A stretch of DNA of 63,908 nt, filler included, from Licmophora abbreviata (GCA_900291995.1; 16 parts of 16 records of this genome joined end to end with filler, not necessarily neighbours in it), one strand, 5' to 3'; positions 1 to 63,908 are shown, numbered from the whole stretch's first letter. Notes: generated by a model from the letters alone, not told the origin. Numbers and translations are program-made.

Positions 1-322
1 CAGGAGGTGGCGGAGGCCCTGGGCGACATGGGGCCGGTGATAAAGGATCGGTGACATGGGACCGGTTGCAAGGCAGGCCCGGGCCGGGTGTGCCGCATGC
101 AAGACATCTTGTTATTTTCGTTCCGAGTGCTAGGCTTTCTGTATTTGAAGCAGAATGTGCCAAGGCACGAAACTTGTAACGAATTTGGAATAGTAAACGA
201 GTTGTTTTCTTGAATGTGGCCCGCTGTCTTCCATGCTGATTTTTTCGCGGTGTGCGTGTGTGTATCAGCCCTGCAAGGCGATGGGACGACTGAAAATTTT
301 AAAATTCAGGATTAAAATCGAT

Positions 323-625
323 ATGGTAGAGTCCACCCTTCTGTCAGCCATGGCGCGCTTGCGTATCGCTTTGAGAACGCTTGAGGCAGATCTCGGGATG
401 GGGGATCTGAGTTCTGCGGAGCTTGATGCGCTGGCCGCGACGGTGCAGCTTTTGGAAGAAAAAGAGCATTTCAAGGCCGCGGATCTGGCCAATCATCCCT
501 TGCTGGATCAGATCTCGCGCGCGAGCAAATACAGGGCGATACAGTCGCTTGAAACCCGCGGATTGCTGACGGCCGTGCAGCATAAGGGCCGCAAGCGATA
601 TGTCCTGAGTGCCGGTCAGGCATGA
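323..625 (+). CDS. small winged-helix/HTH-like hypothetical protein (100 aa)
   Basis: ORF from ATG 323. The C-terminal pattern 'ISRASKYRAIQSLETRGLL..GRKRYVL' resembles an HTH recognition helix plus wing. Upstream region is AT-rich. Confidence 0.55.
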   Translation: MVESTLLSAMARLRIALRTLEADLGMGDLSSAELDALAATVQLLEEKEHFKAADLANHPLLDQISRASKYRAIQSLETRGLLTAVQHKGRKRYVLSAGQA

Positions 626-776
626 TGCGCCAGCTCTTCTGCTGATCCGTCCCGCCGGGGCGGTGGCGCCCGTTGAACGGCCTTGCGCGATGGCGTGAGG
701 CCTGTGGTCACGCGCCCCTTTTCTCTGGTGTCGGCGCCTTGTATCAGGGAAGTCCGCACAGCAGAGGACGCGTGAT

Positions 777-2966
777 TTGACCCAGACCGCAGAGCGCATC
801 GCCCGCATCATCGCCACTGAGATCAATGCCCGACCCGATCAGGTGAGCGCGACCGTCCAGCTTCTTGATGGAGGGGCGACGGTGCCTTTCGTGGCCCGCT
901 ATCGCAAGGAAGCGACCGGCGGCCTTGACGATACGCAGTTGCGGACCCTCGCGGACAGGCTGGGCTATTTGCGCGAGCTTGAGGCGCGTCGCGCGGTGAT
1001 CCTTGGGTCGATCAAGGAGCAGGGCAAGCTGACCGAGGCGCTGGAGCGCAGCATCGCCGGCGCGGACACCAAGGCCGCCCTTGAAGACATCTATCTGCCG
1101 TTCAAGCCGAAGCGCCGCACCAAGGCGATGATCGCGCGCGAAAACGGGCTTGAGCCGCTGTTGCGCGCCATCATGGAGGATCGCGCGGCCCGGCCCGACG
1201 AGCTGGCGGCGGGGTATCTGAGCGAGGCGGTGGCGGATGCCAAAGCCGCGCTGGAGGGTGCGAGGGATATCCTCGTGGAGGACTTGAGCGAAAACGCCGA
1301 TCTTCTGGGGCGCTTGCGCAGCTTCATGCAGGAGACCGCGCTGATTACCGCACGGGTCCAGCCGGGCAAGGAAGAGGCGGGGGTCAAGTTCTCGGATTAT
1401 TTCGATCACCGTGAAAAATGGGCGAGCATCCCGTCGCATCGGGCGCTGGCGATTCTGCGCGCAGCCAAGGAAGAGATCGTCACCGTCGATATCGCCCCCG
1501 ATCCGGAAACTGACGCCCCCCGCGCCATCGCCATGATCGAGGTGGCGATCGGCATACCAGGCAACGCGCCGGGGGATCAGTGGCTGCGCGAGGTGGCGGG
1601 CTGGACATGGCGGGTCAAGCTCAGTCTGACGATGTATGTCGATCTGATGGGTACGCTGCGCAAACGCGCGCATGAAGAGGCCATCGCCGTCTTCGCCCGC
1701 AACCTGCGCGATCTTCTGCTGGCGGCCCCGGCGGGGCCGCGCCCGACGCTCGGACTTGATCCCGGCATTCGCACCGGNNNNNNNNNNNNNNNNNNNNNNN
1801 NNNNNNNNNNNNNNNNNNNNNTTAATTAATTAANNNNNNNNNNNNNNNNNNNNNNNNNNNNNNNNNNNNNNNNNNNNGTGATCGTGTCCGAGGCGGGGGC
1901 CTCGGTCTATTCCGCATCGGAACTTGCGGCCGAGGAATTCCCCGATCTGGATGTGTCCCTGCGCGGGGCGGTGTCGATTGCACGGCGGCTGCAGGATCCG
2001 CTGGCCGAACTGGTGAAGATCACCCCGCAATCCATCGGCGTGGGACAATATCAGCATGATGTCGATCAGCGCCGGCTGACACAGGCGCTCGATGCGGTGG
2101 TCGAGGATGCGGTGAACGCGGTGGGCGTCGATCTGAACATGGCGTCAGCGCCGCTTCTGGCGCGGGTTGCGGGGGTCGGGCCGTCGCTTGCACAGTCCAT
2201 CGTGGCGCATCGCGATGCGCAGGGGCGGTTCGAGTCGCGCAAGGCGCTGCTCAAGGTGTCGGGGATGGGGCCGAAGGCCTTCGAGCAATGCGCGGGATTC
2301 TTGCGGCTGCGCGATGGCAGCGAGCCGCTGGATGTCACCTCGGTGCATCCGGAAGCCTATGACGTGGCCCGGCGCATCGTGCAGGCCTGTGGCCGCGACA
2401 TACGGGCGATCATGGGAGCACCCGAGGCCTTGCGCGGGTTGAATGCGGAAGATTTCGTGGATGATCGTTTCGGCCTGCCAACGGTGCGCGATATTCTGGG
2501 GGAGCTGGAAAAGCCCGGCCGGGACCCGAGGCCCGATTTCGTAACCGCCCGCTTCGCCGAGGGCATCGACGACATCAAGGATTTGCGCCCCGGCATGTCG
2601 TTGGAGGGAACGGTGACGAATGTGGCGGCGTTCGGGGCTTTCGTGGATATCGGCGTGCATCAGGATGGGCTGGTGCATGTCAGCCAGCTGGCCGACAGGT
2701 TCGTCAAGGACCCGCACGAGGTGGTCAAGGCGGGGGACGTGGTCCGGGTGCAGGTGGTTGAGGTGGATGTGGCCCGCAAGCGCATCGGACTGAGCATGCG
2801 CAAGGCCACGTCCGAGGGGCAAACACCTTCGCAGGAGAAGAAACCCACGGGCCGCAGGCCGCACAAGACGCAACCGGCCAAGACCAGCGTCACGTCCGAG
2901 CCGCGCGAGAGCGCGCAAGGGGCACTTGGCGAGGCCTTGCGCAACGCGATGCGAGGCAAGACCTGA
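777..2966 (+). CDS. tex: Tex family RNA-binding transcription accessory protein (split by linker 1778-1877)
   Basis: N-terminal '[19 protein letters not shown]', YqgF motif 'LGLDPGIRT', '[12 protein letters not shown]', HhH region and S1 domain '[26 protein letters not shown]'. Confidence 0.95.
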
Positions 2967-3199
2967 AGACCGGGCCTTCGGGGGCCGTTTCCGAATGGTG
3001 CGCCGCGCCGTGTTCCGGGGGCGGCGGCACGGCTATCTTGCGCTTGAAAGCTGGGTATCAAGCGAGGTGGTGCCGCGCCTTTGGCCTGTCTGGCCTGCCA
3101 AGTCCCAGATGACAAACGGCCGGATGGCCGGGCGTTTCAAGCGGGCAGAGCGACAGGCCGAACACTGTCTGCTTTTGTCTCGGAATTTTCGGGGGGAGG

Positions 3200-3218
3200 A
3201 GTGGCAGCCCGTAGGGGA
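3200..3218. repeat. att site (displaced copy of the tRNA-Glu 3' end)
   Basis: AGTGGCAGCCCGTAGGGGA, identical to 16474-16492. Confidence 0.93.
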
Positions 3219-3374
3219 GCCATACTGCATTGATAAGTTGCTGCGTTTTTTGAAGGAAATCCCTTCATTTCATATTGAAATACGGTTATTTATCCTTCTC
3301 TTTGTTCCGTGGCGGTCTTGACGTTTCCGCCAACATCCACAAATAAAAGGTGGGTGAATAGAGGTGTGAAAGTC

Positions 3375-4691
3375 ATGGCGGACGGAAGTCAAGGCACAGT
3401 CAGGGGCGGCGGAAAGCCTAAGGGACCGCATCAAAAGAACCGATTGAGCGCGGTCTTTGTGAAGTCCGCGCCTCCCGGTCGGCATTTCGACGGGAATGGG
3501 CTTTTCCTGCTGGTCGAGAAGAACAAGGCGCGGCGTTGGTATCAGCGGTTGACGATCCACGGTAGGCGTAGGGAGGCGGGTCTCGGTGCACCTCCCGTGG
3601 TCACGTTAGCCCACGCCAGAGAACAGGCCATTGAGAACCTTCGCTTGGCCCGTGAAGGCCGTGACCCCATTGAAGAACGCAAGGCAATCAAAGAGGCGCT
3701 TACATCGGCCAGACGCACTCCCACGTTCGCTGAGGCGGTCGAGGGGTGCATGGAAAAGAAAGCGCCGGAGTTCACCAGCGAAAAACACGAAAAGCAGTGG
3801 CGCTCGACATTGGACCGTTATGCCGTCCCAGTTATTGGCAAGCGTACGGTGGATGAAATCGACGCAAATGACATTCTCGCCATTCTCAAACCGATCTGGA
3901 TGGACAAGACCGAAACCGCCAAGCGGCTGCGCCAGCGCATAGAAGCTGTGCTCAGATGGGCCACAGTGGCTGGATATCGCAATGGGGAAAACCCCGCGCG
4001 GTGGAAAGACAATCTGGCCGAACGCCTGCCAAGCCCGAACAAGATTGCGAAAACACGGCACCAACCGGCGCTTTCACTGTCCGAGGCGTCTGTTTGGTTC
4101 GCCAAGTTGAAACAGCGCGAGGGCAACAGTGCGAGGGCGTTGGAGTTTCTTGCTCTGACCGCTGCGCGGTCGGGTGAAGTCAGGGGCATGACTTGGGCTG
4201 AGGTTGATTTGACGAATGGCCTTTGGACTGTGCCAGCATCGCGCATGAAGATGAACCGAGAGCATCGGGTTCCACTGACCGAAGGCGCGGTGGCGCTTCT
4301 GCGGGACCTGCCAAGGCACAAAACGTCTGACTTCGTTTTCTTCGCTCCGCAGGGCGGCAAATTGTCGGATATGAGCGTTTCAGCCGTGATGAAGCGGATG
4401 CACGAGGCTGAAAAGCGGGCAGGGGGCGAGGGGTTCTTGGATAGGACGAGCCAGCGCCCCGCCGTGCCGCATGGTCTGAGGTCCACATTCAGGGATTGGG
4501 TGGCCGAGCATACAAGCTATCCCGGCGAATTGGCAGAAATCGCGTTGGCGCACAAAGTCAGCAATTCGGTCGAGGCCGCCTATCGGCGCGGCGACCAGTT
4601 GGACAAGCGGCGACAGATGATGGCGGCTTGGGCCGGGTTCCTGTCAGGCGAAAGGGGCCAGATTGTGCCAGTGGAGTTTGGTCATGGGTAA
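3375..4691 (+). CDS. P4-type tyrosine integrase with N-terminal arm-binding domain
   Basis: 'DGNGLFLLV' and 'GRRREAGLG..P.VTLA.ARE' arm-binding domain. Catalytic motifs 'LTAARSGEV', 'HRVPL', 'HGLRSTFRDW', 'LAH' and 'AAYRR'. RBS GAGGTG precedes ATG 3375. Confidence 0.95.
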   Translation: MADGSQGTVRGGGKPKGPHQKNRLSAVFVKSAPPGRHFDGNGLFLLVEKNKARRWYQRLTIHGRRREAGLGAPPVVTLAHAREQAIENLRLAREGRDPIEERKAIKEALTSARRTPTFAEAVEGCMEKKAPEFTSEKHEKQWRSTLDRYAVPVIGKRTVDEIDANDILAILKPIWMDKTETAKRLRQRIEAVLRWATVAGYRNGENPARWKDNLAERLPSPNKIAKTRHQPALSLSEASVWFAKLKQREGNSARALEFLALTAARSGEVRGMTWAEVDLTNGLWTVPASRMKMNREHRVPLTEGAVALLRDLPRHKTSDFVFFAPQGGKLSDMSVSAVMKRMHEAEKRAGGEGFLDRTSQRPAVPHGLRSTFRDWVAEHTSYPGELAEIALAHKVSNSVEAAYRRGDQLDKRRQMMAAWAGFLSGERGQIVPVEFGHG

Positions 4692-5412
4692 GAGGCAGAA
4701 AATACCGAAAGAGGAACTGCGCCGTGACTTTGAAATTGCTGTCGCTCATGCTGTCAAGCGTGTGGCATTGTATAAATTTCTGCATATGGGACTGATGCCT
4801 GATGGCGACTCAATCCCTTTGCCGCTCCCTTTGGATGAAAGCGTTGGTTACCTTTCTTCAGTATTTGGCGTTCAAATTAGCCCCAATGAGATGAAGATTG
4901 ATAAAGATAGCAGCGAGGCACTCGTTGCGTTGGCGAGAGGTGGAAATCGAGCAGCATTTGACTTGGCAAAGACAATTTGTGAAATCAGGCTCAACAACCT
5001 ACTCGACTTGGACAAACATTTGTCGCGCTTTGCATCCGCCGTCTTGTCCGGCGATCTGCCGAGGCCAAAAGCCGCGAAATCAGCTTCGCGAGCGAGCGTA
5101 GCAGCTCGCAACTACCTCGTTCTAGAGTTGCTTGACGAATTGCAGGCTAAATTCCCGAGGCTACACAGAACCAGAAACGAAGGGCTAAATGATGAGACGG
5201 CGGGAATTTCTCTTTGGGACGTGGCCCGAGAGGCATTCCGATTGAACGGCATTTCTGAACAATTGAGTTTCGACGACGTTCGAAACTTGGATGTAGGCAA
5301 AATTTATCAGAAATTGCGTGAACGATATGCGATTGAGAAACGTGTACGCGAGCAGCCTATTTGCCCGACCATACGCGCAATGTTGATCCACAAAATTCTG
5401 AGCCGAGCGTGA
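4684..5412 (+). CDS. hypothetical protein (242 aa) overlapping the integrase stop
   Basis: Long ORF in lower-GC DNA; ATG 4684 overlaps the integrase end by 8 nt. No family recognised. Confidence 0.65.
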   Translation: MGKRQKIPKEELRRDFEIAVAHAVKRVALYKFLHMGLMPDGDSIPLPLPLDESVGYLSSVFGVQISPNEMKIDKDSSEALVALARGGNRAAFDLAKTICEIRLNNLLDLDKHLSRFASAVLSGDLPRPKAAKSASRASVAARNYLVLELLDELQAKFPRLHRTRNEGLNDETAGISLWDVAREAFRLNGISEQLSFDDVRNLDVGKIYQKLRERYAIEKRVREQPICPTIRAMLIHKILSRA

Positions 5413-5498
5413 GTGTAAAAACTATTTTTTTGCTACACTCTCAAGCTTGATGCCTTCGTGTTCCTGTCAGTCACCACCAACTGTTGGAGACTGAAAAG

Positions 5499-5678
5499 AT
5501 GCAGGAACAACTGATCCGCCGTCATGATGTTGAGGCCGCCACGAGCCTCAGCCGAAGCGCGATTTACGCGATGATGGATGAGGGGAAATTCCCCCGTCCG
5601 GTCCGCGTCGGCAAGCGCGCTGTCGCTTGGAAGAAATCCGAAATCGAAGAATGGATGGCAAGCCGCGAGGCCGCCTAA
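5499..5678 (+). CDS. alpA: AlpA family regulator/excisionase
   Basis: 'LIRRHDVEAATSLSRSAIYAMMDEGKFPRPVRVGKRAVAWKKSEIEEWM' matches the AlpA consensus. Confidence 0.93.
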   Translation: MQEQLIRRHDVEAATSLSRSAIYAMMDEGKFPRPVRVGKRAVAWKKSEIEEWMASREAA

Positions 5679-5787
5679 AGCAACCCCCACCCGGAGGACC
5701 GGGCGGGGTGTGCAGCGTATCAGCGTGAAATGGAAAGCACCTGATGTGTAGCCAATCTTGCCCGCCTCCGCAACAATGGAGGCTTTC

Positions 5788-6084
5788 ATGCCTAAGTCAA
5801 ATTGGGGCAAGGCGAAGTTCCTTGTCGAGCGTCAGCATGGCGCATGTTTCACTGTCGAAGCGAGAGGTCGAAACCGTTGGGCCTTGGAGTGCCTGATAGC
5901 GGCAGGGCCGAAAGGGTGCACGCCGATTGAAACACCGGGACCGCGATGGAGCGGGTATGTTCACGAGTTGCGGAAACTCGGTGTCCCGATTGAGACGGTC
6001 CGCGAACCGCACGGTGGTGACTTGGCCGGAAGTCATGCTCGGTATGTTCTACCCTGCAAAGTCAGACGGGTCGCCGAGGTGTAG
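5788..6084 (+). CDS. winged-helix domain protein typical of alphaproteobacterial mobile elements
   Basis: RBS GGAGG; motif 'WALECLIAAGPKGCTP...PRWSGYVHELRKLGVPIET..E.HGG...G.HARYVL'. Confidence 0.75.
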   Translation: MPKSNWGKAKFLVERQHGACFTVEARGRNRWALECLIAAGPKGCTPIETPGPRWSGYVHELRKLGVPIETVREPHGGDLAGSHARYVLPCKVRRVAEV

Positions 6085-6086
6085 TC

Positions 6087-6365
6087 ATGACTTGCAAGCG
6101 GGGAACCAGTCACCGAGAGCGCGACCCTGATTATCGCGATGTCGTTTATGTCAGAGGTGGATGGCGCGTTATCGTCTGCAAAGATGGTATCCAGTGGATT
6201 ATCCAGCGTCGCCACGGTCCTGAGAGCCTGCACCGGGCGTATTGGCGGGGGCAGCACTACTGCACCACCCGTGACGCTCTAGTTCGCGTCTGGTGCGGCC
6301 TCACAGGTAATCGTGGAGACTGGTTGTCCAACAACCTGCCTGAACGCATCGGAGTGAACCGATGA
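6087..6365 (+). CDS. hypothetical protein (92 aa)
   Basis: Tightly packed between the wHTH gene and prim-pol (ATGA overlap at 6362-6365); 'WRVIVCKDGIQWIIQRR'. Confidence 0.65.
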   Translation: MTCKRGTSHRERDPDYRDVVYVRGGWRVIVCKDGIQWIIQRRHGPESLHRAYWRGQHYCTTRDALVRVWCGLTGNRGDWLSNNLPERIGVNR

Positions 6366-7447
6366 GTGGGGCCGTGGAACGCAAAGCATGCGCGGAGCCG
6401 CCGTCCGGAGATATGGCGCGTCTGGACCGGGCGGGCTTTAGTCTGTTGCCCTTGGGTGGTGGTGAGGATGGAAAGTCGCCGCTGGTCAAATTCCAAGGCA
6501 AGTCACGTCTGACTTTAAGCCAAGTCCTTGGTCCGATGCACCGCAAGCAATCGCAGTGCTACGGCATCCGCCTGCAAGAAATGGCAGTCATTGACTGCGA
6601 CGTAGATTACCCTGACTTGGTGGAGCAGTTGGAGGCGCGTTTCGGCGCGTCTCCGGTTCACATCAAAACTCCGCGTGGGCGGCATCTCTACTATGGTCAC
6701 GATGGTTCAAAGCTGCCGAACCTGCGGGCTGAGGGCCTAGCAGTCGATATCAAGTCCGGGGTGAACAGCTACGTCATGGGGCCGGGTTCTGTTCGGCCCG
6801 ATGGTGGCCAGTACGTCGCTGTAAAAGGCGATTTGGCGGTAGATGCGTTGCCGATGATAAAAGTAACTTCTGTGGCTTGGGTGGCTGAAAGCCAAGCAAC
6901 GCGGCCCGGCCTCATACCTAAAGGGGAGCGGAACAAGGCGCTCTGCGACGAGGCGAGGCAAATGGTCGAATATGTCGATGACGTGGATGAATTGGCCGCT
7001 AACCTTCGAGCGATACGCGACGACCAGTGTCAGAACCCGCAAACGGTTCAGAATGATGAGATTGCGAAAATCGCGGACTGGGCGTGGGCGCTTCGACTTA
7101 AGGGCAAGCTATATCGCGGACGTGACAGCGAGTTTCCGGTCCCTCGCCCAGTGCTAGACGCATTACGGGATTACCCTACCGAGCTAGAAGCGACCGCGCT
7201 CTACTTGAGGCTTCTTGACTTGCATGGGCATAATCCGGCCCGAGAGTTTCCATTAGACCACAAGGCTATGATGGAAGCTGGTCATACGAAGTTGTCAGAG
7301 CGTAAGTTCAGGGCGGCAAGAGATACGTTGCGGAAAGTGGGTGTTCTCGAAGTCGCTCAACACTATGTCCCGAAAAAGCGCAAACAAACCTACCGGCTGA
7401 AGCGGTTTCGGGGGGAGTTACCCGATAATGTGACCGAATTGCGGTGA
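6362..7447 (+). CDS. bifunctional primase-polymerase (Prim-Pol) with PriCT-like region and C-terminal helical/wHTH-like region
   Basis: 'KSPLV', 'YGI...AVIDCD', 'KTPRGRHLYY', 'VDIKSG..SYVMGPGSVRPDGGQY', then PriCT-like 'IPKGERNKAL'. No helicase Walker A present. Confidence 0.88.
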   Translation: MSGAVERKACAEPPSGDMARLDRAGFSLLPLGGGEDGKSPLVKFQGKSRLTLSQVLGPMHRKQSQCYGIRLQEMAVIDCDVDYPDLVEQLEARFGASPVHIKTPRGRHLYYGHDGSKLPNLRAEGLAVDIKSGVNSYVMGPGSVRPDGGQYVAVKGDLAVDALPMIKVTSVAWVAESQATRPGLIPKGERNKALCDEARQMVEYVDDVDELAANLRAIRDDQCQNPQTVQNDEIAKIADWAWALRLKGKLYRGRDSEFPVPRPVLDALRDYPTELEATALYLRLLDLHGHNPAREFPLDHKAMMEAGHTKLSERKFRAARDTLRKVGVLEVAQHYVPKKRKQTYRLKRFRGELPDNVTELR

Positions 7448-7462
7448 CAAAGTTGGTCGCAA

Positions 7463-7600
7463 GGGGCTGGGGGGAGAGGGGGGGGGGAGGGTTTATTAAT
7501 TACTTATGTTCGTCAGAATTGACCAACATAAGGGAAACGGCGGCAGGTGTCAGACCTCCCCCCTCCATGTCCTGCTGACATATCGCGTGGAGCGTGTCAG
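7463..7600. other. candidate replication origin of the island
   Basis: G-tract, then AT-rich TTTATTAATTA, a 13-bp inverted repeat at 7503-7532, a complementary C-tract at 7555-7566 and recurring GTCAG/CTGAC, all directly after prim-pol. Confidence 0.4.
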
Positions 7601-7641
7601 AGTGAAATGCGCATTTGATTGATACTTTTGGAGGACTGCAC

Positions 7642-7962
7642 GTGAAACGTTTTGTTGGCACGGCGCTCGCGATTATCTCCGGCTTTGCGCTTGCTGCTTG
7701 GTTTGCCCTGTTTTTCTTTTGGTATGGCTTGCCACATGAAGGCATCAAGTACCTGTTTGGTTGGAGCGTTTTCGCCAGCATGTTTACCGCAGGAGTTTTG
7801 CTACTTATCCCCGTGATTGGCTGGCTTGCGATACTGATCTTTTCGGTGTTTGCCTTAACGAATATCTGGGGCTTTGGGCTTCTCCCGGCCATTGGCATAA
7901 TGTTCCTGTTTCCAATGGTTGCTACGGCCCTTTTTGGCATGGCTTTGCAGATGCAGGAATAG
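7642..7962 (+). CDS. small integral membrane protein (3-4 TM, 106 aa)
   Basis: RBS GGAGGA before GTG 7642; sequence almost entirely hydrophobic. Confidence 0.7.
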   Translation: MKRFVGTALAIISGFALAAWFALFFFWYGLPHEGIKYLFGWSVFASMFTAGVLLLIPVIGWLAILIFSVFALTNIWGFGLLPAIGIMFLFPMVATALFGMALQMQE

Positions 7963-7966
7963 TTGC

Positions 7967-8461
7967 TCAGGCAATCACGCTCTGCCACCGCTTCCGCCAA
8001 ACACTTCCGGGCAAAGTATCCGCTCGCCAAACCAGCGCCGCCTCATAGAGCCGCCGAGTATCCTGCGCCGCTGCATCGGGCAGGGCTTCCAACAATTCCT
8101 GCCGTTCCTTGCGGTCCATCGCCTCCCACGCCTCGCGACCTTCGTTGAACCGGTCTTGCCGCGCATAGTTGGCATGCAATTCACCCGTGAGAAATCGCTT
8201 GATATTGTGGGGGTGGTGCGGGACTTCGACCCGACCACCGTGCTTGATGCACCGTGTTGCGCCTCTCACGGCGGCACAGCGACATTTGGTGCCACGCTTG
8301 GTCGTGGCGTGGCATCGGGGGGCTTTTTGGATGGCCTTCAAGCCCATCCGGCGGCCTGCGTCCGTCAAGTTTTCCGGAGTAGGGCGACCGCGTGGACGCG
8401 GCGCGTTGCGCGCTGCCTTAGCTACTTTGTCCAAGAACCGCAGTTGTCGCTTGGTAGGCAT
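7967..8461 (-). CDS. HGGxSTG-like Cys/His motif protein
   Basis: 'RCHATTKRGTKCRCAAVRGATRCIKHGG' matches the C-x-A-x-T-x-x-G-x-x-C...C-x-x-HGG pattern, but the STG part is absent. Start uncertain (8461 or 8533). Confidence 0.7.
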   Translation of the reverse strand: MPTKRQLRFLDKVAKAARNAPRPRGRPTPENLTDAGRRMGLKAIQKAPRCHATTKRGTKCRCAAVRGATRCIKHGGRVEVPHHPHNIKRFLTGELHANYARQDRFNEGREAWEAMDRKERQELLEALPDAAAQDTRRLYEAALVWRADTLPGSVWRKRWQSVIA

Positions 8462-8916
8462 TTCGATCCGCTCTACGGTGGCCCTGCGCGATTTCGCTAG
8501 GGGTAGAATATGGGATTGAAGGCTTTGTCCCAAGGATAAACACTGAAGCCGTAAGCTTCCGGCGTCACTGTTCTGCCGCGCAAAGAGGATGGTGCATTCG
8601 GCATATCAGTAGCATTACACCGCTAGTGTTCGCATCTGAAGTCAGTTTTCCAGCCTGCATCTATTGTGCCTCCGCCGTTGTGCAAAGGTGCGAGCGTCGG
8701 CTTTGCGCAGACAGCGAAGTTTACAAGTTTGCGAACCGTGTTCGTCCTTCATGACACACTCGGCCCAGAGCTGCCGTTCATCGGTTTCGCCGACGCCGCA
8801 ATGCGGCGTCCTTAAAGTGGATCGCTCGGCATTTGCACCCAGCATGAAACCAAGCTTTCCAATACAATCGATTTCGGCTACTCAATCCACCAACCCAATC
8901 GATGGTCTATTCTTAG

Positions 8917-10104
8917 ATGCCAATAGTCTATGAAGAAGAGCTCAAGCAATTGCTTGCGGATGGCGGAATTACCGCGATCTCGATCGACACGAGCATCTTC
9001 GATCAGAAACAGCTCAACCTGAACTCGGCCGCAATGCAGGCTGCGGCGCGGCTGAAACCGCTTTCTTTCGACTACATGCTGTCGAGCACTGTCGCGAAAG
9101 AGGTCGAAAACCACCTCGAAAATGCAGCACAAGTTGCCTTGCAGAAAGCAAAGAAAGAAGTCGGGAAGGCCCTCTTTGCTTTTGATACCGAGAAACCTAC
9201 CAGAGATGCAATTCTTGACCAGATAACTGGGGGGAAATCGGCGAGTGACATCGCTAAAGAGCGTTGGGACAAATACTTGGCCGAAAGCGGCTGCAAGGTC
9301 ATTGATGATCATTCCCTGGTCGACACATCGACGTTGTTTGACGCCTACTTTTCTGGCGAACCACCCTTCGGCAGCGGAAGGAAAAAAGATGAGTTTCCAG
9401 ACGCTCTCGCATTGAACGCTCTCGAACGCGCCGCAGTGGAACGCGGCACTGGAATACTTGTCGTGTCGAAGGACGGTGACTGGCGAGCATACTGCGAAAA
9501 GTCTGAAAACCTCTACATTGTGCCAGAAATTGAGAAAGCGTTGGCGATGATACGAAACGCGCCGCCCGTCCTCAAGATGGCGGTTCACACCTGGCTGGTA
9601 GAAAATGGCGACGGTTCAGAGGACATATTTCCCAACATTGCGCTGCGCGTAGAAAATCTTGAGTTTTCAGCTTCCGCCTATCCGACGTTTGGTGAGGCAG
9701 AAGTCTTCACGTGGGCAGGCGAACTTCAGAGCATTGATTGGCCACGAGAGGATGAAATTGATGTTATCGATTTCGAGGATCGTGAGGACGAACATGCGGC
9801 TCGACTTGTCCTGAGCATGCCTTTGGAATTGGTCGTTAGAGTGATGGTGGAACTCGATTTCTCTGTTTGGGACGGCATCGACAAAGAGTCCGTTAGCATG
9901 GGCGGGCGGTGCATCGAAGTTGATGAGGGTATGACGGTTCGCACGACAATCACTGTCGACGTATACGGAATTGGGACGGATGATCAGGAGATCGTCTACC
10001 TGGACAGTGAAATTGATGATCCGAACCACGAGATTGAATTGGGTGAAGTCGATGTCTTTGAACCGGAAGACGCTTGGCACGATGACGACCAACCCGAAGA
10101 ATGA
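8917..10104 (+). CDS. PIN-domain protein (DUF4935/PIN_12-like) with acidic C-terminal domain
   Basis: 'ISIDTSIF', 'TVAKEV', 'YFSGEPPFGSGRKKDEFPDALAL' and 'LVVSKDGDW' carry the PIN acidic residues. Confidence 0.85.
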   Translation: MPIVYEEELKQLLADGGITAISIDTSIFDQKQLNLNSAAMQAAARLKPLSFDYMLSSTVAKEVENHLENAAQVALQKAKKEVGKALFAFDTEKPTRDAILDQITGGKSASDIAKERWDKYLAESGCKVIDDHSLVDTSTLFDAYFSGEPPFGSGRKKDEFPDALALNALERAAVERGTGILVVSKDGDWRAYCEKSENLYIVPEIEKALAMIRNAPPVLKMAVHTWLVENGDGSEDIFPNIALRVENLEFSASAYPTFGEAEVFTWAGELQSIDWPREDEIDVIDFEDREDEHAARLVLSMPLELVVRVMVELDFSVWDGIDKESVSMGGRCIEVDEGMTVRTTITVDVYGIGTDDQEIVYLDSEIDDPNHEIELGEVDVFEPEDAWHDDDQPEE

Positions 10105-10278
10105 CCGATCCGAAGGGCCTTGTGTGTTTCACAAAACGGCTGGGGACCGAACACATCGTGAGGCTCACATGGTTCGGTGCAAAACTGGTGCAGCCACAAT
10201 CCAACACGCGAGACTCCCATGAGCACTTGGCTCCTGGAGTATCTGACTATTGGTCTGAGATCGTTGTTGCTCCAACAT

Positions 10279-10371
10279 GCAGCGAAAGCGGCTTCCCGCC
10301 CTCACTGTCGGACCCTCGCGAGCGGCCTATTCCCGACCTTCAAGACTTAGACGGGATGCTGCACTCGCAGC
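10279..10371. repeat. intergenic motif pair shared with 15418-15449
   Basis: GCAGCGAA-N3-GGCTTCCCGCC (10279-10300) and hairpin GCTGCACTCGCAGC (10358-10371). Confidence 0.65.
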
Positions 10372-10481
10372 CCGCATAGCGGACGTTGATCCAAATAGCT
10401 CACTTTAGGGGCAAACGACCTTGTTGTCGAACCCGGCGCTAGCCATACTCCGCTTAAACCAAACTTTTCAGGACTTGTTAG

Positions 10482-11075
10482 TTGAAAGCTGTGACCAACC
10501 CGAGGTGGAACCCCGACAATCCAATCGAGATTGCGCCAGAAGTCTATGAAAAACAGGTTGTTTCTTGGCTGCGATCTGCGGGGCAAGAGCTTCAGGGTTT
10601 CACCGTCAGTCACCTAGAAAAGATACATGGCCATGGAGGAGAATACAGTATTGACGGCTGGGCGGAGTTTGAGATTTTTGGGGGTACAAAAATCTGTGTC
10701 CTTGTAGAGTGTAAAAAGCACAGGCGGCCAGTAGAGCGAGATGTTATTCTGGGTGTGCACGCAAAAGCCCAAGCAATTGGTGCACAAAAGTCCATTGTAT
10801 TCTCGACTTCGGGTTTTCAAAAAGGAGCTATCGAGTTTGCTACGTCTTCCGGTGTCGCACTTGTGATATTCGTGGATGGTAAACTCACCTACGTCACTCG
10901 GAGCAGAGAGCCGCTGTGCGAAGCAGGCTATCCACCCGACCTGCCAGATTTTGCAGGGCAAATAATATGGTCTGAAGGCAATAGAACCTCAATTTCGACT
11001 GTTACCGATGATCGTATCAACCCATTGGCAGAGTGGTTCAGGTCTGAAAGAGAAGGCCCATTTCGTCAGTTTTAG
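10482..11075 (+). CDS. Mrr-like (Mrr_cat) restriction endonuclease
   Basis: 'YEKQV', 'IDG', 'LVECK', 'FSTSGFQKGAIEFA..GVALV' follow the Mrr_cat pattern. Start is TTG 10482 or GTG 10491. Confidence 0.88.
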   Translation: MKAVTNPRWNPDNPIEIAPEVYEKQVVSWLRSAGQELQGFTVSHLEKIHGHGGEYSIDGWAEFEIFGGTKICVLVECKKHRRPVERDVILGVHAKAQAIGAQKSIVFSTSGFQKGAIEFATSSGVALVIFVDGKLTYVTRSREPLCEAGYPPDLPDFAGQIIWSEGNRTSISTVTDDRINPLAEWFRSEREGPFRQF

Positions 11076-11115
11076 GCTGCTTAGAAATAGGCACCAGCAA
11101 GAGAGTATTCATCTT

Positions 11116-14100
11116 TTGACCTCAGGTTATGTTTCTTTGTCTCGGCGATTTTTGGAAGTCACCTCCAGCGACTTTGAGAACGAGTCCGAAAATATCTGGG
11201 CTTCTCTCGCGACGCGAGAGACAGGAAAGAAGTGGGAAGAAATTCTCACCAACGATATTTCTATTCTCCTAGGCACCGCTGGATCGGGCAAAACAACTGA
11301 AATGCGTCAGCATGTGAAGCGCCTCATTGAGGATGGGCAAGACGCATTCCTGATGCGCTTGGAAGCGCTACAAGATGGAACTTTGTCGGACTCATTCGAT
11401 TTTGAATTGGATGACCAACGCGACCGATTTGAAAAATGGAAGCGATCAAGAAAAGGTGGATATCTGTTTTTTGACGCGCTCGACGAGGCGCGACTACCGT
11501 CTTCACGCAATGAGAGTGCGCTAGATAGGGCCCTCGACATTGTCTCACGTGAAGTTGGGCGACGACGGGCCCCCCTACATGTTCTAGTCACCAGTCGCCC
11601 AAGCGAGTGGCTTGGGGAGGGCGATGTAAGGCGCCTAGCTCGTTTCATAAAACAGACACGAGATGCCAAACAGGACTTGGGAAGAGGCGACCCTACACAC
11701 AGGATTTATCGCCTAGCGCCGCTGGCGAGTGGTGACATTGAGAAACTTGCTAATTCTCGCGAGGTGAAGCCATCGGACTTCATCNNNNNNNNNNNNNNNN
11801 NNNNNNNNNNNNNNNNNNNNNNNNNNNNTTAATTAATTAANNNNNNNNNNNNNNNNNNNNNNNNNNNNNNNNNNNNNNNNNNNNCTGTTTCAGCCATCTG
11901 TTGGGGGGCGCATCCGGTTCGCCCATCGGGAGATACGGGACTTCCTTGCAGCTGAATATTTCGACGAAAGCTTGCGAGCAAGAGCACATTCGGAAGAAAC
12001 AATCGCGCCACTTTTTGCCGAGGGTCTAGGGCGTCAGTCGATCCCACAGTCAACAGAGCACGTCATGGGCTGGTTGGCGGCCTTGAATAGCTCAGCAAAG
12101 GTGCTTGTGACGAAGGTGAGACCAGCGCTGCTTATCGAGACTGGAGACCCAAAGTCACTTTCTGTAGGCGACAAGGAGCTCGCGCTACGCAGTCAAGCTC
12201 GTCTGTATGATGACCTTCGATACAGAGGCGATTGGTTCTATCACGATGACGTAAAGCGCTTCACGCACCCTGACTTGTGGCCCGTAGTCGACGAGCTTCT
12301 GGACAAATCCAGTTCTCCTGAATTGACTGACTTTTTAATCAAGGTCGCTCGGTTCGGAAAGATGGGTCCGCTTGCTCCCAAACTGGCTGGCTATGTCGGA
12401 AATTCAGGAATTGGCTATCGTAGCAAAGCGGAAGCGTGTGCTGCCCTCGATGAAATAGGAGATGAATCATTTAGCGCTGATGTGCTGTCGGAAGCCCTGA
12501 CAACCGCACCGCCGGACGTCGAGGATACGGATTCTGCTCCGAACTGGAATATGTTCCTGTTGAAGGCATTGAAGTGCAGCTTTGGCGAAGCCAACTTGCT
12601 CGATGGGATTGCCATTCTTTCGAGAGTTCACAGAGAACGCTCCAACTATTCATCCGCAACATCTCAGTATTTGATCGAAATACTTGAGGAACTGCCCCGG
12701 CCACAAAAGAAGTTGTGGCTGTCAATATTGCTGCGCTTTGCGTTTACCGGTCGGTCTGAGAACCGCTACCGGATGCCTGAAGCTTCGGCTCGCTATAGAA
12801 GGTTTTTGCCTGCCATTATCTTTTTGGCTTCTGAATTGTTAGGTGATGATGGGCTGCAGCCAGACGACAAAGACTTGCTTGATGCCATTGAGATGGCGAT
12901 GGGCAAGCATCACAGGATCGACGTTTTTGGCCGCAAAGCGCCAACGAAGCAACTCGCGAGTGGTCTTCGGGCGCGACCGGATGTCAAACACGCACTTGTT
13001 CAAAGACGAATGAAACTGTTTTCTGATCGAGTTCAGCGTCACCGCGTTCCGTTCGGAGTGATCCACCCTTTAGAATTCGATGACAAAGATGAGAACGGAG
13101 ACGTTTTTGATCAGTCCGATGTGTCTCACTTTTGCGAACTCGCATCAAAGGCCTCCGATCAAAATGAGCAGGCATTCCTGCTTGACCTGTCAGGAACCAT
13201 TTTGGCCGAACTTCGGGGGGAGGAGCACAGGAATGCGTTAGGTGAGTTCAAAAGTTTTTTGAGGAAATATGGGGACGATAGTCAGCGTCGACAATTTGGT
13301 GTCCGGAGCTGGTATCTTCGAACAATATCTCGCGTGCAACATCAATATCGCTATGATGCTCAGAGGTGGTTCCGAGAAAGGAAGGAAGCCGTTAAGTTAT
13401 GGCGAACCGCCCGAAAGAATCGGAAATTCATTTCGAGAAATCGCAAAAGCATTGCAGCCGGTGAGTTTGACAACAGCAATGCGGTTTGGCTTTTCGACAA
13501 GGCTCCAGACGATCTTGGATCGGGGACGATCCGCGCAGTCCAAGAGGAATACGGACCTAGGATTGCGCAGTTGTTCAGCGATGGCCTGCGGCAATACTGG
13601 AAGGCCCATGATACGAGCTACGCTGAAAGGCCAACATACCTCGGCCACATCGGCCTAGCTGGCATCAACTTGGATTACTCACTTGGAGAGATGCCCAGTG
13701 ATACAGACCTTGGACGCAAGTCTTTCCGATATGCATTTCACGAGTTGGGCAGCTTTCCCGAATGGGTTGATGAGCTAGCACAAATTTTTCCAAGCCAATT
13801 TTGCTCTGAGATCAAAGCTGCGCTTCTGGTGGATTTCATGACTGAGCGAGGTGACAACGACCACCAAGTGTCTGATTGCGTGAGTAAGATCGCCTACTCT
13901 GGTGTACTTACCAGAAACCTCGTCGCGCCGATGCTCCTGCGAATGATGATGCGTGTTTTACCTAAGAACCGTAGTGACAGAATGCTCTGCCTAGACATCG
14001 TGGCGCGCGCGCCCTCTGTCGAGCAGGACCGCCTTTCTAGGTTTCTTGTNNNNNNNNNNNNNNNNNNNNNNNNNNNNNNNNNNNNNNNNNNNNTTAATTA

Positions 14101-15369
14101 ATTAANNNNNNNNNNNNNNNNNNNNNNNNNNNNNNNNNNNNNNNNNNNNGCCTAGACATCGTGGCGCGCGCGCCCTCTGTCGAGCAGGACCGCCTTTCTA
14201 GGTTTCTTGTTTCAGGCTATCGAGCGGCGTTGACCCGGTTTGATTTCAGAGAGGCGTGGGTTTGGCTTGATGGTTTGATGAATGCGAACTCAAACGCCGC
14301 TAGACGCGTGTTGATCTCGACCGTTGGTGATCTCCAAAGCGCAGGGCAAAGGGCGCTGTTTTTTGAATACTTGGGGCGCGAAGGAAACAAGCCTTCTCTG
14401 GAGGAAGGTTCGGACCCAGTGCGATGTGAGTATAAGCAAGATGCAATTCTTCTAGAGTGGTTGGTTCAGGCATCGTACTTGGCATGGCCTCCCGAGAAAG
14501 ATGTAAAGCACGAAAGTGTCTATTCTCCGGGGAAAGAGGATCACGCCGAGAGCAACAGAAGAATCTACATCAATATGTTGGCCGCGTTTCAAACACAAAA
14601 TGTTGTCAAGGCATTTGAAAGACTGGCCAAGTCAAAGAAGCTTGCAGGCTACCGGGATACTTTTTTGTACCAGATCGAGCTGATGAAGCGAGGGGCCGGA
14701 AGCAGGCCCGAGTTTTCACCTGATGAAGCAATTCGGTTTCTCAACGATCAGTCCAAGGCGCCCGCGACTGTGGACGAGTTCAGGAAGCTCTGCCAAACGC
14801 ATCTACAGACGCTTCTCGAACGGCTGCATACTTCCGACGATGATGAAAGCGCATTCTTCCGGCGCGGCGAAGCAAAAGAAGCCGATTTAAGAAATTGGCT
14901 GGCCGCCCGTCTGCGAGACGTGGGGGAGCGCTACTACACGGTCATCAGGGAGCAAGAAGTCGCCGGTGATAAGCGGCCTGATCTCAGGCTGCATTCGAGA
15001 ATAGACGCTTTGGGGAAGGTGTCAGTTGAGATCAAGCTTGCCGATATGGCGCATTGGAAAGGAGATCAGTTGGTCAACACTCCTGATGAGCAGCTTTCAA
15101 ATCAGTATCTGTTCGAAGCTTCATCTCACACAGGCATTTACGTCCTCGTTAATGCGTCCGGCCCGAGGAAGGAGGAGAAAGACAAGAAGACCAACAAGGT
15201 CAAAAGAAGCGCCTTTGGAAAGAAAATCGCTGGTAAGACGGTGAACTTTGTGGAGCTCGTTGCACTCGTGGAGGAAAAGTGCGCTGCAGTAAATGATGGT
15301 CTCGCTGACGGTAAGATGGTGGTCGCAGTTACGCGCGACATCTCCGAGAAACCGTCCGATACCATTTAA
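11116..15369 (+). CDS. large STAND/NACHT NTPase with C-terminal PD-(D/E)XK nuclease (one gene split by linkers 11785-11884 and 14050-14149)
   Basis: Walker A 'LLGTAGSGKTTE', Walker B 'YLFFDALDE', sensor 'LVTSRP' and 'YRLAPL'. After the first gap comes the WHD motif 'RFAHREIRDFLAA'. The second gap has a 61-bp contig overlap. C-terminus 'EADLRNWL..REQEV..KRPDLRL..VSVEIK..QLSNQYL..GIYV'. Confidence 0.82.
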
Positions 15370-15417
15370 GCGGATTCTGTGAATCAAACGGCCGCTTTGC
15401 AGGTCTAACTTTTGAAG

Positions 15418-15449
15418 GCTGCACTCGCAGCGAACTTGGGCTTCCCGCC
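15418..15449. repeat. intergenic motif shared with 10279-10371
   Basis: GCTGCACTCGCAGC (exact 14-bp match) fused to GCAGCGAA-N4-GGCTTCCCGCC. Confidence 0.65.
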
Positions 15450-15900
15450 GACCCTTCCAAATGTTGCAAGCGCGACTATTGGTAGAACCATGTCGGCGTC
15501 GGGCTGACTGCTGTTATTTGACAATTCCGCCCAGGATACTTGTCTCCTGATTTCTCGCCTGCGTTCAAAGCGTATCTTGTGCCAATAGCATGGCCGTTTT
15601 CGGGCGGGTCGGCTCAAGAAATTTCAAAATTTTTCTCGACCAAGGGGATAACAGCTAACAGACCACGCGCGGGGGTCTACCGGGGGGTGGGGTGCGTGTA
15701 GGGGGCAGACCAAGCGCCGCGCGACACACCCTAGTTAACTCAGTGGGGCTTTGAATTGCCCCCGCCAGACGTATCCGACGAGGGCAGAGAGCCGATCTAT
15801 GCTGGTAGGGTGTCAGGCGGCGGCAGCATCACGAAAGTCTACGGGCAGTTTTGTGGATTTTCATAGGCAGTGAGGGCCGCCCATGAGCGGCCCCTGTGCG

Positions 15901-16146
15901 TTATGCTCTCTGACTGGCGTTTAGAAACCGGTGATGAAACTCGAACGCAGCTTCCGTGCTGACTTCGACCGCGTGACTTGCGCCGTCTATGTCGCCGGGA
16001 TTGGAAGCCTCTTTGATGAACGCCCATGCGATACTCGCGCCCAGCGCATGCATCACATCTTCGAGTGTCGGGTTTTCCTTACCGTCGTCGCGGCAGAGTT
16101 CTTCTGTCAGCATCACCAGTTTTTCCGGGGTGCACATATCAGCCAT
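15901..16146 (-). CDS. small acidic hypothetical protein (81 aa)
   Basis: RBS AAAGGA 6 nt before ATG 16146; protein-like composition. No family recognised. Confidence 0.55.
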   Translation of the reverse strand: MADMCTPEKLVMLTEELCRDDGKENPTLEDVMHALGASIAWAFIKEASNPGDIDGASHAVEVSTEAAFEFHHRFLNASQRA

Positions 16147-16473
16147 GGTTAGTCCTTTCTTTGTTGCCATGACTGAACCAAAGCAAGAGCGCGGGCCGCT
16201 GTCGTGAGTGCCTTTGGTGCCCAGTCGTGCGCGCAGTCAGGCAAAGTCACACCAAAAGCGACAAGGCTAAGACGGCGTCTGCCGTCTGGAGGACTAAAAC
16301 GAAGGGATTTGTGTTAGTGCTCGTTTTGGTGCTCACGCCAAAAGCACCAAGGGAAAACGTGATTTGGCTATAACAATCGTCCGGACTGTGTACCCTCACC
16401 ACATCAAATTTGAGGGGTAAGCAGGTGGGTGCGACAGCGTAAGGCGCTCTAAGTAATTGACTTCAAAGGGGTA

Positions 16474-16492
16474 AGTGGCAGCCCGTAGGGGA
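16474..16492. repeat. att site overlapping the intact tRNA-Glu 3' end
   Basis: Identical to 3200-3218; covers the last 17 nt of the tRNA plus 2 nt beyond CCA. Confidence 0.93.
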
Positions 16493-16550
16493 ATCGAACC
16501 CCTCTTTCCAGGTTGAAAACCTGGCGTCCTAACCGATAGACGAACGGGCC
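16476..16550 (-). tRNA. tRNA-Glu(TTC)
   Basis: GGCCCGTTCGTCTATCGGTTAGGACGCCAGGTTTTCAACCTGGAAAGAGGGGTTCGATTCCCCTACGGGCTGCCA folds as a cloverleaf with anticodon stem CCAGG/CCTGG, TTC anticodon, GTTCGA T-loop and CCA end. Confidence 0.97.
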
Positions 16551-16750
16551 ACTGTTGCGCGTGAATGGCTATCTAGAGAAGTGACCTGACCTGTTCAAGC
16601 AGTTTTTTCACCAATAACCACAATTTTCGAAATGCCGGGCAGGTGAGGTGTCTGCGCCGTTTTCGGGGGATGCGATCCGGCCTGTTCGTGACGTGTCAGG
16701 GGCCTTGGAGTCGCCTGTGGAGCGCCGGGAAAAGGGCGCGCGTGTCGGTG

Positions 16751-18575
16751 TCAGGCGGGAGCTGCATCTTCCAGCTGGAGCTGCGCGCTGCGGCGCCCGC
16801 CCCATTCGTTGATCCCGATCCGACNNNNNNNNNNNNNNNNNNNNNNNNNNNNNNNNNNNNNNNNNNNNTTAATTAATTAANNNNNNNNNNNNNNNNNNNN
16901 NNNNNNNNNNNNNNNNNNNNNNNNCGCCGCCATGCGACATCAGCGCCTGCCCGAGCGGGCTGTCGAAGGCGCCGAAGGCGATGGCGTCGAGCTGACCGGA
17001 CAATCCGTCGCCGAAGCGCAGTTTCAGATGCGCATCGCCCACCCGCTTGGCAAAGCCGATCTGCATGTCGGGAAAGACATAGCGCGGCCCCGGCGCGCCT
17101 GCGCCGAAGGGGCCGGCGGCTTCGATCCGCTCGACCAGCTCGACCGTGGCGGCGCCGGGCATCAGGACGCCATCAAGCCGCAGATCGGCAGGGCCTGCGG
17201 CGCCTGATCCTTGCCGGTCGAGCAACTCGGAGAGGCGCTCCATCGCCGCCTCGAGCCGGTCGCGCGCCACGGTGAGGCCCGCGGCCATGCGGTGTCCGCC
17301 GCCCTTGATGAGCAGGCCCTCGGCGGCAAGACGCTGGATCGACGCGCCCAGATCGACGCCCGATATGGACCGCCCCGAACCTTTTCCCTCATTGCCGTCC
17401 ATGCCGATCACGATGGCGGGGCGGTTCGTCAGTTCCTTGAGGCGCGAGGCCACGATCCCCACGACACCGGGATGCCAGCCTTCGCCCGCGGCCCAGACCA
17501 ATGGCGCGTCCAGCCCGCGTGCCTCGGCCTGCGCGAGGGCGGCGGCGCGCACGCCGGCCTCGATGTCGCGACGCTCGGAATTCAGCTCATCCAGCCGTTC
17601 AGCAAGGGATCGCGCCTCGGAGATGTCGCGGGTCGCCAGCAGCCGCGCGCCCAGATCGGCCTTGCCGATCCGTCCCCCGGCATTGACACGCGGCCCCATC
17701 ACGAAGCCGAGGTGATAGGCCGAGGGTGCCGTATCGAGCCGTGCCACATCGCTGAGCGCCACAAGGCCCGGACGGTCGCGGCGGGCCATGATGCGCAGAC
17801 CCTGCCGGACAAAGGCGCGGTTCACGCCCTTGAGGGGCGCCACATCGGCCACGGTCGCCAGCGCCACCAGATCGAGCATGGCCATAAGGTCGGGGCCTGT
17901 CTCGCCAAGTGCGCGCAGCTGCCGCCCGGCTTCGACCAGCATCAGGAACACGACGGCGGCAGCACAGAGATGCGCCAGATCGCCGCTCTCGTCCTGCCGG
18001 TTGGGATTGACCACCGCAAGTGCGGGCGGCAGCGTCTCGCCGCCGAGATGGTGATCGAGGATCACGACATCCGCGCCACGCGCGGCTGCGATGGCGTCAT
18101 GGCTCAGCGTGCCGCAATCGACGCAGATGATCAGGTCATGGGCCGCCGCAAGCTCGGCCATGGCGGGTTCGTTGGGGCCATAGCCTTCGTCGATCCGGTC
18201 GGGGATATAGAGCGTCGCGGCAAGGCCCATCTGGCGCAGCCAGTCGATCAGCAGCGCAGCGGACGCGCCGCCATCCACGTCGTAATCCGCGAAGATCGCG
18301 ATACGCTCGCGGGCGCGGACTGCCGCGATGAAGCGGGCAGCGGCGGGTTCCATGTCCCGCAGGCTGCGCGGATCGGGCAAAAGATCGCGCAGCGACGGCT
18401 CGAGATACGGCTCGGCCTCGGTTTCGGGCACACCCAGCCGCGCGAGCGTCTGGCACAGGGGACGGGGCAGGCCGGTGGACTGGGCCATCGCTTCGGCAAG
18501 GCGCTCGACCTCGACGCCGGGGCCGATCCAGCGCCGCCCGGTCAGCGAATGCGCGATGCCGAGATAGGCGTCCAC
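16751..18575 (-). CDS. recJ: ssDNA exonuclease RecJ (linker 16825-16924; probable 1-nt error near 16800)
   Basis: 'ADYDVDG', 'CVDCG', 'LDHH' and 'GGGHRMAAG'. The C-terminus 'RRSAQLQLEDAAPA*' is found beyond the gap. Confidence 0.95.
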
Positions 18576-18590
18576 CCCCGCCCCGCCGGA

Positions 18591-18943
18591 TCAGCGGGTG
18601 GGGTTGCGGTAGATCATCCGGCGCAGCGAGCCGGTCTTGGACCGCATCAGCACGGTTTCGGTTTCGACGTAACCGGGGCGGCGCTTGATGCCGGACACGA
18701 CCGAGCCATCGGTCACGCCGGTCGCCGCGATGATCACATCGGCGGTCACCATCTCGTCGCGCGAATAGACGCGGTCGAGATCGGTGATCCCGGCCTTGGC
18801 GGCGCGGGCTTTTTCATCGTCGTTGCGGAACAGAAGACGGCCCCAGATCTGGCCACCCATGCATTTCAGGGCGCTGGCGGCCAGCACGCCTTCGGGGGCG
18901 CCGCCGGATCCCATATACATGTCGATCCCGGTCTGCTCAGGTT
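18591..18943 (-). CDS. glpX: class II fructose-1,6-bisphosphatase, C-terminal part
   Basis: 'DMYMGSGGAPEGVLAASALKCMGG' and 'AATGVTDG'; order hom-glpX-recJ. Confidence 0.92.
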
Positions 18944-19043
18944 NNNNNNNNNNNNNNNNNNNNNNNNNNNNNNNNNNNNNNNNNNNNTTAATTAATTAAN
19001 NNNNNNNNNNNNNNNNNNNNNNNNNNNNNNNNNNNNNNNNNNN

Positions 19044-20025
19044 AGGTCGATACGCGGCAGCCGCGGGCGATGTCCATCACGTCGCCCATCACGGCGCTGG
19101 CGGTGGGGCCTTCGCCCGCGCCGGGGCCGCGCAGGACGATCTGTTCAACCATGTCGCCCTCGAGCACCACCATGTTGGTGCCGCCCTCGAGCTGACCCAG
19201 GGGGCTGTCGGCGGGGACAAGACAGGGCGACATGCGCTGTTCAAGTCCACGGCCCGTCATCCGGGCGACGCCAAGCAGCTTGATGCGGTAGTCCATATCG
19301 GCGGCATGGCGGATGTCGGCGATCGTTACTTTCTCGATACCTTCAAGATCGACCGCGTCGAAATCGACCTGCGTGCCGAAGGCGATGGAGGCCAGCAGGG
19401 ACAGCTTATGACCGGCGTCGATGCCGCCCACGTCGAGCGTCGGATCGGCTTCGAGATAGCCAAGCTGCGCGGCCTCGTCGAACACCGTGTCATAGGGCAG
19501 GCCCGCCGATTGCATCCGGGTCAGGATGTAGTTGCAGGTGCCGTTCATCACGCCCATCACACGGGTGATCTCGTTGCCGGCAAGCCCTTCGGTCAGCGCC
19601 TTGATGACCGGGATGCCGCCGGCGACGGCGGCTTCGAAGCGCAGCACGCGACCGGCGTTTTCTGCAGCGATTGCAAGAGCCTGACCGTGATGAGCGAGCA
19701 TCGCCTTGTTGGCGGTGACCACGTCCTTGCCCGCGGCGATGGCGGCTTCGGTCGCGGCCTTGGCAGGCCCGTCGCTGCCGCCCATCAGCTCGACGAACAC
19801 ATCCACATCGTCGCGCGTGGCAAGGGCGACAGGATCATCCTCCCATGCGTAATCGGAGAGGGTCACGCCGCGATCCTTGTCGCGGGTGCGCGCGGAGATG
19901 GCCGAGATCGTGATGGGCCGTCCGGCGCGCGCGGCCAGAAGACTGGCTTTCTGGCGGACGATCTTGACGACGCCGGTGCCGACGGTCCCCAATCCGGCGA
20001 TGCCAAGGCGCAGGGGGTCTGTCAT
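19044..20025 (-). CDS. hom: homoserine dehydrogenase (3' end in gap)
   Basis: 'GIAGLGTVG', 'VVTANK', 'FEAAVAGGIP', 'NGTCNYIL', 'GYLEADP' and 'GPGAG'. Confidence 0.95.
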
Positions 20026-20113
20026 GTCGGTCTCCATTCGTCGCTTCCGGGGTGGTATGGACGCGCGATGTAACGGGTTCGACGGGGCCTTGCAACGCAG
20101 GTTTTCAGGGGCT

Positions 20114-20410
20114 TTACCTTTCCTGCACGCCACGGGACATGCGGTCGCGGGTGTCGGGGTCGATCACGGCGCCGCGAAGGGTGGCGGCACGGGCGCGGAG
20201 GGTGGCGGTGCGGGCGTCGATTTCACTGCGGTCTTCGTCGCCGAGGTCGGGGGCCGGAGCGCTGGCGCGAAGGGTTTCGATGGGCACGAGCTGGGGATAG
20301 GGCGCGTCGCGCAAGCCGGGGTCAAGCGTGTCGTCAAGCGCGGGAAGCTGCGTGCAGCCCGCCGGTAGAATGACGGCGAAAGCCAGGAAAACAAGGGTGC
20401 CGGCGCGCAT
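20114..20410 (-). CDS. small putative lipoprotein
   Basis: Signal peptide with lipobox-like 'PAGC'; 'APYPQLVPIETL', 'LRARAATLRGAVID'. Confidence 0.75.
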   Translation of the reverse strand: MRAGTLVFLAFAVILPAGCTQLPALDDTLDPGLRDAPYPQLVPIETLRASAPAPDLGDEDRSEIDARTATLRARAATLRGAVIDPDTRDRMSRGVQER

Positions 20411-20516
20411 GGATCGGACCTCGGAACAGGTGTGTTGTCTCTCTCTTGCCACTGTTTGAGGGGCGAGGGCAAGCGAGGGCTTTGATCTGAACGGGTGTTC
20501 AGATAATTTGCCCGCC

Positions 20517-21125
20517 ATGGCCAGAACCCAAGGATCGCATTCCGACATCACCGGCCCGCGGGTGCGGGAGGCGGCGTTGCGTCTTTTTGCCCGAGAGGGC
20601 TATGCCGCTGTTTCCATGAGACAAATCGCCGGTGAAGTGGGGGTGCAGGCGGGGGCCTTGTACAATTACACGCCCGACAAGCAGACCCTGCTGTTCGATC
20701 TGATGAAGACGCATATGGATGATCTTCTGACAGCCTGGGAGGCGGAGGCGGCGCCCGAGCACCCGCTGGAGGCGCTGGAGCGGTTCGCAAGGTTCCATAT
20801 CCGGTTCAATACCGAGCGGGCCGATGCGGTCTTTGTCTCCTATATGGAGCTGCGCAACCTGAGCCCGGAAAATTTCGAGGTGATAGAAGGGCTTAGGCGA
20901 CGCTATGAGGATCAGCTGGAGCATATTCTGCGGCGGGGCGTGGCGCTGGGCCTGTTCGATGTGGCCGAGCCGAAGATCACCACGATGGCGGTGATTGCCA
21001 TGTTGACCGGTGTGAATACCTGGTTTCGGGACGGGGGGCGGTTGAGCCTGCCGGATGTCGAGACGATCTATTGGGATATGGTGCGCAGGGCGGTGACTCC
21101 ACAACCCGCTGCGAATCGCGGTTAA
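20517..21125 (+). CDS. TetR/AcrR family regulator
   Basis: 'AALRLFAREGYAAVSMRQIAGEVGVQAGALYNY..DKQTLL'. Confidence 0.93.
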   Translation: MARTQGSHSDITGPRVREAALRLFAREGYAAVSMRQIAGEVGVQAGALYNYTPDKQTLLFDLMKTHMDDLLTAWEAEAAPEHPLEALERFARFHIRFNTERADAVFVSYMELRNLSPENFEVIEGLRRRYEDQLEHILRRGVALGLFDVAEPKITTMAVIAMLTGVNTWFRDGGRLSLPDVETIYWDMVRRAVTPQPAANRG

Positions 21126-21231
21126 CGCTCGGAAAATGCAGGAAAAACCCGTTCGGTATCACGTCGGTATGACGTCGGTGCGGGATCGGTGCCGGGCGCC
21201 CTGTCGCCAAGGGTTAACCGACCGCGCGCCG

Positions 21232-21903
21232 TCAGATCAGATCGAGCCGGTTCGCACGCACAACCGCATGGGTGCGGTTTTTCGCCTGCAGTTTGGCGCA
21301 GAGCGTGCGCATGACCATCTTCACCTGGCTTTCGGTGATGCCGAGTTCCTGGGCGATTTCCTTGTTGGTGCTGCCGTCGGAGGCCAGTTGCAGGATGCGT
21401 TTTTCGCGATGCGTCAACGCCTCGTTGCGGGGGCGGGCGGGTTCGACCCAGTTGTGATGCAGGTCGGAATTGATGTTGGCGGGAATGAACACCTCGCCGC
21501 TCTGGATGAGGCCGATGGCGTTGACAAGCGACCTGAGGCTCTGGCTATGCGAGATGATGCCGTCGGCGCCCTTGCTCAAGGCGTTCTTGGCCAGGTTCGT
21601 GTCGACCTTGTGGGTGAAGAGCACGATTTTCGAGTCGCTGCTGGCATGGGCGGCCTGTGACAGCGCATCGAGCCCCTTGATGCCGGTATTCACCGGATCG
21701 AGCAGGATCACGTCGGGAATATTGCCATCGGCGACAAGGCTGCGCACTTCGTCTATGGAGCCTGCGACGGACACATCGAAACCATATTCAGTCTTGAGAA
21801 AATGCTGGATGGCTTCCGAGATCATCCGACTGGTCGCAACGAGGCAGATGGATGTCTCGTCACTTGGATTGGTCGGCTTTTGACCGGATTGCGCGATGTT
21901 CAT
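21232..21903 (-). CDS. NarL/LuxR-type response regulator with atypical receiver
   Basis: Receiver-like 'PDVILLD'; LuxR HTH 'LTHREKRILQLASDGSTNKEIAQELGITESQVK'. RBS GGAGGA before ATG 21903. Confidence 0.88.
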   Translation of the reverse strand: MNIAQSGQKPTNPSDETSICLVATSRMISEAIQHFLKTEYGFDVSVAGSIDEVRSLVADGNIPDVILLDPVNTGIKGLDALSQAAHASSDSKIVLFTHKVDTNLAKNALSKGADGIISHSQSLRSLVNAIGLIQSGEVFIPANINSDLHHNWVEPARPRNEALTHREKRILQLASDGSTNKEIAQELGITESQVKMVMRTLCAKLQAKNRTHAVVRANRLDLI

Positions 21904-22867
21904 GCGTCCTCCTGGGGACTGGGCTTTGCAATAACACTCGATGACCCTACCGCAACATCGCCGTCGGTGAGATGAGCCCGACGGCCGCCACTCGCACGCC
22001 ACCACCAAACACACTCATAGCGAGAATGTCAACCGTTGGACTTTCCTTTTTTGGGTGTCGGCAGGTTTCAGCGCAAGGCCTGGAGACGGTCGCGGTGGCG
22101 GATTTTGGGGAGGGGGGAAGCGGGCAGCTCAGGCCCGCCGCGCGATGCGCCATCATGCCAGCAAGACCCGAGGCTGGCGCTGCGTCCGCCATAAAAGATT
22201 GTTGACATGCATCATGCGCACCGCCGTTTCGATCACGCCATAGGAGGCCGGATCGGGAAGGGCCACATCGCAGATCGGGAGATCAGGGTGTGGTGCCGGG
22301 CTGACGCCTGCGCCTGCCGCTACGNNNNNNNNNNNNNNNNNNNNNNNNNNNNNNNNNNNNNNNNNNNNTTAATTAATTAANNNNNNNNNNNNNNNNNNNN
22401 NNNNNNNNNNNNNNNNNNNNNNNNATCGGTATTGGTTCCGGGACAGGCGGCGGAACGCAGAATTAGCATGCGGCGTGGGCTGCGTCCCTTGGGCGATCAG
22501 GTCGGCGGGCGCGCATTCGGTGCAAGGCTGACACATCGCGCGGCTGGAGGATCAAATGAGCGGCGGCGTATCGATCGCGCGGCTCGGCGCGCGAGCGCCC
22601 GGTGGGGGGCTTGCCTGCAGCGGTCCGTAGGGCAGGCGATGCGCGCACCACCCGGACCAACGCGCGGGATGCGGCGGCGCATTGCGAGTATTTGGGGAAC
22701 GGTGAAGGGATGGGCGCGCGCAGGCAGCGGCGCGATGCAGAGCTGAGGCAGGGTCACGTGGAGTGACATCGGGCGGGCCGGTATCGGGTGGCCGGTGTCG
22801 ATCCGGGCGCTGGCGTGGTGGAGGGGATGCGGCTGGCGGGGTGGGGCTGGCGGGGGGCGTGTGTGGA

Positions 22868-22897
22868 GAAGAAGAAGGCCGGCCCCGAAGGGCCGGC
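22868..22897 (-). terminator. probable intrinsic terminator after pirin
   Basis: GCCGGCCC-TTCG-GGGCCGGC followed by CTTCTTCTT on the minus strand. Confidence 0.55.
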
Positions 22898-22923
22898 TGT
22901 GCGGCGCGTTTCGGCAAGGGCTG

Positions 22924-23835
22924 TCAATGCGCGGGTTTGATGAAGGTGCCATTGCGCAGCTCGGCCATGGCCTGTTGCAATTCCTGCGCGGTGTTCATCA
23001 CGATCGGACCGTGCCAGGCGACAGGCTCCTGGATGGGGGCGCCGGAGATCAGCAGGAAGCGGACCCCGTCGGGACCGGCCTGCACCGTCACCTCGTCGCC
23101 GGTGCCGAAGCGCACCAGCGTGCGGTCGCCCGAGAGGTCGCGGATATTGACCTCTTGGCCCATGACCTCTTTTTCCAGCAGGATGCCGGTGGGCTGGCTG
23201 GCATCGGTAAAGGCGCCGGAGCCTGCGAACACATAGGCGAAGGCGCGCCGGTAGGTGTCGACCTTGAAGGTCTTGCGCACGCCGGGAGGCACGGAAATAT
23301 CGAGATATTGCGGATCGGCGGCGATGCCGTCGACCGGGCCGGTGCGGCCCCAGAAGCTGCCGACGATCACTCGCACGCGGGTGCCGTCGTCATCGGTCAC
23401 CACGGGGATGTCGGGGGCCTTGACGTCCTGATAGCGTGGTGCTGTCATCTTGAGCGCCGAGGGCAGGTTCGCCCAGAGCTGGAAGCCATGCATCTGGCCG
23501 TGGCTGTTGCCGCGCGGCATTTCCTGATGCAGGATGCCCGACCCGGCGGTCATCCATTGCACATCGCCCGCCCCGAGCGTGCCGGTATTGCCCAGGCTGT
23601 CGCCGTGATCGACCTCGCCTTCGAGGACATAGGTGATCGTCTCGATCCCGCGATGGGGATGCCAGGGAAAGCCGCTGGCGTATTTCGCCGGATCGTCGTT
23701 GCGGAAATCGTCGAAGAGCAGGAAGGGGTCGAGCTCGGAGGGGGCATGAAAGCCGAAGGCGCGGTGGAGATGGACGCCTGCGCCCTCGAGCGTGGGTTGG
23801 GCGCGGCGGGTTTCGAGTGTCGGTCTGATGGACAT
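22924..23835 (-). CDS. pirin family protein
   Basis: 'DPFLLFD', 'GFPWHPHRGIETITY', 'WMTAGSGILHQE', 'QLWANLP' and 'GPIVMNT'. Confidence 0.95.
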   Translation of the reverse strand: MSIRPTLETRRAQPTLEGAGVHLHRAFGFHAPSELDPFLLFDDFRNDDPAKYASGFPWHPHRGIETITYVLEGEVDHGDSLGNTGTLGAGDVQWMTAGSGILHQEMPRGNSHGQMHGFQLWANLPSALKMTAPRYQDVKAPDIPVVTDDDGTRVRVIVGSFWGRTGPVDGIAADPQYLDISVPPGVRKTFKVDTYRRAFAYVFAGSGAFTDASQPTGILLEKEVMGQEVNIRDLSGDRTLVRFGTGDEVTVQAGPDGVRFLLISGAPIQEPVAWHGPIVMNTAQELQQAMAELRNGTFIKPAH

Positions 23836-24140
23836 GGGAGTGGCTCCTTTCCGGGCAAGAGATATGCCGGGACGCGGCCCGCGCAATGGGGCGATCTGTG
23901 AGCGGGTGAACGCAAGCTGTGCGCGGGGGACAACAGGTGCTGGCACAGAGCGGTGCCGTGCGGCGAAACCCTCTCGCGTCCGGGGCGGTTTCGGGCTAAA
24001 GCGTGTCGCGAAAAGCCTGACCCACAGATTTGCGCGGCATGCAGTGCTTTGTTCAATCGTTGCACGCGGTCCGCCTTGAGCTGATGCCTCAGGTCAAAGG
24101 CGGACCGCTTTGAGCCGCAGCGGCAACCGGGGAGAGATCG

Positions 24141-24643
24141 ATGGCGGACGAGGTTCTGGCGGTTTTGAAGGCATCGCCCCCGCGGCGGGTGCTTGGTGTG
24201 GGAACGGTGCTGACGCTGGGCGCGCTGGCAGTCTATGTGGCGCTGTTCGAGCCGCCGGGGCATCCGGGCTGGACCGCGTTCCTGATCGTGCTGGGGCTAA
24301 CGGCGCTGTGGCTGAGCAACAAGATGCGCCATGCCACGCAGGCGCATCTGGAGCTGACGGGCAGCGAGCTGCGCAGCAGCACGGGTGAGGTGCTGGTCCG
24401 GGTCGCGGATGTCGAGCAGCTGGAGCGGGGGGCCTTGGCGTTCAAGCCGTCGAACGGGTTCATGCTGAAGCTGAGAGCCGGAGCGACGCCGGGCCACGGC
24501 GTTGGGAGCCGGGCCTGTGGTGGCGCATGGGGCGGCGCGTGGGCATCGGCGGCGTGACGCCGGGATCGCAGGCGCGGGTGATGGCCGAGCTTCTGAACCA
24601 ACTGATGGCGCAGCACGCAGCGGAGCGGCAGGACAAGCGGTGA
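24141..24643 (+). CDS. membrane-anchored hypothetical protein (apparent frameshift near 24492)
   Basis: Two TM helices, then 'ERGALAFKPSNGF'. The alternate frame continues 'RRWEPGLWWRMGRRVGIGGVTPG...' to TGA 24643. Confidence 0.7.
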
Positions 24644-24668
24644 ACCCCGGGGCGGGGCGGATGGGGCG

Positions 24669-25308
24669 TCAGCTGCTCGGGATGCAGCTGGGGCATTGGA
24701 TGTTCTCCACGAAGNNNNNNNNNNNNNNNNNNNNNNNNNNNNNNNNNNNNNNNNNNNNTTAATTAATTAANNNNNNNNNNNNNNNNNNNNNNNNNNNNNN
24801 NNNNNNNNNNNNNNGAGGGCTCGAAGCCGGCATTGAGGCGCGGCTCGTAATTCGACCAGCTTTCGACGATGATCAGGTGGCGGCCATTGCCCAGAGTGGG
24901 CAGGGATGCGTGATCCGTCGCGACATCGGAGGTTTGCAGCGGGCTCATCGGGCCTGTGCCGCGGATCTCGGACCAGACAACGGAATATTCAGTCGTCGAC
25001 GAGTCGAAGGTGACGACGGTGACACGCAGCTGATTTTCCCCAAGATCGTTGGTGAACTCGTCGAACAGCTGTTTGGCGCCATCCAGAAAGGGCTGATCGA
25101 TGACGGCCTGTTCGCGCGAGATCATGTCGGTGACCGTGTAGGTCGCCTTTTCGCGGACGCTTTTGTAGCGATACATCTCGAAGATCTCGAAGGTTGCCTG
25201 AAGCGCCCAGAACAGGATCGGGACGATGATCACGGCCTCCACGGTGATCGTGCCTTGGACACCGTCGCGGAAGCGCAGCAGAAAGGATTTGAGGCGGGCA
25301 TATGTCAT
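24669..25308 (-). CDS. TadE/TadF-like pseudopilin (linker 24715-24814)
   Basis: 'RFRDGVQG/TITVEAVIIVP' prepilin-like motif; tail 'FVENIQCPSCIPSS*' lies beyond the gap. Confidence 0.8.
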
Positions 25309-25312
25309 CGGA

Positions 25313-25846
25313 TCATGGCTCGTTCACGAATGCGGAGACGGAGACGACAGCGGATTGCCCGCTGGAATCCTTTTGCAGGGCACGGCCCAGAACGGCGTCG
25401 GGCATCAGGGGGTCGTATTTCAGGCAGGCCCGCAGGATCATCAGATCGTTGCGCTGACCGGGTGTGAACTGGTTGACAGGCGCGGTCGGTTCGGCCCGAT
25501 CCGTGCAATCCGCGACCGCATTCAGCCCGACATAGGCCCGCGGATCTATCGGCCGCATTTCGAGGCGCAGGTTTTCGGAGCAGTTGCCGCCGAGCCGAGC
25601 GAAGTCGCAGACCATGTTCTTGATCGTTGGATGGTTGGGCGGTGTCGCATAGCCCAGCCGGATCTGCCGGACGGTCAGATCGAGACCGCGTTCCAGCATG
25701 GCATGGCGCAGAGTGATGAAGCTGAGCTCCAGTGCGAAGATCAGGAACATCATGAAAACCGGGAAAATGATCACGAATTCGATCGACGCATTGCCGTCTT
25801 CGGCACGTCTGAACCGCCGGAGACGTCCGGACAGGGCGCGGATCAT
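25313..25846 (-). CDS. tadE: TadE family pseudopilin
   Basis: 'RRFRRAEDG/NASIEFVIIFP' and C-terminal 'AFVNEP'. Confidence 0.87.
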   Translation of the reverse strand: MIRALSGRLRRFRRAEDGNASIEFVIIFPVFMMFLIFALELSFITLRHAMLERGLDLTVRQIRLGYATPPNHPTIKNMVCDFARLGGNCSENLRLEMRPIDPRAYVGLNAVADCTDRAEPTAPVNQFTPGQRNDLMILRACLKYDPLMPDAVLGRALQKDSSGQSAVVSVSAFVNEP

Positions 25847-27687
25847 TGGGTCAGCCTCAGTTTCTGGACATTAGCGGCGATCGACCCGAAAGCCTGGCTG
25901 ATGTTCAGCGTGGTCGCATTGAAGTGCTGCGACGGGGAGGAGGCGCAGTTCTCGAGCCGGTCTGCGGCGCTGTCGAATTCGCCCATCTCGAAGGCGATGG
26001 TATAGACGACGATGCCCTTGGACTTGGTGGCGCCACAGATGTCGGCCATGCGGTCGTCCTTGGTTTCGGGCGCAACGCTGCCATTGCCGTTTCTCGCGAA
26101 CATGTTGTCGGGTGCGTAATCAAAGGTGGTTCGGGAGTAGAAATCGGGCGTCATCAGGCCCCATGCCTCTTCCCAGGACAGCCGCTCCTGACTTTCGAAG
26201 TTGGGCAGCGTGGTGGGCAGGGCATTGAACTGCGCCGGGGTGAGATAGGCGCCGTTGGTGATGTCGGTGTAGTCGTTCCAGTAGGTCGAATAGAGGTAAT
26301 AGTTGGTGATGTCCTCGGATTCGTAGACGCAGACCCAATAGCCCGTGTTGCAGTTCATTTCACTGTAGGCGATGAAGCTCGGGTTGAAGACGAAATACCG
26401 GTATTGGAACACGTCGTCGGTATACTGGACCCTGTAGAGATACGAGTCTGGGCCGCGGTAATCCGGCTGGGTGTGATTTTCCACGATATCGGGGTTCATC
26501 AGCCCGTTGGGATCGTCGAGGCCATAGGTCCAGTCATTGGCCCCATCGCCCATGACGATGGCCACTTTCAGAACCTGTCCGGTCGAATAGAGCGCGGGCG
26601 TGTTGTTGATCGAGGGATCGACGATAGTGTAGGTCACGAGATTGCCGCTGGAATCCGTTTTGGTGCGCGTCTGCTGCAGGCTGCTGACCACGGGCGCGAA
26701 GGCCGGGTCCAGAAGGCCGGCGGCCCATTTCATGCCCAGATGCGTCGAAGTACTGCCTGCAGCCTTGAGGCTGTCGATCTTGTTGTGCAGTGCCGTGACC
26801 GAGTTGGAATAGGGCAGGATGCGGAAATACTCATCCGTGTAGCAGGTGCGGTCATAGGCTGTGTTGGTGACGGTCGGATCACCGATGCCGATATTGCCGA
26901 ACGACCCGGTGAGCGAGGTGTAGATCGTCTGTCCGTAGCTGCGCGCCGGGTCGATGGCGGTTTTCTCGAAATCGGACTCGAGAAAGTCGATGCAGGTCGA
27001 ATAATTGTGGCGGATGTCCACCGAGAGCGCCTCGAACATCTCGTCGCTCGGGGTGACCGACCAGCTGTAGGGCACGATCGAGATAGTTGTGGTGCCCTGA
27101 TCCGAGGCGCTCATCACGTCGGTGACGAATTGCTTGGCGGCGGATTTCATCTTGGTCAAACGCTCGCCCGCCATGGAGCCGGAGACATCGAGTGCGAGCA
27201 CGATTTCCATGCGCGGCGCGGCGATGGCGGCGGTGGCGCCGCCGGCGGTTGTCAGAGTGTCCACGCCGGACAGGCGCATCAGGAAGGTGTCCATCTCGAG
27301 CTCGACCGAGGCGGAGACGCTTTTGGCATTGAGCGATGCGACGATATCCGTTTCGGGATCGATGGTGTTGAGATACTGGCTCAGGTCTGCTGCGTCGAAG
27401 TAATCCTCGACGATGAGTTTCACATCCGCAGCGGTGGCATCGGCAGGGGCGCCCGCCCCGGCCAGAACCGCGCTGTCGAGCGTGGCCTGTAGATGGGTGC
27501 GCGCCATCTCGTGGCGCATGGTGTCGATGCCCAGACCGGCAACGGCGAGCATGACGACGAATAAAAAGAGCGACAGAATTGTTATGGCCCCATCGTCACG
27601 TGTCACAAAACGCCCGGCGGTGCGAGAAACGCGCATGCCGTTTGTGGGGGTCTTGCGGATGGATGGGGAAATTCCCAAGCCAGTCAT
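25843..27687 (-). CDS. tadG: TadG-like protein with vWA domain
   Basis: 'DDG/AITIL..', 'GIDTMR.E..RT.LQ..LDSAVLA', MIDAS 'LDVSGSM', 'MGDG', 'VYTIAFE' and 'CASS..HF'. Confidence 0.87.
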   Translation of the reverse strand: MTGLGISPSIRKTPTNGMRVSRTAGRFVTRDDGAITILSLFLFVVMLAVAGLGIDTMRHEMARTHLQATLDSAVLAGAGAPADATAADVKLIVEDYFDAADLSQYLNTIDPETDIVASLNAKSVSASVELEMDTFLMRLSGVDTLTTAGGATAAIAAPRMEIVLALDVSGSMAGERLTKMKSAAKQFVTDVMSASDQGTTTISIVPYSWSVTPSDEMFEALSVDIRHNYSTCIDFLESDFEKTAIDPARSYGQTIYTSLTGSFGNIGIGDPTVTNTAYDRTCYTDEYFRILPYSNSVTALHNKIDSLKAAGSTSTHLGMKWAAGLLDPAFAPVVSSLQQTRTKTDSSGNLVTYTIVDPSINNTPALYSTGQVLKVAIVMGDGANDWTYGLDDPNGLMNPDIVENHTQPDYRGPDSYLYRVQYTDDVFQYRYFVFNPSFIAYSEMNCNTGYWVCVYESEDITNYYLYSTYWNDYTDITNGAYLTPAQFNALPTTLPNFESQERLSWEEAWGLMTPDFYSRTTFDYAPDNMFARNGNGSVAPETKDDRMADICGATKSKGIVVYTIAFEMGEFDSAADRLENCASSPSQHFNATTLNISQAFGSIAANVQKLRLTQ

Positions 27688-27994
27688 AGCATCACCTTTG
27701 GTTTGCAGAACACTTTAAATAGGCAGTCGAGCGTTAATATCTGTGCGATCCTAGTGACAAAATTAAGGCTGAATCCAGAGTTATTTCGTTATTCAACCCC
27801 ATGATGTGAGACAGTTTTTATCGTTTCCCAAGGACTGTTTCCGAATTCTTGCAAAATGCCGGAGAAAACAGGCGCAGGGGATTCGCCCGGCCCATGGGTG
27901 GACAAAAAACTCGCTGACCTTCACGATGGTTTAACGCGCATCTGGCACAGCGTTTGCAACGTCAAGGAGCAGGACCGGGAAAAAGGAACGTCTG

Positions 27995-29425
27995 ATGAAA
28001 CACCTGAATGAGCCGTCGTTTCGCGAAAGCGTGGATCTTATGTTCAACCGCGCTGTCGCGCTGATGGACCTGCCCCCCGGGCTTGAGGAAAAGATCCGCG
28101 TCTGCAACGCCACCTATACGGTGCGCTTCGGCGTGCGGCTGCGCGGGAAGATCCAGACCTTCACCGGTTATCGCAGTGTACATTCGGAACATATGGAGCC
28201 GGTCAAGGGCGGTATCCGGTATTCGCTGGCGGTCAATCAAGACGAGGTCGAGGCGCTGGCGGCGCTGATGACGTATAAATGCGCGCTGGTCGAGGCGCCG
28301 TTCGGCGGATCGAAAGGCGGGCTGTGCGTGGACCCGCGCGAATGGGACGAGCACGAGCTGGAAAGCATCACCCGCCGCTTTGCCTATGAGCTGATCAAGC
28401 GCGACCTGATCCATCCAAGCCAGAACGTGCCGGCACCCGACATGGGCACTGGCGAACGCGAGATGGCCTGGATCGCGGATCAATACCGGCGCATGAATAC
28501 CACCGACATCAACGCGCGCGCCTGCGTGACCGGCAAGCCGTTGAATGCCGGTGGCATCGCGGGCCGTGTCGAGGCGACGGGACGCGGCGTGCAATATGCT
28601 CTGCGCGAGTTTTTCCGCCACCCCGAGGACATGGCCGCCGCCGGCCTGCCCGGATCGCTGGACGGCAAGCGCGTGATCGTGCAGGGCCTGGGCAATGTGG
28701 GCTATCATGCCGCCAAGTTCCTGCGGGAAGAGGATGGCGCGGTCATCACCGGCATCATCGAGCATGATGGCGCGCTTTACAGCGACGAGGGTCTGGACGT
28801 TGAAGCGGTGCGCGCCTGGATCATGAAACATGGCGGCGTGACCGGCTATCCGGATGCCACCCATACCGCCGAGGGGGCTACCGTGCTCGAGCATGAGTGC
28901 GACATCCTGATCCCGGCGGCGATGGAAGGGGTGATCAACCTTGGCAATGCCGAACGCATCAAGGCGGCGCTGATCATCGAGGCGGCGAATGGCCCGGTCA
29001 CCGCCGGCGCCGACGAAGTGCTGCGGAAGAAGGGCACGGTCATCATTCCGGATATGTATGCCAATGCCGGCGGCGTGACGGTGTCGTATTTCGAATGGGT
29101 CAAGAACCTCAGCCATATCCGCTTTGGCCGGATGGGCCGCCGTCAGGAAGAGGCACGGCATCAGTTGATCGTGGACGAGCTTCAGCGGCTGGACCGGCAT
29201 TTGGGCGATGCCTGGGTCATGAGCCCCGATTTCAAGCAGAAATACCTGCGCGGCGCGGGCGAGCTTGAACTGGTGCGTTCGGGGCTCGATGACACGATGC
29301 GCATCGCCTACCAGTCGATGCGCGATGTGTGGCACGGGCGCGAGGATGTGACCGACCTGCGGACCGCGGCCTATCTGGTGTCGATCAACAAGGTGGCCGC
29401 CAGCTATCGTGCGCTCGGTCTATAG
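27995..29425 (+). CDS. gdhA: Glu/Leu/Phe/Val dehydrogenase (glutamate dehydrogenase)
   Basis: 'PVKGGIRY', 'PFGGSKGG', 'VPAPDMGT', 'VTGKP', 'QGLGNVG' and 'ANAGGVTVSYFEW'. Confidence 0.93.
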   Translation: MKHLNEPSFRESVDLMFNRAVALMDLPPGLEEKIRVCNATYTVRFGVRLRGKIQTFTGYRSVHSEHMEPVKGGIRYSLAVNQDEVEALAALMTYKCALVEAPFGGSKGGLCVDPREWDEHELESITRRFAYELIKRDLIHPSQNVPAPDMGTGEREMAWIADQYRRMNTTDINARACVTGKPLNAGGIAGRVEATGRGVQYALREFFRHPEDMAAAGLPGSLDGKRVIVQGLGNVGYHAAKFLREEDGAVITGIIEHDGALYSDEGLDVEAVRAWIMKHGGVTGYPDATHTAEGATVLEHECDILIPAAMEGVINLGNAERIKAALIIEAANGPVTAGADEVLRKKGTVIIPDMYANAGGVTVSYFEWVKNLSHIRFGRMGRRQEEARHQLIVDELQRLDRHLGDAWVMSPDFKQKYLRGAGELELVRSGLDDTMRIAYQSMRDVWHGREDVTDLRTAAYLVSINKVAASYRALGL

Positions 29426-29553
29426 GCGATCAGGGAGAAGTGCAAAACAACCTTGGATTGCAAATCTGACGCGCACTGTCTATAAGTCAACGGCGGCCGT
29501 GATGGCATGGCCACCGTAAAAACCCTGGCATGAGCGGCATGGGTTGGGACCAG

Positions 29554-30318
29554 ATGACTGACCGAACGCCAGACGAGACGGCCCTTGACGCGCGCTATCG
29601 GGCATGGCTCAAGAAGAACCCGGGCAAGAGTTTTTCGGAATATTTCGACGGGTTTCACGTCCCGAAGATCATGGCGGGGCATCCGCATGCGTCGTTGGGG
29701 CGCAATCTGACGACGGGGGATTGGCGGGTTTCGGGCAAGGGGTCGTTCCGTAGGGTCTGTGACGCATTCCGCTTCGTGACCGGTGCCAAGGCCCTGCCGA
29801 AGGAGAGTGCGGTCTGCGAGCTAGGCTGTGGAACCTTGCGGATCGGCGCGCATTTCATCGACCATCTTGGCCCGGGCCGGTTTGCCGGGCTGGATATCTC
29901 GCAGGCTTTGATCGACGAGGGTCGCACCGCTTTTGAGGAGCTGGTGCGCGCCAAGCGCCCGGTGCTCGGCACGTTCGACAGCACCCTTGAGACCGCTGCA
30001 GGACTGTGCCCTGATCTTGTCTTTGCCTTCAACGTGGTGTGCCATGTCCATCCGGACGAGGAAGAGATCTTTTATGACAGGCTGCGGGCACTGGCGCAGA
30101 AACCCGGCTGTGTCGTCGTGCTTCAGGTGATGACCCATCCCGAGCCGATACGCTATCAGGAATCCGGCTGGGCCAGACCTGTGCAGGACTATATCGAGCG
30201 CATGAGGCCGCTGATCCATCACCGGCATGATGGGGACCTCATCAAGACCGGCGAGAAGGGCGGTCGCGAGATCGGGTCTCGGCTGCTTGCCTTCCGACGT
30301 CCGGCACAGGATGTATGA
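29554..30318 (+). CDS. class I SAM-dependent methyltransferase-like protein
   Basis: 'VCELGCGTLRIG', 'GLDIS' and 'DLVFAFNVVCH'. Start is 29530 or 29554. Confidence 0.75.
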   Translation: MTDRTPDETALDARYRAWLKKNPGKSFSEYFDGFHVPKIMAGHPHASLGRNLTTGDWRVSGKGSFRRVCDAFRFVTGAKALPKESAVCELGCGTLRIGAHFIDHLGPGRFAGLDISQALIDEGRTAFEELVRAKRPVLGTFDSTLETAAGLCPDLVFAFNVVCHVHPDEEEIFYDRLRALAQKPGCVVVLQVMTHPEPIRYQESGWARPVQDYIERMRPLIHHRHDGDLIKTGEKGGREIGSRLLAFRRPAQDV

Positions 30319-30394
30319 GCGGCGATCCAAGGGGGTTGCGGCGCCTGTCCGTGGCTGACAGGATGCGGGACGACAGAGGAAGAATGAGGGTTCC

Positions 30395-30709
30395 ATGCTG
30401 CGTTTTCTGACAGTGTCCTGCGGGCTTGCCGTGCTGGCTGGAACGGCCTCGGCCGAGACCGCCGCCCAGAAGGCCGAACGCTGCGCGGCGCAGGCCGATA
30501 TCGTCACATTGGCGGTCGATGCCCGTCAGGAGGGACGCGATGCACAGGCCACCAAGGCGATGATGGAGGCCGCCGACAGCGGTATTCCCGCCCGATACGC
30601 GCCCGGTATCACGCCGCTAGTGGAGTGGGTGTTCACCCTGCCGGAAGATCAGTTGACGCTGGATGTCGGCAGCGCGTTTGAAAAACAGTGCCTCGATTTC
30701 AGCCAGTAG
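30395..30709 (+). CDS. secreted hypothetical protein
   Basis: Signal peptide 'GTASA/E'; two mature Cys; 'LVEWVFTLPEDQL'. Confidence 0.75.
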   Translation: MLRFLTVSCGLAVLAGTASAETAAQKAERCAAQADIVTLAVDARQEGRDAQATKAMMEAADSGIPARYAPGITPLVEWVFTLPEDQLTLDVGSAFEKQCLDFSQ

Positions 30710-30766
30710 CGGGAATGATCGCGCACGGTCCTTGCCGTGACGGACCGTATCCACCATATTCCGGGC

Positions 30767-32729
30767 ATGAGTCTTCCACCCGGTTTTCTTGATGAATTGC
30801 GCTCTAGGACGTCGCTGTCTCAGGTGGCGGGCCGCAAGGTCATTTGGGACATTCGCAAGTCCAATCAGGCCAAGGGCGACATGTGGGCGCCATGCCCGTT
30901 CCATCAGGAAAAGACCGCCAGCTTTCACGTGGATGACCGCAAGGGGTTTTATTACTGCTTCGGCTGCCACGCCAAGGGCGACGCGATCGGTTTCGTGAAG
31001 GACACCGAGAATGTCGATTTCATGGAGGCCGTGCGAATCCTCGCGGCCGAGGCGGGCATGCCGATGCCCGAACGCGACCCTCAGGCCCAGCAAAAGGCGG
31101 ATCGGCGCCAGCAGCTTGCCGAGGTCATGGAGATGGCGGTGCAGTTCTTCCGCCTGCAGCTCAAGATGGGTGCAGGCGCCGCGGCGCGCGATTACCTGGC
31201 CGGCAGAGGGCTGGCTGAGGCCGGACAGGAGCGGTTCGAAATCGGTTTCGCACCCGCCTCGTGGCAGGCGCTGCTGGAGCATCTGACGAGCAAGGGCGTG
31301 GAGGAGGAGCTGATCCTCGATTGCGGGTTGTGCCGACGCAGCACCAAGCCGGGGGGGCGGACCTATGATGCGTTCCGCAACCGGATCATGTTTCCGATCC
31401 GCGATCCGCGCGGGCGCTGCATCGCCTTCGGCGGGCGGGCGATGGACCCTGCCGATGATGCCAAATATCTGAATTCGCAGGATACGGAACTCTTCGACAA
31501 GTCGCGTGTTCTGTATCATCACGGCCCGGCCCGGGAAGCCGCGGGCAAGGGCAAGCCGCTGATCGTGGCCGAAGGCTATATGGATGTGATTGCGCTGGCG
31601 ATGGCGGGGTTCGATGCGTCGGTGGCCCCGCCTTGGCACGGCGGTGACCGAGCATCATCTGCAATTGTTGTGGCGCATCGCCGATGAGCCGATCATCGCG
31701 CTGGACGGGGACGGGGCGGGCCTGCGCGCGGCGTATCGCACGATCGATGTGGCGCTACCGCTGCTGGAGGCGGGCAAATCGCTGCGCTTTGCGCTGATGC
31801 CCGAGGGAATGGACCCCGACGATCTCTTGCGCGCCAAGGGGCCTGTGGCGGTGCAGGAGATTCTGGACCGGGCCTTGCCGATGGTGCAACTGCTCTGGCA
31901 GCGCGAGACAGAGGGCCGTGTTTTTGACAGCCCCGAGCGGCGCGCGTCGCTGGACAAGGCGCTGCGCGAGAAGATCATGCTGATCCGTGATCCTTCGATC
32001 CGGAGCCATTACGGGGAGGCGATCAAGGAATTGCGCTGGGCGCTTTTCAGCCCCCGGCGGCAGGAGGGCGGCGGCGCACGGCAGGGCTTTGGGCGGGGTG
32101 GTCGATGGCAGCCTCCGGCCAGCGCACGCCAGACCACCCGCGCCTCGCTTCTGGTGGCGGCGGGCGAGGGGGCGCATCAGCGTCTCAGGGAGGCGCTGAT
32201 CCTGGCCACGGTCATCTGCACGCCGCAGGTGTTCGACGATGTCGAGGGCCAGTTGGAGGGGATAACCTGTTCGGATCCCGAACATGAGCGGCTTCGCGGG
32301 CTGATCCTGCGCCATGCGGGGCAGGCGGGCGATGCGCTGCGCGCGCGGCTTGAGACAGAGGCCGGGGGCGATGCCCTTGAAAAGCTGTTGTCGCTTCCCC
32401 ATGTCGCGCTGGCACCGGCTGTGCGCCGTCCGGGCGATCCGGACATCGCGCGCATGACCATCGCGGAAGAATTGTCAAAGCTTGAGGCCGAGCGCGGACT
32501 CAACGCCGAAGTAAGGGAGGCCGCAGAGGACCTTGCCGGCATCGCCGACGAGGCGGTGACCTGGCGGCTGGGACAGGCCGCCGAAGAGCGACAGCGCGCC
32601 TTGCGCAGCCAGACGGAAGACACGACCGAATACGATTTAGCGGAGAACGGCGCGCGAATCAGTCGCGATGAGCGCGAAAAGTTGGAAAAGCTGCTGAATG
32701 GCATCACCTTTTCCAAACCGGCCCGTTGA
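30767..32729 (+). CDS. dnaG: DNA primase (apparent +1 frameshift at about 31631)
   Basis: Zn finger 'CPFHQEKTASF..CFGC', 'FRNRIMFPI', 'KYLNS', TOPRIM 'EGYMDVI' and 'LDGDGAG'. An extra C breaks 'APLGTA'. Confidence 0.95.
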
Positions 32730-32838
32730 TTGTGGTTTGGTGAGAAATAGGTAAAGAAGACAGGGTAAAGGGTGTGCGAATCACTAGAACACGATATTGA
32801 TTCGAATCACTCGACCGCTCACTGCTCAGGAGACTTTC

Positions 32839-34434
32839 ATGGCCGCCAAGGATAACGACGACCAGAAACCCGAGGATCAGGAGGCCGAGCATTCTCTCGA
32901 CATGAGCCAAGCGGCGGTCAAGAAAATGATCGGTGAGGCGCGCGAGAAGGGGTTCATCACCTACGATCAGCTCAACAAGGTGCTGCCGCCCGATCAGGTG
33001 TCGTCGGAGCAGATCGAGGATGTGATGTCGATGCTCAGCGAGATGGGCATCAACATCATCGAGGAAGAGGACGCCGAGGACGAAGAGCAGAAATCCACCG
33101 CCGTGGCCGAAATAGGCCGCCGGGGAGAACTGGCGCTTGGGTCCGGCAAGGACGAGAAGCTGGACCGCACCGACGATCCGGTGCGCATGTATCTGCGAGA
33201 GATGGGCAGCGTGGAGTTGCTGAGCCGCGAGGGCGAGATCGCCATCGCCAAGCGGATCGAGGCCGGGCGCAACACGATGATCGCGGGCCTGTGCGAAAGC
33301 CCGCTGACCTTTCAGGCCATCACCATCTGGCGCGACGAACTTCTGGGCGAGGATATTCTGCTCCGCGACGTCATCGATCTGGAGGCCACGTTCGGCACCC
33401 AGATGGGCGAGGATGGNNNNNNNNNNNNNNNNNNNNNNNNNNNNNNNNNNNNNNNNNNNNTTAATTAATTAANNNNNNNNNNNNNNNNNNNNNNNNNNNN
33501 NNNNNNNNNNNNNNNNGAAGCGGTGGTCGAGGCGGCCAACGTGACGACCGCGCCCGCCTCGGAGCGGCGCGACGATGGCCAGCCGGAACTGGATGCCGAC
33601 GGCAACCCGATCGCCAGTGAAGACGATGACGACGAGGACGAACAGGCCAATATGAGCCTTGCGGCGATGGAAGCTGCGCTGAAGCCTCGGGTTCTGGAAA
33701 CGCTGGACCGGATCGCCGACGATTATGAGAAATTGAGCGAGATGCAGGACAGCCGCATCTCGGCCACGCTGAACGAGGATGGATCGTTCAGCGCCAAGCA
33801 GGAACAGACATACCAGACGCTGCGCTCCGAGATCGTGCAACTGGTCAACTCGCTGCATCTGCACAACAACCGGATCGAGGCGCTGATCGATCAGCTTTAC
33901 GGGATCAACCGCCGGATCATGCAGATCGACGGCGCGATGGTGAAGCTGGCCGATCAGGCCCGCATCAACCGCCGCGAGTTCATCGATGAATACCGTGGCC
34001 GCGAGCTGGACCCCAACTGGCTGGACGACATGGCCGAGAAGGACGGGCGCGGCTGGAAGATGTTCATGGAACGCTCGTTGGACAAGGTGTCCGAGCTGCG
34101 CGCCGACATGGCGCAGGTGGGCCAGTATGTGGGCCTCGACATCAGTGAATTCCGTCGCATCGTCGCACAGGTCCAGAAGGGCGAGAAAGAAGCCCGTCTG
34201 GCCAAGAAGGAAATGGTCGAAGCCAACCTGCGGCTGGTCATCTCGATCGCCAAGAAATACACGAACCGCGGCCTGCAATTCCTTGATCTCATTCAGGAAG
34301 GCAATATCGGCCTGATGAAGGCTGTGGACAAGTTCGAGTATCGCCGGGGCTACAAGTTCTCGACCTATGCGACATGGTGGATCCGTCAGGCGATCACCCG
34401 CTCGATCGCCGATCAGGCGCGCACCATCCGTATT

Positions 34435-34472
<38 letters not shown>

Positions 34473-34920
34473 CACCGGGCGGCAGATGCTGCACGAGATC
34501 GGCCGCGAGCCGACGCCGGAAGAACTGGCCGAAAAGCTGCAGATGCCGCTGGAAAAGGTCCGCAAGGTGATGAAGATCGCCAAGGAGCCGATCAGCCTCG
34601 AGACGCCGATCGGCGACGAGGAAGACAGCCAGCTTGGCGATTTCATCGAGGACAAGAACGTTGTCCTGCCGCTGGACAGCGCCATTCAGGACAACCTGCG
34701 CGAAACCACGACGCGGGTTCTGTCGAGCCTGACGCCGCGCGAGGAACGTGTGCTGCGGATGCGGTTCGGCATCGGCATGAATACCGACCACACGCTTGAG
34801 GAAGTGGGTCAGCAGTTCAGTGTGACCCGCGAACGGATCCGGCAGATCGAGGCCAAGGCGCTGCGCAAGCTCAAGCACCCGTCGCGGTCGCGCAAGCTGC
34901 GGTCGTTCCTCGATCAGTAA
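32839..34920 (+). CDS. rpoD: RNA polymerase primary sigma factor (linker 33417-33516)
   Basis: '[12 protein letters not shown]', '[13 protein letters not shown]', '[17 protein letters not shown]' and '[17 protein letters not shown]'. Confidence 0.98.
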
Positions 34921-34938
34921 GCTGCGCCGAGGTGCATG

Positions 34939-34967
34939 AAAGGGCCGCGTTTGACGCGGCCTTTTTT
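34939..34967 (+). terminator. intrinsic terminator after rpoD
   Basis: GGCCGCGT-TTG-ACGCGGCC stem followed by TTTTTT. Confidence 0.85.
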
Positions 34968-35349
34968 CATGTCCGGCTGTGTACGACTGGTACGAAACCT
35001 ACGCGCGTTTGGGACGAAAGGGTTTTTGGCCGGTTTCGGGGCGCGGATCGGGGTTGTGGCGGAGGTGAAGGGGCGCGCGCCGGGTGGACGATTGCGCCTA
35101 GGGCGCAGGGCCTGGCCTCTGCAGCAGATCAGGCTCAAGAAAGCGTAAGCCCTGCGTACGGTGCATGATAATGAATGGGCCGCGCGGAGGTGTAAGGGCA
35201 TCGAAAGGATTGGCCGGGTGCGCCGCGCGCGTGGTATGCGGGACCGCAGATCTTGGTAAAGGACCCCGCAGGCGCGGCAGGGTCCGACGCCAGTACAACG
35301 GGTCAATGCTGGTCCCGCGAGACGCAAGACTGGATAGGGTGTTGAGCCG

Positions 35350-35772
35350 ATGCAGACCACATTCACCATCGAAACCAATGGTCAGGGGCTGTACGAGTTC
35401 ACCCTGCAGGTGACCGCATGGGTCGCCGGATCGGGTGTGGGCGACGGGCTTTTGACGCTGTTCATCCGCCACACATCGGCGAGCCTGTTGATACAGGAAA
35501 ACGCCGATCCGGATGTGCAGGGCGATCTGCGGGCCTATTTCGCGCGGCTGGTGCCGAAGGCAAATGATCCGGCGATGGCCTATCTGCGCCATACCACCGA
35601 AGGCCCCGATGACATGCCGGCCCATATCAAGGCGGCGATGATGCCTGTCAGCCTGTCGATCCCGGTCAGGGCCGGGCATCCGGTGCTGGGCACATGGCAG
35701 GGGATTTACGTCTTCGAGCATCGCGATGCGCCGCACCGGCGTGCGGTTGCGGCGCATCTGATGGCGGATTGA
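35350..35772 (+). CDS. yjbQ: YjbQ/UPF0047 family protein
   Basis: 'HTSASLLIQENADPDV', 'EGPDDMPAHIK' and 'LGTWQGIYVFEHR'. Confidence 0.93.
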   Translation: MQTTFTIETNGQGLYEFTLQVTAWVAGSGVGDGLLTLFIRHTSASLLIQENADPDVQGDLRAYFARLVPKANDPAMAYLRHTTEGPDDMPAHIKAAMMPVSLSIPVRAGHPVLGTWQGIYVFEHRDAPHRRAVAAHLMAD

Positions 35773-35788
35773 GCGCGCCTGCGACGGC

Positions 35789-36466
35789 TCAGCCTGTCGG
35801 CATGAGGAAGATCTCGCGCAGGTCGGCGCGGCGCGGCTGTTCGAGCGCATGCACGACCGAGGCCGCGACATCCTCGGGCTGCAGCTTGTCGGGTTTGGGT
35901 TCGTCGAAAAACGGCGTGTCGACCATGCCGGGCGCGATCACCGTGCAGCGCCCGCCCCAGTCACGCATCGCCTCGGACATGTTGCCCGCCAACCCGTGCA
36001 CGAACCATTTCGACGCGCCGTAGATGGAGCCGGGGATGTGGCGCTTGCCGGCGGCCGAGCCTGTGAGGATCAGGTGGCCGCGGCTGGCCTTGAGCGCGGC
36101 ATGGGCGGCCTTGATGGTCCACAGAAGGCCCATGACGTTGACCTCCATCATGGCGCGCCATTCGTCGGGGTCGCCCTGGTCTATGCCGGGGACAGACAGC
36201 CCGGTGCCGGCATTGGCAAAGACCGCGTCGATCCCCTGAAAATGCGTGGCGGCGCGCTCGATCGCGGCGGTGATGTCGTCGAGGCGGGTGACATCGCCGG
36301 GCAGGGCCAGCGCGTGGTCGGGGCCGATCTCGTCTGCGAGGGCGTCGAGTTTTTCGCGGTTGCGCGCGAAAAGCGCCACGTTCCAGCCCGCATGGGCCGC
36401 GGCGCGGGCGGTGGCGGCGCCGATGCCCGAGGAGGCGCCGGTGATGAAAAGGGTCTTGGCAGTCAT
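35789..36466 (-). CDS. short-chain dehydrogenase/reductase
   Basis: 'ITGASSGIG', 'ANAG', 'YGASK' and 'PGMVDT'. Confidence 0.93.
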   Translation of the reverse strand: MTAKTLFITGASSGIGAATARAAAHAGWNVALFARNREKLDALADEIGPDHALALPGDVTRLDDITAAIERAATHFQGIDAVFANAGTGLSVPGIDQGDPDEWRAMMEVNVMGLLWTIKAAHAALKASRGHLILTGSAAGKRHIPGSIYGASKWFVHGLAGNMSEAMRDWGGRCTVIAPGMVDTPFFDEPKPDKLQPEDVAASVVHALEQPRRADLREIFLMPTG

Positions 36467-36662
36467 GGCCTGTCCTTTCGTTGATCCTTGTGTCTGCCTG
36501 ACAGGTAGGTGCCCGGTCGCGTCGGTCAAAGGGGGGGCTTGGGCCTTTATCTAGGGGTGTCATTTCCCCCCTACCCAAAACCTTGCGGCTCTCCTATAGT
36601 GGCTGTGGATAAATGGGCCTCAGACCCATGACCAAGAGGCGGACAAGAAAGGGGAACGGCCG

Positions 36663-37148
36663 ATGCGCTGCCCGTTTTGTGGAAATATCGACACTCAGGT
36701 AAAGGATTCACGGCCCGCGGAGGATCATGTTTCGATCCGGCGGCGCCGGTTCTGCCCGGCTTGCGGCGGGCGGTTTACCACCTATGAGCGCGTGCAATTG
36801 CGCGATCTGGTGGTGGTCAAGACCAACGGGCGGCGCGAGGATTTCGACCGCGACAAGCTGGAACGTTCGATCCGGATCGCGTTGCAGAAGCGGCCTGTGG
36901 ATCCTGAGCGCATCGAGCAGATGATCTCGGGGATCGTGCGCCGGCTGGAAAGCATGGGCGAGACGGATATCCCGTCGAAAACCGTGGGCGAGATCGTGAT
37001 GGAAAGCCTCGCGCGGATCGACACGGTGGCCTATGTGCGCTTTGCCAGCGTCTACAAGAACTTCCAGGCGGCCGATGATTTCGACAAGTTCGTGAGCGAA
37101 CTGCGCCCCGACGAGGCGATCGCCGAAGCCAAGCAACCGGACGAGTGA
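36663..37148 (+). CDS. nrdR: transcriptional repressor NrdR
   Basis: 'MRCPFC', '[15 protein letters not shown]', ATP cone and '[10 protein letters not shown]'. Confidence 0.97.
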
Positions 37149-38307
37149 GCCGCGACGACGCCCGCTTCATGGCCCTCGCCCTGTCGCTGGGGCGGCGTGG
37201 CCAGGGCCGGTGCTGGCCCAACCCTGCGGTGGGCTGTGTCGTGGTGCGCGAGGGGCGCGTGGTGGGGCGCGGATGGACCGGCGTCGGCGGTCGGCCCCAT
37301 GCCGAGCCGCAGGCCTTGGCGCGCGCCGGAGCGGCGGCGCGGGGCGCCACGGTCTATGTCAGCCTCGAGCCTTGCGCCCATCACGGCCGCACCCCGCCCT
37401 GCACCGAGGCGCTCATTGCGGCGGGTGTGGCGCGGGTGGTNNNNNNNNNNNNNNNNNNNNNNNNNNNNNNNNNNNNNNNNNNNNTTAATTAATTAANNNN
37501 NNNNNNNNNNNNNNNNNNNNNNNNNNNNNNNNNNNNNNNNGCAAGGGGTTCGCGCGGCTGCGCGGCGCCGGGATCGAGGTCACGACCGGGGTTCTGGCCG
37601 AAGAGGCGATGCGCGACCTGGGCGGTTTCCTGCGCCGGGCAGGCGGCGGACGTCCGCATCTGACGCTGAAACTGGCCACCTCGCTTGATGGGCGGATCGC
37701 CACGGCCTCGGGACACAGCCAATGGATCACCGGGCGGCAAGCGCGCCATGCCGTGCATGCGATGCGCGCGCGCCATGACGCGGTGATGGTCGGGGCGGGC
37801 ACGGCGCGCGCCGATGATCCGATGCTGACGGTGCGTGGCCAGGGCGATGTCCCGCGCCAACCGGTGCGGATCGTCGTCTCGCGCAGGCTCGACCTGCCGC
37901 TGATGTCGCAACTGGCGCAAACCGCGCGCGAGGTGCCCTTGTGGCTGTGCCACGGCCCGGACCCGGACGCGGCCTTGGCCGAGGCCTGGGACGGGATCGG
38001 CGCCGAGCGGATCGCCTGCGATCTGACGGGCCGGCAACTCGACATGGAGGCGGTGTTGCTCGCACTTGGCCAAAAGGGCCTCACGCGGATTTTCTGCGAA
38101 GGCGGCGGCAGCCTCGCCGCGTCGCTTCTCGGGGCGGGGCTGGTGGATGAGCTGGTGCTGTTTTCCGCCGGTCTGATGATCGGCGCCGAAGGCCTGCCGG
38201 CCCTGGGGGCGATGGGGCTCGATCGTCTCGACGGCGCCGAGCGCTTCCGGCTGCAGGAGCTGCGGGCCTTGGGCAATGATGCGATGAGCCGCTGGATCGC
38301 GTCCTGA
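37145..38307 (+). CDS. ribD: riboflavin biosynthesis deaminase/reductase (linker 37441-37540)
   Basis: 'PNPAVGCV', 'HAE', 'LEPCAH.GRTPPC', 'KLATSLDG', 'DDPMLT' and 'EGGG'. Confidence 0.95.
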
Positions 38308-38319
38308 AACGGATCTTTT

Positions 38320-38442
38320 GGGGGCTCTGCCCCCGACATTGAAATCCTGAAGGATTTCAACGCCTCCCCCGGGATATTTATAGCCAGAAGAACGCCGCGC
38401 CGCCCCCCGTTTCTTCTGGCTTCAAATATCCCCGCCGGAGGC
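38320..38442. repeat. composite palindromic (REP/MITE-like) intergenic element
   Basis: GGGGCTCTGCCCC hairpin, palindrome TTGAAATCCTGAAGGATTTCAA (38339-38360), and long imperfect inverted repeat GGGATATTT..AGCCAGAAGAA / TTCTTCTGGCT..AAATATCCC (38371-38432). Confidence 0.8.
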
Positions 38443-38514
38443 TCCCGTCTTCCGAGCTCGCCGCATCGGCCGATCTGTGCTCATCGGGATGACCCAAGGC
38501 CCGCTCGGGGCGGG

Positions 38515-39330
38515 TCACCGGGGATCGGCGGCAGCCGGATCGGCTTTGAGCCGTGCCGCTTTGATCCCGTAGAGGCGTTGCGCCGCGCGGTGATCGGACA
38601 GGGCGCCCAAATGCGGCGCATGGGCCCAGACCCGAGCATAATCGGTGCGCGTTTCGTGTTGGGTATGGGGCCAGTCGCTGCCCCAGACCACATGATCGGC
38701 ATCGAGCATCTCGAGCAGGTCCCGGGCATGAGGGGCCACGTCGAAAGGGACCCGGTAATGCGCGGAGAACTTGAAAAAGAGCGCCTGTCGATCCTGCAGC
38801 TGCCTGACCGCGCGCAGCATCGGATCGGCCTTGGGGGCGGGGTCGGAGGGCAGGCCGAAATGATCGATCACCACATTGATCCCGAGGTCGGTCAGCGCCG
38901 GCAGAAGCGGAGCGAGGCGGGGGCCTTCGAGATGTATCTCGAGATGCATGCCGCGCGCGCGCAGCCTGTGCAGGAAGGCCCGTGTTGCAGGCGCGCCGAA
39001 ATCGGGAATGTCCGCGCCGCGCACGAGGTTCCAGCGGATGCCGCGGATCCCGCACGCGGCGAGCCGGTCGAAGGCCGCGTCGCCTGCGTCGAGCGGCAAG
39101 ACGCCGACGCCCGCAAACCGTGCGGGATCGAGCTGTGAAAGCGCGGCACAGAGCTGGGAATTGTCGGCCCCCAGAAAACTGACCTGAACGATCACGCCGC
39201 CCGAGATGCCGCGCTGTTCCAGTTGGGCCAGCCAGTCGCGCAACGGCGCGGGGCGCGCCGGCACATAGCGCGCGCCGTCCACCGCAGCCAGCGTTTCGTA
39301 GACATGCGCGTGACAGTCGAACCGGATCAT
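38515..39330 (-). CDS. amidohydrolase_2 family protein (LigI/PDC-lactonase-like)
   Basis: 'DCHAHV', 'VQVSFLGADN', 'GIRWN', 'VIDHFG' and 'WGSDWPH'. Confidence 0.87.
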   Translation of the reverse strand: MIRFDCHAHVYETLAAVDGARYVPARPAPLRDWLAQLEQRGISGGVIVQVSFLGADNSQLCAALSQLDPARFAGVGVLPLDAGDAAFDRLAACGIRGIRWNLVRGADIPDFGAPATRAFLHRLRARGMHLEIHLEGPRLAPLLPALTDLGINVVIDHFGLPSDPAPKADPMLRAVRQLQDRQALFFKFSAHYRVPFDVAPHARDLLEMLDADHVVWGSDWPHTQHETRTDYARVWAHAPHLGALSDHRAAQRLYGIKAARLKADPAAADPR

Positions 39331-39413
39331 CAGGGGCCTCCTCAATACATATATATGACTAGTTGACTATAGGGGTCAAGATGGACTAAACCCGTCGCCA
39401 GGAGGAGAACGGG

Positions 39414-40142
39414 ATGAATCGACTCAAGGCAATCGATGCAAGGCTTCCGGCCTATGTCCGGCTGCGGGACACGCTGACGGCGCGGATCGCCGAGGGCGAG
39501 TGGACCCCCGATCAGCCGATCCCGTCCGAGGCGCGGCTTGCCAAGGAATTCGACGTCTCCATCGGGACCGTCCGCAAGGCGGTGGATGGGCTGGTGGAGG
39601 AGGGGCTTCTGGAGCGTCGCCAGGGGTCCGGGACACGCGTGCGCGCGCCGTCCTTCAATGCGACCCTGTTCCGCTTCTTTCCGATCCGCGAAAAGGATGG
39701 CGCGCCCCTGTCGATCCCGTCGAGCCGTATTCTGTTGCGCAGCATCACCGTGGCGCCGGACGAGGCGGCCCGGGTGCTGGGAACCCGGGAGGTCATCAAG
39801 ATCGTGCGGTTGCGCAGCCTGTCGGACCAGCCGGTTCTGTTCGAGGAAATATACATCCCCGCCCGGCGCTTCGCGGGATTCGAGACCTTGCCGGAGGCCG
39901 CTCTGGGGCCGCTGCTCTATCCGCTTTATTTCGAGCATTTCGGAATAATGGTGAAACACGCGACGGACGAGGTGTCCTTCGGCCGGGCGTCGGAGCGGGT
40001 GGCGCAGCACCTGCGGATCAAGCCCGGCGATCCGCTTGCGGTGATCGAGCGTACGGCTTTCGACATCGAGAACACCCCGATCGAATGGCGCATTGCAAGC
40101 GGCAGCGCCACCGAGTTCCGCTATCGCAGCGAAATCAACTGA
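39414..40142 (+). CDS. GntR/HutC family regulator (UTRA domain)
   Basis: 'IPSEARLAKEFDVSIGTVRKAVDGLVEEGLLERRQGSGT'; UTRA 'IVRLRS..QPVLFE'. Confidence 0.93.
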   Translation: MNRLKAIDARLPAYVRLRDTLTARIAEGEWTPDQPIPSEARLAKEFDVSIGTVRKAVDGLVEEGLLERRQGSGTRVRAPSFNATLFRFFPIREKDGAPLSIPSSRILLRSITVAPDEAARVLGTREVIKIVRLRSLSDQPVLFEEIYIPARRFAGFETLPEAALGPLLYPLYFEHFGIMVKHATDEVSFGRASERVAQHLRIKPGDPLAVIERTAFDIENTPIEWRIASGSATEFRYRSEIN

Positions 40143-40185
40143 CCCACACAACTGACCCACATATATGCATCAAGGGAGAGAGACG

Positions 40186-41136
40186 ATGACACTCAAGGCA
40201 GCCTGTATTGGCCTGACGGCCGCCGCGGCACTGGCGACGCCGGTTCTGGCGGAATATCCCGAGCGCACCATCGAGATGACCATTCCGGCCGGAGCCGGCG
40301 GTGGCACGGATACCAGCGCACGCAAGCTTGCGATCCTGCTGGAGGAAAAGCTGGGCACCTCGATCGCGATCCTGAACGTGGGCGGCGGCGGAGGCTCTGT
40401 GGGCGCGTCGCAATTCATGCAGGCCAAGCCCGATGGCTATGCGCTTTTCGCGACATGGAACAGCCCGCTGACAACCGTCCCGCAGGTTCAGAATGTCGCC
40501 TATTCGCTGGACAGTTTCACGCCGATCGCCTCGACCTCGGAGACCGCCTATACGCTTTGCGTGAAGGCCGATTTCCCGGCGACGACCGGCGAGGAGTTCC
40601 TGACGGAACTGGCGGCCAATCCGGGCAAGTATACCTATGGCAATGATGGTATCGGCGGCACCATGCAGCTTGCCGCCGAGCGGATCTTCCAGACAAGGCA
40701 GATCGAGGCGGTGGCCATCCCCTTTGGCGGGGCGGGCGAGACGCTGCAGAATTTCCTCGGCGGTCACGTGGATATCTATGGCGGCTCGATCTCGACCGTG
40801 TTGCCTTATGTCGAGAGCGGAGAGGCGAAATGCCCGCTGGTGACCTCGGCGGCGGATGTGCCTGCGCTGCCGGGCGCATCGGGGCTGGAGGCGCTTGGCA
40901 TGGCCGACAAAGAGACTCTGCTGTGGCGCGCCATTCTGGGTCCGAAGGGGCTTGATCCGCAGATCGTGAGCCTTTTGGCGGATACGATCGAGGAAGCGGT
41001 CAACGATCCGGGCTATGTGGAGTTCCTGAAGACCAAGGGCGAGGTGCCCAATGTGGTCAGGGGAGAGGCGTTGGGCGCCCGGCTGCAGGCAGAGTTCGAC
41101 GCGCTGGCGGCCGTGTCCAAGGCGCTTGGCCTCTGA
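40186..41136 (+). CDS. tctC: tripartite tricarboxylate transporter substrate-binding protein (TctC/Bug)
   Basis: Signal peptide; 'YPERTI....AGGGTD..AR', 'KPDGY' and 'LGGHVD'. Confidence 0.9.
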   Translation: MTLKAACIGLTAAAALATPVLAEYPERTIEMTIPAGAGGGTDTSARKLAILLEEKLGTSIAILNVGGGGGSVGASQFMQAKPDGYALFATWNSPLTTVPQVQNVAYSLDSFTPIASTSETAYTLCVKADFPATTGEEFLTELAANPGKYTYGNDGIGGTMQLAAERIFQTRQIEAVAIPFGGAGETLQNFLGGHVDIYGGSISTVLPYVESGEAKCPLVTSAADVPALPGASGLEALGMADKETLLWRAILGPKGLDPQIVSLLADTIEEAVNDPGYVEFLKTKGEVPNVVRGEALGARLQAEFDALAAVSKALGL

Positions 41137-41139
41137 GGG

Positions 41140-41589
41140 ATGGAGGCGCGTCAGGATATCGTGCTGGGGCTGGCTCTGGCGGGCCTCGGCCTTGCCACGG
41201 CCTGGATGGCGCGGGGCTATGCCGGGGCCAGCGGCACCTAGCCAATGGTGCTGGGCCTGATCCTGACGCTTCTTGGAGGGACCGTGGCGGTGAGGGCCGC
41301 CCGGTCAGGCAGCCAAAGCGCGCGGGCGCTGGTGGAGGCGCCGGGCAAGCTGCTGGTGGCGGTGGGGATCGCGACGCTCTATGTGGCGGCGGTCGTGCCC
41401 TTGGGGTTCTACACCGCGTCCTTTCTGCTGATGCTGGCGATGCCTTTCGGGCTTGGATTGCGGCGCCCTGTCCAGGCGGGGGTGGTGGCGGCGATCTTCA
41501 TGGTGTCTGTCTATCTCGTGTTCACCGTGCTGCTGGAGAAACCGCTGCCTCGCGAGGCGATCCTGTCCATTCTCGGACGTTCGGGCTGA
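41140..41589 (+). pseudogene. tctB: TctB small membrane subunit with in-frame TAG at 41239-41241
   Basis: ATG 41140 reads MEARQDIVLGLALAGLGLATAWMARGYAGASGT*PMVLG in frame with the 41245 ORF; 'LGFYTAS' and 'VYLVF..LL...LP'. Confidence 0.75.
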
Positions 41590-41590
41590 C

Positions 41591-43084
41591 ATGGAGTTCT
41601 ATACGAACGCCCTTGCGCAGGTTCTGACCGTTGGCCCGCTTGTCGCGATGGTCGGGGCGACGTTGCTTGGCGTGTTCATCGGCGCGCTGCCGGGGTTGAA
41701 CCCGGTCATGGCCATAGCGCTTCTTCTGCCGCTGACCTATTCGATGGATCCGCTGGTGGCGCTTGGGATGGTCGCGGGCATCTATAACGGGTCGATGTAT
41801 GGCGGCGCCATTCCGGCCATCCTGTTGCGGATTCCCGGAACGCCCGCGTCGATCGCGACGACCTTTGACGGGTTTCCCATGGCCGACAGGGGCGAGGCGT
41901 CCAAGGCGCTCAAGATCGCCTGCTGGTCCTCGGCGGTGGGCGGCATCGCGAGCGCGATTGCGCTGATGACGGTCGGCCCGCTTCTGGCGCGGGTCACGCT
42001 GCATTTCGGGCCGGCGGAATATTTCTGGATCGCTATTTTCGGCATGGCCTCGGTGGGGGTGATGGTCGGGTCGGACCCTGTGAAGGGGATCATGGCAGCG
42101 GTTCTGGGCCTGTTGATCGGCACCATGGGGATCGACAATCTGTCGGGGCAGGCACGGTTCACCTTCGATCAGACATGGTTGCTGGGCGGTCTGGATCTGA
42201 TCGTGGTGCTGGTGGGGCTTTATGCGCTGCCACCCGTTCTGCAACTGGCGGAGAAATGCGATCTCAAGGGGTTGTCGGCGGCGCAGCTGAAGCTGACGAA
42301 TGTGCCGTTCACCCGCGCAGAGCTGCGCAGTTTCCTACCGACATGGCTGCGGTCTTCGGGCATCGGTATCGCGGTCGGCATCCTGCCCGGCGCGGGCGGC
42401 AATATCGCTGCCTTCCTGAGCTATAACGCGGCCAAGAATGCCTCGGACGATCCCGAAAGCTTCGGCAAGGGCAATCCGCAGGGCGTGGCGGCGGCCGAAT
42501 GCGGGAACAATGCCGACAACGCCGCCTCGATGATCCCGGCGCTGTCGCTGGGTATTCCCGGCAATGTGGTCGCGGCGCTGGTCCTGAGCGCGCTGACCAT
42601 TCACGGGCTGCAACCCGGCCCGCAACTGTTTCATCAGAACCCCGTTCTTGTGGGCGGCTTCATGATGGAAATGCTTCTGACCTCGGTGCTGATCTTTGCC
42701 TTGGGCGGGACGCTGGCGACGCGTGTCTTCGCACAGTTCCAGCGGCTGCCCGGCGTGCTTCTGGTGCCGTCGATCCTGATTTTGATGTGCGTTGGCGTCT
42801 ATGTCATCAACGGTCGTCCGGTCGATCTGTGGGTGATGCTTGGCGCCGGGCTGATCGGGTATCTGTTCGAGAAAGTGAACGTGCCGCTGGCGCCGATCAT
42901 CCTTGGCATGATCCTTGGGCCGATGGCGGAGCAAAGCGTCAGGCGTGCCTTGCTGATAAGCCGCGGCGATGCAACGGAGCTGTTCACGCGGCCGATTTCG
43001 GCTGTCCTGATCGTCATGACGCTGCTGGTGATCGTCTGGCCCGTCGTGAAGGCGCTGCGGCGGCGCAGGCGTCGTGCGCGCTGA
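41591..43084 (+). CDS. tctA: tripartite tricarboxylate transporter large subunit
   Basis: 'IGALPGL', 'MYGGAIPAILLRIPGTP', 'GILPGAG' and 'E.GNNA....IP.LSLGIPG'. Confidence 0.93.
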   Translation: MEFYTNALAQVLTVGPLVAMVGATLLGVFIGALPGLNPVMAIALLLPLTYSMDPLVALGMVAGIYNGSMYGGAIPAILLRIPGTPASIATTFDGFPMADRGEASKALKIACWSSAVGGIASAIALMTVGPLLARVTLHFGPAEYFWIAIFGMASVGVMVGSDPVKGIMAAVLGLLIGTMGIDNLSGQARFTFDQTWLLGGLDLIVVLVGLYALPPVLQLAEKCDLKGLSAAQLKLTNVPFTRAELRSFLPTWLRSSGIGIAVGILPGAGGNIAAFLSYNAAKNASDDPESFGKGNPQGVAAAECGNNADNAASMIPALSLGIPGNVVAALVLSALTIHGLQPGPQLFHQNPVLVGGFMMEMLLTSVLIFALGGTLATRVFAQFQRLPGVLLVPSILILMCVGVYVINGRPVDLWVMLGAGLIGYLFEKVNVPLAPIILGMILGPMAEQSVRRALLISRGDATELFTRPISAVLIVMTLLVIVWPVVKALRRRRRRAR

Positions 43085-43240
43085 CACGGTCAAAGCCCGG
43101 CTCGAGCGGCGATGAAGGTGTCGGCAAGCCGTTGTCGCGCGGGGCAGAGTGTGCTCTGATCGAGACAGCGTGCGCATGGCCCGGTTTTGCCGAGCGTCTT
43201 GCGACGCGATCAAACAGGCGACAGCCGACAGGAGACCGAG

Positions 43241-43602
43241 ATGCGGTATCTGGTGCTTATCCTTGCCCTGCTGGCGCTGCCCGCGCAGGCGCGCAGCATC
43301 ACCGACAGCGCCGGGCGCGTTGTCGAGATCCCCGATGAGATCGGCACTGTCTTTGCCGCAGGGCCACCGGCCTCGATCCTTGTCTATATCATGAAGCCCG
43401 AGGCGCTGACCGGCTGGCCGCGCGCCTTGCGCGCCGAAGAACGCTCCTATATCGCCGAGCCGTTCCGCGACCTGCCCGAGACCGGGCGCATCACCGGGCG
43501 CGGCGGAGAGGCCAATCTGGAACGGGTGCTGCAGATCAATCCCGATCTGATCATCGATTTCGGATCGGTGCGCGACACCTATGTCGATCTGGCCAACCGC
43601 GT
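43241..43602 (+). CDS. iron-siderophore/cobalamin-type ABC substrate-binding protein, N-terminal part
   Basis: Signal peptide, 'ITDSAGRVVEIP' and 'NLERVLQINPDLII'. Confidence 0.85.
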
Positions 43603-43702
43603 NNNNNNNNNNNNNNNNNNNNNNNNNNNNNNNNNNNNNNNNNNNNTTAATTAATTAANNNNNNNNNNNNNNNNNNNNNNNNNNNNNNNNNNNNNNNNNN
43701 NN

Positions 43703-44421
43703 GCGTGTCGGCGGGGGCGGGTCTGGGGGCCGTGGCGGGGATATTCCTGTCGCTGCCGGTGGCGGCGATCCAGGCCTCGGCCTTTGTGGGCGGCATGGTG
43801 GCGGTGGGGGTGGTGACGCTGGTGGCGTCGCTGGTGCGCAATACCGACCGGACCCTGACACTGGTGCTGATCGGCGTGGTGATCGGGGCGCTGGCGGGGG
43901 CGGCAACGTCGCTGCTCAAGGTGATGGCCGATCCTTATGACCAATTGCCAGCGATCACCTTCTGGCTTTTGGGCTCACTGGCGGCGATCACCACCGAGGA
44001 TATCCGTCCGGCCGTGCCTGCGGTGCTGGTGGGGCTGGTGCCGCTGGCGCTGTTGCGCTGGCGGATCAATGTGCTCAGCCTTGGAGACGAGGAAGCGCGC
44101 GCGCTTGGCGTCGAGGCCGGGCGCACGCGGTTCGTGGTGATCGTGGCGGCGACGTTGATCACCGCAAGCGTCACGGCGCTGGCGGGTGTTGTGGGTTGGG
44201 TCGGGCTGGTGATTCCGCATATCGCGCGGATGCTGGTGGGACCGGGCTTTGGCCGGTTGCTGCCGGTTTCGGTGCTGATCGGGGCGGGATATCTGCTGAT
44301 GGTGGACACGCTGGCGCGGACGATCGCTCAGGCCGAGGTGCCTTTGGGGATCCTCACGGCGGTGATCGGCGCGCCGTTCTTCGTCTGGCTTCTGGCGCGC
44401 GGCCGACAGGGGTGGTCGTGA
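43703..44421 (+). CDS. FecCD/BtuC family ABC permease, C-terminal part
   Basis: 'VSAGA', 'FWLLGSL', 'LSLGDEEARALGV', 'GWVGLVIPHIAR' and 'GAPFF'. Confidence 0.9.
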
Positions 44422-45248
44422 TGCTGGAGGCGCGCGACCTGAGCATCGGCTATGGCCGGGAGCCGATCGGCGCGGGTCTGAGCCTGTCGGTCAGGCCGGG
44501 CGATATCCTGTGCCTTCTGGGACCGAACGGCTGTGGCAAGACAACGCTTTTCCGAACGCTTCTGGGTCTTTTGCCACCGCTTGCCGGGGATGTCATGCTG
44601 GCGGGCCAGCCGATCACGGCGCAAAGCCGCACGGACATCGCCCGACGGATCGCCTATGTGCCGCAAGCGCATGCGCCGCCGTTTCCGTTCGAGGCGCTGG
44701 AGGTCGTGCTGATGGGCCGGACCGCGCGGCTTGGTGCCTTTGGGCAACCGGGACGGCAGGACCGGGCCATCGCGCAGGAGGCCATGGAGCGGCTTGGGAT
44801 CGGGGATCTGGCGCACAGGGATTATTCCCGCCTGTCCGGAGGGCAGCGCCAGCTTGTGCTCATCGCCCGGGCGCTGGCCCAGGAGGCACCGCTGATCGTC
44901 ATGGACGAGCCCACGGCCAGCCTTGATTTCGGCAATCAGGCGCAGGTTCTGGCGCAGATCGCCCTGCTGGTGCAGGCCGCATCGGCGGAAGGCTGCGGCG
45001 TCATCCTGTCGACCCATGATCCCGATCAGGCGTTTGCGCTGGAGGCCCGGGTTCTGCTCATGAAGGAGGGGGGCATGCGCGCGCATGGCCCGGCCCATGA
45101 GGTGCTGACTGCAAGTGCGCTTGGCGATGTCTATGGCTTGCCCGTCTCGGTCGAGACGACGACATCGGGCCGCAAGGTGTGTTTGCCGTCGCTTCGCGGC
45201 GCGTCGTCGGCCAGCGGGATGAGACAGAACGCTGGCGGGGGCGCATGA
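44421..45248 (+). CDS. FecE/BtuD-type ABC ATPase
   Basis: 'GPNGCGKTT', 'LSGGQRQ', 'MDEPT' and 'STHD'. Confidence 0.92.
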   Translation: MLEARDLSIGYGREPIGAGLSLSVRPGDILCLLGPNGCGKTTLFRTLLGLLPPLAGDVMLAGQPITAQSRTDIARRIAYVPQAHAPPFPFEALEVVLMGRTARLGAFGQPGRQDRAIAQEAMERLGIGDLAHRDYSRLSGGQRQLVLIARALAQEAPLIVMDEPTASLDFGNQAQVLAQIALLVQAASAEGCGVILSTHDPDQAFALEARVLLMKEGGMRAHGPAHEVLTASALGDVYGLPVSVETTTSGRKVCLPSLRGASSASGMRQNAGGGA

Positions 45249-45300
45249 GCGCGGGCAGGATCGGCCCAGGAGATGCGCAGAGGGCGCGGGGCGGGATGCG

Positions 45301-47361
45301 TCAGCCGCCGCGCCGCCAGATCCATGACTGGCTGGCAAAAGCGCCCTGAAGCTTTGCAAGCGCCCGGTTGGCAGGGCCGGGGCGCGGAGCGGGGCCTTGC
45401 GAGAGACGATCAAGCACCACCTCGACAGGGCAGGGCAGGTTGGTGCGGGGATCAAGATAGCGCGGATAGTCGATCAGCGTGGCATGGACGAGGCCGGCCA
45501 GCGACGGGCGCGCGCGGCGCCGTGGCGGGATCGGGCCGAGATCGCGGGTCAGACCCCAGCCGGCATAGAAGGGCGCGCCCGTCGTGGTCACGGGCAGGCC
45601 GCGCAGCAGCGCCTCGAAGCCCAACAGGGAGGTCATGGTCCAGACCGCGTCCACATGATCCAGAAGCGTCGCCGGATCGGTGCGATCGAGCACCGCATCG
45701 GCAAGCCCTGCCAGTTGCGCACAGGTCAGCGCGCCGGGGCGAAGTCCGGCTTCGACATCGGGATGGGGTTTGTAGAGGATCACAGCGCCGGGGTTTTCCG
45801 AGCGGGCTTTTTGCAGCAAGGCAAGATTGGTCGCCACCGCATCGCCTGCGCCAAGCCGGATGGAGGCGTCGTTTTCGACCTGACCCGGCACGAGGATGCG
45901 CGGGCCGGATGGCAAATCCGCCTGATCGGGAAGCAGCCCACCAAGATTGTATTTGCTCAGGCCACGGGTGGTCAGGGCGGCGATCAGCGCCTCGGCGCGG
46001 TCACGCTGATCCGGGCGCAGCCGGGCGCGGCTGGCGATCAGCCGTTCCAGACGGCTTTCGGCCCCGGGATCGTAATAGATGCCCAGATCGTCGCAGACCA
46101 GCGACAGGGGCGGGACCAGATCGGCGCCCAGACCGCGCGAGCGCAGGAACCCGTCCTCGAGCCGCAGAGCGTGGGGCGCGGGCGTCGCGCCCGAGGCCCA
46201 GCACATATGGCGGCGGCCTGTCTGGAGGGCGAGTGCCGCGGCTTTGGCCGGATCGGACCGGAAGCGCACCGGGCGCACGCTGCCGAAAAAGCGTTGCAGA
46301 TGGCCGCGTTTCCAGAGCCGCATGCCCGAGGCGACCCAGCCTGCGTGATCCTCGCGCCAGGCGCGGGTTTGTGCTTCGAGCGCGGAGATGGCGTCTTCGA
46401 GCGGGCAGAGCCTGTCGCGGCAAGGGTCGTACCATTTGGGATAGAGGATCATCGCGCCCGCGAAGAGCTGCGCGCGGCTGAGCGGGCGGCCTCGGCGCGG
46501 CAGGGGCATCGGGTGATGGTCTACGGTCAGGCCCCAACCTGCATAGAAGAGCTGGCCGAAGACATGCGGTTTGTGGCCGGCATAGATCGCCTCGAATCCC
46601 AGCTGCGAGCTGACGGTGTAGACGGCAATGGCCCCGTCGAGCAGCGCCCAGGGGCTGACCGGATCGCTGAACAGGCGGATACGGTCGGTTTCGACATCGG
46701 CCCCGAAATAGCCTGCGCGGTGGCCCTGCACGGTTTCGGGATGGGTCTTGATGAGCACCGGCGCACCGGGATGATCGGTCTGCGCATGAAAGAGCATTTC
46801 GCGAAACGTGTTGGCGTCGGCTCGCCCATGGGTCACCGAGGCGTCGCCGCGGGTCTGGTCGATGACCAGCACATAGCCGGGCTCGGGGCAGGGTGTCTTG
46901 GGATCGAAGGCGGTGTATTTGGTCAGATGCGCTTCGTGCAGGCGGGCGATGGCCGCGCGGGCGCGGTCCATCAGGGGCGTGTCGTCCAGCGGATGCGTGG
47001 CCAGCAGGGTTTCCAGATCTGAGGGGGTGGCGGGGTCGAAATGCACGCCCTGATGGTCGATCACCAGCCCGAGGGGCGGCTCGCCCGAGCGGCCGGGATG
47101 CAGCGAGCGCAGGAAGGCATCCTCGATCCGGATGAGGCTGGCACCTGTACGGGCGGCCAGAGCCTCGCCACGCGGGGCATAGGGGCTGTGGCCCCAGACG
47201 GCGACAAGGTCCGAGGGGCCGGGCCACCCGAGGCGGAGATCGTAACCGGCAAGTGACAGGATGCGGCGCAGGCGGCGCTGGCGCAGAAAGCCTGCATTGG
47301 CATGGAAAACCCGCCGCGGCGCATCGGCGGCGGCGGGATCACGCGTATGTGACGCGGGCAT
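45301..47361 (-). CDS. kpsC: capsule biosynthesis protein KpsC-like (two GT domains)
   Basis: Duplicated 'EDA/GFLRS', 'KY', 'Q..GDAS/NDAS', 'KTHP/KPHP' and 'FYAGWGLT'. Confidence 0.88.
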   Translation of the reverse strand: MPASHTRDPAAADAPRRVFHANAGFLRQRRLRRILSLAGYDLRLGWPGPSDLVAVWGHSPYAPRGEALAARTGASLIRIEDAFLRSLHPGRSGEPPLGLVIDHQGVHFDPATPSDLETLLATHPLDDTPLMDRARAAIARLHEAHLTKYTAFDPKTPCPEPGYVLVIDQTRGDASVTHGRADANTFREMLFHAQTDHPGAPVLIKTHPETVQGHRAGYFGADVETDRIRLFSDPVSPWALLDGAIAVYTVSSQLGFEAIYAGHKPHVFGQLFYAGWGLTVDHHPMPLPRRGRPLSRAQLFAGAMILYPKWYDPCRDRLCPLEDAISALEAQTRAWREDHAGWVASGMRLWKRGHLQRFFGSVRPVRFRSDPAKAAALALQTGRRHMCWASGATPAPHALRLEDGFLRSRGLGADLVPPLSLVCDDLGIYYDPGAESRLERLIASRARLRPDQRDRAEALIAALTTRGLSKYNLGGLLPDQADLPSGPRILVPGQVENDASIRLGAGDAVATNLALLQKARSENPGAVILYKPHPDVEAGLRPGALTCAQLAGLADAVLDRTDPATLLDHVDAVWTMTSLLGFEALLRGLPVTTTGAPFYAGWGLTRDLGPIPPRRRARPSLAGLVHATLIDYPRYLDPRTNLPCPVEVVLDRLSQGPAPRPGPANRALAKLQGAFASQSWIWRRGG

Positions 47362-48509
47362 CAGTTGCCGCTGAGCACGTCTGCCGAGGTCGCGACCGAA
47401 CTGACCGCGCCAAGCGTGCCGGTGAGCGCCGAGATGACCTTGCCCCATTGTGCGAAGGGCGCTTCGGTCACGTAGAGCGTGTCATCGTCGCGGATCGAGA
47501 AGTCACGCGCGACGAACATGCCGTTGGGTTTGGTCAGGTCGAGCACATAGACCATGCGCTGCGCCCCCACCAGATCGTCGCGGCCAAGCACCTGATTGGC
47601 GATGGCGGCGGGTTCGTTGCGCATCACGAACACACCGGTCGGATCGGCGGCGGTGGGCGTCAGGCCGCCGACTTGCGCCAGGGCCTCGACGGCGCTGAGG
47701 GTCTGGGTTTCGAACGGCACACGGGCCTGTGCGCCGGTGGCACCAAGGGCGGTGAAGGCGCGGGTGTCCTGTTCGACGAGGATACGGTCGCCCGCGCGCA
47801 GCGCGATGTCGAAAGACGGATCGTTGAACAGGTCCTGGAACCAGACCTTGCTGCGGTGGTTGCCGCGGATCACGGTGATCTGAGCGATTTCGGGTTCGAT
47901 GACCACGCCGCCGGCATTGGCGAGCATCGCCGAAAGCGTCCGGGTCGGGCGCTCGATCGGATAAACGCCCTGTGCGCCCACGGCGCCAATCAGCGACACG
48001 GTCGAGCCGTCACCGGCGAGGCGGCGCACTTCGACCTGGGGATCGGGGGTCTGTTCATCGAGTTTCGAGGTGATGATGCGGCGGATCGCGTCGGGGGTGT
48101 TGCCGGCGGCGCGGATGCGGCCGGCATAGGGCACGAAGATGAAGCCCGAGCCATCGACCTGCACCTCTTGCAGCACGGTCTGGTTGGCGGCTTCGCCGGC
48201 CAGAAGCCCGTCATCGACGTTTTCCCAGATGGTCAGGCCCAGAACGTCGCCGGGGCGGATCGTGTCGGAGCCAAGGATGCCGGCATTGCGGAATTCCTCG
48301 GAGAAGCCAAGAGCGGGTTGCACGGCGGTGGCCCGGGTCACGCGGTCATTGGCCGATACGATGAAGGCGTCACCCTCGCGCTGAACGGAGCCTGCGAAGA
48401 TTTCGTTCTTGGTGGGGCCCACGCGCGGAAGGATCCCACAGGATGAGACGGTGGCAACACTTACAACAAGGGCGACACCTTTCGCCCAGCGACTGGTTCT
48501 GAATTTCAC
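47361..48509 (-). CDS. Wza-like polysaccharide export lipoprotein
   Basis: Lipobox 'VSSC', 'IRPGDVLGLTIWE', 'GFIFVPYAG' and SLBB repeats. Confidence 0.9.
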   Translation of the reverse strand: MKFRTSRWAKGVALVVSVATVSSCGILPRVGPTKNEIFAGSVQREGDAFIVSANDRVTRATAVQPALGFSEEFRNAGILGSDTIRPGDVLGLTIWENVDDGLLAGEAANQTVLQEVQVDGSGFIFVPYAGRIRAAGNTPDAIRRIITSKLDEQTPDPQVEVRRLAGDGSTVSLIGAVGAQGVYPIERPTRTLSAMLANAGGVVIEPEIAQITVIRGNHRSKVWFQDLFNDPSFDIALRAGDRILVEQDTRAFTALGATGAQARVPFETQTLSAVEALAQVGGLTPTAADPTGVFVMRNEPAAIANQVLGRDDLVGAQRMVYVLDLTKPNGMFVARDFSIRDDDTLYVTEAPFAQWGKVISALTGTLGAVSSVATSADVLSGN

Positions 48510-48604
48510 TGCTCGGTCTCCTCGACCTTTTTGCCTGCCGATTTTATTTTTCTGACAACCTATCGGAATCCGGCGATAAAATCCAGCGCCGTGATTGCAG
48601 ATGC

Positions 48605-49900
48605 TCAGGTCACCGCCCGCAACTGTTGCCGTGGTGCCGCGGTCCCGAGGCGAAGCGCGTCGTAGGGGTCTTCGTGTGCGAGCATCATGTCGACCGTCTG
48701 GCGGAGCAATTGGCGTCGCCCGAGAGATGAATAGAACCCGCCCGCGACCTGACTGGTTTCCAGAAGAAAGCGGCGATAATCGGCATAGGCGCGCCTGTCG
48801 GGGCGTTGGGCGCCGGCGAAGAACTCTTCGATCGGGCGGGTCGAGACGAATTCAGGCTTGGCATAGACCGCCGCGCCGAATGTCCGGAGCGGAATGCCGC
48901 GCCAGAGCACCTGTTGCGCGGCGGTGGAATTGACCGTCACGGCGCTGCGCGCCTCATCGAGAAGCTGCGCCAGCTTGCCGCCACGCACGTAATGCACGCG
49001 CCCTTCAAGGCCATGATCGCGCGCCAGCCTGCGCAGTTCGCGGCGGATGGGCACGCGCCCGTCTTCGAGCGGATGGGCCTTGATGACAAGGTGATGGTGC
49101 CGCGGTGCGCCCTTGGCGAAGCCACCGATCACGGTTTCCAGGAATTCGGTCATCGAGGCAAACGGCGAATGGGCCTGAAAGGAGGCGTCATGTTCGAGCT
49201 GCAACAGCGCGATGTGGTAGGGAAAACCGCCGTATTTGATGCGGGACGTGGCGATATGCCGTTCGATCGCCTGAAACGGCATCAGCAACAGGCGCTGCAG
49301 GTAGAGCTTGAACTCCTGCCGCACGTCGAGAGCGCGGTGGGGCCGGAAATTGCGGTAGCGGCGGTTCATCAGAAGCACGAAGCCATGATAGAGCGCACCG
49401 TAGAACACATGCTGGCGCATGTCGCCCCAGCTGGCGGGGGGCAGGGCGGTGTCCATGTCGGAGTTTTCCAGCGCGGCCCGCATTTCGGGCACGGTCATGT
49501 CCATCAGGCGCGAATGGCCGTTCACCCCGCCGCGTTCATAGGTGACCCAATAGGGGCGCAGGTAGCCTTCTTCGAAGACATGGATGCGAAGGCCCGCGGC
49601 ACGGGCAAGGTGGATCGCCTGGGCATGGATTGGACGGGTATCGCCATAGAGCACGACATCGGTCACGGCCTTGTCGGTCAGAATGGCGGACAGCGTGTCT
49701 GGCCAGTCGTCGGAGTTGCCGAGAAACGGGATATAGCTGGAGCGATCACGCCAGAACGCCTGATCGCCGGCGTTGAAGCCCACGCGCAGCACCTTTGCTC
49801 CGGTGCGCGTCAGCATCTGCGCAAGCCGGTAGAAGAAGGGCCCGTGAGGCCCCTGCAGAAACAAAAATGTCCGAACGCTGCCAGTCATGCGCGTGATCAT
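48605..49900 (-). CDS. kpsS: capsule biosynthesis protein KpsS-like
   Basis: 'FLFLQGPHGPFF', 'FEEGYLRP.WVT.E..GVNG', 'LQLEHD', 'KAHP' and 'VTVNST'. Confidence 0.88.
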   Translation of the reverse strand: MITRMTGSVRTFLFLQGPHGPFFYRLAQMLTRTGAKVLRVGFNAGDQAFWRDRSSYIPFLGNSDDWPDTLSAILTDKAVTDVVLYGDTRPIHAQAIHLARAAGLRIHVFEEGYLRPYWVTYERGGVNGHSRLMDMTVPEMRAALENSDMDTALPPASWGDMRQHVFYGALYHGFVLLMNRRYRNFRPHRALDVRQEFKLYLQRLLLMPFQAIERHIATSRIKYGGFPYHIALLQLEHDASFQAHSPFASMTEFLETVIGGFAKGAPRHHHLVIKAHPLEDGRVPIRRELRRLARDHGLEGRVHYVRGGKLAQLLDEARSAVTVNSTAAQQVLWRGIPLRTFGAAVYAKPEFVSTRPIEEFFAGAQRPDRRAYADYRRFLLETSQVAGGFYSSLGRRQLLRQTVDMMLAHEDPYDALRLGTAAPRQQLRAVT

Positions 49901-50128
49901 TACCCGTGAAACCGTTTACCGGATATCATTCATAACGGAAAAATTCGGCAAAATTAAGTNNNNNNNNNNNNNNNNNNNNNNNNNNNNNNNNNNNNNNNNN
50001 NNNTTAATTAATTAANNNNNNNNNNNNNNNNNNNNNNNNNNNNNNNNNNNNNNNNNNNNGGCTCGGGCGGCTTGCCAGTGGCGATTGGCGCGGCTACGTC
50101 CCGTTGAGAACCCAATCGGAGGTCTATC

Positions 50129-50716
50129 ATGTTCACGGGGATCATCACGGATGTGGGGCAGGTGCGCTCGGTCGAGATACGAGGCGATCTGCGGGCGCGG
50201 ATCGGCACGCGCTATGACATGCAGAGCGTCGATATCGGTGCGTCGATCGCCTGTGACGGGGTGTGCCTGACGGTGGTGGACAAGGGCGCGGACTGGTTCG
50301 ACGTGGATATCAGCGCCGAGACGGTGTCCAAGACCAACGTCCAAGGCTGGACCGAAGGTCATCGGATCAATCTGGAACGCGCGCTCAAGGTCGGGGACGA
50401 GTTGGGCGGACATATCGTGTCGGGCCATGTCGACGGGTTGGCCGAGATCGTGGCGGTGCGCGACGAGGGCGACAGCACGCGCGTTACATTGCGCGCGCCC
50501 GAGGCGCTGGCGAAATTCATTGCGCCCAAGGGGTCGGTCGCGCTGAACGGCACATCGCTTACGGTGAACGAGGTGGAGGGCTGCACGTTCGGCATCAATT
50601 TCATCCCGCATACCAAGCAATCCACCACATGGGGCCAGTCGCAGGTGGGCGATGCGGTCAACCTCGAGATCGACACGCTGGCGCGCTATGTGGCGCGGTT
50701 GCAGGAGATGAGCTGA
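50129..50716 (+). CDS. ribE: riboflavin synthase (alpha chain)
   Basis: 'MFTGII', 'GVCLTV', 'NLERAL', 'GGHIVSGHVD' and 'VNLEID'. Confidence 0.96.
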   Translation: MFTGIITDVGQVRSVEIRGDLRARIGTRYDMQSVDIGASIACDGVCLTVVDKGADWFDVDISAETVSKTNVQGWTEGHRINLERALKVGDELGGHIVSGHVDGLAEIVAVRDEGDSTRVTLRAPEALAKFIAPKGSVALNGTSLTVNEVEGCTFGINFIPHTKQSTTWGQSQVGDAVNLEIDTLARYVARLQEMS

Positions 50717-50843
50717 CCCGGGGCCGCACGGCGCCCCGTCCGGACACCGGCGGCGCGTCGCGGTACCGTCTGTCATATTCATGAAACGTGTTGCGTTGCG
50801 CCGTGTGGCCAGTATCCTTGGGTCGAACCAAGGGAGGATCCAC

Positions 50844-51612
50844 ATGACTTTGCTCAAACCCACGCGTCGTGATCTGCTGAAGATGGCCGCCGCGGCCCCC
50901 GCCTTTGCCCTGCCCGCCGCCGCCGCCCGCGCCGAGCTTGGCGCGCCGCAGGCGGGCAACCCGTCGCATTTCAGCTTTTCAGTGGGCGATGCCCGGCTGA
51001 CTGTGGTCTCGGACGGGTATTTCCGGCTGCCCACTGACGGGCTGGGCATCAATGCCGATCCCGCCGAGGTTCAGGCGTTTCTCAAGCGTCATTTCCTGTC
51101 GCCTGAGCTGGGCTATTCGCACACCAATCATCTCTACGTGGAGATCGGTGAAGCCAAGGTGCTGGTGGATGTCGGCTCGGGCAGCCGGTTCATGGCCGAC
51201 ACGGCGGGGCGCCTGATGGGGAACCTGGAGCGTGCGGGCATCGATCCCTCGGGGATCACCCATGTGGTCATCACCCATGCGCATCCCGATCATATCTGGG
51301 GGATCATCGACGATTTCGAAGAGCCGATCCTGCCGGATGCCGAGCATCTGATGGGCGAGGCCGAACATGCGTTCTGGATGCAGGATGGTCTGGTGAACCA
51401 GGTCGAGCCGGACATGCAGCAATTCGTCGTCGGCGCGGTCAATTCCATCGAGACCGAGGGTGTGGAATGGACGCTGGTGCAGGACGGGCACGAGGTTGTG
51501 CCGGGCCTGACCATGTTCGACACGCCCGGCCATACGCCGGGGCATATGAGCCTGCGCGTCGATAGCGGCGACCGGTCGTTGATCGCGCTTGGGGATTCGA
51601 TGAGCCACGCCT
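50844..51612 (+). CDS. Tat-exported metallo-beta-lactamase-fold hydrolase (3' end in gap)
   Basis: Tat motif 'TRRDLLK'; 'THAHPDH', 'TPGHTPGH' and 'GD'. Confidence 0.9.
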
Positions 51613-51712
51613 NNNNNNNNNNNNNNNNNNNNNNNNNNNNNNNNNNNNNNNNNNNNTTAATTAATTAANNNNNNNNNNNNNNNNNNNNNNNNNNNNNNNN
51701 NNNNNNNNNNNN

Positions 51713-52228
51713 GGCGTCGGTATCGCAGCGGTCGCCGGGCAGGATCGATACGGCGTCTACCATGTCGGTGCTCAGAGCGTCGGTCATGCCGTCGGGAATG
51801 TCATCCGCGGCACCACAGGTAACCGACACGCCCTCCCATGACACGGTGACGCTGCGCCCGGCCATACGGGCGGCGGCGTCGAGATAGGGCAGCAGCAGCA
51901 TCGGGCTGGCGGTGCGACCCAGATGCAGCGCCTCGCCTGCCGCCAGCCGGGAGGCATGATCGCAGAGGGCCGCGCCGGAAATCAGCGGGCAGAGCGTGCC
52001 ACCGCGCGCGGTCCAGCGGCCTTCGTCTTCGTCGTGGGGGCAGAGCGTCTCGTAGGTCGTGCCGTCGTTGCGGGTCAGCAGATCGGCCAGAACCTGCGGG
52101 CCGGGCAGCCCTTGCGCCACCAGCCAGCGGGCGGCCTTGCCGGCCTCTTCGGCCAGACCCCAGCTCAGGCCCGCGCCGCGCGCGGCCTTGCGCGACAGCG
52201 CCTCGATCTCGTTCAGCGACCAGGTCAT
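51713..52228 (-). CDS. DUF3726-like protein (3' end in gap)
   Basis: 'SLNEIEALSRKAARGAGLSWGLAEEAG.A.RWL' and 'LCPLISGAALCD'. Confidence 0.75.
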
Positions 52229-53919
52229 TCGGCGGCCACCGCAAGGAAGGGATAGGCCCAGTCATCGCCCGAACGGTCGCCCAGTTCATGCGGGAAGGGG
52301 GCGTGTTGATACATGTTGATGCGCAGCCAGCGGTCCGAGCGCGGATCGAAATGGCAGGCGCCGAAGAAGCTGAGTTTCAGGCGCAGCATGTCGATCGGCA
52401 TCATGGTGGCGTCGATCGTGTTGTCGCGGATCTCGGCATAGGGCAGGCGCGCGGCGATCTGGGCGCGGCGCACGATGTGGCGATGCTGCGGGTGGCGCAT
52501 GAGGAAGCCGGCCACGCTGTCATCCGTTGCGTCGGACAGATCCGCCCAGAGGCGGGCGGCGTCGCGACCGGGGCAGAGCGGTTGTTCATAGGGTTCGATC
52601 GGCTCGTCGAAGCGTTCGCCAAGGCGGGGTTCGAGCTTGGCTTCGGAGGTGTACCAGACGCGGGCTTGCGCCGCGGGGCTGGTCCAGTCGATGGCGAGCG
52701 CCCAGCCGTAAATCTCCTGCACGAGCGCGCGCAGGCGTGCGGTGCTCATGGCACCGTCGATGCGCCATGTGGCGGCCTCGTCGGCGGCCATGCAGCAGGC
52801 CAGCGGATCGACCAGATGCGGGTATGGTTCGAGCAGGAGCGAGGCCAGAAGTTCCTGACCTTCGAGCGTGAGCGCGCCTTCCGCCCAGAGCCACAGCCGG
52901 TTCCAAGGCTGGTCTGCCTGCAAATCGGCGGTGGCGAGATGCGCCAGAAGGGCCGCCATGTCGGCGCGCAGCGCCTCCAGTTTGGCGATCTGCACGGGGT
53001 GATCGGAGTGCCAGTCGGCGGCATGAAGCTGTGCGCGGATCGCGAAGCGGCGCAGGGTCTGGGCTTCGTCGGCAGAGGCATGAGGCAGGCTGCGGATACG
53101 GGCCAGCGCCTCTTCGCGGGTGGCGATCCAGTTGTTCAGGAGCGCGGGATGGGTGACCAGAAACGGGGCCATGCCAAGCCCGGTGGAATTGCCGATGCCG
53201 AAGCGGCGGCGCAGATCGGGGTCGAGCGGCACGGCGGTGTCGGGCGCGCGCATCCGGGCCATGTGTTCGACAAGGTCCATGACGAAGGCGCGGGTCAGGT
53301 AAACAGACAGCATCTCGATCTGGAAGGGGGCCTGACATTCGGGGCGGTGGGCGACCTGTTCGCGGTCCGCCGCACCAAACTTGCCTGAGCCGTAGACGGC
53401 GGTGGTGCGCATCAGATACCCCACCTCGGCCACGCGGGCAGGGTCGGGTTGATGGCCCGAGGCAAGGCTGTCCACCACGTGATCCCAAAGTCGGACGGAC
53501 CGGTTGGCGCGGCTGAGAGAAAGCTCTTTTTCGGATACGCGGCCGGCCTCTTGCCGGGGCACGTTAGCCTGCAGTCGGTCAAGATCGGCGGTGTCGGGCA
53601 CGCCGTCGAACAATGTGAAGGTCGCGTCCCATTCGGTGGCGATCACCCGGTCCGAGCGTTTTTCGGGGGGCAGGTCGTTGGCGAAGGCGACAAGCGAATA
53701 GCTGCGGTCGGGGCCGTGGGCGGTATAGACTGCGCGGCCCACGCCGCGCGCGTCGATATCGAATAGGGCGCATTCGAAGCGCCAGCCCTCGGATTGCAGG
53801 CGGCGCAGCAGGATGCGCATGAAGCTTAGGCGGGATTGATGAAAGGAGCCGAGCCGGTCAAGCCGCATCACGACATCGGGATGCCGGGGGGCTACGGGCT
53901 GCGTGTCAGGCTGGTGCAT
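52225..53919 (-). CDS. conserved hypothetical protein (564 aa)
   Basis: Host-like codon usage, RBS GGAGGAG, overlap with next gene; conserved-looking blocks 'GYLMRTTAVYGSGKFG', 'GIGNSTGLGMAPF', 'WYTSEAKLEPRLG' and 'FDPRSDRW'. Confidence 0.85.
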   Translation of the reverse strand: MHQPDTQPVAPRHPDVVMRLDRLGSFHQSRLSFMRILLRRLQSEGWRFECALFDIDARGVGRAVYTAHGPDRSYSLVAFANDLPPEKRSDRVIATEWDATFTLFDGVPDTADLDRLQANVPRQEAGRVSEKELSLSRANRSVRLWDHVVDSLASGHQPDPARVAEVGYLMRTTAVYGSGKFGAADREQVAHRPECQAPFQIEMLSVYLTRAFVMDLVEHMARMRAPDTAVPLDPDLRRRFGIGNSTGLGMAPFLVTHPALLNNWIATREEALARIRSLPHASADEAQTLRRFAIRAQLHAADWHSDHPVQIAKLEALRADMAALLAHLATADLQADQPWNRLWLWAEGALTLEGQELLASLLLEPYPHLVDPLACCMAADEAATWRIDGAMSTARLRALVQEIYGWALAIDWTSPAAQARVWYTSEAKLEPRLGERFDEPIEPYEQPLCPGRDAARLWADLSDATDDSVAGFLMRHPQHRHIVRRAQIAARLPYAEIRDNTIDATMMPIDMLRLKLSFFGACHFDPRSDRWLRINMYQHAPFPHELGDRSGDDWAYPFLAVAAE

Positions 53920-53985
53920 GGGGCTCCTCCGGTCTTGTCATATCAGATGATAGGGCGGCCCGGCCAGCGGACCGCCCCTTTTTTA

Positions 53986-55542
53986 TCATGCGTCGCCGCG
54001 GCCCTTGGCAAGGGTGATGCGCAGCGCGTCCCACAGTGAAGGCAGCAACACCAGCGACACCGGTACGGCGGTGACGACGATGAAGCTTTGCAGTTTGCCG
54101 ATGCCGCCCGAGCCTGTGTAGATCAGGATCAGCGCCATCGCGCCCATGGCAGCCCCCCAGAACATGCGCACCGGCAGGGCGGGCTTGTCCTCGGAAGACA
54201 TGGCGACCGAGATCACATAGGTCATCGAGTCGCCCGTCGTGGCCACGAACACCGTGGTCAGGATCAGGAACAGGATCGATACGATGAAGCCCATCGGCAA
54301 TTGCTGGGTGATGGCCAGAAGGGCCGCAGGCAGGTTGAAGCCTTCGAAGGCGGTCGAGACCGAGCCGGGGTTGGTGAGTTCCTGGCTGAGGCCGGTGCCG
54401 CCCACGATAGTGAACCAGAACGCGGTCACGATGGGTGCCACGATCGACAGCATGATGATGATCGACCGGATCGACCGGCCCCGCGACACGCGCGCGATGA
54501 ACATCGCCATCAGAGGGCCGTAGCCAAGGAACCAGCCCCAGAAGAACACCGTCCACCAGCCCAGCCAGCCCGGCTCGCCAAAGAGACCCGCATCGCCGCG
54601 ATAAAGCGCCATGCCGAAGAAATCGGTCACATAGGTCGTGAAGCCGCCGACAAAGCCCTTGAGAATGAACATGGTGGGGCCGGCGATCAGCATGAACACC
54701 AGCAGAAGCCCGGCAAGGATCACATTGAACCGGCTGAGGATCTGGATGCCCTTGGACAGGCCTGTCATGGCCGAGATCGTATAGATCGCGACCAGTCCGA
54801 GGATCACGACCGCCTGTGTGGCGAAGGTGTCGGGAAGACCGAACAGAGCGCCCAGGCCATAGCTGACCTGCAGGCCCAGAAAGCCGATGGGGCCGACGGT
54901 GCCCGCCACCACGGCGATGATGCAGGACGCATCCGCAATGAGGCCGATGGGGCCGTTGATCGCCTTGTCGCCGAACACCGGGTAAAGCAGCGTGCGCGGC
55001 GAGAGCGGCAGGCCCTTTTCATAGTGGTAATGCATCAGCATCACGGTGGTCAGCGCGCCAAGGATCGCCCATGCCAGAAAGCCCCAATGCATGAAGCTTT
55101 GCGCCAGCGCCGGGTTGACGGCGTCGGGCGTCGCGGCCTCGGCTCCGAAATGGGGCGGCGAGGACAGGAAATGCGCCATCGGCTCGCTCGCGGCCCAGAA
55201 CACGCCACCGCCGGCCAGCAGGGTGCACATGATCATCGCGCCCCACTGGAACAGCGGGAACTCGGGCCGGTCGAGCCCGCCCATGATGGCCTTGCTGCCC
55301 GGCAGCACCACCAGAACCAGCCCCATCAGGAAGGTTCCCAGAAGCAGAAGCTGCCAGTAGAGGCCGAAATATTTTGCCGAGAAGGCAAAGCTGGCATCGA
55401 CCATGCGCGACAGCAGGTCTAGGTCAAAAAGCGCGATCAGGCAGAAGATCGCGATGAAGCCGCCGGTGATGGCGAAAAGCGGCTTGTTGATGTGATGAAG
55501 TCCGCCACTGGAGGCGTTGGTCTTGTGTGTGATGTCGGACAT
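53986..55542 (-). CDS. BCCT family transporter
   Basis: About 12 TM; 'SFMHWGFLAW', 'KGIQILS.FN', 'WWTVFFWGWFLGYGP..AMFIARVSRGR'. Confidence 0.93.
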   Translation of the reverse strand: MSDITHKTNASSGGLHHINKPLFAITGGFIAIFCLIALFDLDLLSRMVDASFAFSAKYFGLYWQLLLLGTFLMGLVLVVLPGSKAIMGGLDRPEFPLFQWGAMIMCTLLAGGGVFWAASEPMAHFLSSPPHFGAEAATPDAVNPALAQSFMHWGFLAWAILGALTTVMLMHYHYEKGLPLSPRTLLYPVFGDKAINGPIGLIADASCIIAVVAGTVGPIGFLGLQVSYGLGALFGLPDTFATQAVVILGLVAIYTISAMTGLSKGIQILSRFNVILAGLLLVFMLIAGPTMFILKGFVGGFTTYVTDFFGMALYRGDAGLFGEPGWLGWWTVFFWGWFLGYGPLMAMFIARVSRGRSIRSIIIMLSIVAPIVTAFWFTIVGGTGLSQELTNPGSVSTAFEGFNLPAALLAITQQLPMGFIVSILFLILTTVFVATTGDSMTYVISVAMSSEDKPALPVRMFWGAAMGAMALILIYTGSGGIGKLQSFIVVTAVPVSLVLLPSLWDALRITLAKGRGDA

Positions 55543-55585
55543 TCTGTTCTCCCTGCGAATATCCTTGGGGTGGGCACTTGGGCCC

Positions 55586-56581
55586 TTATGTGTCCGGCGT
55601 TATGTCAGCCGGGGTGAAGTTCTGTTCGAAAAAGCGCAGCCAGTTGTCGCCCATCAGGCCCGCAACCTCGGTGTCGTTGAACCCGGCGCGGCGTAGGCCG
55701 TCCTCGATGTTGCTGAAATCGCGGTTGTCGCGGAACCAGTCGGGTTGCGGCGGGAAGCCGGGGGCTGTGGCCGAGCCTTCGCCATAGTCGATTTCCTTGG
55801 TCCAGCGACCGACGCGCATCCATTCCACGACGCTGTCGGGCTGGTCCTGACACAGATCGCTGCCGATGCCGAAATGCTGAACGCCGAAGCGGTCAGCAGC
55901 GGTGGCGATCATCTGGCAGAAGCTGTCGATCGTGCAGTCGGACTTGCCCTGCAGGTGATGGGGATAGAGTGAAAAGCCCATCATCCCGCCATTTGCTACA
56001 ACGGCGCGCACCACGTCGTCGCGCTTGTTGCGCAGGGCGGGTTGCCATGAATGCAGGTTGGCATGGGTGATGGCGATGGGGCGCTCGGAGATATCGGCGG
56101 CCTCGATGGTGGAGCGGTCGGCGGAATGGCTCATGTCGACGACCATGCCGACGCGGTTCATTTCCTTGATGATCTGACGGCCCATGCGGGTGATGCCGGG
56201 ATCTTCGGCCTCGTAGCAGCCCGTCGCCAGAAGGGACTGGTTGTTGTAGCTGAGCTGCATGAAGCGTGCGCCCAGCTTGTGCAGCACCTCGACGAGACCG
56301 ATATCGTCTTCGATCGGGCTTGGGTTCTGGAAGCCGAAAAAGATCGCGGTGCGCCCGGTGTCGCGAGCGCGGACCACGTCGCTGGCCCATTCCCCGTGAA
56401 AGATCAGATCGGGGAATTGTTCGAACCAGCGGTTCCATTTCTCCATATTGAGGACGGTTTCACGGAAATTCTCGTGATAGGCGATGGTGACATGGACCGC
56501 ATCGACACCGCCCTCGCGCATCTGGCGGAAGATCTTTTCGGACCAGTTGGCATATTGCAGGCAGTCGATGCGATATCCCAC
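55586..56581 (-). CDS. membrane (renal) dipeptidase family protein (M19-like)
   Basis: 'IDCLQY', 'QLSYN', 'EMNRVGMVVDMSH', 'ITHAN', 'RNK.D' and 'GIGSD'. Confidence 0.9.
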   Translation of the reverse strand: MGYRIDCLQYANWSEKIFRQMREGGVDAVHVTIAYHENFRETVLNMEKWNRWFEQFPDLIFHGEWASDVVRARDTGRTAIFFGFQNPSPIEDDIGLVEVLHKLGARFMQLSYNNQSLLATGCYEAEDPGITRMGRQIIKEMNRVGMVVDMSHSADRSTIEAADISERPIAITHANLHSWQPALRNKRDDVVRAVVANGGMMGFSLYPHHLQGKSDCTIDSFCQMIATAADRFGVQHFGIGSDLCQDQPDSVVEWMRVGRWTKEIDYGEGSATAPGFPPQPDWFRDNRDFSNIEDGLRRAGFNDTEVAGLMGDNWLRFFEQNFTPADITPDT

Positions 56582-56586
56582 GGGGC

Positions 56587-58165
56587 TTACTCCGGCAGGC
56601 CTGCGGCGATGTAGGCCGTCTTAACCGTGGTGTAGAACTCGCGCGCATGGATGCCCTGTTCGCGCGGCCCGTAAGAGCTGTCGCCCCGCCCGCCGAAGGG
56701 CACGTGATAGTCGGTGCCTGCGGTGGGCAGGTTGACGGTGACAACGCCGGTGCGCGCGTTGCGGCGGAAATGGGTGGCGCGGGCGAGGTTTTTGGTGACG
56801 ATCCCCGAGGTCAGGCCGAAATTGGTATCATTCACGGTAGCCAGAGCCTCGTCATAGGAGTCGACCTTGATGACGGCGGCCAATGGGGCGAACATTTCCT
56901 CGCGGTTGATGCGCATCTTGTTGGTGGTGTTCACGAAGACGCCGGGGGACATGAAGTAGCCATCGGTCTCGAGTGTGAGGCGCGCGCCGCCACAGGCCAG
57001 CTCGGCGCCCTCGGATTTGCCAAGCTCGACATAGGCGAGGTTTTCCGAAAGCTGCTGTTCGCTGACCACGGGGCCGATCTGGGTGCCTGCGGCCAGCGCG
57101 TGCCCGACTTTCATTGCCTGTGCTCCGGCCACGAGTTTGTCGACGAAGGCGTCATGGACCGCCGCATGCACGATCAGCCGCGAGGAGGCGGTGCATTTCT
57201 GCCCGGTGCCACCGAAAGCGCCGCCAAGCGCCAGCGTGACCGCCAGATCGAGATCGGCGTCGTCCATCACCGCAAGGGCGTTTTTCGAGCCCATTTCCAT
57301 NNNNNNNNNNNNNNNNNNNNNNNNNNNNNNNNNNNNNNNNNNNNTTAATTAATTAANNNNNNNNNNNNNNNNNNNNNNNNNNNNNNNNNNNNNNNNNNNN
57401 AAGGGCGTTTTTCGAGCCCATTTCCATCTGCACCCGTGTCAGGTTGCCGATGGCCGCCATAGCGATCCCCTTTCCCACCGGCACCGAGCCGGTGAACGAG
57501 ATCGCATCGACCTTGGGGCTTTCGACAAGGCGCTGGCCCACGTCGCGGCCTGCGCCCATCACAAGTTGGAACAGACCTTTGGGGATGTCCTGCCGGGTGA
57601 TGATCTCGGTCAGGGCATGGGCCGAGGCGGGGGTCAGGTTGGCGGGTTTCCAGATCACCGCGTTGCCGTAAGCCAGCGCCGGGGCGATCTTCCAGCTGGC
57701 CGTGGCGGTGGGGAAGTTCCAGGGGCTGATGACGGCGACGGTGCCGACCGGTTCGCGGCGTACATCAACCTCGATGCCGGGGCGGACGCTGTCGGCGTTC
57801 TCGCCCAGTTGGCGCAGGATTTCATGGGCGTAATAGGTGAAGAATTGCCCGGCGCGATAGACCTCGCCCTTGCCTTCGGCGAGGGGTTTGCCCTCTTCGC
57901 GGCTGAGCAGAGTGCCCAGTTCTTCGGCGCGCGTCATCATTTCGGTGCCGATCGCCATCAGGACGGCTTGCTTGCGCTCGAGGCCGTAAGCGGCCCATTC
58001 GGCCTGCGCGCTGCGGGCGGCGTCAAGGGCGGTGTCCAGTTGATCGGGGGTGGCTTGTGTGAAGAGGCCGACAAGATCCTTCAGATCCGAGGGGTTGCGG
58101 TTTTCGATCTCGCTGCCACCAGCGACCCATTCGCCCGCGATATGGTTCAATTTGGTGTCGGTCAT
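56587..58165 (-). CDS. aldehyde dehydrogenase (one gene; linker 57301-57400 has a 27-bp contig overlap)
   Basis: 'ISPWNFP', 'WKPA', 'FTGS', 'EMGSKN', 'GQKCTA', 'EEMFAP' and 'PFGG'. Confidence 0.95.
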
Positions 58166-58249
58166 GGTGCAGCCCCCGTTCTGAGTCGGTCTTCGAAGAT
58201 GATGCGGGGCAGAAGGGCAGAGAGAAGCGTTTCAGGCAAACGCAAACTT

Positions 58250-58275
58250 CTGAAGAAAAATTCAGCAACTCTGAA
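58250..58275. promoter_or_regulatory. probable LysR-type operator upstream of the ALDH operon
   Basis: Dyad TTCAG-CAACT-CTGAA (58261-58275) contains T-N11-A; a further CTGAA half-site sits at 58250. Confidence 0.6.
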
Positions 58276-58297
58276 GTGATGCTGAAACGGAGCGCGC

Positions 58298-59179
58298 TCA
58301 GGCCTGGGGGGCGGGCAAGTCGGCGCTGCGGATCGCGCGTGCAAGAGCCTGAACGGCCGGCGTCATCAGGGGGGTGGGCGGTGTCAGCATCCAGACCTCG
58401 CGCCGCGCGCTGCTGTCGAGAAGTGGCAGGAAGGCCAGATCCTCATCGGCGCGCTGCATGGCAAGTTCGGGTAGCAGCGTGACACCCGCGCCCGCGCGCA
58501 CCATGCTGAGCAGCGAGGCAGTGTTGGCCACGTTGAGGCGCGACGCTTCGAGCAGCGGCAAAAAGCCATCGTCCTGGATCAGATGGCACAGGCCGTTGGC
58601 GATGAACTGGCTGCCATTCAGATCCGACCAACGCAGATCAGACCAGTCGCGCGCAAGCGGGTGATCGGACCGGCAGACGACCCCGAAACGGTCGGTAAAA
58701 ATCAGATGGCGCTCGAATCCCGGCATTGGGGGCAGGGTGGCCAGCCCTATATCGGCCCGGCCCGCGGCAAGATCGTCCTGCACCGCAGCCGAATGGCTGT
58801 CGCGCATATCCACATGCACGCCGGGATGCGCCGCCATGAAGCTGCGCAGGATCGACGGCATGATGACCTGACCCACCGACGGCGTGACGGCCAGCCGGAC
58901 ATGCCCGGCCTCGGCGCGGGACATGCCTTCGATCGCGGCGATCGTGCGGTCGAAATGGTCAAGTTCGCGGCGGGCCTCGGCGTGGATCAATTCACCAAGG
59001 GGCGTCAGGCGGGATTTGCGCGCACTTTCGAAAAGGGGCGCGCCGATGTGATCCTCGAACTGGCGCAGCATCATCGACACGGCCGAGGGCGTGCGGCCCA
59101 GCACTTCGGCGGCATCCGCAAGGCTGCCTTGTTCGGCGACGGCCCGAAAGCAGCGAAGCATCTCGATCTTGATCGCCAA
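58298..59179 (-). CDS. LysR family regulator
   Basis: 'LRCFRAVAEQGSLADAAEVLGRTPSAVSMMLRQFEDHIGAPLF'. Probable TTG start at 59179. Confidence 0.93.
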   Translation of the reverse strand: MAIKIEMLRCFRAVAEQGSLADAAEVLGRTPSAVSMMLRQFEDHIGAPLFESARKSRLTPLGELIHAEARRELDHFDRTIAAIEGMSRAEAGHVRLAVTPSVGQVIMPSILRSFMAAHPGVHVDMRDSHSAAVQDDLAAGRADIGLATLPPMPGFERHLIFTDRFGVVCRSDHPLARDWSDLRWSDLNGSQFIANGLCHLIQDDGFLPLLEASRLNVANTASLLSMVRAGAGVTLLPELAMQRADEDLAFLPLLDSSARREVWMLTPPTPLMTPAVQALARAIRSADLPAPQA

Positions 59180-59278
59180 ATTCAGCGCCTCTTCATTTTG
59201 AGCGACAATGCGCACTATGCGCTGAAGTTAAGGGGCTGAAGTGGCGCTGTCCAGCCGGTGGCGCGGCGGTGCAGCGCG

Positions 59279-59892
59279 TCAGTCGTGCGCAAGCCAGCCG
59301 GTGATGATGTCCAGCAGCGCGGCGGGGTCTTCTTCGTGGGCAAGGTGGCCCAGCCCCTCGATCCGGCGAATTTGCGCATTGGGAAGCAGGCGGGCGGCGC
59401 GGGTCGAGACCTCGGGGGAGACAGCTTTGTCCTGCGCGCCGGTGATCAGCAGGCAGCGCGCCGTGATCCCGGGCAGATGGGGCAGGAGCGCGTCGATATC
59501 CCATTGGGCCATCATCTGAAGCGTGGCTTCCACATGGCTGCGGTCGGAAATCAGGCGGGCATAAAGGCCAAGTCCCGCCTCATCCAGCGTTGAGCCCGTG
59601 CTGTCGATCAGGCGACGCGCGCGGTCTTCATGGTTGCGGCCAAGGGTGAAGGCGGTCGCGGTCAACGGGTTCAGCGCCAGCACCTTGGCGAGCATCGGAA
59701 AGAGCCAGCCCGCGACACCTTCGAAACGGTCGAGCGCGGCGTTGATGCCGATCACATCGGGTGGCGTGCCGTCGGGGCGTGTCATGTGGCGCGCAAGATC
59801 GAGCGCCAGCGCGGCGCCCGCCGAATGGCCGATGATGGCATGAGGTTGCCAGCCTTCGGCGGCGCAGAGGGCGGCGATATCCTCGGACATGG
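59279..59892 (-). CDS. bchO: BchO alpha/beta hydrolase (Mg-chelatase accessory), C-terminal part
   Basis: 'GHSAG', 'FEGVAGWLFP.LAK.LALNP', 'MMAQW' and 'GHLAHEE'; follows bchD. Confidence 0.87.
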
Positions 59893-59992
59893 NNNNNNNN
59901 NNNNNNNNNNNNNNNNNNNNNNNNNNNNNNNNNNNNTTAATTAATTAANNNNNNNNNNNNNNNNNNNNNNNNNNNNNNNNNNNNNNNNNNNN

Positions 59993-60587
59993 TGTCGATG
60001 CCGAAGCGCGCGGCCAACGCGGTGAGCGTGGTCAGATCGTCGGAGGTGGCGGTGACATGGGCCAATCGGGCACGGGCGGCATCGATATCGCCGGGGGCGG
60101 GCAGGCGGGCGATGGCCTCGGGCCAGCGGGTGTCGTCCAGATCCACATCAAAGGCCAGCCGGTCGCGCAGTCCGGAGGGGGCGTGTTCGTCGCTGTCGAT
60201 CCCCTCGTCCAGCAGGATCAGGCCATGTCCGCGCGCGGCATCGAGGATCTGGCCAAGCCGGGCCGCAAGGCCCGGTGAGGCTCGCTCGGCCATGGGGAGG
60301 ATCAACAGGGCCGGCGTTTCGGCCAGCCCGGGGTCCAGCACAAGACGCCCTTCGGCCAGTGTCGCGGCAATGTCAGGGCCGCCGAAAAGCTGTGTGTCCG
60401 AAATCTCGGGGTGGATGCGCCGTTGCGTCATCGGCAGACGGGTGATCGCATTTTCGAAGGCCTGTCGCACCGGACCGCAGCGCGCCCGCAGGGTCAGCCC
60501 GCGCAAGCCCGTCGGGTCCACCGCCAGCAGCGCCAGCGCGCGAAGGCCGCGCGACCAGGCCGAGGCGGGAACCCGGTCTTCGGTCAT
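59993..60587 (-). CDS. bchD: magnesium chelatase subunit D, N-terminal part
   Basis: 'LLAVDP.GL.G..LRAR.GPVR', 'PMAER' and 'LLDEG'; overlaps the bchI stop. Confidence 0.9.
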
Positions 60588-61588
60588 CCCAGCACATCCG
60601 CCACGCAGCGCGCGACGCGGGCGCCCGATCCGGCCTCGTCCAGCGGATCGCGGCGCAGACGGTGGCTGAGGGCAAGGGGCGCCACGGCGCGCAGGTGATC
60701 GCGGCTGACGGTATCGGCGCCCTCATAGGCGGCAAGCGCGCGGGCGGCGCGCAGCAGCGTCAACTCTCCGCGCAGACCGTCGGCACCAAGGGCCACGCAG
60801 AGCTTGGCGCAATCGCGCAGGATGGCATCACCGGCTTCGGTGCTGTCCAATGTGGCGCGGGCCGACAGAATACGGTCGCGGATCGTGGCATCCTTGTCCT
60901 GCCATGCGGCAAGGAAAGCGTCAGGGGTCATGTCGAAGGCGTCACGACGGCGGATCACCTCGATCCGTTCGTCGATATCGGTGGGCGAGGTCACCTCGAC
61001 CGAGAGGCCGAAGCGGTCCAGAAGCTGGGGACGCAATTCGCCCTCTTCGGGGTTGCCCGAGCCGACCAGCACGAAGCGTGCGGGATGGCGGATCGACAGC
61101 CCCTCGCGCTCGACAACGTTTTCGCCGGATTGGGCCACGTCGAGCAACAGGTCGACGATGTGATCCTCAAGCAGATTGACCTCGTCGATATAGAGATAGC
61201 CGCGATTGGCGCGCGCCAGAAGGCCCGGCTGAAACGCCTTTTCCCCTTGGGTCAGCGCGCGCTCGATATCCAGAGCGCCGGTCACACGATCTTCGGTCAC
61301 GCCAAGCGGCAGGTCGATCACCGGGGTGGGGCGCTCGATGGTGTCGGTCGTCGTGATCCCGGCCCAGTCGGGGCAGTCGGCGGCAGTGGCGGCATTGACC
61401 GGACAGCCCTTGATCGCCGTGATCGGAGGCAGGAGGGCGGCCAGAGACCGGACAGCGGTGGATTTGCCCGTGCCGCGGTCGCCGAACACCAGCACGCCGC
61501 CCAGACGGGGTTCGATCGCGGTCAGGATCATGGCCAGTTTCATCTGCTCCTGGCCGACGATGGCGGAAAACGGGAAAGCTGCTGTCAT
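60584..61588 (-). CDS. bchI: magnesium chelatase subunit I
   Basis: 'FPFSAIVGQ', 'GDRGTGKST', 'YIDEVNLL' and 'NPEEGELRPQLLDRFG'. Confidence 0.97.
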   Translation of the reverse strand: MTAAFPFSAIVGQEQMKLAMILTAIEPRLGGVLVFGDRGTGKSTAVRSLAALLPPITAIKGCPVNAATAADCPDWAGITTTDTIERPTPVIDLPLGVTEDRVTGALDIERALTQGEKAFQPGLLARANRGYLYIDEVNLLEDHIVDLLLDVAQSGENVVEREGLSIRHPARFVLVGSGNPEEGELRPQLLDRFGLSVEVTSPTDIDERIEVIRRRDAFDMTPDAFLAAWQDKDATIRDRILSARATLDSTEAGDAILRDCAKLCVALGADGLRGELTLLRAARALAAYEGADTVSRDHLRAVAPLALSHRLRRDPLDEAGSGARVARCVADVLG

Positions 61589-62292
61589 GTCTGTCCTGAG
61601 AGTTTGGCAAGCGGTTGGCCGCCATTCCATGTGCCACGTGTATCGAGCACTTGGAAGCGGGCGTAAAGTTCTTCGCGAAACCAATTGCCGTCGCGAACGG
61701 CACGGATGGCGCGGGCATGGGGGCCGTCATGACGCGCAAAGGCGGCCATGGCGTCGGCATCGGGCCAGATCGAGAAGGTGATCTGATGCAGCAGGGGCAC
61801 CTCGCCGATACCGATCTTGAAGGCGACATTCGGATCGTGCCCGATCACCGCGCTGATATCGGGGACCCGCCGCCAGAACCGCAACGCCGCCGAGGGACGC
61901 ACGGTGGCGCGGGTGAGGGCCGCCAATGCGCCGGTGTCCTGATGGTGGTCCGATTGAAACGGGACCACGCCCGACCAGTTCCCACGTACGGAAGTCGGTC
62001 CGAGAAATACGCTCCAGGCCTCGATGGCGCGGCGTTCGTAGCGGCGGAAGATCGCGGCATCGCGGGTTTGCCTGCGGGCGGTTTCGAGATCGGGCCATGT
62101 CGCGAGAATCGCATAAACAGCGGTGTTGGGCACGGGGGTGAAGCCTTCGCCGGTGCCCGAACCGCAGAGCTTCCAGAAGCCGATGCCGTCAACGCGCGGC
62201 AGTGACAACCGCGCAAATCCCATCATGGCGAAGGCCCATAAACGGTCGGCGCCTGAGGAAAAACGATAAAAACTGAGGCTGACGGTTTGTAT
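61585..62292 (-). CDS. crtA: spheroidene monooxygenase (probable ATA start)
   Basis: 'FWKLCGSGTGEGFTP.PN', 'ALTRAT', 'FKIGIGEVP', 'GPHARAI' and 'WFREELYARF'. The frame extends 22 codons upstream of ATG 62226 to an ATA preceded by AGGAG. Confidence 0.9.
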   Translation of the reverse strand: MQTVSLSFYRFSSGADRLWAFAMMGFARLSLPRVDGIGFWKLCGSGTGEGFTPVPNTAVYAILATWPDLETARRQTRDAAIFRRYERRAIEAWSVFLGPTSVRGNWSGVVPFQSDHHQDTGALAALTRATVRPSAALRFWRRVPDISAVIGHDPNVAFKIGIGEVPLLHQITFSIWPDADAMAAFARHDGPHARAIRAVRDGNWFREELYARFQVLDTRGTWNGGQPLAKLSGQT

Positions 62293-62313
62293 GGGGCGGC
62301 TCCTGCGTGGTCT

Positions 62314-62386
62314 TGTTGATGATTATTGACACGGTTTTAGGGTCGTGAAAAGGGCTGCACGTCGAGATTGTCAACTAAACTAGACA
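62314..62386. promoter_or_regulatory. two PpsR/CrtJ boxes (TGT-N12-ACA) in the divergent crtA-crtI promoter
   Basis: TGTTGATGATTATTGACA (62314-62331) and TGTCAACTAAACTAGACA (62369-62386). Confidence 0.85.
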
Positions 62387-62402
62387 CGTGTAGTCTTGGC
62401 TT

Positions 62403-62639
62403 ATGTTGACACGCGTTGATCCTGAGCTGAGCAAGCAGGTGGCCGGGGCCATGAAGCCCCATGCCATCATCATCGGGGCGGGCCTTGGCGGGCTGGCTTC
62501 TGCCATGAGGTTGGGAGCGAAAGGATATCGCGTCACGGTTCTCGACAGGCTCGATTCGCCCGGTGGGCGCGGCTCGTCGATCACCCAGAACGGCCATCGC
62601 TTCGATCTGGGGCCGACGATCGTCACGGTGCCGCAGGTG
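62403..62639 (+). CDS. crtI: phytoene desaturase, N-terminal fragment
   Basis: 'IIGAGLGGLASAMRLGAKGYRVTVLDRLDSPGGRG...FDLGPT'; divergent from crtA. Start is 62403 or 62451. Confidence 0.9.
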
Positions 62640-62739
62640 NNNNNNNNNNNNNNNNNNNNNNNNNNNNNNNNNNNNNNNNNNNNTTAATTAATTAANNNNN
62701 NNNNNNNNNNNNNNNNNNNNNNNNNNNNNNNNNNNNNNN

Positions 62740-63908
<1,169 letters not shown>

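Follow-up and report, generated by a model that had tools for sequence, protein, structure and literature searches.

The STAND proteins Avs3 and Avs4 recognise a conserved protein of the phage and defend by abortive infection. HyoA is Hypnos and EruA is Erebus; in passages of PMC13581612, some of which also touch on Avs3 and Avs4, both are grouped with bNACHT64 as the STAND family Avs10. Passages of the same source and of PMC12803255 report that the HK97-fold major capsid protein of phages triggers Avs10 (Erebus/Hypnos/bNACHT64) and that cell death is lost once its effector is mutated or deleted. Excerpts of the Kibby preprint define the NACHT signature as Walker A combined with a Walker B of the form D[GAS]hDE, and they already note bacterial NACHT proteins with C-terminal effectors.

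The locus described here lies in a stretch of 63,908 nucleotides, filler included, hereafter called the window. We consider it quite probable that it holds one intact gene of ~1,456 codons encoding an NLR-like receptor of the Hypnos/Erebus/bNACHT64 (Avs10) type that works as a single protein, is carried as cargo of an island and has an Mrr gene as a facultative neighbor.

One gene divided by contig concatenation

The window is a pseudomolecule of concatenated contigs, in which 15 identical 100-bp spacers, each consisting of N44 + TTAATTAATTAA + N44, join separate contigs. Spacers interrupt the NACHT gene in the following manner:

11785..11884, no strand: artificial contig spacer 1, replacing 378 bp (126 codons) of the NACHT gene and bridged by contigs of four runs
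14050..14149, no strand: artificial contig spacer 2, with no sequence lost and an identical 61 bp on both sides
11116..11784, + strand: NACHT gene fragment 1, with the N-terminus, Walker A, Walker B DALDE and TSRP (HyoA profile 1-225, E 1.3e-37; P0009 residues 6-224)
11885..14049, + strand: NACHT gene fragment 2, with the winged-helix end and the helical sensor (HyoA profile 348-1067, E 2.5e-63; P0009 residues 351-1071)
14150..15369, + strand: NACHT gene fragment 3, with the final helical repeats and the nuclease at the C-terminus, its first 61 bp duplicating 13989-14049 (HyoA profile 1081-1393, E 1.6e-43; P0009 residues 1053-1457)

Each of the three fragments has an open reading frame on the + strand; they share 85-91% identity with intact proteins and are collinear with the intact homologue P0009 (1,457 aa). 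The second gap is closed by an exact 61-bp overlap (13989-14049 = 14150-14210), as a previous reading of this DNA, made from the sequence alone and hereafter called the sequence-only reading, had noticed. The same reading counted 1330 visible codons plus a missing piece; our tally agrees (223 + 721 + 405 - 20 = ~1,330), and the missing piece at the first gap, measured against the DNA of L002, amounts to 378 bp or 126 codons, the intact homologues having 1,456-1,457 aa. This gap (11785-11884), proposed for closure by PCR, is bridged by Logan contigs: the interval L002:120-5350 is covered by contigs from run X2 (19.5 kb) and run X5 (9.1 kb), and the first gap by contigs from X22 and X1. The bridging contigs of the four runs carry exactly this DNA and cross both breaks without any indel in the NACHT ORF, 1-nt indels being present solely outside it. 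Since some of these runs may themselves be the source of the window, the contigs demonstrate an assembly artefact rather than independent biology.

A gene genuinely broken in the organism, either as a pseudogene or by interruption, would also present itself in three pieces, here its remnants, with 126 codons absent, and decayed copies do exist elsewhere: that of L018 ends at 296 aa, that of L017 is without the nuclease and that of L019 consists of two ORFs. We nevertheless deem such a break very improbable, for the interruptions fall at artificial spacers, of which the window has 15 and which split the nearby Tex gene likewise, and both the bridging contigs and the open, well-conserved fragments speak against it. 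The three fragments are one gene of ~1,456 codons, as first proposed, which only the concatenation of contigs has cut and of which 126 codons, where a stop is conceivable, lie outside the sequence of the window.

Domain order and family of the NACHT protein

The start codon of the gene, TTG at 11116, agrees with the N-termini of its homologues and lies 40 bp past the stop of the Mrr gene. Counted from this codon, Walker A (GTAGSGKT, 11272-11295) begins at residue 53, so that an N-terminal effector has no room; the gene product is a NACHT-type STAND NTPase without such an effector, and the sequence-only reading was right on this point. Walker B follows as FFDALDE (11467-11487), with TSRP downstream, and GTAGSGKT together with DALDE, a form of D[GAS]hDE, carries the signature of the NACHT clade. 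Of the winged-helix domain, the window contains only the end, FAHREIRDFLAA at 11918-11953, the remainder being inside the 126 missing codons; the motifs are thereby confirmed at the positions reported for them before and after the first gap. Among Pfam models, the related NPHP3_N scores above threshold with the NACHT fragments (28.0 vs 24.8), NACHT itself (PF05729) stays below its gathering score (18.4 bits vs 26.7), and both nSTAND3 and nSTAND5 are sub-threshold. A helical sensor of ~800 residues separates the NTPase from the C-terminal domain:

14857..15366, + strand: predicted PD-(D/E)xK restriction-endonuclease-like domain, with RPD at 14974-14982 and EIK at 15028-15036 (from conserved residues, model and VIA-align)

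Residues E8, E32, R40, D42, E58, K60, Q79 and Y84 of this domain are invariant in 27/27 aligned sequences, 7 HyoA-class proteins among them, and E32, D42, E58 and K60 make up the catalytic pattern E...PD...(D/E)xK. The AlphaFold2 model of fragment 3 has a pLDDT of 79 and that of the nuclease as a single domain a pLDDT of 85 with a pTM of 0.81. VIA-align places CdiA-CT (4g6u) closest to the latter model, with Z 9.3 and rmsd 3.1 over 116 residues, followed by VC1899 (8.5), PaqCI (8.4), Can2 (8.3) and further matches at 8.2, 8.1 and 8.1 (LlaBIII 8.1), Z-scores of 8-9 being middling according to the tool's own note. Every row with Z of at least 8 is a restriction-endonuclease-fold protein, including VC1899, which we take to be an entry of this fold. 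Of the structural checks that had been suggested, modelling bore out the domain, as just described, and Foldseek returned no match at E <= 0.001 with either model (best E-values 2.3e-2 and 1.6e-2). Judged from its conserved residues and its model, the C-terminal domain is a PD-(D/E)xK nuclease-like fold with predicted nuclease activity, in agreement with the original description of a helical middle followed by an E..R-P-D..EIK..Q..Y domain.

Along the 1,430 positions of the profile NCBIfam NF058534 ('NACHT domain-containing antiphage protein HyoA'), the fragments align collinearly as far as position 1393, with scores of 129 + 214 + 149 bits; intact homologues cover positions 1-1403, 1-1426 and 1-1430 (E 1e-161 to 4e-183), their matches to EruA (NF058535) being weaker. 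The sensor fragment P0003 aligns with positions 348-1067 of the HyoA profile (E 2.5e-63) and 278-764 of the EruA profile (E 3.8e-17), and on this basis we count its sensor as homologous to that of Avs10. The intact homologues score 540-611 bits and the genome of the closest relative 590.8, below the HyoA equivalog cut-off of 1,200 bits, which true HyoA members of the same order exceed (1,259-1,665 bits). Because the score is about half of this cut-off and local identity to HyoA-class proteins is 21-34%, the group of the NACHT gene is a separate subfamily relative to HyoA; at such identity, its trigger may also differ from the capsid protein.

From these profile matches we classify the NACHT gene as a divergent member of the known Hypnos/Avs10 antiphage family, not as a new system. 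The sequence-only reading had taken the locus for a candidate new system, a novelty that it let depend on the lack of a full-length match to a described one, and the collinear match to HyoA (Hypnos)/Avs10 removes this novelty; the PADLOC run that it suggested (PADLOC-DB 2.0) matched nothing of substance. The order of NTPase, helical sensor and C-terminal nuclease, which had been called reversed, appears to be the norm in a large family. Matches at E <= 1e-3 comprise 1,077 cluster representatives, 85 of the best 150 being at least 1,300 aa long, and in those of at least 1,300 aa that were examined, a part of the 85, the match lies within the last ~400 residues; this accords with the C-terminal effectors mentioned in the excerpts of the Kibby preprint.

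Island context and the neighboring Mrr gene

The surroundings of the NACHT gene include the following features:

3200..3218, no strand: left copy of a 19-bp direct repeat (putative att), repeated exactly at 16474-16492
3309..4691, + strand: tyrosine integrase (Pfam Arm-DNA-bind_3, Phage_int_M and Phage_integrase; PHROG 1 integrase E 2e-50)
6362..7447, + strand: candidate replication gene encoding a Prim-Pol domain protein (Pfam Prim-Pol E 3.9e-13)
8917..10104, + strand: cargo of the island, a 395-aa protein with a PIN_12 domain (Pfam PIN_12 E 4e-20)
10358..10371, + strand: 14-nt motif GCTGCACTCGCAGC, copy 1, upstream of Mrr and conserved there in L002, L008 and L018
10482..11075, + strand: stand-alone Mrr_cat gene, 197 aa, TTG start (Pfam Mrr_cat E 1.7e-10)
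15418..15431, + strand: 14-nt motif GCTGCACTCGCAGC, copy 2, exact, 49 bp past the NACHT stop, with variants at the corresponding position of L001, L004 and L007
16474..16550, - strand: tRNA-Glu (16476-16550), its 3' end overlapped by the right 19-bp repeat (16474-16492); right end of the island

The Mrr and NACHT genes are cargo of an integrase island of ~13 kb inserted at tRNA-Glu, with a GC content of 0.46-0.58 vs 0.60-0.70 in the flanks. (The PIN_12 protein of this island found no match in PADLOC, NCBIfam or PHROG.) The NACHT gene family is carried by an integrative island, plasmids and an ICE-like locus, with a patchy distribution (23/401 genomes of one order), and no phage records carrying the gene were found. 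Across Alpha- and Gammaproteobacteria, on plasmids and in the tRNA-Glu island, the mobile unit is a single-gene cassette of 4.4 kb, or one of 5.1 kb when Mrr is included.

Judged by genomic context, the association with defence is modest. The co-occurrence with other defence genes that the sequence-only reading wished to see scored is found in 4/22 related loci, where the nearest ORFs include a strong known-defence neighbor (ThsA, MkoC, a type II methyltransferase or an HNH gene); most related loci have ordinary neighbors. The latter situation would suit a STAND NTPase that acts outside defence, for instance in regulation or as a selfish addiction module, and merely resembles antiphage NLRs, as would the interspersion of defence and non-defence STAND clades described in parts of a Nature paper. 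This role seems to us highly unlikely, given the homology of the protein, over its full length, to two curated antiphage families, the conserved nuclease effector, the patchy and mobile carriage described above and the four loci with defence genes. Abortive-infection-type defence, encoded on a tRNA-Glu island with integrase and Prim-Pol, is retained as the best reading, in the form of a prediction.

By analogy with the family, the NACHT protein would be an autoinhibited monomer at rest, the helical sensor of which would bind a conserved phage protein (the HK97-fold major capsid protein in Avs10). The NACHT module would then oligomerise and the oligomers would bring the C-terminal nuclease domains together, leading to degradation of DNA; phage replication would be halted and the cell sacrificed.

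The adjacent Mrr gene, correctly reported to end 40 bp upstream on the same strand, matches Pfam Mrr_cat (PF04471) over residues 37-128 of its 197 with 41.5 bits vs a cut-off of 21. This is its sole Pfam match, the N-terminal DNA-binding domain Mrr_N being undetected in the 197-aa protein. The D...ExK residues (D58, E75, K77) are kept in 6/7 aligned homologues, a conserved tail of ~70 aa is without an assigned fold, and PADLOC mREase_IV matches weakly (E 0.0012).

Several observations would be expected if Mrr and NACHT formed an obligate two-gene system, with Mrr as a second effector recruited or licensed by the NACHT receptor. The genes share their strand and the 40 bp between them are devoid of a terminator-like site; the pair is retained in the window, L002, L008, L011 and L018, with roughly parallel divergence in these five genomes (Mrr 94, 91, 74, 74%; NACHT sensor 88, 82, 77%); and the DNA homology of Mrr-bearing loci extends from ~160 bp upstream of Mrr to ~80 bp past the NACHT stop, with the 14-nt motif near both ends. 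Yet Mrr lies directly upstream of the NACHT gene in 4/23 related loci, two of the 19 others having < 300 nt of upstream sequence, and the Mrr label requires 3 changes on the tree, a result that 94/500 shuffles equal, so it is not clustered. Most full-length NACHT ORFs of close relatives are without Mrr, for example those of L001 and L013 (86-87% sensor identity) and of the Phaeobacter plasmid pP78_a (NACHT DNA 85-92% identical, 91% sensor protein identity), and homology at these loci begins at the NACHT start codon. Moreover, Mrr is present in 0/8 HyoA-class loci, in which no named partner gene was found either; the NACHT protein contains a conserved nuclease domain of its own and no N-terminal adaptor domain for pairing with Mrr; and two Mrr homologues (49-53% identity) lie in loci that lack a neighboring NACHT gene. 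We therefore hold an obligate pair to be improbable, and the suggested pairing with a nuclease in trans, for which co-occurrence scoring had been proposed, is not upheld by these counts. Mrr appears to be a facultative neighbor, which in a small number of Rhodobacterales forms a two-gene cassette with the NACHT gene. Most likely it works alone, as a small restriction-like nuclease, and not as a required partner.

It is conceivable, if doubtful, that in a subclade of Rhodobacterales the Hypnos-like NACHT nuclease and the short Mrr_cat protein constitute a co-evolving cassette bounded by the 14-nt motif, the two nucleases of which cooperate. Mrr would then serve as a restriction-like first line of defence, or as a second effector that the activated receptor turns on; the literature searched contained no layered or two-effector NLR system of this type.

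Comparison with known systems

The NACHT protein shares with Avs3/Avs4 a STAND NTPase, a repeat sensor and a nuclease effector of PD-(D/E)xK type (PMC13581612, in part), but differs in that Avs3/Avs4 carry the effector at the N-terminus whereas here Walker A begins near the start and the nuclease is C-terminal. Membership in Avs3/Avs4 was rejected, there being no N-terminal nuclease effector and no notable PADLOC match. The Mrr gene resembles E. coli Mrr and type IV restriction enzymes in its Mrr_cat domain with D...ExK and departs from them in its short length (197 aa), its lack of Mrr_N by Pfam and its conserved tail.

The NACHT gene with its Mrr neighbor opens no new defence class. Rather, the Hypnos/Avs10 group of capsid-sensing NLR-like nucleases gains a divergent marine-alphaproteobacterial subfamily (~21-34% local identity), a natural test case of whether sensor divergence alters trigger specificity and whether an adjacent stand-alone nuclease adds to a single-protein receptor. 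In comparison with Hypnos/HyoA, this subfamily is set apart by its scores (540-611 bits vs 1,200), its low local identity and the Mrr gene directly upstream in a subset of its members, unlike the 8 HyoA-class loci; it has in common with Hypnos/HyoA the length of ~1,430-1,460 aa, the order of N-terminal NACHT NTPase, long helical sensor and C-terminal PD-(D/E)xK domain, identical catalytic residues of the nuclease and stand-alone genes that are horizontally mobile.

Contig joins and integrity of the NACHT gene

The window contains 15 identical 100-bp spacers (44 N, TTAATTAATTAA, 44 N), each joining contigs; it is a pseudomolecule and not a single continuous molecule, and ORFs ending at a spacer are therefore artificially cut. 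The following features are relevant here.

Genes and contigs around the spacers (window coordinates)
777-1829 and 1878-2966: Tex gene, split by a spacer and collinear across it
1878-11784, 11885-14049 and 14150-16824: contigs underlying the Mrr and NACHT genes
11116-11784, 11885-14049 and 14150-15369, plus strand: three fragments of the NACHT gene, all open

The collinearity of the Tex gene supports the contig order. Among longer proteins, the middle NACHT fragment has 53 relatives, mostly of 1,451-1,473 aa and with identity of up to 91%, and the fragments are strictly collinear with three intact homologues (in the 1,457-aa homologue P0009 they match residues 6-224, 351-1071 and 1053-1457). 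Exactly 378 bp (126 codons) are absent at the first spacer relative to L002, the closest DNA relative, and an internal stop within these codons is unlikely. No sequence is missing at the second spacer, where the two contig ends repeat the same 61 bp, the overlap by which the sequence-only reading had closed this gap. (A second contig pair with an overlap, 51713-57300 and 57401-59892, shares 27 bp.) The NACHT gene starts with a TTG at 11116, 40 bp past the Mrr stop, in agreement with the N-termini of homologues; homology to relatives lacking Mrr starts at 11128.

All sampled words of window 12000-14000 were found in six sequencing runs (X1-X5 and X22), and contigs from four of these were then aligned to L002. 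One contig of X2 (19.5 kb) and one of X5 (9.1 kb) each span L002:120-5350, and the first gap is also crossed by contigs of X22 and X1, even if some of these runs may themselves be the source of the window and thus do not represent independent biology. The sole indels in the bridging contigs are single bases at L002 positions 253 and 867/875, outside the NACHT ORF. The breaks in the NACHT gene are assembly artefacts, and its three fragments form one gene, as had been proposed from the sequence. The labels of the six matching runs name one mixed culture and five organisms under different codes; the island-bearing bacterium seems to be a recurring companion across several cultures.

The tRNA-Glu island and the Mrr neighbour

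A 19-bp exact repeat occurs at 3200-3218 and 16474-16492, the right copy lying within the 3' end of a tRNA-Glu gene, and GC content between the two copies is 0.46-0.58, versus 0.60-0.70 in the flanks.

The island and its features (window coordinates unless a locus is named)
3200-16492, about 13.3 kb: integrative island at tRNA-Glu, bounded by the 19-bp direct repeat
Island cargo: P4-type tyrosine integrase, Prim-Pol protein, PIN_12 protein, Mrr and NACHT gene
Island flanks: Tex on one side, RecJ on the other
8917-10104, plus strand: PIN_12 protein, 395 aa, N-terminal PIN_12 domain (E 4e-20), no domain assigned in the C-terminal half
10358-10371 and 15418-15431: 14-nt near-palindromic motif GCTGCACTCGCAGC, flanking the Mrr-NACHT cassette
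L002:155, L008:274, L018:3535, L001:10424, L004:4676 and L007:10424: the 14-nt motif in related loci, at corresponding positions

The PIN_12 gene directly precedes the Mrr-NACHT pair, and its product, which had no match in PADLOC, NCBIfam or PHROG, may be further cargo or a defence candidate. PADLOC-DB 2.0 returned nothing for the remaining island ORFs, and PHROGs named the integrase alone. Since the island showed neither capsid nor terminase genes, its designation as a candidate satellite is given only as plausible.

The 197-aa ORF at 10482-11075 (plus strand) encodes a genuine Mrr_cat protein (Pfam score 41.5 bits, cut-off 21; E 1.7e-10), in accord with the earlier description of such a gene upstream of the NACHT gene on the same strand. 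Its proposed role as a paired component is not supported, given that a Mrr homologue lies directly upstream in only 4 of 23 related loci taken from one-genome-per-species contigs (L002, L008, L011 and L018), two of the 19 misses (L004 and L017) not being judgeable with less than 300 nt upstream, and in none of the eight loci at or near the HyoA cut-off (HyoA-class loci). The neighbours of these eight also included no NCBIfam-named partner ('HyoB'-like). Loci without Mrr have unrelated neighbours, for example transposase, resolvase, ABC transporter, tRNA synthetase and T4SS coupling protein genes, and Phaeobacter inhibens plasmid pP78_a carries the NACHT gene without Mrr at 85-92% DNA identity. 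In L018, Mrr sits upstream of a NACHT gene cut short at 296 aa. Mrr homologues were found in 3 of 401 genomes of the closest relative's order, and no NACHT gene lies within 7 kb of the two (49-53% identity) outside the known pair. In a sensor-region tree (20 rows; L017, L018, L019 and L023 were excluded because they are truncated, split or too distant), the Mrr label requires three changes, a result equalled by 94 of 500 shuffles. Complex prediction for Mrr and the C-terminal 216 residues gave no answer (score 0.00), which bears neither for nor against binding.

A link between the two genes is nevertheless favoured by their 40-bp spacing, parallel divergence and flanking motif. The spacing contains no terminator-like site, and Mrr identities of 94, 91, 74 and 74% roughly track NACHT sensor identities of 88, 82 and 77%. 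The motif, conserved in relatives, lies roughly 110 bp upstream of Mrr and again 49 bp past the NACHT stop codon; the L004 copy is a perfect palindrome, and a regulatory site, a hairpin or a recombination scar or cassette end have been considered for it. We read Mrr and NACHT as a facultative two-gene cassette rather than an obligate system.

Mobility, decay and defence neighbours of the related loci

The NACHT gene is mobile; no phage record carries it. The cassette DNA is 80-90% identical between alphaproteobacterial loci of Rhodobacterales and the gammaproteobacterial loci L003 and L007, which come from a Glaciecola MAG and a Pokkaliibacter genome. The Phaeobacter plasmid copy shows mosaic identity across the three fragments (85%, 92% and 88%). 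Such cross-class identity, together with the mosaic, suggests recent transfer of the cassette between classes and recombination among its alleles. Decayed copies were also observed: L018 stops after 296 aa but keeps an intact Mrr, L017 is without the nuclease domain, and L019 is divided into two ORFs of 1,136 and 306 aa.

Strong specific PADLOC matches near NACHT homologues were present in 4 of 22 loci (82 nearest ORFs), the rest being generic domains.

Defence neighbours of NACHT homologues
L016:4007-5458 (Ensifer): full-length ThsA (SIR2-STALD, Thoeris), PADLOC E 1.4e-152
L007: MkoC, PADLOC E 5e-66
L004: type II methyltransferase, PADLOC E 4e-83
L011: HNH gene, PADLOC E 3e-19

In L016, ThsA immediately precedes the NACHT homologue, forming a small defence cluster.

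The predicted C-terminal nuclease and its place in the Avs10 family

The motifs quoted in the sequence-only reading are all present (GTAGSGKT, FFDALDE, TSRP, FAHREIRDFLAA and RPD...EIK...Q...Y); we confirm the finding, which that reading described well. We aligned the last 170 residues of the window protein with those of 19 relatives and seven HyoA-class proteins, in which E8, E32, R40, D42, E58, K60, W67, Q79, Y84 and G93 are invariant, a complete PD-(D/E)xK set. AlphaFold2 models this domain with an alpha-beta-beta-beta-alpha-beta core (pLDDT 85.3, pTM 0.81), preceded by helical repeats in a 405-residue model. Foldseek against PDB gave nothing at E <= 0.001 with either model (best 1.6e-2, McrC); restriction-type nucleases dominate the lists even so. 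With the 170-residue model, VIA-align against 48,161 chains returned seven rows at Z of at least 8.1, scores that are middling by the tool's own note.

VIA-align matches of the 170-residue model
CdiA-CT 4g6u (top row): Z 9.3, rmsd 3.1 over 116 residues
VC1899: Z 8.5
PaqCI: Z 8.4
Can2: Z 8.3
LlaBIII nuclease domain: Z 8.1

Lower rows include McrC, BstEII, Card1, NucS, HamA and many type II enzymes, and 25 of 50 rows for the 405-residue model carry nuclease titles. Because these structural matches combine with the invariant motif, we assign the domain a predicted PD-(D/E)xK fold, in keeping with the nuclease-like C-terminus noticed previously.

The architecture had been read as reversed, but the order of NTPase, sensor and C-terminal nuclease is not new in print; the Kibby preprint already notes bacterial NACHT proteins whose effector is C-terminal. 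With the last 405 residues as query, phmmer found 1,077 matches at E <= 1e-3 (343 at E <= 1e-10) among 1.84 billion cluster representatives. The best 150 of the 1,077 comprise 85 proteins of at least 1,300 aa, 15 of 700-1,299 aa and 50 shorter ones, which may be fragments or other architectures. In the inspected part of the 85 long proteins the match falls in the last 400 residues or so, and 39 of the 85 have a strict GxxxxGK[ST] within their first 400 residues (median position 54).

Pfam gives only weak STAND and P-loop signals for the NACHT gene, with NPHP3_N barely above threshold and NACHT, nSTAND3 and nSTAND5 all below it; PADLOC-DB 2.0 (2023) yields only weak P-loop matches for the fragments and homologues (best E 1.5e-4). 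NCBIfam settles the family. Alignments of the intact homologues to its model NF058534, 'NACHT domain-containing antiphage protein HyoA', span positions 1-1403 to 1-1430 of 1430 (E 1e-161 to 4e-183), matches to the sister model EruA are weaker, and the window fragments fall on HyoA positions 1-225, 348-1067 and 1081-1393. Scores here are about half of the HyoA equivalog cut-off of 1,200 bits. Among 401 genomes of the closest relative's order, 23 have a HyoA match at E <= 1e-20 and three score above the cut-off, at 1,259-1,665 bits. The closest relative reaches 590.8 bits; local-alignment identity of the eight HyoA-class loci to the window fragments is only 21-34%. The gene thus belongs to a divergent subfamily that is sister to HyoA rather than being its equivalog. 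Judged by its collinear HyoA match, it is a divergent addition to a family that already has a name, experimental tests and a curated model, and the claim of a new system is not supported.

The primary paper on Hypnos and Erebus is van den Berg et al. 2024 (Cell Host Microbe 32:1427). HyoA corresponds to Hypnos and EruA to Erebus, within 'Avs10 (Erebus/Hypnos/bNACHT64)', which passages of a study of STAND proteins (PMC12803255; Nature version PMC13581612) present as one of three STAND families activated by phage major capsid protein, binding the penton/hexon-forming interface of the capsid A-domain; effector mutation or deletion abolished cell death in all STAND families tested there. The window protein carries NACHT signatures and the conserved catalytic residues. 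By analogy with its family, from which the steps between sensing and abortion are drawn, it would sense a phage protein, with capsid protein as a first guess, oligomerise upon sensing and activate its C-terminal nuclease, probably resulting in abortive infection. It shares with HyoA a homologous sensor and nuclease, and the optional Mrr companion is its only non-standard feature.
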